64,000 bases of DNA, from contig CM069164.1 in assembly GCA_035221665.1 (NCBI GenBank), forward strand, positions 19,840,001-19,904,000, given 5' to 3'. Below the pieces are notes generated by a model. The model was given only the letters and a program-made list of their open reading frames with translations, had not been told where the DNA came from and made no database searches. Below are positions 1 to 64,000 of this stretch, piece after piece (within the stretch, counting starts at the first letter, position 1; each line of letters begins with the position of its first letter). This DNA comes from Okamejei kenojei. Its lineage: Eukaryota. The translations under genes were made by a program, and so were the position numbers.

Positions 1-19
1 GAGATCATTACCAGTATAT

Positions 20-545
20 AGCAGTAAGGGGGGGGGGGGGGGGTTGCAAAGAGAAATAGTGATTGGTAATAGATGGAATCAGATGAGGAGGACATAATGG
101 GCAGATGGAAGTAGGTGGGAGGGTTGGGGGAGAAAGGATGATGGGTAGATAGAAACATGTTGGGTGGGGTGAGGGTAAGAGATAACAAAGGGAGAAGAAA
201 ACTAGGTGAACAGAGGAGTGTGTGTGGGAGGAGAGCGCTGGAATGCAGGTTGCCCAAAATAAGAAGATTCAACGTTCAGTTCTGGAGGTCGGAAGCAACC
301 CAAGTAGAATAGCAGATGATCGTTCACATTGTTTAAGCCTGTCGTAGCAATGGACAAAGCAGAAGACGGCGTGAGACTGGGAAGGAAAGTTAAAATGATG
401 TACAACTAACTGGAAGATTGAGGTGGCTGGTGCAGACAGCGCACAGGTGTTCCGCAAAATGGTCGCCTAGACAATAATTAGTTTCAATCTTGTAGAGATC
501 CTCACAAGAAGCCAGTTCGGTATTCCGACTGCGCATGCACAGGTC
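20..545 (-). mobile_element. Degenerate Penelope-like element 3' fragment (GIY-YIG endonuclease remnant plus pyrimidine-rich tail)
   Basis: Minus-strand translations (LGDHFAEHLCAV, HFNFPSQSH) parallel the better-preserved copy at 8224-9035; frameshifted. Confidence 0.7.
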
Positions 546-720
546 ATAGATCACTCGGGTTAAACACTCGCTGCAGCCGTGCCACTGCATGGGTGCAGAC
601 CTGCGTCTCATCCCTATCCAGCGGCGCTGGGCTGTCCCCGTCCCCTCCCGAGTGCCCTGTCGGGTGGCGGCCCCGCGCCGGCAGGAGCCGGACTGGAGTG
701 ACGGAGCAGGGAGGGGATGG

Positions 721-836
721 GGCGCCGGCTCCAGCTCGGCTCTGCCTGTCCCGGCGGGGCACTGGCTCGTCGCATCGGCGGCCCAGGCAAGAAGCACCAA
801 CTCCAGCTCAGGCAGAGTCGAGCTGGGGTCGGTGCC
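721..836. repeat. 27-bp inverted repeat (721-747 / 810-836) in a CpG-rich block
   Basis: GGCGCCGGCTCCAGCTCGGCTCTGCCT pairs with AGGCAGAGTCGAGCTGGGGTCGGTGCC; 23 Watson-Crick plus 4 G-T pairs. Confidence 0.85.
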
Positions 837-961
837 TTCACTCCTCACTTTCTGCAGGCCTGGGCCGACACTCCCGTCCGCGGACCTCTGGATAGACGAC
901 CCTCGTTCAGACGTCCTACACATTAGACTTTTGTGCCGTGGTTGGGATGGATGGGAGCAGG

Positions 962-1407
962 GATTTCGATGGGCGCAAGGAACAAATGACCTAAAGTTTG
1001 CGTTGAGTGAACTGAATGTTCTTAACGTCCTCGTCATACACTGGCATTTTGTGAGAGTGGTTGGATCCCAGCTTCAACTCAACCTACGTCGGTCACATTA
1101 TTCGGACAGGCGGCGGGGGAATCAGGAGCTGATGTGCGGCATCGGCGATGCTCTGGAATCCTAGTCGGCCGCCGCCGAGCAGCTGGTCGAGGAGATAGCG
1201 GCCGACCCGGGAGTAGAGGTGTCAGTTCATCCAGCAGCAAGCGGAGAGGCACCAGCTACCGCAGGCCGCTCACCTGTCGGGCGCCGACTCCTCAATCACG
1301 GGATCCAACCACTCTCACAAAACGCCGGTTTACGGCAAGGACGGTAAGAACACTCAGTCCACTCAACGCAAACTTTAGGTAATTTGTTCCTTGCGCCCAC
1401 GGAAATC
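962..1407. repeat. 108-bp inverted repeat pair (962-1069 / 1300-1407) with 230-bp GC-rich spacer
   Basis: Manual alignment of arm 1 with the reverse complement of arm 2: 12 mismatches in 108, no gaps. Confidence 0.9.
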
Positions 1408-3214
1408 TCCAGTGCGGTCGAGAAGAGCGGGTTCTGAAGTTGCATTCTCTCGATTGAGGACATTTTCTCGACTCTCCTAGAAGCAACGAGCCATGGCTTT
1501 ACCAGTGGTGGTTGTCTGTCTAACTGAAACCTCTCTTGCCCCACCTCTTACCGTCTCTCCCACTCGTATCTACCCCCCTCTCTCTCGCTGTTACACCCCG
1601 CTCTCCCTGCTATCAGGCACCCCATTCGCCATTGAAAAATCCCATGATTCCTTGCGTTTTTCAGAATACCGAACTGGCTTATTACAGAACTAAAAATCAA
1701 AAGTATTTAATTGTTATATGTACTGACAGTAGAACAATGAAATTGTTACTTGCAGCAGCAAGAGTGGCCAGTTATTAAATTACAAGTCAAATATCAAGTC
1801 ATCTGCCTTATAAAGATGTTTTTCAGGTGGAAAAACTTCAGCGAGGATAAACCATAACAGTAGTTAGGGAAGGCAAAATTAATCCTTGGGGAGTTTTATT
1901 TCCCTGCAATGAACAGAAAGCTCAGAAATGGGTAGAAATAGAGGGAACTACACATAACCCTCTAGTCCAACAACCACCCCAGAGCCAGAGGTGTGCACCA
2001 CCATCATTCTTGTCTGCACTGCAAGATTTGTTTAGATACTATTCAAATGTTAGGTGGAGTTTAGAAAAACACATAAATCCACTTAACTCTCACACACAGC
2101 AGGAGGAAATGCATACAAATAGGATCATTCAATTTCACAACACCCTGAACCGTTCATGTTGTTAAAGATTAATAGCTGTGAAACCTAGTGAATTGCGTAA
2201 TGTTGCTTCTTTGAGCGAGGTAAGATGCCGTTTTCTAAATGTAAAACTTCTACATTTGCCTATTAAAACCTTTGGACACAGCCCGTCATCATTGCGGTTT
2301 TATTGCCTCTTCTGCACATGACAAACCAAGTCAAAGAGCAGATCTCTTCATTGACCGAATAGATAACGGGACTGGGGCAGCAAAACACAATATATATATA
2401 CACTACTGTACATGACAAGTGCAATTGAATATCCGCCATTAACATGTGCTCCTCCAACCTCAACGATGTTAGAGTGACAGACGGGAATAGCAAAAATCAT
2501 TTTTAAATACATTGATACCTTCCCTAAACTACCGTAGGACAACATCTTACGGATGAGCAAAACTAAAAGATAGATAGGTAATTGACATGAGTGTTAACAA
2601 AGTCCAACACGTAAACACACGCAGGAATCGGTCCGTTTCCTGGAATAGTCATTGCTTCGAACTGGATCTCATCACAGGGTGTGGACATGCACCAGCCGCT
2701 GAGATGACCTAAACCAATACAGCCCGGGGAAAATATTACAGTGCAAGAACCAAGTGCCGTGGAACAAGAGCCATCAGACTGGAGTTTACGACTAATGATT
2801 TGGTCACAGAAATTGAGTGCCACTTCTCACGTTCCTTTGTAAGCTGTGTACGGGGATATCTTCTTTCCCCATCAACTAACGTTACAAACCGATATGATCT
2901 TACAATTATAATCGCGTTGAAAACCCTCGATCATGGACATAAATAATGTATTTTTTTTAAATCACTTGCCTACTATAGCCTAATGTTTACCCCCCGTAGA
3001 ATAAACACCTGTCTGGATCCTAAACAAACTGCAGTCTATCTTTGTTTACCAGCACCAAGCCCTTTTACATTAATACACCAATTAAAATTTAAAATGCACA
3101 CGGTGTGGATGAGGCGAGAGTGCTCCGACGGAATGTCACGTTAAACCCCACACGTTGGAGCAAGTGACGGGGGGAAAGGGGGTGCAAGGCCGGCCGTGCA
3201 ACAGGAGGGAGCTG

Positions 3215-3289
3215 GGGCAACGGGAGAGGGATCGGGCCGGCGGGGAAACGGTGGAGATCGGCCCGGGCAACGGGAGAGGGATCGGGCCG
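3215..3289. repeat. ~25-bp tandem repeat x3 (GGGCAACGGGAGAGGGATCGGGCCG)
   Basis: Identical copies at 3215-3239 and 3265-3289, degenerate middle copy. Confidence 0.8.
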
Positions 3290-3565
3290 AAGAGCTGTTG
3301 CGAGAGCCGGGTGCCGGTGCTCCGGCAGCGGAAGGCGGGCTCAAGCCGGCCTCCAACGTGGGTGAGAGGGCCGGGCCGGGGTGGGGACAGTCCGGCGCCC
3401 GGGCCAGGAGCCCCCCCGCCCCGCAGCCACGGCACGGAGAGCGCCGGGCTTTAGGCCAAGGCCTCGGAGTCCGGTGATTCCCTGGGCGGGAACAAAAAAT
3501 AACATAAAAAATAAATAAAAGCATCGCAATCCCGCCGCTGAAAAGCGCGGCCGCCAGCCTCTTAC

Positions 3566-3623
3566 CCCGCAAACTCGATGCCCAGCACAGCAGCAGCAGC
3601 AGCGCGGCTCCGAACCACCGCAT
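3566..3623 (-). CDS. ADAM10: ADAM10 coding exon 1 (signal peptide MRWFGAALLLLLCWASSLR-G); alternative in-frame ATG at 3638; rest of the gene lies left of the window
   Basis: Hydrophobic signal peptide ending at a phase-1 G|GTAAGA donor (3565), like human ADAM10 exon 1 (MVLLRVLILLLSWAAGMG-G); lies in a CpG island head-to-head with MINDY2 as in human. Identity relies partly on synteny. Confidence 0.8.
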
Positions 3624-4116
3624 CGCTGGAGCCCGCATCCCGGGGCCTCCCTCCCGGCGGGATTAGATCGCCGACTCGCAGCCCGTCAACGGCTCTCGGA
3701 GCCCCTCGCCCTCGCCCTCGGTGCTGAGCGCGCGCCAGCTGCCGGCTCCTGCCTTCCTGAACCCGCCGCTCCCCGGCCCATCCCGCCCCCGCTGCCAGAT
3801 AAGGAGCCCGCTCGCCCTTAAAGGCGCCGCGCCGCGCCCAGCTCCCACCGCTCTCGTTGTTGGACCTGCTCCAGTCGGAAAGCGCCTTGCCTGGCCCTTT
3901 GTAAACACCGCACATGCAGAGAACGAGATAAAACCGAATGAGAAAAAAACAATCACATAGCTCTCCCAGACGTGAAATAGGATAGGTGGGCCATTCGGCC
4001 CGTCAATAGTGTTTAATTGTTATAACACCGAGCTCTAAATAATGACGTTCTTGCTTTCTGTCGCCTTACAGGCACATTAATGCAACCAAGAAACGTACAA
4101 TAGACAATAATACTAT

Positions 4117-4475
4117 CAAGTCAAGTCACATTTATTTATCTAGCACGTTTAAACAAACAACTCTCGTTGACCAAAGTGCTTTACATTTGTTATAAGAGTA
4201 GTATACACAAGCAGGCTACATGCATATATACAAATAGCCCTCGCTCAGAGGACGTCAGGAAAGGCTTGGGGGAACAGATATGTTTTTAGACTAGACTTAA
4301 AGGAGTCGATGGAGGGGGCAGTTCTAATGGGGAGGGGGATGCTGTTCCACAGTCTAGGAGCTGCGACTGTAAAGGCGTGGTCGCCCCTGAGCTTATGCCT
4401 AGACCGCAGGACATTCAGCAACCCCAAGTCGGCCAATCTGAGGGACCTGGAGGTGGTGTGGTGGGTGAGAAGACT
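4117..4475 (-). mobile_element. L2-clade LINE 3' end
   Basis: KLRGDHAFTVAAPRLWNSIPLPIRTAPSIDSFKSSLKTYLF is a typical L2 ORF2 C-terminus; (CTTGA)n tail. Confidence 0.75.
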
Positions 4476-5390
4476 ATCGACTATATATCAGGTAACCCGA
4501 CTATGGGTATACTAGGTAGTGGACCTTATACAAAGTTTATGCTGAGGTAGACTTTTGGTTAGTATTATGTAGGTTAGTTCAAGGAACTGATGGATGAACC
4601 TGGAGGTAATGGTTCCCAGGCTCCTGTACCTTCCTCCAGTGAGATAAGAGCATAGCCAGGGCGGTGTGATTGCTATTCTGCCGTTTATGATTGATCTTCA
4701 CTCTCTTTCAAATTTCTTACACTATCCCTTTATTCAGACATCTGTTGATATCTGTTTTAGCTCCAGCAATGACTGAACCTCCACTGCCCTCCAGTGCAGA
4801 GAATTCCAAGGACTCATCCACATTAGAATGAGGAACTTGCTCATCATATGAGTCAAAAATGATACATCCCTTACTTTGAGACTGTGAACCCAGACTCCAT
4901 AGCCAGGAAAACATTATTCCCATGTCCCAACTCCTCGCCCTGTCAAGCCTCTAACAATACTGTATGTTTCAATGTGGTCACCATCATTCTTCTCAGCTTG
5001 AGAGCAGACATTTTGTACCTCCCAATTTTAATGCAATCGTTTTCCCACATAAGCCATATGCAGTATCATAAGAAAAGAAAATCATATATATTTCTGTGTT
5101 AGTGGATTCTCTCACCACGTTCAGAAGATAAATATTTGTTACACAGTTCCAGTTTATTCACCTATACTTAATTTGAAAACCATAATAGCATTGGATCTAT
5201 TCCACATCCTGTATTTCTATTCTCATTCCTGCTCCAATGACCAGCATAAGGCTCCTCTTGTGATCTTCCACAACAGCAGCCTTCACATTTGTTATGTAAT
5301 ATAATCCTCCAAAATTTCAGTTGTGTCTTCTCCTTCTTTCTCTTGTTTCAGCATTCCACGGTTTTCTCTCTTGCATTATATGATTCCTTC

Positions 5391-5495
5391 GGAGTCTGAA
5401 GAAAGGTCCTGAACCGAAACATCACCTATCCCACAAAGTATTCCAGCACTTACTGTCTTGTTTTGTAAACCAGCATTATCAGATCCTTGCATCTC
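5391..5495 (+). mobile_element. Penelope-derived short element with hammerhead-like motif (degenerate)
   Basis: CTGAAGA (5396) ... GGT-loop-ACC GAAACATC followed by the family 3' sequence. Confidence 0.65.
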
Positions 5496-5909
5496 TTTTA
5501 TTCCTTCTTTCATTTCTATCAATACTCAATGTCTTCTGTGTTGCATCTTAACTCATGTTAACTCTTTGCACAATCAGCAATTTATTTCTAATTATTTTCA
5601 TTTAGAATGCTGTACTCGCTACCCATGCTGATGTCCTTGCTACACTCAAACTGGTGAATACTTCTTGGAACAATTCTGTTCTGTCTGCTGTTGTAACTTG
5701 AGGTTTCCACTTGCCTATCACTCCACAAGCACCCCGACCTCTCCATCCATGCTTCCAACACTGCTTCAATGACATTCAAAGAAAATTCAAGGACTAGCAG
5801 CTTGTCTTTGAAACGGAGCATTAGAACTTTCTGGATTCAACACTAAGCTCAGCAATTCACACAATAAGCACTTTCAAAATGTTTACAATATTTTTCTCTG
5901 ATAAAGTAT

Positions 5910-6440
5910 AGCACAGAAACTCCTCAGCCCACAATGTCTGTGCCAAGCCTAATGCCTGCCTAGACTAATCCCTTGTACCTGGACTTGCTCCATATCCCCC
6001 CCCCCCCCCGTTCTCTGCATATTCACGTGCTTATCCAAAAGTCTCTTATATGCCACTTTCATATTTACTTCTGCCACCACACTTGGCAGCAGGTTTCAGG
6101 TACCTATCACTCTCTGTGTAAAAAAACTTTCTGTGCACATCTCTTATAAACATTTCTCCTCTGACCTTAAAGCTGTGCCCTCTCGTATTTGACATCTCCA
6201 CCATTGGATAAAGATCCTGACTGTCAACCCCATCTATACCTCATAATTTTATAAAATGCTACCAGGTCTCTGCTCAGTCTCCAATGCTCCAGAGAAAACA
6301 ATCCCAGTTTGTCCAACCTTTCAATATGGCTAATACCCTGTAAAGCAAGCAGTATTCCAAGCCTCTTCTGCACCTTTGCCAAAGCTTTCACATCCTTCCT
6401 GTAATAGGACGACAAGAATACTGTGCACAATACACCATAT
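5910..6440 (-). mobile_element. CR1 LINE 3' fragment
   Basis: YRKDVKALAKVQKR...LDKLGLFSLEHWRL matches the CR1 ORF2 C-terminus. Confidence 0.75.
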
Positions 6441-6593
6441 CCCTTTTATTGTTCTTTTTCTCTCTAGGTTCTCCACAATTTGAAACTTATATTTTCTCTT
6501 AGTTCTGAAACACTTGATTGGTAATTTACTTATTTCTCTTCTAGCAACATTTTCTGTTTATATCCGGTGAATGCATGTTATTAATTTAACAGT

Positions 6594-6785
6594 AAAAAAT
6601 AATGCTGCAGGAACTCAGTGGGTGAGGCAGAATCAGTGGAGGGAATGGACAGGCAGCATAACAGGTCTGCAGAAGGGTCTTTACCTGAAACGCCGCCTGT
6701 CCATTCTCTCCACTGATGCAGCCACACTCGTGGAGTTCCTCCAACATTTTGTTTTTTTGCTCAAGGTGCCAGCACCTGCATTTAT
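6594..6785. mobile_element. Fold-back Penelope-derived short element
   Basis: Inverted arms; mutated hammerhead motif at 6661-6700 with a 6-bp stem I (ACAGGT/GCCTGT). Confidence 0.7.
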
Positions 6786-6959
6786 TTAACATATAGAATG
6801 AAATCTAAAAGTAGTTATTTTCCTGTAGAACATTATAATATTAAATTTGTATTTGAATTAATTGCCATTTTAATGAAGTTACAACAAACAACTACATTCA
6901 AACCAAACAACAAAAACAGCATGCAATAGACAGAGGAAATGGCCTCATAACCAAAGAGC

Positions 6960-7245
6960 GATGCGGTAACACAGCTATTAGAGCCACGGCCTCCAGCACC
7001 AGAGTCATGGTTAAATCCTAACAGAGTTTATGTATTTCTCCCAGTAACCGGGTGCTCCAGTGTCCTCCCACAACCCAAAGGGTTGGTTGTTTATTTGGCC
7101 ACTGTAATTTGCCCCAAGGTAGAATTTAGGAGCAGTTGATGAGATTGCAAGCGGAATTAAAAATTAATTAATGTTTGTAAATGGGTAGTTGATAGTCAGT
7201 GTGGATTTGATGGGGCCAATGGCATGTTTCCTTGCAGTATCTCTG
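6960..7245 (+). mobile_element. Degenerate tRNA-derived V-SINE (HE1-like)
   Basis: CGGGTGCTCCAGTGTCCTCCCACA V-domain-like core; similar to the copies at 37851 and 42285. Confidence 0.55.
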
Positions 7246-7379
7246 AGTTCGACAATGGCAAAGGATCAGATTGAAGCTCTGCGAGATTATAACATCTAAT
7301 CATAAATGGTGATGTACAGATAAGTACTTCCGGGAGTAAGAGAGGCTCTAAGAAAATGCTCCTCTGCAGTAATGGTAGG

Positions 7380-8170
7380 GCCAGACAGTTGAACAGAATT
7401 ATGCTCAGCCAGAAGGGCAGAATGGACGCTCCGTCAGAGCTCCCTGTCATCGCAGAAAAACGGTCTTCAACCAATTCGGTGCACATGATTTGCATTGTGT
7501 GGTCAAAAAATGGTTGACAGCATCTGAACAGCAAAAGCTTTGGGAGCAAACAACATTTGAGCTGTAGCCCTAAATACTTGAACTCCAGCACAAGCTGCAG
7601 CATGAACCAAGCTGCAATCATGCAGTTACAACATAGGCATCTATCCAATTAAGTGGAACATTGCCCAGACATGTCCTATTGACAAAAAAAAACTCAATAA
7701 ATCCAACCAAGCTGACAATCAGTCTATTCTTAATCATCAGCAAAAAGATGGAAGGTGTCATCAAGGCTTACCAATAACCCAATCAACGATGCACAATTTG
7801 GATTTTTCCAGGATTACTGGCTCTAGACCTCATCACAATATGTGTCCAAATATGGACCTAGAGTTCAATTACAGAGGTATGTAGAAAGTGACTACCTCTA
7901 ACATAAAAGCAGCATTTGAATGAACATAGAGTCATGGATTGAACTAAATTTAATGGCCGTCAAAGGGAAAATACTTCACTGGTTGGAGTCACAAAGTTCT
8001 GGTTCCAATTTCATGACATTATTACAAGGGTTCCTCAGGGCAGTGTCCTAGGCTATTCTTTCCATTGTAATGTCAGAAACGGGAATGTTTATTGATGTTT
8101 GCACAACATTCAACTCCATTTGCAACCCATTAGCAAATTCACCAGCAAGTCTACTCTTGACATTCACTAG
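7380..8170 (+). mobile_element. Old, highly degenerate LINE reverse transcriptase fragment
   Basis: Remnants of IKAAF and GVPQGSVLG motifs. Confidence 0.5.
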
Positions 8171-8223
8171 CATTTATTTCACTTGGTCCCCATTAACAAC
8201 CTGGTGGGATGATGGGGTGTCTT

Positions 8224-9035
8224 GAATGACCACAAACTGGACAGAGTTCCCATTGTCCTCACCTTCTACCCCATCAGCTGTTGCAAACAGTATATAATCC
8301 TCCAACACTTTCACCACTTCCAACAGGATCCCACTACTGGCCACATCTTCCCATCTCCACCCCTTTCTGCTTTCCGCAGAGACCGTTCCCTCCGCAACTC
8401 CCTGGTCAACTCGTCCCTTCCTACCCAAACCACCCCCTCCCCAGGTACTTTCCCCTGCAACCGCAGGTGATGAAACACCTGTCCCTTTACCTCCCCCCTC
8501 GACTCCATCCAAGAACCCCCACAATCTTTTCAGGTGAGGCAGAGGCTCACTTGCACCTCCTCAATCTGATCTACTGTATCCGCTGTTCCAGGTGTTATCT
8601 TCTGTACATCGGTGAGACCAAGCTCATCGGCGATCGTTTCGCTGAACACCTCCGCTCAGTCCGCCTTTACCTACCTGGTCTCCCGGTTGTTCAGCACTTT
8701 AACTCCCCCTCCCATTACCAATCTGACCTTTCTGTCCTGGGCCTCCTCCATTGTCAGAGTGAGGCCCAGTGCAAATTGGAGGAACAGCACCTCATATTTT
8801 GGTTGGGCAGCTTACACCTCAGCGGTGTGAACATTTACTTCTCTAACTTCAAATAGCCTTTGCTTTTCCTCTTTCTCCATCCCTTCCCCCTTCCCAGTTC
8901 TACCACCAGTCTTACTGTCTCCCACTACATTCTATCTCTCTCCCACCCCACTCTCGACCCGAAACGTCACTGATTCCTTCTCTTCAGAGATGTTGCCTGT
9001 CCCGCTGAGTTACTCCTGCATTATGTGTCTACCTT
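8224..9035 (+). mobile_element. Penelope-like element 3' part: GIY-YIG endonuclease pseudogene followed by terminal repeat with partial hammerhead motif
   Basis: [30 protein letters not shown]...HFNSPSH...LEEQHLIFWLGSL; followed by TCTCGACCCGAAACGTCACTG at ~8953-8973. Confidence 0.85.
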
Positions 9036-9401
9036 AGAAGTATATCTTCAATCCTTCATCGTCAGCAGGTATTTTGGACTTTCCTTCTCAAGAACATTTG
9101 GGATTACTTTCACCAGAAAAAAAGTTCAGCATCACCTTCTCAAAGACAATTAGAGATAGGCAATAAATTCTGGTCTTGGGCGTGATGCCCAGATCTGAAA
9201 AATAATCCTCAAAAAGTCGGTGTTGTTGACATAAAATGGCAATAAAGCTATACGTGGAGGAGTTATTGTCAGAGTGCCAAAATATTAATTCCACTGGAAC
9301 ACCACAAACATTGGCAAAAATAAGGTATTACAGGCTAGACTCATTGTGTTCTATAATTATAATATAACAACGTAGAAAACAATAACATAGCATAATTGTT
9401 T

Positions 9402-9567
9402 AAGAAAGAACTGCAGATGCTGGAAAAATCAACGGTAGATAAAAATGCTGGAGAAACTCAGCGGTTGAGGCAGCATCTATGGAGCGAAGGAATAGGCGAC
9501 GTTTCGGCTCTGAAACGTTGCCTATTCCTTCGCTCCATAGATGTTGCCTCAACTGCTGAGTTTCTCC
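9402..9567. mobile_element. Fold-back Penelope-derived short element with TSD
   Basis: Inverted arms centred ~9508; flanking direct repeat AACATAGCATAATTGTTT at 9384-9401 and 9568-9585. Confidence 0.85.
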
Positions 9568-10809
9568 AACATAGCATAATTGTTTTGTTTTGAACATTCA
9601 ATAAATTGGAGATGGATCCAATTTACAAAATTAAACAAACATCGAAAGAATTGTTCATTAACAGTCCTTGTGTGTATTAATATTACGCATTGATTAATAG
9701 TTCTCTTACAAGTTGAACGTTTCTAATAACTTTGAAAGACCACAAAATAAACGTAAAAGGTTGCAAAAAGGTATATTAGTAGATCAGGAACACACACTTA
9801 CCTTGTAAACAGTCTGTTCAGGAGACCTGATAACAGCAGGGAATAAGCTGCTCCTGAATCTGGTTGTAAGTGCTTTCAAGTTTTTGTATTTTCTGCCCAA
9901 CAGGAGAAGGGAGAATGATCATTGTGCAAGTGAAGCCTGATTAGGTTGACTGTTTTGGCAAGCCAGCGTGAAATGAAAATTGAGTTGATGTGGGAGGGAG
10001 GGAGGGAGGGGAGGCTGGTTTGTGTGATGGACCAGTTTGTATCCACAATGCTGTGGAATTTTCCATTGCCTTCTTCATCTTGAGTCAACAACCTTGGAAT
10101 ATCCCCCAAACACTTCACAACTAATGGTATATTTTTGAAGTGTGGTCATTTTTGTAATATAGATTGACAGGTTCCCCGAACAACATGGAGGTTAATTAAA
10201 TGTTGTTCTTGAAAATAGTGCTGCAGAATCTTGTTCGTCCACGTGAAAGGAAACTTTAATTCAAAAGATGACACAAAGGTAATATTTTTGGTTTTGTCCT
10301 CAATTCCTCTCGTATCTCACACACGCCACTGAGCTATGATTTCAATGCAATTCGTGTGTGTTAAATAAGTTATTATGTAAAATTCTGAACGCGCCAGAAT
10401 GAGCTAAACTTTGATTCCACCACTTTTTAGATGTACAACAGTTGCTGCAGATTATTGTTATTGCCGCTTTAAGAAAGCGGGCGGGTTTAGCAATGGCGCA
10501 TGCCTACAATCGCTAATCACAATTTCCTGCCAGATAGTGTTCCTTTGTTTTCCTTTTTTTTTGCATTAAGGAAGAAGGCTGTAATCCTCCACATCACCAG
10601 AGCTATCAAAAAGCAGATATCTCTCCAGAGAGAAAAATATATATATTGGCACTATTGCAGCCACTTGCTTTTCCATTTTATATGTGAAAAATTAGGTCGG
10701 CATCACGTTTATCGGAAGTACGCTCTAAGCACTTGCTGCATTATATATATATTTGACTAATAATAAAACTAAAAGGCTTGTCACTTGGAGGGAGCTTTGC
10801 AGCATATTT

Positions 10810-10900
10810 CTGGGCACGTTTCGGTGCCTGGAAGGCGGAGTGTGTAGCACGCATGCGCGCTCCGGGCGCCTGACGTCACGAGCTGCTGGCAGTGTCATGG
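10810..10900 (+). promoter_or_regulatory. MINDY2: MINDY2 proximal promoter: NRF1-like ACGCATGCGC (10849-10858) and palindromic CRE TGACGTCA (10871-10878) at the start of a CpG island extending to ~11640
   Basis: Motifs seen directly, about 150-180 nt upstream of the ATG. Confidence 0.6.
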
Positions 10901-10938
10901 CGGCTGCCTGTCAGCGGCTGGAAGCTTCTTCCATGTAA
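10897..10938 (+). other. Candidate uORF MAAACQRLEASSM* in the MINDY2 leader
   Basis: GTCATGG strong Kozak context; stops 92 nt before the main ATG; depends on TSS position. Confidence 0.4.
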
Positions 10939-11030
10939 ACACCTCGACGTTTCCTCCTCTCCTCTCCTCTCCCTCCCTCTTCCCTCCCTTTCCCCCCACC
11001 CACACACACACACTCCCCGCTTGAAGGCAC

Positions 11031-11789
11031 ATGGAAAGTAATGTCAGTGTCGAGCGGGGCGGCGTGGCCGTGGAGTTGGCCGGGGCTGGGCCGGCTGTGG
11101 CGAGTGGCGATGGCAGCTTCGAGCGGCGGAAGGGATCGGACAGAGGTGGCTTGTGCCCGAGGGCCGGGGAGGCGGATAGAGGGGCCGGGGATGCTGCAGG
11201 TGGCGATCCTCCGTGTTCCAGCTCCGTGACATGCCTGCAAGAGGATGGAGGTGCGGTGGAGGTGGAGGGCGCGCCTACTGGGGAGGAGAAAGTCAACAAC
11301 GGCCCCCAACACAACTTGGTAAACAAGATGGGCGAACTGAGTGAGGAGTCTGCGAGCGGGCCGGGGAAGGACCTTCTGCCCGGCCTTGCTCAGCAGCAAG
11401 CGGATAATATGCTGCCGGAAGAAAGTAGCCCGAGTAAAAACCACGAGAGTGACAGGAATCACAGCGCCAGCGATCAAAGCATGCCTGGCGAATCGCGAAG
11501 CATCGACTCCCTCGAGTCCTTTTCCAATTTGAACTCTTGTCCTAGCTCTGACTTGAACAGCGAGGGGACTGAAGACCGAGCTTTGGCTCTCGCTTTACAG
11601 AGTGAAGAGTATAACTGCAAGGACGGTGGTGCCAAACCATCTGGTTCGAAAGAAAGATTCCTTGGGCAGTCAGTTTATCACATTAAGTGGATCAAATGGA
11701 AAACGGAGAACACACCTATTATTACGCAGAATGAAAATGGTCCCTGTCCTCTGCTTGCAATCATGAACGTTCTTCTTTTGGCATGGAAG
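11031..11789 (+). CDS. MINDY2: MINDY2 exon 1: disordered N-terminus and catalytic Cys ([22 protein letters not shown])
   Basis: ORF track; donor AAG|GTATAA. Confidence 0.93.
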
Positions 11790-14700
11790 GTATAATTTAA
11801 AATAGTAAAAATCTCTTAATAATATAGTGATGCCTGTTTAGCTGACAGCATCGTGTGCTCATTGACAGAGGAGCCTTGGTTTGTCTATACCTCAAATTAA
11901 AATTTGAGATCTTCATATTCAAAGATCTACACGTCCTTGTTGTTAGTATCTATGTATTTTCCTCCAGGCTCTGATATGCTTAATTTTGGAGCTTGGCCAA
12001 GAAGGCATGCTTGACAGTGCTGGGTACAAAAAAGTAGGGGAATCTATAATATTAATGAGTTGAAGTAACTCTTAAACTTTTGTGCTATTTCTTTTAAGAT
12101 GCTCTTTATGTTGTCACTATGTAGCACCTTTCGTATGTGTTACTTTCGTAGGTGCTATAGTTTCTACCTTTTTATCTGATTTATGAATATCTATTTTTAT
12201 TATAGATTAAACTACCACCCATGGTTGAAATTATAACAGCAGAGCAGTTAATGGAGTACTTGGGTAAGATGGCTTTTATTTTTGGCTTATCCTAAAGAGA
12301 ATTTTTACTCATCTGAAATGTTGCTTCATCATATTGTCCATAATGTAAAGCTACTACTAATTCTTTATTGTAATCCTTTTAGTTTTGGGCTTTGTTAATT
12401 GAAAGACTGAAAATAAAATCGACAGCATTGAGTGTTTTTGAAATATTTCATTACAAAGTTATGAGTTGCTTCTGTTGAACTATGAACACACTCTTTTGAA
12501 AAATATACCTTCAGTGCAACTTTCTCATATTAGTGCCTTTGACCAGATACTTCAGCTACTATCATTGACTTAGAATCAACAGTGGGACTGCTGACTGTAC
12601 CTGAATGAAATTGTCCATACCTAGATGCATTAGTGTCTGTACAGTAGCTGAGTTTAAGGTGACATGTTGCAGATTCTACTTGGGCTGCACCAGTGCAAGC
12701 AATGCCATTTCCAACAGGAGATAATCTAACCCACTCTTTGTTACTCAGTGGCATTACCATAATCAAGGCTTCCTCCACAGACAACTTGGATGTCATTGTT
12801 AACTAGACTTATTTGTAACAACCACATACAGAGAGTGGATATTTAGGTGGTGAGTGATTCATCTAAATTTTGCTGCTACCTACAATGCATAAATCTGGAG
12901 TGCAGTGGAATACTCACATAGAATAACAGCATTCTGTCCAATACTGTGTGATAAAAGGCTGTCTACTTGCTTCAGTACTTGGGTTGTGTCTGCGCACTGT
13001 AGTAACTGCAGTATTCGCATAAATAGTTGGAGCTATTAGAAAAAGTCGCAAAATCTGTTTTCTTTTAAAAGGTCAGTGGAATCGTTGGCTTTATCAATGA
13101 TAACTGGGGACAAGGAGCTACCATTATCAGAGAGAAACAAAGAAAAGTGATTGTTTTCTTTAATGCAGAGGAGATTCGGAGTGTTTTAAGTGTGATTTGG
13201 CGACAATGAAAACATCAAAACTCCTTCCAGAGACAGGAAAAGGCAAGACACTAATTTAGGATAATTGGCAAAAGAACCAGAGGGCAGAAGAAAGATCTTT
13301 TTCATGCAGTAAATGACGATCTGGAATGTAATGCCCAAAAGCATAAAGCAAATTATGCTTCAGTCTGAAGAAGGGTCTCGACCCGAAATGTCGGCTATTC
13401 CTTCTCTCCATTGATGCTGCCTCACCCGCTGAGTTTCGCCAGCATTTTTGTCTACAAGCGAATTAGATATATCAGTCCTTGAGTGAATGCTGTTCTGGGA
13501 ACTGTTGGAACAGCAACTTTGATATGTAGCAGTGTTAATGTCTTGGAGATGGTATTTGTAGAGCTTTGAAAGTCTATTTGAACTATTTGTTGGTAATCTA
13601 GATTTTAGATTTATGTGGAGAATAGTAAATCCACATCTATTTGATAAGATTGTAAAGCACAAATGTCAATAGACAATCTTTTCATTGAGTAATTAGACAA
13701 AAGTAGTCCGAGCTAGACTTCTAATCAATGTTCGGAATATTCAGTTGTAACACAAAAGATAGCTTCAATGAAATAGTTCTCTATAAATAGTATGCATGGA
13801 AGAAAATGTCCGTCTGGAATTGAAAACTATTTTTTTTGCTGTTTTAAAATATGGAGCGTAGAACAAGTTGTGGTTTAGTCACTACATTGCAAGGAGTGAA
13901 GATAACGATTATTGACATAATCTAAAGAAAGCTGAAAAATGTGGAATGTAATGATGAACAAAACAAAGGGAGATGTAGGTGTGTGGATGAGATTTTTGAT
14001 AAGATGCATGAAAATGCACCTTCTGACAAAGAGCTATCAACCACAAAACCAAATGACTTAGAGGAATGTAAATAGTCAGAAACTTAGTAAAGTATCGTGC
14101 AGTTGTACATTATATGAAAGTACAAGGTGTCAAATCCTGGTAGTGGCTTTGGATTCTTCAGTGCTTTGATAATAATTATTTTTGGAGTATGTTTATTATT
14201 GTTACATGTACCACAATGCAGTGCAAATCATACCATACATGAGTGCATTGGGTAGTGCAAAGGAGCAAAAACAGATTGGGTAATTTAGTATTAAACTACA
14301 GAGAAAGTACAGGTTTTCTTTAAGTGCAAGGGCCACTCTTGGAATTAGATTGGAAGATCAGGAATTCATCCTATGTGGAAGCTGATAAGAGGGTGGAAGA
14401 TGCTGTTCTTGACTAGTTTTAGGCTTTTGTGTCTTCTGCCCGATGGGAGAAGAGGGAATGAGTATGAATGATCCTTAATTATGCTGGCTACATTCTTGAG
14501 GCAGCGTGAGTGCAGATGGAGTCAATGTGGTTGGTGGATGCTGTTTATTATGATGGACGAGGCTGTGCCACAACTGTGCAATTTCTTGCAGTGATAGGTA
14601 GAACAGTTGCCATACCAAGCTGTGATGCATCCAATAGTACACTTTCTATAATGCATCTATAGAAATTGTAAGGTGATGTTGGAGACATGCAAATTTTGTT

Positions 14701-17700
14701 GGCCTTCAGAGAAAGTAGAGCTTGGTGTGCTTTTTTGGCCGGAGCAGCAATTCTTTAGTCAGAGGTTGGTGAATCTGACGAATTCATTGCCACGGAAGAC
14801 TGTGGAGGCCATCAATGGATAATTTTAAGGAGGAGATTGATAGATTCTTGTGTAGTATGGGTATCGGGGGTTATGGGGAGAAGGCAGGAGAATGGGGTTG
14901 AGCGGGTAAGATCAGCCATGATTGAATGGTGGAGTAGACTTGATGAGCTGGTTGGCCTAATTCAGCTCCTACAATTTCTGAACTTTTGTGGTTGGTCCCA
15001 GTAAAAATTGTTGGTGGCGTTACAACTATGGTCAAAACGTTTGGCAGGGAGTGCAGGATCTAACTTGAAATGAACTTCCCACACTTTAAATTAAGCCCAA
15101 TTTGTTTATTTATCTGGAATTATGTAATTTGCATGAAGATATAATTTGTCCTTTGTAATATAAGACATGAAGTGATAAACTGCAGATTACTTCAACTTTA
15201 CACGCTGGTCAAGAGCTGATAAAGATTGTAGCGAATTGTGGACTCACCTGAGACCATCACAAACCAACCTCCCTTCTATTGACTCCATTTATACCTTATG
15301 CTGCCTCGGCAAGGCCAATAGTATAATCAAGGATGAGTCGCACCCTGACCACTCCTCCCCTCTTCCATCAGGCAAAAGGTGTAAATGTGTGAAAACGCAC
15401 ACCTCCAAATTCAGGGACAGTTTCTTCCCAGCTGTTATCAGGCAACTGAATCATCCTACCACAACCAGAGAGCAGAACTGAACTATTATCTACCTCTTTG
15501 GTGACCCTCGGACTATCCTTGAGCGGACTTTGCTGGCTTTATCTTACACTAAATATTATTCCATTATCATGTATCTATACTCTGTAAATGGCTCAATTGT
15601 AATCATATATTGTCTTTCTGCTGACTGGATAGCACGCAACAAAAGCTTTTCACTCTACCTCGGTACACGTGACAATAAACTAAACGTAACTGATTTCCAC
15701 AGTCCATTGCTGCTATCAGGTGTCTTCTGAATTAAAATTTTTTCTTTATTTTACAGTGGATTTTTCAAAATAATGTTGAAGATTTCTTAAACATGAAAAG
15801 CAAAATAGCACTTATTTCTTGCCTTCATTTAACAAAACTGCGCAAAAATGTTTGAAGATTTTGTTAAGGCTTTTAAACGTTTTCACAGTGCATTTCTCTT
15901 TGCTGGAGTTACCCAGTGGGTCAGCAGCACTCCAGTCTATGGATACCCACTATAATCTAAGGACGCCCACTCCAATCTCACTCCTTCTGAACACACAGCC
16001 CTCTGATACTCCCAGGTGGGACCATTAACTGTAGCACTACTACCAACCCCCACGGCCACTGACTTTGCAGGCCCTTGCCTATTGCCCACAGGTCAGGGCC
16101 ACTGACCCCTTCCCCACCCCCCCCCCCCCCCCCCTTCCGGCGACAGCAGCCTGTGATTGTTGACCCACATCCAGGCCAGGATCCTCCATGTTTCTGGCTC
16201 CAACTGCCTCACATTAACTGACTCTCCTGGGTCCTACTTCACTCCCCTTGCAACCAGGTACCTCAATTCGGACATCACTAGGTTCTGCTGCCCTTCAACC
16301 AATGCCAATTATGCCAGCTCTCCTAACCTCACCCTTCATACACCCATCCCCTGTAAACCGCCATCCTCCTTCCATGGTACCTCCTTGGACCCACCCTCCC
16401 CACTGCCCTCCTAATTTTTATTCCACAATCCAGTATCTATTTTTTCTTGTATTGGCATCTTCATTGGATGCGTGTATTGGCATGTGGTGCACATCCTTTT
16501 GCTGGGAGAGGCACTTGTAAGAAGAAACATCATACAATTTAACTATACATCTCCAGATGCAAATATTATTAGTAATTTTCAAAGACGAAAAAAGACCAGA
16601 TGTGGAAACAAGGAACTGCAGATGCTGGTTTACAAAGTCTTAACTTGGTCTACAAAAGAGACAAGTCTAGACTTGTGCCCAGTGTCAGTTGGAGTGTGAG
16701 GACAACACTTGCAAGCTGGACGTTCTGCATTATGAACCAATGGCCTCCATAATAAGCCTGATCAATGATTTTATCCAGGAGCCTTAAGCCCGTTTACTGA
16801 CGGAAATGAATATTTATTTGTGGATACATAATGGAGTAGGTGCATTGCCACTGCTCTTCTGCTTCTCGGCTGTAAGCTTGCTAAGCTGGATGTTGTGAAA
16901 TTATAGATCATCTGGCATCTGGAGCAGCGGATGCAGTAGATGAGGTTGGAGGAGGTGCAGGTGAACCTCTGTCGGACCTGGAAGGACTGCTGGATGTACT
17001 GTTTCCTGTGAGAAATGACATTAGTCTGTCTCATTTCAAATAAGACTAATACAAGTTTAAAAATTAAGCTGTCTGTGTTGCTGCAAAGTGGAATTTTAAT
17101 GTAATTTATGAACTCTTGCCACATTTTGTTTCTGCAGGATGAAGGCATGTAGGTAATGATGTGAAGAGAAGATATGCTTGCAGTGTTTTTATTTTTGTGC
17201 AATTTGCAAATGTTTTATTCCAACCTAAATAGATGTCATATTTTCCAGCACTACCATTCACTTTGAAGCGATAAAATGACGAAGAAGTGACAAGCCCACT
17301 AACCTTCATTTACATCAGATGACTTATGATTATTAATTCAGTTAACAATTGAATGCTTATTCATGGTCAAAATCCATATAACAGGATGCAAAGTGTATAT
17401 GTGGGTTTTACTTGATGCAAATTTGCAGCAAGTTGATTAAGTTGTAAGTAATTCATGATAAAATATCAAATGTTATAATAATATATTTTTATAGTGCAGG
17501 AGAGGTTCATAGCAATTGAGGTACAGCAACCAAAATGCCCCCCCTTGACCAGTCTGAAGAAGTGTCCTAACTTGAAACATCACCTATTTGTGTTCTCCAA
17601 AGATGCTGCCTGTCTGCTGAGTTACTTCAGCACTTTGTGTCTTTTTTACAATAAACCAGCATCTGCAGTTAATTGTATCTCATCATTTACATATGGTGGT

Positions 17701-20700
17701 TGTCTGTAAAAAGGTCATTCCTGTGTTATAGACTGCTCAACTTATGATGACCCCAAATTACAAACACTCCCATAATGTTATTAAATTTAAAAGTCTGACT
17801 CCAAAGAATGGCAGAATTATTTTCCTATCTTTCTCAACCTTTAGTAATCATTCTTCCTTATCAGTCTTATGTGCTTTTGATGTTATTGGTTTTAATATAG
17901 TGGAGGCATAGTTACCATATCAAGTGACGTTTAAATATTTTCCAACATAAGGACAAAATTTACTTTAAAAACAGAACCCTTTCATTAACTGGGGATGCTC
18001 TATATTTTATGGTTAGGGATTAAAACATTTTTAAAATGTACTTGTCAGAATTTTCAGATGAAAACCAGCAACTTCCATGATATACTCCTGTAAATCATCC
18101 AATATTTATTGTAATATATAGCATCAATGTACAAATAACCTGCTGAAGTACACAATAAATTAAATGGCTGTTAAAAAATTAGGCTTTTAAATGTTGTCAT
18201 CTCCCTCTCCAGTTTAGTATTTTATAGTCATAAAGGTGCTATTTCATTTTATTTAGTGTCGCCACCTCAAATCAACAAACACACTCCAATTAAGTAAACT
18301 TTAATCTGACAAACAGAGAATCAGTGTCAAGTTGCATGAGGCAGGTATTATTAAATCTTGGGAACACTCCACAAATTGCACCGCAGGGATTGTTTCCAAT
18401 ACCCTGTTCATTGTTTAATCACAGTTTCCAATTACCAAAACAGGCCTGCAGGTTGTTTTGTCCATCAAATAGCAACAAATTAAAAGTAAATTGAATTCTT
18501 CAACATATACATTTTGCACTTTCAATGGAATAATGTTACTTAATGTCCACGTCAAATTATAATATTTTGATGTTATCAGCTGAGTAACTATCAAATAGAT
18601 TTCACTCACACTATTGTCTAACACCCCCATCACATGTCAGCAGTTTCATGAAGGGTCCTTTTGGTTCATTCTCTGCCTTCAATTAATTAATGATCAATGC
18701 ACGCATGAATACCGATAGTAAACTTCTGAACCTTGAATTATAAGCTAGATGGGTTGTTGGAAAGTCTGGTTAGACAATCAACTTGTTAGAATACCACAGT
18801 AAATAAATGATATTATTTGTAATCCCAAATAGTTCCGTTCGTCATTCACTGATTCTCCCTTTTAGTTATTAGTACAGTTTAAACAAGTTGACTATTAGAG
18901 TTGTTCAGGTTTCTTTTTGCTTGCATTTAGCTTAGAGCTGTAGTGAAATATTGCAATTTTATACTTCTGTTCAAGGAAGATATAAAATAAACTTTGCAAT
19001 AAGCTAACAATTTACATTGGTCATGTTTCTTCATAGACTAAGATACTTTTGACGGAGATTAATTCTGAAAAGTATTAAATTGCTACGGTGATATTGGTAC
19101 ACAATGTGATGATTTTGTGTGTTACTCCAGCCTTTTTACTTCATGGCACTATTCATTTTGTGATCAATCTGGTTGTTCATTATTGATGTTGGTGTAAATT
19201 ATTGAAAAAAATGTTTAATTTAATAATTATAGGTGGGCATGTTTAAGTGTATGGAACCTAATTTAAGAAAAAATTGAAGTGGTTATTAATGAGCATTGAC
19301 GATCCTGAGAATATTTTTTTTACTTAATTCACAGGTGATTATATTCTTGATGCAAAACCAAAAGAAATCACAGATGCTCAGAGGCTGAACTATGAGCAGG
19401 TACTAATCTGTTAACTATATGTGTTTGGTGGATGGAGCCCTAAAGGAAAAGGATAGCAAGTAATGTTAATGCACATAATTCTGTAATATTTTTCATGCAT
19501 TTCAAAAATGCCCCAAAAGGAACAAGATTCATAAAGTTTTTATTCACCAAATTGTTTGGCCAATTTTGATATGATTTCACAGAAATCATAGCCAACATAT
19601 TAGTTTTGATTTGGACATATTGAGTTATTACTTTCAGGTTAGCATGTTTAGTGCATTCAGTTCACAATAAATACGAGGAATTTCATTTGCCAAGTCAGTC
19701 ATACAAATAAAAAAGCAACGGAACACACAAAATACATTTTAACATAAACATAATAATGATCATAGCATAATCACTTTCAGCTCATACAAGGTATTATAAT
19801 ATCTATGTCTTGGCTAAGTTGTCAGGAAAGACAACTTATGTATGGACAATATTGATGAGCTGTTGGCAATTAGTTTACATTCTTTAACTTATAGCCTATT
19901 TATCCGTTAGAAGTGGAAATTTAAGCACTAATTCATTTCACTACACTTTTTATTTAAATGTTATGAAGTTCCTTCAGTTTCTTGTCTAGTGATGAACTTC
20001 ACAACTACAAACTGATTGTAAATATATTTTTCTGCTCATCAAAGATTAAGCTCTAAGAGTAGTAACATGTAATAACAGTACATGTGGGTAAGAATGGCAC
20101 AATTTGGAATATGCATTACATGGAAGTTGACAAAGAAACCATACTCATATTTTCTTGCATTGCAGGACACCCTTTGGCCCCTTGAGTCAATGATAATTCC
20201 CATTCCTCCACATTTTTCCATAATCAATTCTCGCAGATACCCATCAACTCCCCTCTACCTACCACCCCATACTTCAAATCTTCCACCAGAGCAGATTATC
20301 TACAGCAGAGGTAATTTATTGCAGCCAATTAATTGCCAGCTGGAGGAAGATGTTAGTGGAATACTACAGAATCACAGAAGGCACCTTCCAAGATAACAAC
20401 TTAATGAAGCAAAAGCCATCAAACGAGCAAATAAATTTGAAGGAAGAGCAAATCCAATGTGCAGATATTTTGTAGTAGTCAATTCCACATCTATCCATCT
20501 AAGTTTAGTGTCAAAGTTGTATGCATTTATTTATGTATCATAGTGCTTCCAAATTCCCATCTGTAAATTATGGACCGTGGATGAGAGTGGGATAAAACTT
20601 GGCTTGTAGATCTTTGGCAGTTAAACAACTAAATGACATTTAAGTTTGTGATAAATGGTTGTCCGGGCAATATTCCAATTTCAGTATCCACATTGAACAA

Positions 20701-23700
20701 AGTTTCACAGATTTTGCAGTTGACTGGATTTATTTACGGATTTTATGTTGCTGATAAATCTTGAGGTAATCCTATTCTTTTTCTGAAACAGAACATGAGC
20801 GATGCAATGGCTATATTACACAAGCTGCAGACAGGATTGGATGTAAATGTAAAGTTTACTGGTGTAAGAGTATTTGAATATACACCTGAGTGCATTGTAT
20901 TTGACCTGCTTGATATTGCACTTTACCACGGATGGTTGGTGGACCCTCAGGTGAGAATACATTGGAGAGTGGTAATTTAAAAGTTGGTTGACATAAACTA
21001 CAATATTTCTTTAAATTCATTTAATGTGCTGTTGCGACTACCCACTTTCTTTCTCTCTTACCCCCCAAACACCCCCCCCCCCGGCCACATGGTTTCTGTT
21101 TGCTTCAGCCTGTGGAGTGGGCAGTGTGAGAACTCAAAGTAACCTTCATCATGTAAAAATAAAGCCCGATACAGTAAGTTAAGTCTTATTCTTCATGCCT
21201 CATCGACGAATATCTGTAGTCGAGCAAGTTACCTTGACAGAGAGCCAATTTGAGATGCATGATGAAATAGGTGTAATCTGAAACAGATTAACTTGAATTG
21301 TTAGGGAATCCATGACCCACTGCCAATTTTGTAATTGAAAGTCACTTTGCTTGTTCTTAATAGACACTTTTTTAGTAGAAGTGTCCAACATTTTGCATTC
21401 ATGAAAGAACCCATGTAGACAGTAGAACTATGGGATGCCAACTCGATAGTAAGATTACAATTGAGGCAGGTGAGGAATTTTGCACTTAAATTTGCATAAA
21501 TTGTTAGCTGAGGAAATAAGAAAACTACTTCATGATCTTTAAAATGAAGTTTCACTGATGTTTTGATGAATTAAACGTCTTGAACTGCAGTTTAATTCAG
21601 ATTAATTGTGTCAATGCCTCAGGGCACATAATAGTCAGATTGAAAGATATAATAGGTATCATTTTGTTTTTAATTTGAAATGTGATTCTTGCTGTGGATT
21701 ACATGCAAAGCTGATAATTTGGATAGTCATGAGAAATGTAGTTAGTTGTGCAAGAATTATTTTTATCCAAAATGTAAGTATTGTTTCTACAACAAGTATT
21801 TGAAAATACTTACTTTTGTTAGCAGCAAGGAAACAGACTGAAAGCAGGACTTCAATATTAGACATCTCCCAAACATCACAATTGGCACACCTCAGTGAGT
21901 ATAGAAACAAGATTTAGAAGTTGAATGCCAAAAAAGACGGGACAAAAGAGAGCTTCAAATTCTTGCGGAAATGGCACCCAATCAGGGGAGGTCAAATCTA
22001 CAAGCTGAATGGGTTGTACTTTAACGGAACTAGAACCAATATTCTTGTAGGGAGTTAAGTGCTACTAAGAGGTTTAAATGTAGTTGGCAGGATATTGGAA
22101 CTTTGAGTAGTTTATGAAGGAAAGGTAGTTTAGTTAAAAGAAAGATAGAAAGGATTAAAGCAATATAGAAATGCAATAAGGACGTTTGGCAATGACTAAT
22201 TGAATGCCCTTCAATTTAAGTAGTATAAAATGGACCAAAGGTATGTATCTGTGGATAAATTATATTTTAGCTTTACTGTTATGTGGCTTGAAGGGCAGGA
22301 GGTGCAATTGAACATTATTGATTATTTGGTTCAGAAAGGACAAGAGGATAGTAATAAAGACAAGAAGAGTTGAGAGGAATTGTTGAAACACAGTTGAAAC
22401 AAGGGTTGATGTACTGAACAAGTAACAAATGAGGACACTTGAAAACTGCCATTTGCCTTCAAACTATCATCTGCCCTGAAACGTGTGTGAATCCCTCCAG
22501 TTAACACTTAGGTGATCATCTTTAACAGGAGTAAACATCTGGGAAAAATGCCAGGTAAGGGACAGTACTTAAATAAAGTTAATTGTGCAGCTCTTTCAAT
22601 GAGCTTTCTGAAATAGTAGTTAGTGCTTGTGAGGGCCCTGTCCAGATTGGTGCAGTGTGCCTTGCCCTGGCATTGGGTGGGCTATGTGCATTGGGCAGAA
22701 AGCAGGATGAGAGTCAAGGTCTTAACTGAGTTTTCAGTTGCAACCTTGAAAGAGCTTCTTCCAGTCAGCAGGGTAAACTGACTGATCATTCCATTTATGA
22801 TGCTGTGGCTATCCAGGTGACTCTCATTTCTGCTCACATAACCAATTTGTATGTGGAGAAAATTGGTCCAATATTTATATTATGGTATGTGTAAAGTGTC
22901 ACAGAATGTGGCATCTTTGTTAGCCATAGGTCAGAAAGATGTAAAGTTTCTATTCTGAGACCCAAAGAGAGCAGGACACATAAAGGTGTAGAATATAGGA
23001 CTCGGAAAGTCATGCTAGGCAATTGGGCTATAGGTCAGGCACAGTTCTGGGCATCTGATTACAAGAAATATATATTTTCACCAAAGAAAGAGACGTTGTT
23101 GCTATGGCTGGGAAAGATGAGGAAAGTTAGGGGAGGTTGGAATTGTTTACTTTACAAAAGAAGCATTTTATCAAGGTATATAAAATAAAGAGGCCCAGAT
23201 GGGTTAAATTGGAAGCACCCATTTCCTTTGAAAGACCAGGCAATAGTTGGGGATCAGATACATGGTAATTCATAAAATAAAACAGGAATTTCTGGAAATA
23301 CTCAGCAGGTCACTCTGCATTTGTGGAAAAAGAAACAGACTTAACGTTTCAGGTTGAACGAGAGAAAAACTTGTTAAGCTCTGCGGGGAGTGGTGAGGGG
23401 TGATGCCCATAATAAGGTAAACCAAGATGAGCATGCTTTAAATGAGGCTAACTGGTCAGTGAGTGAATTGAGTATTTACAGTATGATAACACATACCCAA
23501 AAACATAGACGCTGTGAAATGCAGTGTGAGAGAATAGCCTGACAGGTAAGCTGGGTATGTCCCCCACTTCCAGAGGAGGAGGGGGGAAAAAAAAGAAAAG
23601 CTGAGCCAATATCATAGTTGGATGGCAGATGCCAACAGAAAAATCAAGATACCTGAAGTTGTAGAACGGATGATTCAGTCCAATGGGCTGCAGTGTGCCC

Positions 23701-26700
23701 GGACACAACAAAACGCTCCATTCTTCACACTCGCCTTGGTTCTCATTATAAAGGTTTGGGAGATCACGGGCTGATAAGGCAGTGAGATGAAGAACTGTTG
23801 TGGCAGACCTAATATATGCGTTCATTTCACAGAGCAGGACCAGTAATATGCCATTGAGATGCTTGCACTTGTTCTGCTGTACTTTTCTTAACAGCCCTCT
23901 ATATTCAGACATGGGAATTTTAGACGATTGGCCAGACTTTACACTGTAGTCAGTATAGTCATGGTATTTTCAGGTTCATGAAACTTTAGCTCCTTCAAGC
24001 ATTCTAAGATTACAAATTGTGTAAAATGAGGATATATAGCTTAGAAGTCTGTTGCAATTCTCAAATATAACTTTCTGCTGACAATTCTGTTTTGTAGAAT
24101 GCTGATCTAGCAAAAGCAGTGGGAATGTGCAGTTATAACCAGCTGGTGGAGAAGATTATCTTCTGTAAGCAGTCAGAGAAGAGTGAACTAGTCAGTGAAG
24201 GTAAGGGAAAAGAAAGTATTTTCAATAATAGCATGTACAAAGAAAGGAAACTGGAACATTGCTCATCAGCGGAGTAATGTCCACCAATTTCAAATGCAGT
24301 TTTATGCAGAACCTCTTTGAAGCAATATAATAATTGATAGTTAGCAAAGATGACTAAAAACAATGTAATGAAGGGATCTCCAAATCTGTAGGCCTGACAG
24401 TTACTAATCATTGTGGTGAAAATTAGCTTTGAGCAGCTGAGTAAATCTTGCTGCAGAGTAATTTGATGGTACATGATTTTTTTTTTTGTTTTAAAAATTT
24501 CCTCAGTGCCTTTATTTAAACAAAAAGGCACCGAGGGAATGTTATGAATGTAAGGGATTTTGTTGTAATGATTACCAAGTAAATAAAAGTTTTTGATGCA
24601 TTGTTTCTGAATCGCTTATTCTCTCTAATATCCTGAAGGTGGACAGGAATCAAACTATAACCTCTGTTTCAGCCTATAGCTCGTAATTGAGTTGGATGCC
24701 ATTTCTGAGGCCTTTTGGTCAACTAAACTAAATTGTCATTTGGATTTTGTGATGACTGGGCTGGGAGCTACATATGCTCATCAGTTGCCAAACATTAAGA
24801 GCACGCAGTGCCTTCCAGGTTACTTTCAGGTGCAATCTTCCAACAGATGACAGGTCCTAGTCTAATGATACTCTGTTCAGCACAGGGCCTCTCTGACTAT
24901 TTTGCTGGCCTTCCCTGTATTTCATGTTGCTGTATTGTCATAGGAAGCTGGACATCACAGGCTATTAGGCATGTTGCCAGCAATGAAAATAAGACATTTG
25001 GAGTTGGCCAGAGCTGGGTAGCTAGAAGCATTCGCGGAAGCAGTTGCTAAGGGCCAGGAGGCGGGAGGACGTTTGGAGAGGTCAGGGTTGAAGAACTAGG
25101 AGGTCAAGCTGTGGAGTATGATGAATACTGTGTGGAGGTGGTGTAGTGCTAGGAAGCTGAAAACTGGAGAGCCTGGGGAAGGGACAGTGACTTGCCTTTG
25201 CTCGCTTGACTGGAAGTTGGATTGAAACATTGCATTGAACCTTTGTGCCTCTTGTCATGTAACAGACCAGATGCGCTGATTCATGTTGATGCTGCCTGGA
25301 ATACTTGTAGCATGGGCCTTTTGTATACTGGGAGATAGATTGGCCTTTGAGCTCCATGGGAAGTTCAGCAGTGCAGCAGGATCCCAGTTTAATTCTGCAT
25401 CATGAGTTGGGAGATCAGTGGGCAGGCGTTTAAGCGGACCATCCTGTTGCAATTAGAGGCCATGTAGGCACAATTAAAATGGAAAGGTTTGCTCTTTCTC
25501 CATTGCTTTGAACAATGAGATTTAATATGTTACAAAATTATGCAAAAAGCTACAAAGTACAGTTTCTAAAAATAAAATATTTACAAGATTCCCGTGCCAT
25601 TGGAGATTTGCAGGCCAAATAGGTCTTGACATCTGATTTCTGATGAGTTTCTGATGTCAGCTGTGGGGCGAAGTGAATAAATGCTGAAGTTAGCTGTTTT
25701 CATACTAGCATGGCAAACGTACAGTGCCCTCAATAATGTTTCGGACAGAGACCGATCATTTATTTGTTTGCCTCTGTACTCCACAATTTGAGATTTGTAA
25801 TGGAAAAAGTCACATGTAGTTAAAGTGCACATTGTCAGATTTTAATATCGGCCATTTTTAAACATTTTGTTTTCACCATGTAGAAATTAAAGCAGTGTTT
25901 ATACAAAGTCCACCCCACCCCACAATTTCAGGGCACCATAATGTTTGGGACACAGCAATGTCATGTAAATGAAAGTAGTCATGTTTAGTATTTTGTTGCA
26001 TATCCTTTGCAAGCAATGACTGCTTGAAGTCAGCGATGCATGGACATCACTAGTTGTTGGGTGTCTTCTCTGGTGATGCTCTGCCAGACCTGTATCATGC
26101 TTATGCTTGTTTTGGAGGCTAGTCCCCTTCAATTTTCTCCACCATATAAAAGGCATGCTCAATTGGGTTCAGATCGGGTGATTGACTTGGCCACTCAAGA
26201 ATTGACCATTTTTTAGCTTTGAATACCTCTTTTGTTGCTTTAACAGTATGTTTGGGATCATCGCCTTGCTGTGGAATGTACTGCAGGCCGATGAGTTTTG
26301 AGGCATTTGTTTGAACTTGAGCAGATAGGATGTGTCTATACACTTCCGAATTCATCAGCAGTTGTATCATTAATGAAGTTAAGTAAGCCAGTACTTTCAG
26401 CAGCCATACATGCTCTGGCCATAACATCCCCACCGCCGTGTTTCACAGATGAGGTGGTATGCTTTGGATCTTGGGCAGTTCCTTCTCTCCTCCATACTTT
26501 GCTCTTGCCATCACTCTGATACAAGGTAATCTTCGTCTCAACTGTCCACAAGACCTTTTTCCAGAACTGTGGCTCTTTTAATTACTTCCTGGCAAACTAA
26601 CTTGGCCATCCTATTTTTGCAGCTAACCAGTGGTTTGCATCTTGCAGTGTAGCCTCTGTATTTCTGTTTGTGTAGTCTTCTGCGGACAGTGGGGTCATTG

Positions 26701-29700
26701 ACAAATCCACACCTGACTCCTGAAGAGTGTTTCTGATCTGTTGAACAGGTGTTTGGGGATTTTTCTTTATTATAGAGAGAATTCTTCTGTCATCAGCTGT
26801 TGAGGTCTTCCTTGGCCTGCCAGTCCCTTTGTGATTAGTAAGCTCACCAGTGCACTCTTCTTAATGATGTTCCAAACATAGTTGATTTTGGTAAGCCTAA
26901 GGTTTGGCTGGTGTCTCCAATAGTTTAATTTTTATTTCTCAGTCTCATAATGGCTTCTTTGACCTTCATTGGCACAACCTTGATCCTCATGTTGATAAAC
27001 AGCAATAAAAGTTTCCAAAGGTGATGGAAAGATTGGAGGAAAGAGTAGGTGCTGAGAGCTCTCTTATACCTGCATTAAGGAGGCAATTATTACACACCTA
27101 AGCAATTACAAACACCTGTGAAGCCATGTGTCCCAAACATTATGGTGCCCTGAAATGGGGGGGGGGACTGTGTATAAACACAGCTGTTATTTCTACATCA
27201 AAATGTATAAAAATACCGTTTAATAAAATCTGACAATGTGCACTTTAACCACATGTGATTTTTACTATTACAAATCTCAAATTGTGGAGTACAGAGGCAA
27301 ATAATTAAATGATGGGTCTTTGTCCCAAACATTAAGGAGGGCTCTGTAGCAATGAATTCAAACATTATATTTTTATACTGTTGTTCACGGATTGGTGCAG
27401 ATGTTGAATGAAAGAAGATTTGAAGGATGCAAATTATGAAAATAAACATCACAAGCAAGATAAACTGATGTATTGGCTTCCACAATCAGGAGCACAGTTA
27501 TTATATTTAAATTGTTTCTATCATTTTGGGTTATCAGTGGGTGTAGAAGATACAATTGGCCTTCTGAGCTCAGAGTTCAGGAAAGAAGCAGGATGCCTGA
27601 TTATAATAGTGCATGGTGAGTTAGTAGATCAGCTGAGGGCTGTAGTTGTCTTTTTGTAATTGTTATGAACGCATGATATTGTGAACTATATATACATTGT
27701 ACCCTACTTTGCAAGGATCCTTCATGTATAAAGAAAAATTAGTTCACGCTTTGCAATAATGCTTCTGGCTGAAGTGATCTGACATTTATTATGCTACAAC
27801 TGTAGTATTTGACACATTGGAAACCATTCCCTAATTTATTGTGATCTATATGTATTATAACAATTATATGTAATATAACAATTAAGCTGTTTATTTTTTG
27901 TATATGGCTTTGGATGAAGTGTTAAAGTTTAATATTTATCGTGAATTATCTTCATATTGTCAAAGTTAACAAAGTAAAAGCATATTTTTGGTAGAAATCT
28001 AGATCATAGTTTTAATGGTAAGCGCAGATCTGTGTCATCCCTATTGCTTCAATTCCAAGCTATAAATGTGTTTGTAATGAGTTTCTGATTAGTGTTTATA
28101 TTTGGCTGCAATAATCATAGCTTTTCTTTTCCTTCAGGTTATGTTGCAGAACAGTTTTTGAACAACTCAGCAACTCAGTTGACGTACCATGGGTTATGTG
28201 AACTGATTTCCACGGTTGAAGAAGGAGAACTGTGTGTGTTCTTCAGAAATAACCATTTTAGCACTATGACAAAATACAAGGTATTCTTTCATATTATCAA
28301 AGATTTAAGTTAAGAATCAGAACTGTGTACTCTAAATGGTGTCTAATGAAAGGACAAGAATTTACCAAATAAATTGCTTTTCATATACAATCACTGAGAG
28401 GGGTGGATAGAACACATGCATCCTGTTGATCCTTGTTGCAGAAAATATTTCTCATTAAAACGAGGTAAATGGACATTATTTCGTGTCAAATTGTAAATTT
28501 ACCTGGGAAATGAAGCTATACATAATCTAGTGGGCCAGAGGTAATCGAGGTAGTATTTCAGCATTAGTATATTCCAGTATGTATAAGAAGGAACTGAAGA
28601 AGAGTCTCGACCCGAAACGTCACCCATTCCTTCGCTCCAGAGATGCTGCCTGTCCCGCTGAGTTACTCCAGCTTTTTGTGTCTATCTTTAGTATATTCCA
28701 GGTCCAGAGTGCAGAAACGTGCCAAGACTGCCACGTCCAAGAACAATGAGGTGTTGATTGGGAAGCAGATCATTCCACCTCTTATCTTACTCGAGGATGC
28801 CACACGGTTCATCCTGTGAACTGAGATGCCCTCAGATTGCGGGAGGATGGTGTAGAAGGATGCAGTTCAAATGCAAACAAATGAGATTAGTGTAGCTGGC
28901 AAAAGGGTCCACATGGACCTGGTGAGATAAAGGGTTGATTTCTGTGCTCTTTGAGTCCATGAATAATAATAAAATACTTTTCAGGCATAATAGGTTTGAA
29001 CAGAATTGGCATGGATTTATGAAAGGAAAATTATGTTTGGATTTCTTTGAAAGTGTGACTGGTTAACAATTAATGGAGAAGCATTGAATTGAAGGAGATT
29101 TCTCGATATGCAGAAGGCTTGGAATAAGGTCCCATGGAGGAGATCAGTCAATAAGGTTAGATTAAAATTGGGAGTTGCCAATGGCAACTGAGCAGGGATC
29201 AATGCCTGTGCCCCAGCTTTTCATGACCTATATCAACTGGTGATTTGGCTGAGGTGAAGAAACGTAATATTTCCAATTTGGTTATTATACCAATCTCATG
29301 GGGATTGTGAGCATCAAAGTGGATGTGAATTGGCTTCAAAAGGCTATGGTCAAGCTAAAATGGGTGGGCAAGAAACATGGTGGATGCTATTATATTCCAC
29401 TTTGGTATGAAATGGTGACGTTGAATAACTTTGAGGTTCAAAGAGCTCTATGTGTCCTTCTACACAACTCATTGAAAGTCAACTTATAGGTGCTATTGAT
29501 GATGATCTTAGTAGATTGATGTGAACACAAATCTTCACAATGGAAAAGGAGCGAGCTGATAGAAAATGTTTCTGAATGTATATTTCGATTTCCAATGAAA
29601 GTGATGCCTTATTGTCGCTTTTGATAGTTGGTAATGATATATCTGATAGAAAGAATAATTTCTTAAATATATGAATGAATAGGTTTATTGGCCAAGTATT

Positions 29701-32700
29701 CAAATACAAGGAATTTGCCTTGGTGCTCTGCCCACGTGACAACATGACATTCAGTGACAGTTAAGAATGATACATTAAACAATAATAATAAAACATTATT
29801 GATTAAACATGTGAATTAAGTAAAATACCAGAGCAAAAGGAGGCTACAGATTTTTGGTTATTGAGTGGAGCTACTGCTCGTGGAAATAATCTGTTTTTAT
29901 GTCTGGCTGTGGCAGCTTTGACAGTCCGGAGTCGCCTTCCAGAGCGAAGTGAGTCAAAGAGTTTGTGGCCAGGGTGAGAGGGGTCAGAGATGATCTTACC
30001 CGCTCGCTTCCTGGCCCTTGCAGTGTACAGTTCGTCAATGTCGGGAAGGTTGCAGCCAATAACCTTCTCAGCTGATCGAACGATTCACTGCAGCCTCCGG
30101 ATGTCGTGCTTGGTGGCTGAGCCAAACCAGACCATGATGGAGAAGGTGAGAACAGACTCTACGATGGCCGTGTAAAATTGGACCATCATTGCCTGTGGCA
30201 GATTGTGATTCCTCAACTGCTGCAGGAAGTACATCCTCTGTTGTGCCGTTTTGACTGTGGAGTCGATGGTAGCCCCCCACTTAAGGTTCTTGGAGATGAT
30301 GGTTCTCAGGAACTTAAAAGACTCCACAGATATGACTGTGGTGTTGTTGAAGGTGAGTGGGGGGAGGGAAGGGGGAGCCCTCCTAAAGTCTACAATCAAT
30401 TCCGCTGTCTTAGGAGCATTGAGCTCCAGGTTGTTGCGATGGCACCAAGACGTCAGCTGTGACCCTTCCTGTCTGTAGGCAGATTCCTCCCCATCCTGGA
30501 TCAGTCCAATCAGGGATGTGTCGTCCGCAAACTTGAGAGGCTTGACAGAAGAGTCTGTGGAGGTGCAGTCGTTGGTGTAGAGAGTGTAGAGGAGAGGGGA
30601 GAGTATGCAGCCTTGCGGTGCTCCTATGCTGAGGGTTTGCGGGTCCAAGATGTGCTTTCCCAGCCTCACATGCTGCTTCCTGTCTGTCAGGAAACTGGTA
30701 ATCCACCGAAAGAGGGGTTCAGTCAACTCGGAAAATTTGGAGTGTAGTAGCTCTGGCACAATGGTGTTGAATGCAGAGCTAAAATCAACAAACAAAATCC
30801 TCGCATAGGTCATAATCTTCACATAAATATATAGCATGTCAACTCTTGACAGTTTTGTATAATGTCACATCGGTAGCTGACACTACGTTTGGCATAATTT
30901 GCGATGTGATGCGAGTTGTCCTGCTAAAATCCTTCTTTATCCCAATCTTCCAATGGATTTGACTGATGAGAGTAGCCAGTTTCCTTCCAGACTTGCACAT
31001 GAAACTGTGGATCAGCCCTATAGAACTTTAAAAGCATACCAACACTTAAAACTATGAAGAAACCTGTAGTCGGTAGAGCAGCCTCTGCAGACAACTGCTG
31101 GAATTAGTTGTGATGGTTACTTAATGGAGAGCTTGGGAATATTAAACCTGAGAGCCATTGGCGTTGTTCTGCTGGTTCAACAATGAGTGATTGAGCTTGT
31201 CACTCTGTTCTTCAAAGCTTGCTGTTCAATTGGTTTGTTAATAAAGTAGTTTAATACAACAAATAGTAAAGGAAGCTTAATTTGAATTAATTACATTTGA
31301 ATGGAGAGAACATAACAGCACTGAAATTTTGGTACAATTTACAGCACTAAATTACAATGGAATTTTAAATGTGGGGTTGCTAGAATATTTCCTTGGGTTT
31401 GCCACAGTATAAATTATTTTTTGTGGAAAAAGGAATTAAAAAGTGCATAAACTGGCCATTTTCATTCATAGAACCTGTAGACAATGTTTTGTCATTTGTA
31501 TCTCGCACACCTATTTAGTTTCTTGCCTTGTGCTCTTATTTTGTTTCTCTCCTCTTGTTCTTACAATCTCTTGCTTTCATTACATGCAAATCTCTTGCAC
31601 TTGAATCATCTAAATAGAGAGAATTTTTGGATGAGCAAGTACAGAGGTGTTCTCATCAAGGGTACACAAAAGGCTGGAGAAAGTCAGCGGGTGCAGCAGC
31701 ATCTAAGGAGCGAAGGAGATAGGCGACGTTCAGGTCGAGACCCTTCTTCAATAGCTGAAGAAGGGTCTCGACCCGAAACGTCGCCTATCTCCTTCCTCCT
31801 TAGATGCTGCTGCACGCGCTGAGTTTCTCCAGCCTTTTGTGTACCCTCGATTCTCCAGCATCTGCGGTTCCTTCTTTAACACGGTGTTCTCATCAAGGTG
31901 TTCTTGTGCTTGAATCGTAAATTGTTAGCAGGTAGTTGAGAAGGCAAATGACACACTGGTCTTTATTGCAAGAGGTTTGGAGTTTAGACAAGGGGAAGTA
32001 TTGGTACAGTTGTGAACGGTACTGGTGAGACCACAGTTTTGACCCCCTGTTTTTAAGAAAGGGTATACTGGCATTGGCAGCAGTCCAAAATGATTTCACT
32101 GGGCTAATTCTTCAGATGAAATGGCTGTTCTTTCATAACCAGCTGCAAAATATTGAATTTTATTATTTGGAATTTAGAAGAATAAAGAGTAATATTATGA
32201 AAACATATGGAGACATTGTTACAGGATTGACATAGTTACAGGATTATGAAATTTGATTTAAAACAGAGTTGTATAACAGCTTCTCTCAGGGAATGGTGAA
32301 GTTCTGAAATTGTGAAGGTATTTAAAGAGGAAGTAACTAATTTTTTTGAAAGGTAAGGGAACTGATGGGTGTGGAGAATTTTCTGAGGAGGAGATGGAGA
32401 CCTAAGGCAGGTCAACCATAATCACATTGAATGTAGGGGAAGACTTGAGGGGCCGTCTATCCTACCTCTCTTGTTTTCTTATGTGCTGCCTTTGTCTGCT
32501 GCGTGTCTCCATCCATGAGGTTTGTGTACTTGCCACTTACACCATTGCTGTCAGGTCAATTACTGAGGATAAATTCGTGTAGGTTTCTCAATTAGTGTTA
32601 TTTTTGCATCACCTGCTGCACACTGTTTTAGTGACCGTTTATATTTTTGAACTCTCTCGGTACACTCAATGATACTGCAGCTGAGTCACTGTGGATGAAG

Positions 32701-35700
32701 GGTATTGAGGTCTCCACTTTGTGTACATTCCTGCTCTTGTTGTCTTTGGTCCTTCCAGGTGTTGCTTTTCAGCACTAGCTTAAAGGGTTTGAAAATGGAA
32801 AGGAAATTAGAGCTGAAACCAATCCTCGCCACACTCAGGCATTTACCAGCAAGTTTGAATGTGGCTGATACTCAGAATTGATTCAATTTTTCCTACCGAC
32901 AACCATATTCCTAGATCCCTAGGATCCCTATAGAATATTTTAAAAATTGATGCTAGGACTGACTATAACTGTTACTGGGCTGGATAGTCCTCTGTGTCTA
33001 GATTTTGAGATTTAATTACATTTTTGCTCATCCGAATCCATAATAGTTTACCCGATGTCCTGAGATTATACATCCGATTCCTGGCTTGAGGAGAACACAT
33101 CTCGACACACACCAGATCTGTCTCTTAAAATATCTGTACATTTCTGTAGGGTAATCTTAATTTCCAGAGAAGCCAATCTTAGGAACAAATCCAAATGCAG
33201 GTGCCAAAAATCTTAAAATAAAAACAGAAAATGCTGGGAAAAGTCAGCGTCGGACAGTATCTGTGAAAAAAGAATGGCATTTTAACTCTTTCTCCACAGA
33301 TATTACCAGATCTGTTGAATATTTCCAGAACTTTCTATTTTCATTTTACCGTTTCAGCATCTGCGGTTTTCTGATTATTGAAATTTTCCACTCCTGTACC
33401 TTTGTGCCTTCATGTTATCTTTCTGCATTTCATGATAGTATATTAAGATCTATATTTGATTAAACATAGGAGGCCGGTTTGGCTCTACTCTCTGATGGCT
33501 CAGAGTAATCTTATCTCCCCTGCTAATTCACCCCACATTCCCATCATCTCTGTCCAGATTCCACCATGCACCAAAACTATGGGCAATTTATAATGGCCAA
33601 GTATGACCTGATATCATTCATATTTCTGAGAAGTGTGAGGAAACGGGAACAACCACAGAAACCCACAGTGTAATCGGGAGAACATGTAAACTTCATGCAG
33701 ACAGCACTGGAGGGCACCACTGAATCCTGGTCTCGGGGCTGTGAGATCATAGATCTACAAGCCGCTCAAATCCTCTTTGACAATGTCATTACTTGTCCTG
33801 ACCATGGAAAATATTTTTCTGTTTTTCTGTTTTTCGTACCAGAATGATTAACTTTGACTTTTCACATGTTTCATTTCATTTGCCATTGTCATAAATCCTC
33901 ACTTAATTTCTCCACATTTGCTCGTATCATCTTATTAATCATGACTTTGTATTATAAGCGGATGTTCATTATTCATCTTAGTTCCTGTAATAGGTTGCAA
34001 ATAGCCAAGAGCCTTGTGGCATCCCACCATAACAGCTTACTAGTTCATAAGAGGTCATTATTCTTAACTTTTTCCTAATCCTTTAACCAACACTGTCCAG
34101 CTTAATGCACGTTATTATGCCACCTGCTTTGCATAGTGGCATATTGGATAGTGCTGCCACCTCAGTTTTAGTGGCTTGGGTTTGATCCGAATTCCAGGTG
34201 CTGTCCGCATGGAGGTTGTAAGTTCTCCTTGTAATTGCATGGGTTTCCTCCAGGTCCTTCAGATACTCTGGTCTCCTTTTATAGGAAAATAGGTGCAGCA
34301 CCACCATTCAATAAGATCATGGCTGATCATCTAAAACCAGTACCCCGTTCCTGTTTTTTCCCAAAATCCCTTGATTCCTTTAGCCCGAAGAGCTAAATCT
34401 AACTCTCACATTCCAAAGTCATGTTGGTTGATGGATAGTGGGGCAATTTACAGTTGCCAATGAGTGCATAGGTGGATGGCACTAGTAGAATGGGTGAGAG
34501 TTGAGGTTTGTAAGAAAGAGGACATGTTACTAGGATGTAAGTGGAGGAATAGGATAGATGAAATAGTACTGAGATCTTGCATAGATTTGATAGGATAAAT
34601 GGCCTCCTGTGTCGTGAGAAATATGAATGGTATTATTCACTAGGAGCAGTTCCAGCAGCTAATGCATTTGAAATATCAATATTAATTCATTTGCCATTTC
34701 TGCGGCCACCTCTTCTGGAAACAAATTGTCAAAAGCCAGGAGATATATTTTTAAAATCCCAGTTTCTTCAGTACTTCAGTCATTTGAAATTCATCCTTTT
34801 TTATTAATCTCTCGATTCCCAATTATTTCTACAAGTTTTTGTTTTCCAGGATGAGAACATGTAAAATATATTTATCCAAAGTCTCACTTTTATTTATTCC
34901 TCTCATTCATTTTTTTACCCCTTGCCTCTATGTGAACTATTTTTACATAGATATGGAAGCTCCAACAATCCTATACTATATTATTGATCTGCTCTCATAT
35001 TCTGCTGCCTTGGTCTTTATTTTTTTTTGGTCCCCAGTTGCTTGTTCCTGAAATATCATTTCCTCAGGCTTATAATTTACTAATGTTTTAAGCCTCTAAT
35101 GTTTTTTTAAAACTCTTTAGTTAGCCACAGATACATTATTTTTCCCTGTTCACTTTATTTTTCAGCGAAAGGAACATCTGCAAATTATGAAACACTCCCA
35201 TAGGTGTTTGTTTGCCTGCAGGGAAACTTTTCAATCTGATGTTCCTATAACTTTAAAATAATTTACACAAGTGTAAGGAGGGAATTACTCAAAGGTCAAA
35301 ACTCTAGTTTGTAACTGAATGGAATATTGACTGTGTTTTCTCTAGTAAATTCCTCATTATAAGATTAGGAATTAACCCTGTCCCCATGCAATATTAAACT
35401 CTGATAATCCGTGATCCGATTATTCAGAAATCCTGATCGTGTGGAATCTGGCTCGCAGGGAAATGTTTCCGCAACTTCCTTTCATCTCATCAGGTCCACC
35501 TTTCATCAACTCCCATTAAACCTACTGGGTTCACTGGAAAACATATTGTGATACCAGGATAGGAAGGAATTGCAGATGCTGGTTTACACCGAAGATAAGA
35601 CACCAAAGGGTCTCAACCCAAAACGCCACCCATTGCTTCTCTCCAGAGATGCTTCCTGTCCCGCTGAGTTACTCCAGCATTTTGTGCCTATCTTTTGTGT

Positions 35701-38700
35701 TACTCTGCAACATGTATAGAAAATAAATGAATTATATGCTAGTTGGAGTAATAGTCAATAGTCTGCAAAAAATGCCAACCAAACACTACCGAATCCCTGC
35801 GTGCTCCATTAATGGAATTTTACTGCTTGAATTGTTGTATGTTATTGTCTGGATATCAAATAAAACAATACTGGAAGTAGTCAGCAGGTCAAGCAGCATT
35901 TTGTGGGGAGAGGAACAAAGTCAATGTTTTATTTTATTAGTCGACGTCATACTTAGAAAGTAGTACTCCTACCTCTCAATTCCAACAACCCACATTTGGT
36001 CCCTTGGTGCGGTCTGAGTGGAGTGTGCTTGTTCTCCCTGCAAGTGTTTGGGTTTCCCCCTGAATCATCTTGTTTCCTCTCGCATCCCAGCGATACGCTG
36101 TTTGATTGGCTATCTTGCATTGCCCATAGTATTGGTGGGTGGGAGGAGAACTGGGGTGGAGCTGATGGGCAGGTGAGAGAAGCCAAATTGCATGGAAATG
36201 GTGAAATTGATTATTCTGAGAACTGGTGTAGATTCATTGGGCTGAAATAACTACCTTTATTGTAAGAAAATGGAATCAACGAAGTTAATGCCCCTGCATC
36301 ATAACTAGAATATAAAGTAACCATATAACCATATAACAATTACAGCACGGAAACAGGCCCTCTCGGCCCTTCCAGTCCGTGCCGACCATTTATTTTCCCC
36401 TAGTCCCATCTACCTGCACTCAGACCATACCCCTCCTTTCCCTCTGGGTCGGTGAGCAGGGAAAAGTTTAAACAGGCAATCAGAAGCACTAAAAAGTGCC
36501 ACGAAGTATCCCATGCGACTAAGATTAAGGAGAAATGCAAGGCATTTTATGCATACATTAAAATCAAGAGGGTCACTAGGGAGAGGATAAGGCCCACCCG
36601 AGGACAAAGGAAGGAATTTATACCTGGAGCTGAAGGAAAAGGCTGAGAAAGTAAATGAGTACTTCATATCAGTATTCACCAAGGAGAATAACATCGAGTA
36701 TAGTGGCATCTTGGAGGGGAATGTTATTCCTCTATAACAGGGGTTCTCAACCAGGGGGGAATCCCCCCCAGGGGGGGATTTCAGGTTATCAGGGGGGGAA
36801 TTGGGACCACAGATTAGCAAACTCAAACTGTTAGAATGTTGATCTTTTTATTGCCTTTGCATATTATTTGGAATGCACTTTTTGAGGCAGACAATCTTGG
36901 AAAGGAGGGAGGAATGACATTCTGACATATGGTGAAAGGGGTGCATGGGGCAAACAAGGTTGAGAACCACTGCTCTGTAAGAAGAGGTGTTGGGTCTCTT
37001 GTGGAGCATAACAGGCCCTTAGTCCCACAACATGTGTGCTGAATGTGAAGCCAAGACACTCTCATCCACCTGCATACAATCCACACACCCCATTCTCTGC
37101 ACATCCATATGCCTATCCAAAAGTGTCTTAAATGCCACTATTATATCTGCCTCAACCACCAACTCCATGATGGAGCGGTGTGTTTCAGTCTGGAAGTATG
37201 TGACCAGTGGTGTTCTGCAAGAATCAGTGCTAACCTCTTGCTTGGTATATAAATGTTTTGGATGAAAATATAGATGGGCTGATTAAGTTTGCAAATGACA
37301 CAAAACTTGGCAGAGTTGCAGAAGAAGGTTGTCAAAATGTGCAGCAGGATATAGAACAGTTGGAAATATGGGTGGATGGAGTTTAATTAGGCCAAGTATG
37401 AGGTCTAGTATTGGGGCGGATTAAATGTAAACATTTAGGAGCTTTAATGTATGGAGATCTTGGGATGCAAGCCCACAGTTGCCTGAAAGCGGCAACATGA
37501 GTGGATAGGGTGGCAAAGAAGGCGTATGGCATGCTTGCTGCCTTTGGTCAGGATATTGAATATAAAAGTTGGGAAATATCCTTTGGAGAATATGCAGAAA
37601 AGGTTTACCAGGATGTTTCCTGAATTAGAGAATATCAGCTGCAAGGAAAGGCCGGGGAAATTTAGATTGTTTTCTCTCAAGTCAGAGACTGATCGGCAAC
37701 TTGATGGAACTGTTTAAAGTTGAGAGGCATAAATAGGGTGTATAATTTTTTTCCCAGAGTGGAAGTGTCAAATACCAGAACACACAGCTTTAGGGTAAAG
37801 AAGATGTATTTTGCAGAGTAGCCAGTGCCTAGAATGTACTGCCAGTGGATGTTTAGTTTAGTGATATAGCACAGAAACAGTTCCTTCGGCCCACCGAGTC
37901 TGCACCGACCAGTGTTCCCCGCACATTAACACTACCTGACTCACACTAGGGACAATTTACACTTATTCCAAGCCAATTTACCAACAAACCTGTACGTCTT
38001 TGGAGTGTGGGCGGAAACCGAAGATCTCAGAGAAACCCACGCGGTCATGGGGAGAATGTACAAACTCCGTGCAGACAGCACCCGTAATCAGGATTGAACC
38101 CAGGTCTCCGGCGCTGTAGGGCAGCAACTCTTCATTGTTGTGCCACCGTGCCAGATGTGGTGGAAGCAAACATGATAGCAATGTTTGAGAGGCACTTAGA
38201 CGGGCACCAGTCGACAGGGAATGAAGGAATATTGAATGCGTGCTCAATATTTTGTGGTTAATATTCTTTACAATGTTATGGTATTAGGAGTTGCACAGTG
38301 GCACAGCTGGTGAAGCTGCTGCCTCATGGCACCAGAGACCGGGATTTGATCTTGACATTGGGTGCTGTCTGTGTGAAGTTTGCACATTCTCCCTGTGTCC
38401 GCGTGGACTTACTTGCTATTCATTCAGGCCCAGATCACCTCTCTGGTCATTGTTATTATCAAATCATTTTTGGATGTGTTTTCCAAATCTGGGAATATTT
38501 TTTGCATTCGCTGTAATTATTCTTGTAATTCGCTTATCCAACATGTTAATGATAGAAAATGGGTTAAGATACAGTCAGAATTACAAATTAGAGATTTGGC
38601 CTTGAACTTTCCCCGTCAATGTATTTCTACTTGAACTGTTCTCTACTCCAAACTTTCCAGAACACAGATATGATCTGTCAGAAATCTAAGGTAAGAATCA

Positions 38701-41700
38701 CTGGTCATACCACATGTTTAACTAAGTCTTGCAATCTATCTTGTGTGGAGAGACTTCATTGTTCAAAAGATTTTGATGTATGTGCTTTTCTTGTTGGTAA
38801 GACTTAGGCAGTGTATAATCAAATAATCTCAACAGTTTAGCATTAAGGGAATGTTAAGGGCATATTTAAAATGCTATCTGTGATCTAATGTTAAATTACA
38901 GCTTTTTCTGTCTGCCTAGGAGGAAGTAAAAGATCCCATGCTGTTGTTTAAAGATCAGTGAGTTTTCATGGTGGCCTTGCTAACATTTGTCCGTAAATTA
39001 ACCACGATAAACAGATGTTCTAGATTTTTTTATCTATCCTGTTTGTGTAACCTATACTCCACTTACTTCCGTCAGTATCATAAATAAGTGACTGCATTTC
39101 TTTTGAAAACTAACCCATAGGTGGTAAAATGCTAGCCTGCTTCACTTGCTTCTCATCAAATGCTTTATTAGGTTTAACAGTTACAGGTTTTCCATTAGTT
39201 CTATTTTCATTAGTTCTATTTGCATGCCTGTGTCTGTTGTTTATTTCTTGATCAAAGTTTACAAGTTTCTGCACCAGTGCTTTGCAAATTGTTTTTTTTT
39301 AAATAATTCTTGTTCTGCATAGAATTATTAATTTATATAATCGATTAGACTTTATGGCCGATTAAGTCTATGCTTGAATAGATCAGATATAATTAATGAA
39401 AATCCCCAAAACAGCATATGCTGGAAAACTCAAATAAAAACAGAAAATGCTGAAATAGTTTAGTTTATTGTCCTGTGCATCAAGGTACAGTGAAAATCTG
39501 TTTTGGTTGTGTGCTATCCTGTCCGCAGAAATTTTACATGATTACAATCAAGCTGCCCACAGTGTACAGGTATAGGATAAAGCCAATAATGTTTAGTGCA
39601 AGCCCAGTAAAGTCCAATCAAAGATAGTCCGAGAGTTTCCAATGAGGTTGATGGTAGCTCAGGACTGCTCTCTGGTTGGTGATAGGATGGTTCAGTTGTC
39701 TGACAACAGCTGGGAAAATACTGTCCCTGAATCTGGAGGTGTGCGTTTTCACACTCCTGTACCTCTTGCCTGATGGGAGAGGGAAAAGGAGCGAGTTTCT
39801 GGCGTGAGACTCGTCCTTGATTATGCTGGTGGCCTTGCCGAGGAGTCAATAAACAATCGGCAGCACAAGCAGCATCTGTGGCAGGAGAAACAATTTAACA
39901 TTTCAGATCGCATCTCTTCATCAGACTTAATAGCATAACTGAGGAAGCAAAAATAACAGATCAAATGAAGAGACCGAGACCTGAAACTTCAATTATTATT
40001 TCATCTGTTCCAGATGCTGTCTGACATGCTGAGTCTTTTCCAGCCTTTTCTGTTAAAAATATAATCACATTTCTTTCCTTTTCCCCCATTTTTCTATGGC
40101 TTTCACTGCTTCAATGTTTTATCAGCTCTTTATTTGCTAATATATGGGTCTGCCTCAGCTACTCCAAATGACAAACGGGGACGATGATTAAACACCTCTA
40201 AATTAAAATTATCCTTGATTTTTATTTTGTTTGTACGCTACACAACACTAACCTCAGCAAATGTGAACTTCGATGAATTGTATTTGGTTGATCTAAGAAC
40301 TTCACGTATTATGGTTATTAATTTATTGCATGTTTAACAATTCTAGTATATTATCTTTGTGTATTGTGTTTATGGGCTTGTTAAGATTAGTTTAGTTTAG
40401 AGGTAGACCGCGGAAACAGGCGCTTCGGCCCACCGAGTCCCCGCCGACTAACACTGTCCTACACGCACTAGGGACAATTTAATAATAATAATTGAATTTA
40501 ATAATAATAATTTCATTGTTCTGTTGTCAGTACATCTGACAACGAAACACTCCCATGACTCTTGTCTTGACTTGCTGTTACACCAACAACAATTCCCAGC
40601 CAAAGCAAATAGTCTTTACCATTTCTTCTATAAAAAAAATTCTCCATGACGTAATCACTAAACTTCATTTTAGCCCTTTTCGTTGCAAGAATATTTTAAG
40701 TATCTTAGAATGTTCTTCATAGTACAACAGGTTTATCAACATTCAGAGTGAAAGAGACAGATTAACCTTTGAGACAGAATGTGGTAGAACTGAAAGATGA
40801 AGTATTTCAATAGAAAATTTAAAAAAAGGGGCTGTTGCAAATTCATTGGATTTATTACACATTTATAATAACATTAAATGATCTTACACTAACTCTGAAT
40901 CTTTAGAATGACTTGGAATTATATTATTTGCCTCTTTTTTTAGCTTTCAAAATTTTGCTAAAATACTGTATTTTTGGTCTACATTTTCAGTAAGAGCATA
41001 ATAAATATCCCAAATAATATCTATTTTTCCTAATTGCATTTGTTGACCCTCTCTCACATCCTTTTTAATTTTAGATCCAATATTTGCATACTTTGTGTGT
41101 CTTTATATATCATTAAAAGCTGGAAATGCTTTGGGTTTAGTTATGTTTAACTTAACAACAAATGGTTCAATAGGTCCACAAAAGCTAAAGCCATATCTTC
41201 AATTCCATCTGTTCAGAAATTCAGATAAATCTGTTGTCCAGTTGTTTTCAGAGAAGAGTTTACCTATTGGAACGAAGAACATTGGAGCGTCAAAGTTTTT
41301 AAAATTTATAGTGGATGCAACCAAATTGCACTGGCCAAGCACACAAGTGAAATTACAATTGCAGGTTTCTGCTAAATGGTAACCTTGCGGTGACAATCTA
41401 TTGAGAGTAAGCCAAATACAACGAGTGTTTCCTTGTTTGAACTTTTTAATCGGCTGACATTTTGCCAATCTGATCAGTGCAAATAGCATTCACTCCTGTG
41501 GATTAAAATGTTGTTGTTTATGTTGAATAGCAGTCTGGCAGACTGCACCATATGGCAATTTAATCTTCGGTAGGCCATAAAAAAACAGATCTTTAGCAGG
41601 ATGTTAGTGTTTTCTGCGGGTTTGCAGTTCTGGTGATTGGTATTACCTTTTTTATGAGTAGTGCCAGTTTATTTTCTGTTTTGGGCATAGCCGCTGAGCA

Positions 41701-44700
41701 TAAATATGAGGAATGAATTACTCTCATCCTTCATTTGCTTGTACATTAAAGTGGACATGAGTGAACAGAAGTTGCTCATTAACAGTGAAAGTTTCAGGAA
41801 TCAGATGTTTTATTAATTAATGTTTTGGAACCCAAATTAATGCGTTTCATCAGTTGAGTGAATATGTAGTACAACATTTTAGTTTTCGAGTTATTTTAGG
41901 AACTACTATCCTTTAAAAAACAATGATTTTAGAAGCACAAGTGCACGAGAAAGTTATTTAATCCAGGAGATTTTTGCAGAATTCCATTGCTCTTGGTTCT
42001 TTAAAAAAAAATTGGATATATGTTTGATGTGCACGTTGTTTTCAAGGTAAATATATTTTTCTACTTGGATCTCTCAATTTCCTTTACTCAGGCTTTATTT
42101 GAGAAATTATCCCATTATTAGTATATACAGAAGCTGATCGAGAGCCTGTTTCAGGCCAATCACTGAGATTTATATGACCTCAAGGTTGGATAATTCATTA
42201 TTAAAACTGGTATATTAGTGGAATACAATTACTGCATGTTGTCAAACTTCCTAATGTTTTGGCAGAAATTCAGCCTCTAACCACCCGGCATGGATCCAGT
42301 TTCGATCCCGACGGGTGCTGTTCTGTACGGAGTTTGTACTTGTTCTCCCCGTGACCACGCATGTGTCCTCCGAGATCTTCAGTTTCCTCCCACATTTCAA
42401 AGACACACAGGTTTATAGGTGAATTGGCTTTGGTATAAGTATAAATTGTCTCTAGTGTGTGTAGGATAGTGTTAATGTGCGGGGATCGCTGGTCGGTGCA
42501 GACTCGGGCCAAAGGGCCTGTTTCTGCACTGTATTTCTAAACTAAACCCATATGACTTTTATTAGCTGATGGAATATCACTCCATTTTAATATCATTTAA
42601 ATAGCTGATGGAATATCACTCCAAATAATACTGAATTATGATTTTGTTTAAGTTCATGCACAGACAGCATGGGAAGACAATGGTTTATTTGCTATCAACT
42701 TTAGATGATTGGCTTGTTTATGCTTAAGTTGCAGAATGGATTTTGCAGATTTGCAATCAGCGCACTAAAGCGCAAGTTTAAACATAAGAGGTTAGATGCT
42801 GAAAATTACCAGATAGTCGAAATAAAATTTAATGTTCACTTTGACAGCTGGATTTGATAGGTCAACATAAACGTACACAAACCTTTGCTCAACAAACAAA
42901 AGTAAATTCATCTGATTTCTCGCATCGTTTACATGCTTATTTTTCATGGCTAAACCTTATTTGGCTTAAGTTTCTTATATGACTGAAAATGGGAAAGTAT
43001 TAATGCAGATTATTTCCACTCTCATCAAGATCGCAGTTTGCTTTCAGAGGTGAGGGGACAAATACAACTGAGTTTGAATATGCTTTCATTATAAGACTTT
43101 GGATGTATGTAGTTTCATCTGTTTTTTTATTCCTTCTATAGTGTTGGACTGAGTCGATGACTTCCAGTCAGTCTTTGCCATATACTTTAAACACCACATC
43201 ATTCATAAGATGAACATGGGCTGTTTGCAGACTTCTTGCCAGCCATAACCTAATGCTTCAATTTCTCGTAGCCATTGGGAAAGTTGGCATCACTATTTCG
43301 GAAAGGTTAATTACCTCATTCATTGTGCTGTTTAAAAAAATAATTGCAGAAGGCTGGCCGAGATGGGAGAGTGGTTTTATACTTGACCAGGCCTCCTCTG
43401 CCACATTTGGAAAACACCCAGAACACACATTGATCGTTTTGAAGCTCATTGCTGTTAAGTTATTCAAAAAGACTAACAATTAAAACTAAATAATGGAAAA
43501 AAGTTAAATTAAGTTTGAATGACAGGTGCTCCCCAGCTTACAAATGCCCGACTTATGTCCTGCCGGTACATACGAGTGAGCGTTTGGGAGACTAATGGGA
43601 TGGATTGGGCAGATTCTGCAGGAATGCAGATATCTACTCCCGTCTGGGAACTTGGTTCGTGTCTGGCATTTTCAATGTGGACTGTTTGGGTTACGAGCAG
43701 TTTGCAAGGATTGAACCGTGCTGTAACCCGGAGGACCTAAAGGTCATAAAATAATAAGTAATTCAAAATAAGAATATAAGTAAAGCAATGAATCACCAAC
43801 ATTTTTTTCCACAGGGTCTTTAAATCTGTTCACAAATTGGCTTGTGCTAATCGGTCATGGCGGGCATACAGCTGAGGGGACAGGACGGGATGGCTGAGGG
43901 ATGAGATGACTACCAAGTGATCCAAGATCTCAGCTCAGCACATCATAGTTCTGGCCCTGGCCTTGCTGGTGAGTCTAGCACTGGACCACCAGCTGGCCCC
44001 CATTCATGTACTTCAGTACAGAATGGAAGTTGAATGGGGGTTGAACAGAAAGCAAGAGCTGGCTTGCATTTTCTGTGTGAACTTACTTTCAAAAAGTAAA
44101 TACAATTTGGCTTGATGACAAAATGGAAAATCTTTGTGGTGCGCGGCCAGCAGCTATGCTTTATTAAACATTGCTTTATTTTGGTGTCGAAAAGGCTAGC
44201 TTTTAAAAGGTATAAACTTGCAAAAGATGTTCGGGTATGTCCCACGGTTGTGATAGAATATATTATGGTTTGAGTAAATAAGAGAAGATTCATCCCTTTA
44301 ACTGTTGTGTAGCTACATTTATAGAGATTTCGCTATAAATAACTTAAGATCACCTCTCTTTTTTCAATTACACGTATTTCACTTTTATACATTTTCTGAT
44401 TCATAATTGTAACTTAGATTTTACAAATGTTGAAGTTTAGTTTTCCCTACTTGACATATCAAATGTTTCAAAACGTAACAGCATAGTTATTATCTGGAAG
44501 TTTAGGCAGCTATTGTCAGCTCCATGGGTACACAAAATGCTGGAGAAACTCAGTGGGTGCAGCAGCATCTATGGAGTGAAGGAGATGGGCAACGTTTTGG
44601 GCCGAAACCCTTCTTCAGACTTCGCTCCATAAATGCTGCGGCACCCGCTGAGTTTCTCCAGCATTTTGTGTACCCTCGAATTTCCAGCATCTGCAGTTCC

Positions 44701-47700
44701 TTCTTTAACATATTGTCAGCTCCATCATGCTTAATCTCTATCCATACACAGTCTGTCTGACTTGGATGTCATTTCTGGTTGGGAAAAAGAGCATGAATAA
44801 GTTCCTGAGTTTATACTGGATTTGTTTAGCATAAACATTTATTTGACAGACTAAGGAGGACAAAAACAGCTAAATGTTATAAAAGGAAGGAAGCTAGGCG
44901 TGTGGAAAGGTTAATTAAGCAAAACCAGGGCGGAGAGTGGAATGAATATTGATGGAGTTTGCAAGGCACCATGCATGAACTTTTTGATCCTGTAATCTTT
45001 TAGAATGTGGTCTTTGTGTGGGAAAGCGACTACAAAATCAAAGATCAAAACAGGAACAAAATTATGAATCTTGTAATAGAGAACACCCATTTTATTTTTT
45101 AGCTCTGTATTTTTGTAATTTGTGACGAAGTATTAACACCGTAAAATTTATTTTCCTTATTGTTTTTGGGAACTTTTTTTTTCTCCCTCAGTCAACAACA
45201 ATATTTTGGTGAAGTACTATTATAAACAGTGTCTTAAATACATCGACAGGTGAAGCCTGTTTAATAATCGCCATGGAGTAACATAGTGATAATCATGCCT
45301 GTTGTGTCAATGACTGCTCTTGGAAAATATTACACAATTCATCCCAATTCCTCGTCTTTTGCCTGTAGTTCTGTAAAGTATTCCTGTTCCCTTCTGAAAG
45401 ATAAATCCCCTCAAGATTTGAACAGCTGTCGAATCTCTCTTTAACCTTTTCTGTGTTAATGAGGTCAGTTGTTCTTGTGTAACTGAAGGTCTTGATCACT
45501 CAATAATTTGTATAATACTTGGAATTGTTAGAAGGTGGTGCCCAGATTTAGCAGCAACAGTCGGTGAACAAGAGATCAGTCTGTTATAAAGCTTTGGCAA
45601 AGAATGACTTAACTTGTTGAGGTGTTTAAGAAAGAACTGCAGATGCTGGAAAAATCGGTAGACAAAAATGCTGGAGAAACTCAGCGTGTGAGGCAGCATC
45701 TATGAAGCAAAGGAATAGGTGAAGTTTTGGGTCGACCGAAACGTTGCCCATTTCCTTCGCTCCATTGATGCTGCCTCACCCGCTGAGTTTCTCCAGCATT
45801 TTTGTCTACCTAACTAGTTGAGGCATCGGTAGCTGAATCATAAGATGAGGGAGATGATCTGTTTGAACGCCAGTCGGTTGTGCATCATCAACAATAGCCA
45901 GGATAATGTGGTTATTGTCAACTGACTCAACTACTTTCTCTGGCAGTGTAGGAAGGACCTGCAGATGCTGATTTAAACCGAAGATAGCATGTCTGGAGAG
46001 AAGGAATGGGTGACGTTTCGGGTCCAGACCCTTCCTCGGACTGAAGAGCTGCTGCCTGTCCCCCTAGGTTACCCCAGCTTTTTGTCTCTATCTTGAGTCA
46101 TTAAACTGCCTGGTATACCCTCCAGATAAATGTGAAATATCCAGTGATTTTATTTCAAACATCTGTGTGGATTAAGTCATTCTTTAATGAAGGATCTCAA
46201 CCCGAGACATCGCCCATTCCTTCTCTCCAGAGATGCTGCCTGTCCCGCTGAGTTACTCCAGCATTTTGTGTCCACCTTCGATTTAAACCACCATCTGCAG
46301 TTCTTTCCTACACATGCTGCCTGTCCCGCTGAGTTACTCCAGCATGACATGTCTACCTACCTTCCCCGGCAACATGTTAAATAATAGCTGTATTCCTGTT
46401 TACCACAAATTCCCATTTTCTGCTTGTAGCTGCAAACCACAATTCTAGTCTAGTTCTATTTTTTGTGTTTATACTTGAACAAATCAAACATTCATGACTC
46501 AATTTTTTGGTCATTCACTTAATAAACATCCATTCACAGGAAACATTTTTTTTTTTGCAATTGACACAACGCTGTTTAAATAGCCATGTTTCTTTTGTTC
46601 ATATCAACTCTTCCAATGAACAAAATCAAATTCAGTTAAAATCAATAGTTGTTCAAATCTTTCCCCTGGAACCTGCAAAATCATGGAATAATTAAAGAAA
46701 ATTCGAGGGAAATGTTTTATTGCAGTGAGTGGTTGATATCTGCAATGCTCTTTAGTGGGATAAGGATAAAATCATTTATGTTGAAGCTACATCTGGGCAG
46801 ACACTAACATAGGCACGGCATAGAAGGGATTAGTCTATATGGGGGGGGGGGGGGGGGGTAGGGGAAAGGTTAGCATGGATGTGGTGGGCCTGTACAAATC
46901 TGTCTTTTATGGAAATTTTATAGGAAGACTAAAAGTTTAATTCTGTAACTCCACCTAGAGGACTTTATTTGTTTTGCAATTATCTGTTCCAAGCTTGGTC
47001 CATTTCTGTGAACAGTGTGCTTACTTTGAAATATATTTTCACCTTCTTATTGATTCATATTCACATCATGGAGCTTTGAGTTTGAATTTAGTTTATTGGT
47101 AGCTCACCTTATAAACCAGTAATATTCTCGAGTTAGCCATTAAGCACGTACAGACGGCAGTGGGAGAAAAGTCATTGTCTTCTGTCTTCCCCAATTAAAA
47201 TGTCCAGAATGAGGGGACAAAGGGTGTAGATTTGAATTATGTTCTATGTTCAAGTGGAATTTGTTTTAATCCTGAATCCTAACAATACAGTTATCAAAAC
47301 TTACAAAGCATGAGCAGTTTTTTAAATTGAATATTCAAATAGGTTAAGTCACCAATATTTCTCATTTTATTATTATATAGGTGTTGCATGCTAAAGTATT
47401 AAATTAGATTGCAGATAGACAAATTGCTTTTTCATTTCATATAAATGTCAACAGAATATCAAAATTTTAAAATCCAATTTTTTTCATAGAAATAGATAAC
47501 AATTGAGTCAGTCAAAATAGCATCTCTTTAAGGTTCTGCTTATTGGTAATAGATCTCCCTGATTTAGCAAGAACTACAATTACAGCGTTGAAGTAGAAGA
47601 AAATGTAATCTACATCTCATTTGAGCAGGTTGCCTGAGAGTGGGGTGGGTGAAAAGAATATGTAATTTACGATGGTCAATAAATGATGAAATCTGTCATT

Positions 47701-50700
47701 GCCATCTGCTTATGGTATCTTTTGAAGACAACAAATGAGTTATTAATTTGAGTACCGGCCAGTATACTTCCTCCCTCCTGCATCAATGACAAAGTGGATT
47801 ATCTGCTTCATTAATTAATTTGCATTCAAATCTTAATGTTGTGTGGAAATTGTCTGCTGCCTCTGCTTGTGTAGCTGGCTGGACATCAGTGACACCCAGC
47901 TGGCAGTCCCATGGAGAACTGCTGGCAACCTGTAATGTGTTCCAGACTTCAGTGCCTGCACAGTGCAGAGGTACAGAATGTGTTGGAGGTCAGATGTGCT
48001 CACATCCAGTCTCTCACTCTGTCCCAAATGGAGTATTATGTTCAGGAATGTTGTGTAACTTCATGGAAAAGCAAAATTCCCCAGATGGGCACACAGTGCT
48101 GGAATAACTCAGTGGGCCAGGCAGCATCTCTGGAGAACAGTGCCCTCCATAATGTTTTGGACAAAGACCCATCATTTATTTATTTGCCTCTGTACTCCGC
48201 AATTTGAGATTTGTAATAGAAAAAAAAATCACACGTGGTTAAATTGCACATTGTCAGATTTTAATAAAGACCATTTTTATACATTTGGTTTCACCATGTA
48301 GAAATTACAGCAATGTTTATACATAGTGTCCCCCCCGTCCCGTAAAGGGACTGGCAGGCCAAGGAAGACCTCCACAGCTGATGACAGAAGAATTCTCTCT
48401 ATAATAAAGAAAAATCCCCAAATACCTGTCCGACAGATCAGAAACACTCTTCAGGAGTCAGGTGTGGATTTGTCAATGATCACTCTCCGCAGAAGACTTC
48501 ATGAACAGAAATACAGAGGCTACTCTGCAAGATGCAAACCACTGGTTAGCCGCAAAAATAGGATGGCCAGGTTACAGTTTGCCAAGAAGCACTTAAAAGA
48601 GCAACCTCAGTTCTGGAAAAAGAACATATGGACAGATGGGACGAAGATTAACTTATATCAGAGTGATGGCAAGAGCCAAAAAGTATGGAGGAGAGAAGGA
48701 ACTGCCCAAGATCCAAACCATACCACCTCAACTGTGAAACACAGTGGTGGGGGTGTTATGGCCTGGGCATGTATGGCTACTGAAGGTACTGGCTCACTTA
48801 TCTTCATTGATGATACAACAGCTGATGGTAGTAGCATAGTGAATTCTGAAGTGTATAGACACATCCTATCTGCTCAAGTTCAAACAAATGTCTCAAAACT
48901 CATTGGGCGGCGGTTAATTCTGCAGCAAGACAATGATCCCTAACATACCTCTAAAGCAACAAAGGAGTTTTTCAAAGCTAAAAAATGGTCAATTCTTGAG
49001 TGGCCAAGTCAATCACCCGATCTGAACCCAATTGAGCATGCCTTTTATATGGTGGAGAAAACTGAAGGGGACTAGCCCCCAAAACAAGCATAAGCATGAT
49101 ACAGGCCTGGCAGAGCATCACCAGAGAAGACACCCAGCAACTGGTGATGTCCATGAATCGCTGACTTCAAGCAGTCATTGCATGCAAAGGATATGCAACA
49201 AAATACTAAACATGACTACTTTCATTTACATGACACTGCTGTGTCCCTAACATTATGGTGCCCTGAAATGGGGGGACTATGTATATACATTGTGTAATTT
49301 CTACATGGTGAAACCAAAATGTATAAAAACGGCCTTTATTAAAATCTGACAATGTGCACGTTAACCACATGTGATTTTTTTTCTATTACAAATCTCAAAT
49401 TGTGGAGTGGCAAATAAATAAAGGGGGGTACACAAAATGCTGGAGAAACTCGGCAGGTGCAGCAGCATCTATGGAGTGAAGGAGATGGGCAACGTTTCGG
49501 GCTGAAACCCTTCTTAAGGGTCTTTATCCCAAACATTATGGAGGGCACTGTAGGTGATGTTTCGGACACTTCTTCAGACCGATTTAAGTGGCCATTCTGG
49601 TGCTGTACCTCTCCTGCTATTAATATCTCCTGCACGATAAAAATATTTCGCTATTCAGATTGATGCTTTGTCATGAATTTCTGGTTGGATAATTCATTTT
49701 GATCTATTATTCAAAACTTTGATTTAATCAACTTGCTGCAAACCCTTCATATACATTTTGCATCCTGGAGTAACTCCGCGTTGTCAGGAGAACATGATAG
49801 GTGACATTCTGAGTCAAGAGCCTGTTTCAGACTGATTGTAGGACTGCGTGTATGTGAGGGGGGAGGAAGGAAGCTGCAAAAGGTGAGAGGCAGGACGAAG
49901 GGTGGCAGGTGATAGGTTTACATCGGCGGGGGGGGGAGTGGGGAGGGGGAGTGATAGGCAGATGATTGGAACGAAGCCAGAGATAAGAAAGGGAGCTGAA
50001 AGACAAATATGACGAACCGGATTGTAGTGTCCGAGGGGGGATAGTAGCAGGAGGTGGGGAGTGAGTTGGGCAGAGGAGAGAAATAGGTGAGAGTCCAGGG
50101 AATGGGGGGGGGGTCCTTAAAATTGGAGAAATCAATGTTCATACCATTTGGTTGTAAACTACTCAAACGGAACATGAGGTACTGTTCCTCCAGTTTGGGT
50201 GTGGCCTCACTCTGGCAATGGAGGAGGTCAAGGACTAGAGGGTCAGTGTGGGAATGGGAAGGGAAGTTAAAATGTTTCTATAAAATACTCCAGATGTGGG
50301 AAATCTGAAACAAGAACAGAAAATGAAGGAAATGCTCAGCAGGTCAGACGATATCAATGGAGAGAAATGATGTGAACACTTGTGTGGATGAACTATTGTA
50401 AGGGGATTTTGCAACTTATTGACCTAGCGTACTGCCCATCTGGGTCCTCGGCTTTATCCCAGCTATGACTTGCACTTGGGAAGAGCCATTCACCTGAATG
50501 GAGTCAACAAAAATAGTGACGTTCTGGGACATTCACAAAAATAGTTTACCGGTTTCTATATTTCCATGTGTATTCGGTTATACTTAACGGTGCTTTAATA
50601 TATTTTAAATTTGTACTTTAAAGTAGTTTTAATTGTTTAAAGTTATTTAAATCCATTTGAACTATTAACTCCCTGGTTAACTCATCCCTTCCCAAATCCA

Positions 50701-53700
50701 AGTTTCACTGTCCACCTGATTAATTTTACTGTTTGTGTGCCTCATTGTCAGCTTCCCCTCAGCTAACGATGAACCATTCGACATTTCCTTGGTCAATGTC
50801 TGCCCTGATCTGTCGTTTTCATACCTTGCCCTTCCATATCTCTAGTTTCCATCTCCCCCGAAATGTCACTCATTCCTGCTCTCCGGAGATGCTGCCTGTC
50901 CGGCTGAGTTACTTCAGCATTTTGTGTCTACAACTATTTAAAAGTCTGATTATCTGCAACATTTAGTGGTGGAAAAGCTTTGACAAAACAAGCTGCTGAA
51001 GCTGTCAGGGCAGGGCCTCTGCTCATGCAATGGCTGCTGGGCCAGTGGTTTAGAGCTGCAAGGAACAGGCTGGTGATGACTTTGAGAGACTCTAAAACAA
51101 CCGCATCATGAAGGTTGTGTTTTGTCTATTATATGCCCTTTTACAGTTTGAACCGAGCTAATCCTTGCTGCAAAGATTTATATAACTGCAGAACTGAACA
51201 TTTGAAATGAAAACAAAGTTACTTAGACACTCAGCAGGTCAGGTAGCAACTGTGGAAGGAGAAACAGGTAATGCTTCGTATCGATGACCTTCCCCAGGTC
51301 TGATGAAGAAATTTGAAATTGAAACTTGGATCATTTTTTCTGGAGCATTGGAGACTGAGGAGAAGTCTGTAAAATTATGAGAGGCATAGATAAGGTAGAC
51401 ATTTGGAACGGTTTTCGCAGGATGGAAATGTTAAAGACTAGCAGGCACAGCTTTAAGGAGAGGGGTACAATTTAAAGGTGATTTTTATTTGCACAGAGTG
51501 CAGTGGGTGTTGGGGATGGTGGTGGAGGCAGATGCAATAGTGGTATTCAAGAGGCTTTTATATAGTCAGATGGATATGCACGGAATGGATGTATATGGAT
51601 CACGTGCAAGCAAAAGAAATTAGTTTAACCTGACATAATGTTTGGCGCAGACATCCTGGGCCAAAGGGCCTGTTCCTGTGCTCTACTGTCCCATGAAATG
51701 TTAACTTGTTTCTTTTTTCCACATGCTATATGACCTTGTGAGTGGATGCCACATTTCCTGTTTTTTTGGTTATCTTTTCTCTGGATGAAGAGGGAAATGA
51801 AATCTCTTGAATAAATTGGAAAGAGAAATATCTATACAATGCTTGGTTTGAAATTGGTTCTAGATCTATAATTGTATCTTTTTGTGTAAAAAACTAATTT
51901 AATAGAACCATGCAGGAGTGTGTAAGATTTCCTGTTTCCAGTTAAGTTTGTTACCCACCCACTCAGTTTATGCTTCATAATAATTCTAAATCCACTTCGG
52001 TGCACTGAACTTGTTTTTTTCCCTAGTCCATAACTAAATGCAATTTGTCATTTCCCAGAGCAGTTAATTGGATATTTGTTCTTTTATCAAGAAATACAGC
52101 TGTTGTTTTCCTTCACATGTGCTTTCTTAAGAAGATTGTAAAAATACTGCAGAAGAAAAATGTTTAGGGAGTTAATGTGCATGTTTGTGTTTTCAATTTG
52201 AAATTTATTTTATTAACATCCCTTTGACATTAACCACTTTGTACGCACAAATACGTTAAATTAATTGCTGCAGATTTTCCATTATATGAAGGAGAAAAGA
52301 AAGAGGAGGTTGAGAAAATAGATTTTGAAAGATTTGAAAATATAAAATAGGTTTTAGAAATGAATATATGTTTTTTATGTCTGGACTTCATTTTACCCAA
52401 AAGGGGTTGTATGAAAACTGAAGTGCTAGCTAATACCTCAATTGTAAACCAAGTACAGAGCGACAGTACATTTTTAGATTTGATTTAGTTTCATCATAAG
52501 GGCATCAATTTCTATTTGTGGGCCAGTGTGACCTTTTGGGTTAAATGTGGATTAGGACATTCAGCGCCTTTCATTCGAGGTTGCCTGAGTACCAGCATGA
52601 GTGTTTAATTTTCTGTATTAGACAGCTTTCATGGGCTTTAAATTCTTGAATTCTGTCGACCCAATATTGAGACCTTGGTGATTACAATTCAAAATGATTT
52701 CATTTGGTTGCAAGGAGGTGGGGAGGAAGAGGAGGAAGCTTGGGCTGCAGTAGCTGGATTTATATGTGGGGATGAAAGGACTGCAGTGATCGACCGTGGA
52801 GTGCAGTGCTGTATAAAAGCTTTTGGGACGAGCATTGATATAAATGTGCTAATGGCCAAGTCTCAGCTAATGTGTGTTTGAGATGATATTTACATTATAA
52901 ATGACATATGGGGCAAAATTCCTTTGCTTTCCATAATGAAGGAACAAATGGCCCAGTACTGCCAGCATATTTTAACAAATACATCTTTACCATTAGGCTA
53001 TCTTTGTCAGTGCAGCAGCGGAGATTGTTATGAGTGTAATGATTGCAGTTAATTAGCTGAGACTGCTAAATCCTCCACGGTTTGTTTTGCTATTCTCTTC
53101 TCAGAAGAGTACACAAAATGAAATTCAAGTTGAACAAAATAAAAATAGAAAATGGTGGAAAAACTACAGCGGGTCAGGCAGCTTCTGTGGAAACAGAAAC
53201 AGTTTTCAGGTTATGATTTTGTTCATATTTGAAGTTATATTCAATGTTTTAAACATATTTGCTTGTTAATTTATTAGGGTCAACTCTACCTCCTGGTGAC
53301 GGACCAGGGCTTTCTTACGGAAGAGAAGGTTGTCTGGGAAAGTTTGCACAACGTGGACGGGGATGGAAATTTCTGTGATTCAGATTTTTATCTGAGACCT
53401 CCATCTGACCCAGAAACTGTGTACAAAGGACAGCAGGATCAAATTGATCAGGTATGCCATGAAGTGCAGATTTAGATATTGCAAAGCAAAGAACTGTATG
53501 TCCGAGTTAAAAACAGAAAATACTAGAAATACTCAGTAGGTCAGCAGTAATGATGAGAGACGGTAGACTTGATTTGTTGGTGACTTTTCAACATTCTGTA
53601 AATGAGTTGGTTAGCAACCTGTTCTGCAGAGACTTACTGCAATTTTTGTTCATATTTTTTAAAGTTTGGAATCTATGGTTAGCATTTATTGTCAATTCAT

Positions 53701-56700
53701 TTTACCTTGCATGAGGTTGCATATCTGAATCTGATAAAACTGAGGAAAAAGTTGTAATTCTGTATTGGAACTGCCAGCAACTTTTTTTAATCTACCTTTC
53801 AGATGTAAACTTGGAATATTGGGTTACAATGAGTTGGGCCACTAGAACTTATTCTCATGGTAAACCATGTAGTTGTAGCTTCTTATTCTGTCTTCAATGC
53901 ATTTGATAAGCACCTGTCCTTCACATGGATCATATTGCTGCAAGCGGACGCATCACATGTGTTTTTGTTTCTTGCTTAATGTGTCGAGCTTTTTTTTATC
54001 AGGTTTTAGGAAAAAACATTTCCTCAGAACAAATTATTGTTGACATTTCCAAAATCAAAACTGCTCATTGTGCTTTTCCTGAAAAAAAAAATCATTATCT
54101 ATTATTATCTTATGCTTTTTCAGATTCTGCACCCAAAGTAAACAGAGCATTTATATAATACTGATGAACAGGAATACGAAAGTTTACTGAAATTTAAATG
54201 TTGGTGTGTTGTAAGATTAAAATGCATGACCACAAAATCAGAAAAAGTTGTAATTTTTAAAATCGGAATATTTGCAAATCTACATTTGTAATTGGAGGGT
54301 AGTTACTGATCCCTTATCCAGGGATTTCCTGATTGGACATTATTTCTTCTCTCAGGACTATCTGATGGCATTGTCCTTACAGCAGGAGCAGCAAAGCCAG
54401 GATTTAACCTGGGAGCAGATACCTGAAGGGATTAGTGATCTGGAGTTGGCAAAGAAACTGCAGGAAGAAGAAGACAGGCGAGCATCCCAGTACTACCACG
54501 AACAAGAGCAAGCGGCTACAGCTCAGAGCCAGGTAATGACATTTTGCAGGTAACCAAGACGCAAAAACACTGAAGATGCAGGAAATTGGAATTAAAAATG
54601 AAAAGTGCTGAAAATACTCAACAGAAGAGTCAGCATCTGTGGTGGGAGAACCAGGTTGACAACTTACCATTGGAAGTGATGAAAGATCACTGACCTGCTG
54701 GGTATTTACACCATTTTATATTTTTAATTTCATGTGACGTTTACGATATAGAAAAAAATGTCTTGATTGTAATCATGTATAGTCTTTTCTATGACTGATT
54801 GGCACGCAATAAAAGCTTTACTCTCTTCCTTGGTGCACATGACAATAATAAACTCAATTAAAAATGTTCTGCGACAAATACATTGACCAATATTGCTGCT
54901 GCCCTGGAGATCTGGGTAATGTTTGATTTCGGGTTCTAACATCAGAAGGCAAAGGGACTTTAAACCAAAAATATATAAAGATAATTAGTCAGTTGATCAC
55001 AGCAAATGGTGAAGGATTAAAAAAAACGGATCAAAATGATAAATGAATAAGGCAAGAATAAGAAGTGTGCATGGGTAGAGTGCATATCATCCGAGGTGCC
55101 ATATTTTATAGGTTTCCGGAACGTAGTACGGGCTAGTTGGAAGCATTTGTGAACAAGGAAGTTGAGGAATTGCCTGACTCTGCCCCGACTTCCTTTATCT
55201 GTTGAAATGTAATCGTTAGTTACCAGTCAATGTGACTGTTGCAATGTACACCAGGCCAGCTTCTTCATTCTGCTTCTAAGAACATAGAACTTGGAACCAC
55301 AATGCCTGTGCCAAACATAATGCCAAGATCATCTCTAATCTACCTGTGCATAATCTAAATCCCTGCGTATCCATATGCCTATTCAAAAGTATCTGAATAC
55401 CACTATCTATCTGCTCCACCACCAACCCTCGCAGCATGGTCCAGGCACTAACCAACGTTTAAAAAAAGTTGCCCCCTCACCTTAAAGCTACGTCCACTAG
55501 TAAAAAAGGTTCTGACTGTCTACCCTATCTCTGCCTCTCATCATTTTATATACCCCTATATCAGGTTTCCCCACAACCTCTGGCATTCCAGAGCCTGCAG
55601 CTAATACCCTTTAATCCAGAAGCACCCCTGCACCCTTTCCGAAGCCTCCACATCCTTACTGTGATGGGGTGACCAGAACTGCATGCAATATTCCAAATAG
55701 ATTTGAGATCGTCCAAATTTGATGCTCGCGCTCTCCTCTCTTGCTGTTCCCCATTTGTGCACTCCAAACCATCATTTTACCACTTCCCCCCCCCCACTCC
55801 ATCACATCACTGCCTGCCCAGCCCCCAACCCGTAGTTTCCTGAACACCCTGTGCTATTCCTTCCCCCGGTCCCCTGCCCCGCATCTGCCCAGTGCCACCT
55901 GACGTCTGGGCTCCCCGATCTATTCGAACTCCCTCTGAATCTATGGCTTTCATCTAGTGCCAGCATAATCAAAAAACAGTCTCACCCCAGCCACTCCCCC
56001 CTCTCCCATCAAGCAAGAGGTACAGAAGTTTGAAGACACATACCTGTGTCTATTTCCAGATTCAGAGATAGTTTCTTTCCAACTGTTATCAGGCAACTAA
56101 ACCGTCTTCTCACCAACTAAAGAGCGGCCCTGACCTCGCATGTATTTCCTTGGATACCTTCGAATTATCTTTAATCAGGCTTTACTAGACTGTATCTTGC
56201 ACTAAACATTACATATTTTATCCTGTATCCGTAGACTGTGAATGGCGTGATTGTAATCATGTATAGTCTTTTCGCTGATTGGATAGCACGCAACAAAAAG
56301 CTTTTCACTGTAGCTTGGCATATGTGACAATAATAAACTAAACTAAGATAGTGATCCCGTGCACGGCATTGGTTGGTGTTAATGGTTGGTTAATGCAGAA
56401 TGACAAGTTAATATGAGAATATGGTTATTTTGCTTCAATAGAATATCTCAAATTGATGAAAGATCGACTGTGCTTGATTGTACATAGAAACATAGTAATT
56501 AGGTGCAGGAGGACACATTTGGACCTTCGAGCCAGCACCGTCATTCATTGTGATCATGGCTAATCATCCACAATCAGTAACCCTTGCCTTGCCTTCTCCC
56601 CATATCCCTTGATACCGTTAGCCCCGAGAGCTCTATCTAACTCTCTTTTAAATTCATCCAGTGAATTGGCCTCTACTGCCTTCCGTGGCAGAGAATTCCA

Positions 56701-58641
56701 CAAATTCACAACTCTCTGGGTGAAAATTGTTTCTCATCTCAGTTTTAAATAGCCTCCCCTTTATTCTAAGACTGTGGCCCCTGGTTCTGGACTCCCCCAA
56801 CATTGGGAACATTTTTCCTGCATCTAGCTTGTCCAGTCCTTTTATAATTTTATATGATTCTATAAGATCCCCTCTCATCCTTCTAAATTCTAGTGAATAC
56901 AAGCTTGGTCTATCCAATCTTTCCTCATATGACAGTCCCGCCATCCTGGGGATTAACCTCGTGAACCTACGCTGCACTGCCTCAATAGCAAGGATGTCCT
57001 TCCTCAAATTAGGAGAACAAAACTGCACACAATACTCCAGATGTTGTCTACCAGGGCCCTGTACAACTGCAGAAGGACCTCTTTAATCCTATACTCAAAT
57101 CCTCTTGTTATGAAGTCCCACATGCCATCAGCTTTCTTGACTGCGTGCTGTACCTGCATGTTTACTTAGAGTGACTGGTGTACAAGGACACCCAGGTCTC
57201 GTTGCATTTCCCTTTTTCCTAATCTGACATATAATTGAGATAATAATCCGCCTCCTTGTTCTTGTCGCCAAAGTGGATAACCTCACATTTATCTACATTA
57301 TACTGCATCTGCCATGCATCTACCCACTCACTCAACCTGTCCAAGACACCCTGCAACCTCCTAGCATCCGCTTCACAGTTCACACTGCCACCCAGCTTTG
57401 TGTCATCTGCAAATTTGCTAGTGTTACTTTTAATTCCATCATCTAAATCATTAATATATATTGTAAATAGTTGCGGTCCCAGCACCGAGCCTTGCGGCAC
57501 TCCACTCGCCACATCCTGCCATTCTGACTTGGACCCGTTTATTTTCTACTCTTTGTTTCCTGTCTGCCAACCAATTCTCTATCCATGTCAATACCCTTCC
57601 CCCAATACCATGTGCTCTACTAATCTCCTGTGTGGAATCTTATCAAAGGCTTTCTGAAAGTCCATATGCACTACATCCACTGGCTCTCCTTCATCCATTT
57701 TACTCGTCACATCCTCAAAAAATTCTAGAAGATTGGTCAAGTAGGATTTCCCCTTCATAAATCCATGCTGACATGGACCAATCCTTTTACTGCTATCCAA
57801 ATGTGCCGTTATTACTTTTTAAATAATTGACAAGTGAAGATTTGAAGCAAGAAAGGCTTGATCCCAGGCCTTTTACCTTTATTGCTGAACCAGCCACTAG
57901 ATGGCAACTGTAAACATCTGAGACTGTTCATCTTTGCTTCCATATCTTTAAGTTTGTAATATGCTGACCCAGTCGAATTGAAAGCAGGAATTTAGAAATC
58001 TCAAGGATCTGCTGAATTTATTTCATTTGTTCATAAGTGAACTGTGATGCATCATAATAAGTATTATGAGTGTTCTGGACAATTATATTGACACTATGTA
58101 GATTAGAAAGCATAGAAACATGATTGCAATGGCTCTTGAAAACATTGCAGCACCTGGAGATCACCATTGTCCAAGTAGACCAGTCACAGAACTTGAGTGA
58201 CGTAGTGAATTAACTAACCTCCTGACTATTTGGCAAACGCACGTCTTCAAACACCATTTTGATTATGAGGCTGACCACGTCGTCCTCAATGATCTAATTA
58301 TCCACTTAAAGTCCAGTTGAATTAATTATTTTTGCCATATCAGCCAAAGTGTGCAAGAAGTGTGGTGGGTGGTGCAAGAATAGATTGAACTCTTGACTGT
58401 AGATTGAAATTTGTCAGTGTGTTAAATGACCAGTTCCATTCCAGCAGTGAGCTCTTGTGTTATTTAGCAGCTTTTACTTCATATGAATGTTTTTTTTTGT
58501 CTAACATTCCAGGAAGGGCAGCAATCACAGGCAGTGGCGGCAACAGCAGCAGTTGCGGCTGGAAAGCAGCCGGGAGGCATGGAACGGAAGCAGCGCAAGG
58601 AAGCTAAAGAGAAAGAAAAGGACAAGTGTATTCTCTTGTGA
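11031..58641 (+). CDS. MINDY2: MINDY2/FAM63B K48-specific deubiquitinase, 9 coding exons, 588 aa: join(11031-11789,12206-12263,19335-19399,20792-20950,24098-24200,28138-28280,53278-53451,54356-54532,58513-58641)
   Basis: Spliced length 1767 nt, open frame, all GT-AG; catalytic [11 protein letters not shown] and FFRNNHFST motifs, tandem MIU, CaaX. Confidence 0.95.
12206..12263 (+). CDS. MINDY2: MINDY2 exon 2 ([20 protein letters not shown])
   Basis: tatag| ... G|gtaaga, 58 nt. Confidence 0.93.
13358..13455 (+). mobile_element. Penelope-derived short element with near-intact hammerhead core
   Basis: CAGT-CTGAAGA-A-GGGTCTCGACCC-GAAATGTC at 13361-13392. Confidence 0.8.
14750..14985 (+). mobile_element. 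CR1 LINE 3' end inserted in an older minus-strand Rex-like fragment (~14190-14745)
   Basis: Similar to the 3' tail of the CR1 at 56483-57828. Confidence 0.6.
15235..15690 (+). mobile_element. Rex/Babar-type LINE 3' end
   Basis: LPSIDSIY...IIKDESHP...[14 protein letters not shown]; same family as 39458-39845 and 55955-56345. Confidence 0.7.
16905..16990 (-). mobile_element. Short Penelope GIY-YIG fragment
   Basis: [26 protein letters not shown]. Confidence 0.7.
17549..17680 (+). mobile_element. Penelope-derived short element (degenerate hammerhead motif)
   Basis: CAGTCTGAAGAAGTGTCCTAACTTGAAACATCACC plus family tail. Confidence 0.65.
19335..19399 (+). CDS. MINDY2: MINDY2 exon 3 ([21 protein letters not shown])
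   Basis: cacag| ... CAG|gtact, 65 nt. Confidence 0.93.
20792..20950 (+). CDS. MINDY2: MINDY2 exon 4 ([20 protein letters not shown]...YHGWLVDPQ)
   Basis: aacag| ... CAG|gtgaga, 159 nt. Confidence 0.95.
24098..24200 (+). CDS. MINDY2: MINDY2 exon 5 ([35 protein letters not shown])
   Basis: tgtag| ... AAG|gtaagg, 103 nt. Confidence 0.93.
25722..27346 (-). mobile_element. Full-length Tc1-family DNA transposon (IR/DR type, ~230-bp TIRs, TA TSD) with defective DDE transposase (~26990 to 25985)
   Basis: TA|CAGTGCCCTC ... GAGGGCTCTG|TA; motifs [26 protein letters not shown]; stops and frameshifts. Confidence 0.92.
28138..28280 (+). CDS. MINDY2: MINDY2 exon 6 with catalytic His ([14 protein letters not shown])
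   Basis: ttcag| ... AAG|gtatt, 143 nt. Confidence 0.95.
28578..28687 (+). mobile_element. Penelope-derived short element with hammerhead motif and 14-bp TSD
   Basis: CTGAAGAAGAGTCTCGACCCGAAACGTC at 28594-28621; TTAGTATATTCCAG at 28564-28577 and 28688-28701. Confidence 0.85.
29671..30811 (-). mobile_element. 5'-truncated, young Rex1/Babar-type LINE (reverse transcriptase C-half and 3'UTR)
   Basis: [35 protein letters not shown]; 250-aa open frame; (ATTC)n tail. Confidence 0.88.
31661..31882. mobile_element. Fold-back Penelope-derived element with consensus hammerhead core and 15-bp TSD
   Basis: ~90-bp inverted arms about 31752; GGTGTTCTCATCAAG at 31646-31660 and 31883-31897. Confidence 0.92.
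31930..32470 (+). mobile_element. Degenerate CR1 3' fragment
   Basis: Remnants such as CTGGTGAGACCACA and TTGGAATTTAGAAGAAT resemble the CR1 at 56483-57828. Confidence 0.55.
36450..37850 (+). mobile_element. Fragmented CR1 LINE interrupted by a hAT MITE and other repeats
   Basis: [23 protein letters not shown]; [11 protein letters not shown]; [12 protein letters not shown]. Confidence 0.6.
36738..36972. mobile_element. hAT (Charlie-like) MITE, 235 bp
   Basis: 15-bp TIR CAGGGGTTCTCAACC / GGTTGAGAACCACTG; 8-bp TSD CTCTATAA / CTCTGTAA. Confidence 0.85.
37851..38152 (-). mobile_element. tRNA-derived V-SINE (HE1-like), near full length
   Basis: Minus strand has GGCACGGTGGCAC head, GGGTTCAATCC B-box, V-domain-like core and (TAAAC)n tail. 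Confidence 0.8.
39458..39845 (-). mobile_element. Rex/Babar-type LINE 3' end inserted in a Penelope-derived short element (~39400-40055)
   Basis: Reverse complement matches 15300-15690. Confidence 0.75.
42285..42546 (+). mobile_element. V-SINE (HE1-like), 5'-truncated
   Basis: GTTTCGATCC B-box, TTTCCTCCCACA core, CTAAACTAAAC tail. Confidence 0.8.
43522..43740. mobile_element. Possible degenerate Tigger/pogo-like MITE
   Basis: CAGGTGCTCCCCAGCTTAC ... GTAACCCGGAGGACCT imperfect terminal inversion. Confidence 0.35.
44526..44710. mobile_element. Fold-back Penelope-derived element with 15-bp TSD
   Basis: TATTGTCAGCTCCAT at 44511-44525 and 44711-44725; minus-strand CTGAAGAAGGGTTTCGGCCCAAAACGTT. 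Confidence 0.9.
45623..45810. mobile_element. Fold-back Penelope-derived element with 13-bp TSD
   Basis: TAACTTGTTGAGG (45610-45622) / TAACTAGTTGAGG (45811-45823). Confidence 0.85.
45947..46360. mobile_element. Two further rearranged copies of the Penelope-derived short element (45947-46093, 46186-46360)
   Basis: ATGCTGCCTGTCCCGCTGAGTTACTCCAGCAT repeated; minus-strand GGGTCTGGACCCGAAACGTCACC. Confidence 0.75.
48138..49550 (+). mobile_element. Second copy of the Tc1 element, internally deleted at the 5' end; transposase pseudogene ~48330-49209
   Basis: CAGTGCCCTCCATAATG ... CATTATGGAGGGCACTG|TA; [27 protein letters not shown]. Confidence 0.92.
49770..50275 (-). mobile_element. Penelope-like 3' fragment with terminal repeat
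   Basis: [24 protein letters not shown] matches the end of the 8281-8856 ORF. Confidence 0.78.
51320..51690 (+). mobile_element. CR1 3' end inside a Penelope-derived short element
   Basis: TTTTCTGGAGCATTGGAGACTGAG ... GGGCCAAAGGGCCTGTTCCTGTGC tail. Confidence 0.6.
53278..53451 (+). CDS. MINDY2: MINDY2 exon 7 ([23 protein letters not shown]...QQDQIDQ)
   Basis: attag| ... CAG|gtatg, 174 nt. Confidence 0.95.
54356..54532 (+). CDS. MINDY2: MINDY2 exon 8, tandem MIU motifs ([24 protein letters not shown])
   Basis: ctcag| ... CAG|gtaatg, 177 nt. Confidence 0.93.
55280..55700 (-). mobile_element. CR1 3' fragment
   Basis: Similar to 5910-6440. Confidence 0.6.
55955..56345 (+). mobile_element. Rex/Babar-type LINE 3' end
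   Basis: Similar to 15300-15690, (TAAAC)n tail. Confidence 0.72.
56483..57828 (-). mobile_element. 5'-truncated CR1 LINE (reverse transcriptase and C-terminus, frameshifted)
   Basis: [60 protein letters not shown]; (CTATGTTT)n tail. Confidence 0.92.
58513..58641 (+). CDS. MINDY2: MINDY2 exon 9 coding part ([42 protein letters not shown])
   Basis: ttccag| acceptor, in frame, ends with CaaX and TGA. Confidence 0.88.
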   Translation, partial: EGQQSQAVAATAAVAAGKQPGGMERKQRKEAKEKEKDKCILL

Positions 58642-61600
58642 TGGGGACGGAATTTTACCAGAAACTAAATGCGTAACCCTTAAAAGAATCCAGTGATATG
58701 CCGTCTGTGCCTGATCCTTAATTGTTTGTATTTTGAGAAGTGAAAGGATGACTTCTTTGATACAGTCGGCCAAACTCTGTCTGTTGCACAATGCACTATA
58801 TTCACAAGGGAGTTTCTACAGTGTTGATTGATGCAGTTACATTTAATTTGATGTAAATCATTGTTTAAAACATGCAAAAAGCACCTTTACATGTAACAGT
58901 AAAATCACTATGCCTCTTAATATTTTGCATTAATTAATGCAATCAGCTAATAAGCTATTCTGGATAATACTGCCTCTGATTTGCTATAGGGCAATGATTG
59001 GCAGTTTTGTGGTTGGTTTAGATTCCATTCTCTGCTTACAATAAGAGAATATAGAATATTTTTCGTTTTTCTTGATTGCGCCTAGAATCGAGCTCATAGG
59101 GAGAACAAGGCAAATCACTTACAGAAGGTCATTCATATTAGAGATTGTTTTAAGATGCTAACACAAACTCTGCTGGTGTACAAATGTAGCACTGGACAAT
59201 CTTTTCTAAAGGGGATTTCATTTTTTTGTACGAGCCATAATGGGGAAGGCAAGGAGAGAGTCGATATTTGTCAGTCGTGGTCTCTCTTGCTTCAAGTTTT
59301 CTTTATCTGCTACATATTGCATGGTTTTAAAATCGTTCCAACAGAAGTCACTCTAAGGAAATGTGTAAAAATAGATATTCAACATGTAAAATATCAGTAA
59401 TTTTTTTTAAAAGCAAGTGAATAAGCTAGTTTTTTTTTGACCAAATATACTTCCTGACAATTGAGAAAATTGTTTCAAGTTGGCTTGGAGACAATAAAGG
59501 TCTTGCTAGAATAAAGAAGTTACAAGTTCTCCGTGATCTCTTTAACCTGTCAGTAAAATCAGCACTATATTCACCTTTAGTGATTACCATTTTGTTTCTG
59601 AATTCCCTAATGCTGAATAATGCACCCAATCATTGTTATCTTATCTTCAATAATATCTTCAAAATTATTTGGTCAAATATTGTCAATGATGTAGACAGTA
59701 GCAAAGTTATTTTTCTCAAGGGGACCAATATTCAGAAATGGGAGGAGGGGGGGGATTTTAAAACATTTTGGAAGAAGCCAAATAACTTTGGTATTGTCAT
59801 ACTTGTTTTTTTTTGTATAATTTAAACACTGACTATTTTTCTTTAGTATCATGGTAAGCTGTTCCAAATACATTGTTCTCTGGGCACTGTTGCAGGAGCA
59901 CTAAATTTTGACATTGAAGGAAAATTATCTGAAGGATCATTTTATACTGTTTCAGATTAGTATTGTCACTCTAATAATGTAGCTGTTTTGTAGATTTTTA
60001 ATACATTTGACCAGTTTATTTATTTGAATAACTCTAATAGAGCACCCTTAGAGTGCTTGAAGCAGTTATGTATCTAGAGGAAGATCCACACCTGTCAGTA
60101 ACTAAGGAGGAAGAAAATAAAGCATTTAACCTGTTTACTAAGACATAAATATTTATTCATTGTGAAGCAATTTGTTAAATTATTTTGAGATGGGCAGCCC
60201 AGAATATCTATCTTTTGCGTTTTGAAAGAATCATGTTGCACTTAGACGTTTCCCTTTATCAAAAATTCTTTACCAGGGACAGATATAATGAAGTTTGTTT
60301 GGGGAGATTTCATTGAACTGCCCAGATGTATTGTGAATTAGCTCACATTTCTAGTGCATGATAAATCTAGTAGATCATATTATAAATGTCATACAAATGC
60401 TTATGTAAAGTTGTATTTTCCTCACCAAAATATGTTGATATTAAAAGTACCAGGATTTAAAATATGTATGGATCTAATTATTTGCAACCCTGTCCAAGTA
60501 ATTACTTGTGATTTTTACCATACTGCTACAGGGGCTGCAGTGGCATTTCTGTTGGGGGGTTGTGCGTAGTCTTGAGTCACAAGTGCAGGCTTGTTTGTGG
60601 TACCTTGACTGATAAACAGTCTAGTATGTTTCCTCGACTGTTTTAATATGCTAAATGTTTCACGTAAGGATTGTTGAAAAAAAATGCTCAGTCTTCTGAA
60701 ATGATTATGCTTTAAATATCACTTTGTTTTGTCTATTACAAGGATGGGTGTATTTGTGCTACTCTGCAACTTGAATTTTGCAGATTTTCTGAATGCTTCA
60801 CTGAAATTTGGTGCATTTGAGAGCATGACATTGAATATTTCTTTGTTCAAAGAAAGCTATATGTTGCCATTTGATCATTCACAATTGAATATTTGCTAGA
60901 CATGTTAATAATGTCAACTTTTGTGTTGGAGATTTAATCTCATACACCAGTGGGATTGGGTTTTATCATTTGTTTATTACAACAGGATGCACAATATACT
61001 TCAAGCCATTGTACATGTATATTCACCATGATTAACAACAGACAAGACAAGTACTGACCAGAATCTGTTACTTTCAATAACCTTTGTTGCACTGTCGCTT
61101 TGTTGTTTGTTTATTTTGAGACTTACTTACCAAAATACTGGTGAATTTAAAACAAATACACAATGGAAAAAGATGTAGATTTTGAATTTGCTCTCTAACT
61201 TTTGATGCCTCCTAAATCACAGCTACTTTTCCCATTGCTTTGGGTACCTGTACTGTTACAAATCGAGCATCTGGGAGTGTCTGCGTTTGGGTAGATGCCG
61301 ATTTCATGACATTCGGTGCCATTTTCTATATTCATGACCAAACTTGTATGTCGCATACTATCATAATGTGTGTGTTACACTTAGTGGGATCAAGTGAATT
61401 TTGACAGCCCTCCCTTTGGCAGCACAAAAATACTTTTATTGGCATTCCAACTATTTGATTTTAGTGGAATGTAGATTAATTTTCTTCAGTTTGTATTCCT
61501 GTCTTTATGTGACTGAATGTGGACAAAAGCAGTTAATTCTTCACAATATGTATCTTGTGCAGCTTGGGACAAGTGGGAGAGTAGCATAATGTGCCATAAT

Positions 61601-62235
61601 GTTAAAGATTCCATATTTACAGTAACAGATGAGGCATTATTTATAGTTTCATTAATTTTTTTTATTTAAATCCTTGACTAGGAATTGGGTAAAATTTGGG
61701 TACAAGAACTTCTAGGTTTTTGAAATCTTAAAATAGGAAGAAAAAAATGCATTGTATGTAATGTGAATTATGTAAACAGTAAAAAAAAATTAATCTATGG
61801 AAAACTGAACCGAAGTGTTTGAAATGAGGGAATAACTGGGGGAAAAACGTGTAAGAAAGTGTACTAAACGAGTGGAACATTAGTATCATTAACTTAATGA
61901 AAATCAGTAAAGAAAACCACTCTGCTTAATTACTGATGTTTACACCAGAAAACTGCAATGTACATTTGCTAACATGCCTCATTGTGGAAAAAAAACCCCT
62001 GTGTATTTGGTATGGAACAAGCATGGAATACTGAGTGGTATCAGATAGTCTCTGAAATATTTGCAATTAATTTTAGAATAAGGTATACCGTGACCAAATC
62101 AGCCCTATCAGCTGAACTGAACACCCATTAGTGCCTCATTAACCATCAGAAAGAATGAAATGTGGCTTTAATTGCAGTTTCACAAGTGAAACATTGAGAA
62201 TCATGTTACAATAAAACTTTGGTATCAATTAATGC
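58642..62235 (+). other. MINDY2: Probable MINDY2 3'UTR (~3.6 kb) with candidate distal polyA signal AATAAA at 62210-62215 (others at 59493, ~59510, ~60116)
   Basis: AT-rich, free of recognisable TEs from the stop codon to ~62500. Confidence 0.5.
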
Positions 62236-62519
62236 AAAATCTTCTGTTGCAGAATGATGTTAAAATTGGTAATACTCCAGACTGAAATAAAAACCCATTT
62301 CTTGCAATGACATGTGTTTGGCGTTGTTTCATTTGCACTTTCTTTGCAAAACGCCTTTCAGCATCATAGACAGTTTCTGCCTGGGTCCCACGTTCTTGTC
62401 CCAGAATTGCTACTGTAACCAGCATTCAGAACCAGCCCACTGGCTGCCTGACATTAGCCCTGCCCACCCATCACCCTGATGGGCATGTGACTGAAGCCTC
62501 ACCTGCCAGGCAACCCTGA

Positions 62520-62925
62520 TAGACACAAAAAGTTGGAGTAACTCAGCAGGTCAGACAGCATCTCTAGAGAAAAAGAATAGGTGACATTTCGGGTCAAGAC
62601 ATCTCCAGACAGACAGTCAGGGGAAAGGAAAATGAGATACAGATGGTGATATAGAACAAATGAATGAAAGATATGCAATAAAGTAACAATGATAAAGGAA
62701 ACAAGCCATTGTTAGTTGTGGACTAGGAGAAAACGAGTTACAATGAAACTCACCAGGACGATAGTAAAACTAGGGACTAGGGATGGAGAGTGAAAGTAAG
62801 GCTTATTGAAGTTGGAGAGATCAATATTCATACCGCTGGGTTGCAAAGTCTGGCCCCAAACATCACCCATTCCTTCTCTCCAGAAATACTACCTGCTCTG
62901 AGTTACTCCAGCATTTTGTGTCGAT
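62520..62925 (-). mobile_element. Penelope 3' terminal fragment with inverted partial terminal repeat
   Basis: Minus-strand family terminus at 62520-62610, GIY-YIG tail at ~62805-62845, plus-strand terminus at ~62855-62925. Confidence 0.65.
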
Positions 62926-63230
62926 CTCTGCTGGGTTGCAAGCTGCCCAAGAGGTTCTGATGCCCATTTGACAAGACACCCACCCACCATTCACTCTGCG
63001 CACCTGACAGCAGCCCCACCCACTTCCTGACATCTCACGGCCCCGTCCACTACCCAGACCTGTTGGACAACTAAAACCTCGCACTAACGTTTATAAATCT
63101 TGGAACAGAGAACATTAAAAGTTACAGGTGCCTAAACCATGATCACGTCCACTTTGGCCACATTTAACTACAGTCAGTTAGAATGATGCTTCATAGAAAC
63201 CTGTAACCACTGATCTACACCTTCTCCCTC

Positions 63231-63344
63231 ATCTCCATCCAGGGACCCCAGCAATCCATCCAGAGGACACCTCTCCCTATACCATCTCCATCCAGGGACC
63301 CCAGCAATCCATCCAGAGGACACCTCTCCCTATACCATCTCCAT
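63231..63344 (+). repeat. 53-bp tandem duplication at the start of a Penelope GIY-YIG fragment (to ~63550)
   Basis: 63231-63283 equals 63284-63336; downstream TTCCAGGTGAGACAGAGGTTCA resembles 8528-8550. Confidence 0.85.
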
Positions 63345-63634
63345 TCAGAGACCCTGACATTCCTTCCAGGTGAGACAGAGGTTCATGAGCACCTCCAACA
63401 CCAGCCACTGCACCAGGTTTTCCTGATGTGGTCTCCTATACATTAGTGAGGCCAAGCATAGATAAGGTGAGTTTCGCTGAACTTACACTCGATCCACGAA
63501 GGTCTACTGGATCTCCTGGTTGCAAAGCATTTTAACTCTTTCTCATTCTCACATTTTGTGCCTCTTCTCTCACCTCAGCCTTTTCTCATTTTTAGTTTTT
63601 GTTCACCCATTTGGTAATCAATTCCCTCACTTTA

Positions 63635-64000
63635 CGGTGCCCTCCATAATGTTTGGGACAAAGACCCATCATTTATTCATTTGTCTGTACTCCATAATTT
63701 GAGATATCTAATAGGAAGGAAAAAAATCGCATGTGGTTAAAGTGCACTGTCAGATTTTATTAAAGGCCATTTTTATACATTTTGGTTTCACTATGTGGAA
63801 ATTACAGCTGTGTTTATACATAGTCCCCCTCACTTCAGGGCACCATAATGTTTGGGACACATGGCTTCACGGGCGTTTATAATTTCTCAGGTGTGTTTAA
63901 TTGCCTCCTTAATGCAGGTATAAGATCGCAGCACCTAGTCTTTCCTCCAGTATTTGTAAACTTTTATTGCTGTTTATCAACATGGGGACCAAAGTTATGC
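63635..64000 (+). mobile_element. Third Tc1 copy: left TIR and transposase start (ATG 63982), runs off the window
   Basis: TA|CGGTGCCCTCCATAATGTTTGGGACA; matches the reverse complement of 26970-27346. Confidence 0.9.

Follow-up and report, generated by a model that had tools for sequence, protein, structure and literature searches.

Insertions of endonuclease-containing (EN+) Penelope-like elements (PLEs), as described for Adineta Pen2a_Av (PMC3846280), in PMC8557442 and for the Drosophila virilis element with its 34-bp repeat (PMC2377424), typically combine an inverted, 5'-truncated arm, a tail of 30-40 bp on one side only and a target-site duplication (TSD), and have parents organized as partial tandems. 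The tail has been described in PMC8557442 and PMC11167929. Metazoan PLEs also carry minimal hammerhead ribozymes, which have been reported, among others, in Neptune PLEs of fishes (PMC4209133); the published examples cleave weakly as dimers (PMC4209133; PMC6765202), and the hammerhead of an Anolis PLE cuts only with the protein (PMC11167929). For the same Anolis element, the PLE protein is reported to nick and extend both strands using uncut RNA as the template, with reverse transcription beginning at two internal sites, one at either boundary of the tail (PMC11167929). Animal non-LTR retrozymes (bioRxiv 10.64898/2026.07.22.740005; see also PMC7229834) are likewise non-coding, hammerhead-bearing and related to the PLE pseudo-LTR (pLTR), and are described as tandem arrays of whole units.

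Within the window (the whole stretch of 64,000 nucleotides of the skate Okamejei kenojei, contig CM069164.1), the insertion at 31646-31898 consists of the following parts:

31646..31661, plus strand: left TSD, 14 bp unambiguous plus 2 nt in common with the arm end
31660..31750, minus strand: inverted arm, a 5'-truncated pLTR end that stops at the short 3' end, with no tail
31751..31754, plus strand: non-native spacer of 4 nt where the two heads meet, occupying the place of the native 5' strand of helix I
31755..31879, plus strand: direct arm, the pLTR 3' end of a young Neptune-type PLE subfamily, reaching the long 3' end
31755..31782, plus strand: minimal type I hammerhead core (C3-A9, bulged A, 4-bp helix II, GAAAC/GUC palindrome), helix I absent
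31847..31879, plus strand: the 33-nt PLE tail, on the direct arm only
31883..31898, plus strand: right TSD, a 16-nt exact repeat of the stretch at 31646

The inverted arm, which has a core of its own lacking C3 and one A of GAAA, aligns with the intact element L156 (from position 2154) with one gap and few mismatches, and the direct arm is identical to L156:2153-2278 in 122 of 126 columns; this right arm is 96-97% identical to the pLTR end of the intact element (96.1% over 129 nt for L156). Almost certainly, then, the unit represents two head-to-head, 5'-truncated end pieces of an intact Neptune-type PLE. It resembles the published EN+ units in its inverted 5'-truncated arm, one-sided tail (33 nt compared with 30-40 bp), TSD and partial-tandem parent (PMC3846280, PMC8557442, PMC2377424), and differs from them in that about half of the young skate insertions are ORF-less and share one narrow start point, and in the size of the family, with some 10^6 arms in 4.4% of the sampled DNA. 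The RNA of the unit is predicted to form one long hairpin (-186.3 kcal/mol, z -21.7), and this fold-back hides the hammerhead core, which is predicted to be a passenger that is likely unable to cut. Because it carries a known PLE-class motif in a likely non-cutting form, we judge the unit to be ordinary: it is a product of a known class, and its layout, tail, TSD and motif are all already in print.

The core that the earlier note had read at 31755-31782 (CTGAAGA-A-GGGT-CTCG-ACCC-GAAAC-GTC) stands, and so does its identification as a PLE-type minimal type I hammerhead. The catalytic positions fit the published motif, and the family shares with the metazoan minimal hammerheads (PMC4209133) the common core, the bulge after A9, G10.1-C11.1, the palindromic 15.2-16.2, the location in the pLTR and the prevalence of solitary copies on truncated PLEs. 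The pairing of stem I that had been claimed did not hold up. The copy at 31755, presented as the best one, forms 0 stem I pairs, since ATAG at the fold-back junction takes the place of the AGT that natively precedes the core, and neither of the two pairings cited from other copies is native: in the 6661-6700 example, ACAGGT sits inside an inverted arm (6593-6668, minus strand) and the core is broken (CTGCAGA, GCC), and in the 49553-49579 example most of stem II has been deleted, the triplet reads ATC and the outer G is foreign to the native sequence. Across the family, helix I comprises 2 bp, with position 2.3-1.3 paired in only 13% of 124 copies; among 27 matches to a minimal-hammerhead descriptor, helix I has 2 bp in 17 and 3-4 bp in 3, so the published length of 4-5 bp is not reached. 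A helix I of 2 bp agrees only with the 2-bp variant of D. virilis Penelope; in Schistosoma, helix I has 4-5 bp and helix II 7-8 bp (PMC4209133), compared with 2 bp and 4 bp in the skate family, which moreover has one nearly invariant core in contrast to the many variants described in that paper.

The 119 full copies that were clustered fall into subfamilies that are 5-14% diverged from their own consensus. In clusters of at least 12 copies, the 28-mer varies only in loop II, with N1.1 being A or G, either of which pairs with U2.1. For a spurious motif, the earlier note had anticipated core positions no more conserved than the flanks; we found the non-CpG core columns to be conserved at 0.94, compared with 0.81 and 0.88 downstream (p 0.0035), although the profile alignment may inflate this difference. 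Judged by its sequence, the hammerhead motif is genuine and under selection in the master elements, in which its activity may require the help of a protein or dimer formation. A hand-built dimer model reaches -12.7 kcal/mol, compared with -19.7 for the predicted dimer minimum, so that a stable active dimer is unsupported. In the predicted fold of L156:2150-2284, the tail end pairs with the CUGAAGA box region over 10 bp and the tail pairs with the middle of the arm over 8-9 bp, at a z of only -1.5; such pairings might turn the hammerhead off or serve to mark the sites at which RT starts.

The alternative that survives best is that in this PLE family the motif does not act as a ribozyme and owes its conservation to a role as a promoter or a protein-binding site. 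An Rfam search of the window, one of the checks proposed in the earlier note, yielded no hammerhead family at E values up to 10, and the proposed covariation analysis found none of 11 pairs to exceed shuffles in 129 copies, the stems being invariant between subfamilies; these results, the 2-bp helix I and the predicted fold of the parental 5' RNA that ties the CUGAAGA box to the tail end speak for this alternative. Against it, the published PLE motif is matched at every catalytic position, at the bulge, at G10.1-C11.1 and at the 15.2-16.2 palindrome; changes between clusters are confined to loop II and to the pairing-neutral N1.1; the core shows excess conservation; and a 2-bp helix I is reported for D. 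virilis Penelope (PMC4209133). We consider this alternative unlikely. The 14 matches that Rfam did return in the window are sub-threshold miRNA, plastid 3'UTR and snoRNA models, of which the miRNA ones fall on fold-back hairpins, and they were rejected.

The family is abundant. The window contains 37 arms by one profile and 41 by another, and all 15 positions listed in the earlier note, where the element was said to recur more than 15 times, overlap profile matches; most copies are decayed, as was also stated there. Three features summarize this population:

5392..62928, both strands: span of the 41 family arms, with head-to-head pairs near 6665, 9512, 33280, 39940, 44610, 45735 and 46044
8233..9040, plus strand: an older, longer copy in which the family arm, at 8952-9036, is preceded by the GIY-YIG C-terminal part of the PLE ORF
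62510..62719, minus strand: a copy in which the PLE 3' UTR remains joined to the upstream side of the arm, 76% identical to L156 over 213 nt

The copy at 8233..9040 shows 74-76% identity to the PLE ORF in a tblastn search (E 1e-77) and a Pfam GIY-YIG match that is below the cut-off (E 4e-4). The 90-nt stretch at 16902-16991 (minus strand), which matches the young PLE's endonuclease region at 98.9% identity and has no adjoining pLTR arm, is by this comparison an isolated internal piece of that element. In the genome (2.76 Gb searched, 1141 contigs), the exact 28-nt core occurs 48,215 times (control, 0), to be compared with about 4,000 descriptor matches in coelacanth and about 9,000 in Xenopus (PMC4209133). 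Sixty 10-kb stretches taken elsewhere at round coordinates (600 kb) contain 295 arms in a profile search, with 0 on the reversed sequence; given the comparable arm count, the window is typical of the genome. These arms occupy 26,195 bp, or 4.4% of the sample, and extrapolate to a total of about 1.36 million arms, most of them without an ORF. The minimal-hammerhead descriptor mentioned above found its 27 matches in the same 600 kb, compared with 0, 0, 1, 0 and 0 in five shuffles, and 2 in the window. Neighboring arms among the 295 form 54 head-to-head pairs and 16 tandem ones.

The lead to the parent was a match in which the arm was preceded by the terminal part of a PLE ORF. When loci were collected with the endonuclease C-terminus, 22 of 25 had a plus-strand arm downstream, mostly 420-470 nt beyond the match. 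A search with an RT fragment produced 150 scored matches, including open frames of up to 1197 aa, and inspection of 20 ORF-bearing regions identified two intact elements, L156 and L157, each with a pLTR arm, the ORF and a second pLTR arm. L156 is a partial tandem with an 898-nt direct repeat whose copies are 99.8% identical. The two elements are 98.1% identical over 4453 nt, which indicates that the family was recently active. The 1185-aa protein of L156 contains DKG at 591, YIDD at 832, a CX4CXXC linker at aa 1052 and IYCI..YIGET at 1090-1106; its Pfam matches to RVT_1 (E 5e-6) and GIY-YIG (E 3e-4) both fall short of the curated cut-offs, and comparison with NCBIfam and PDB sequences gave no match. 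Within the ORF (L156:2315-5872), a Pro/Ser/His-rich low-complexity segment of about 270 aa lies between the N-terminal helical region and the RT and accounts for the length of the protein compared with the approximately 840-aa ORFs of Adineta PLEs. A CX2-5CxxC zinc finger in the linker that separates RT from EN is described in PMC8557442 as absent in Penelope and Poseidon. The linker zinc finger of the skate PLE, which sets it with Neptune and not with Poseidon, points to Neptune, an assignment made by motif rather than by an RT tree, with Nematis as a possible alternative. MER6/V-SINE, an initial lead, was set aside because the parent turned out to be a PLE. Two further loci, L161 and L175, are kilobase-scale, ORF-bearing head-to-head inverted pairs with the same architecture as the small fold-backs.

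To characterize the 5' ends, 107 exact-core copies were examined (14 from the random stretches and 93 from the first 4.7 Mb of one contig), of which 57 passed the young-subfamily filter. Their 5' ends pile up next to the core: 30 lie 0-9 nt upstream of C3, one each at 31 and 100, and 25 at 242 or more, so that the parent's own upstream sequence continues for at least 31 nt in 27 of the 57. When copies were chosen by their 3' part only, starts fell between -9 and -2 in 11 of 20 and in 9 of 30 cases, in a set that may include a few long copies of a sister subfamily misread as -4. None of 50 young copies starts at the predicted cleavage product (+29), and four start at +32 to +35, 3-6 nt past the predicted cut. 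Upstream of the 48,215 exact cores in the genome, AGT is kept in 32,931, CAGT in 27,125 and GACCAGT in 15,530. The apparent 'TAG' 5' end of the 20 best matches of one search proved to be a ranking bias of the query; a query without the 5' part revealed the native upstream sequence. At the 5' edge, the site reads YCAGTCT, with YCAGT lying 1-4 nt upstream of C3, and presumably fits the initiator consensus.

A non-native G precedes AGT or GT in 10 of 13 young non-fold-back copies (about 30% expected, p 7e-4) and in 15 of the 22 young copies that lie outside the tandem set. At tandem junctions with a non-C base, G was found in 25 of 30 (hand count over the first 100 of 703 listed), and a script run on 30 loci returned 7 G, 2 A and 12 C. 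Genome-wide, the excess is modest, with G making up 37% of the non-C bases before AGT compared with 28% expected; the first 100 BGT matches have 40 G, 39 T and 21 C by hand count, A-to-G decay explains part of the signal, and the inverted arm or the TSD supplies the template for some of the G calls in fold-backs. Extra G residues from cap copying have been reported for L1 (PMC4038843), and we regard a copied cap as a suggestive explanation only. Given that RT runs toward the 5' end of the RNA and halts after passing the hammerhead, the pile-up suggests the end of the template rather than a structural stall. On balance we favor the view that the cDNA runs off the RNA at a capped start that lies just upstream of the core. 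Counting against this run-off model are the scatter of the starts over about 10 nt, the four copies that start near the cleavage site, and D. virilis Penelope, which has its start site about 120 nt upstream and a splice acceptor that maps to helix I (PMC2377424, PMC4209133).

The fixed 5' edge could instead be a splice acceptor or another processing site, the copies deriving from spliced or processed RNA. Every subfamily has a pyrimidine-rich tract and YAG before U2.1, and the 3' end of the D. virilis Penelope intron maps to helix I (PMC4209133). Nevertheless, 32 short copies share no common upstream exon, with none matching the pLTR beyond chance; no GT..AG joint occurs among the 15 joints listed of the 15 + 39 in four contig runs; and the starts range from -4 to -1 instead of being fixed at AG|T. 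This origin of the edge thus appears improbable. Assembled contigs of sequencing runs have loose ends at L156 2149/2150 (114 + 38 and 125 + 48 contigs); being contigs, and in at least one run probably derived from DNA, they do not inform on starts or expression. Contigs of the family pLTR, one of them with a small fold-back, are also present in two metatranscriptome libraries (X6 and X8), probably as host carry-over.

The 3' ends of the young copies are bimodal (+57 to +70 and +95 to +105 past the core), and the approximately 33-36 nt between the two end points correspond to the PLE tail. One short and one long 3' end are combined in 28 of 29 fold-back rows, the exception (L242) being an artefact of the search window that disappears when the locus is read from the other strand; a further row (L223), which is no true unit, was dropped. 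The same holds for all 22 independent fold-backs that remain after removal of both-strand and duplicated-flank rows, and for 10 of 10 loci in a set unselected on ends. The TSD is mostly 10-16 bp long in 57 calls (14-16 bp in the unit at 31646-31898). The junctions of the fold-backs differ from copy to copy, which implies de novo formation of the hairpin at each insertion. The 5'-complete arm is the short one in six fold-backs and the long one in three. That either arm can be 5'-complete argues against snap-back and for two separately primed cDNAs.

Snap-back self-priming of a single cDNA, or an antisense template, followed by endonuclease resolution that leaves a one-sided tail, has precedents: snap-back was proposed for Adineta PLEs on the basis of palindromes at inverted junctions (PMC3846280), the tail has been ascribed to endonuclease resolution (PMC8557442), and many of the skate junctions use microhomology in the quasi-palindromic core. 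However, in the six fold-backs with a tailless 5'-complete arm and a tailed truncated partner, the tail of the partner cannot be a copy of that arm, so that self-copying of a single cDNA cannot yield them (the other three show the reverse arrangement). We therefore disfavor this route and give it little credence.

The reading that we prefer, with a probability of about 0.85, is that the fold-backs are 5'-truncated PLE end pieces joined head to head within a TSD, likely in one event, by two-site priming on uncut RNA. In this scheme, the PLE protein would prime two cDNAs on uncut RNA in one insertion event, one starting at each of two fixed sites, the tail boundaries, and both would run to or near the capped 5' end of the RNA at the edge of the hammerhead. 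The initiator-like YCAGT that lies 1-4 nt upstream of C3 would be the transcription start; copies primed in the 5' pLTR would be run-off products of about 95-130 nt, those primed in the 3' pLTR would be the long copies, and the extra G would be the cap copied into cDNA. The observed part of this model is carried by the identity with the parental pLTR end, the tail, the TSD, the rule of one short and one long end, and the pile-up of 5' ends. The Anolis Poseidon element PAc shares with this model of the skate PLE the two internal RT start sites bounding the tail, the uncut RNA template and, in the data described in PMC11167929, the lack of ends at the cleavage site. The two differ in that the PAc ORF starts inside helix II and includes the tail, whereas the first ATG of L156 is 162 nt downstream of C3 and the tail lies upstream of it.

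The genome also contains 703 short head-to-tail core duplications (control, 1) with cores 0-15 nt apart. Those at 30 of the loci (L296-L325) have two cores side by side and represent natural cis-dimers. At the inspected loci, the first copy often begins at AGT or GT and ends 0-13 nt past the cut site; these positions are consistent with a possible template jump after run-off. A more extended version of the two-site priming model, which we put forward as tentative and rather doubtful, is that strong-stop-like cDNAs fill about 4% of the genome, that the cap lies 1-4 nt upstream of the core and that the protein, primed once at each tail boundary and having run off the cap with an extra G left behind, sometimes jumps to a second RNA just 3' of the cut site, where a hammerhead dimer would hold it. 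If true, the genomic stubs would map the transcription start, show twin priming on two RNAs and record the geometry of the hammerhead dimer in vivo.

The weakest alternative, an independent non-autonomous retrozyme with its own short hammerhead master, cleaved as a dimer, circularised and mobilised in trans, could draw on the extrapolated 1.36 million mostly ORF-less arms, on the 703 core duplications and on the report that animal retrozymes derive from PLE pLTRs, with one chondrichthyan among their hosts (bioRxiv 10.64898/2026.07.22.740005), but is very improbable, given that the short copies are parental sequence with no diagnostic changes seen and no master distinct from the autonomous element, every fold-back junction is different, 0 of 50 young copies start at the cut site, the duplications are partial (about 30-45 nt) and amount to about 1.5% of the core count, helix I has just 2 bp, head-to-head neighbors outnumber tandem ones 54 to 16, the tandem cases inspected being partial duplications, and parental upstream sequence extends for at least 31 nt in 27 of 57 young copies and for at least 242 nt in 25. 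Whereas retrozymes are tandem arrays of whole units, the skate arms are scattered, for the most part as solo or inverted copies, and are identical in sequence to the end of the autonomous element. Thus, of the proposal in the earlier note that these are non-autonomous, retrozyme-like elements mobilised by Penelope machinery, the involvement of Penelope machinery is retained and a separate retrozyme family is not, the arms being the terminal 95-130 nt or so of the autonomous element.

As a discovery of a ribozyme or retrozyme, this family offers little that is new, PLE hammerheads and inverted tailed insertions having been published. Its value is that of a test bed, in which an intact young element is accompanied by tens of thousands of near-identical insertions, and the skate PLE provides predictions on open points of PLE biology, namely the start of the RNA, the priming of both target strands and the purpose of the hammerhead. 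The end pieces of this single PLE family alone make up about 4% of the genome; the main text of a 2025 survey of shark and ray repeats contains neither PLE nor Neptune as a whole word. Our literature search retrieved no paper on start-site-bounded PLE stubs, on a cap G in PLEs or on this elasmobranch family, which may be listed in Repbase/Dfam or in the supplements of PMC4209133 and the preprint, all outside the scope of that search.

Among the other features of the window, the last part of an open frame at 11025-11792 (plus strand) matches the beginning of a MINDY deubiquitinase domain (Pfam PF04424, E 2e-14); by sequence, this gene is presumably MINDY2. The unit at 31646-31898 probably lies in an intron of this MINDY-domain gene. 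The window also contains a fragment of a LINE-type RT at 30088-30864 (minus strand) and a fragment of a Tc1-like transposase at 48302-48940 (plus strand).
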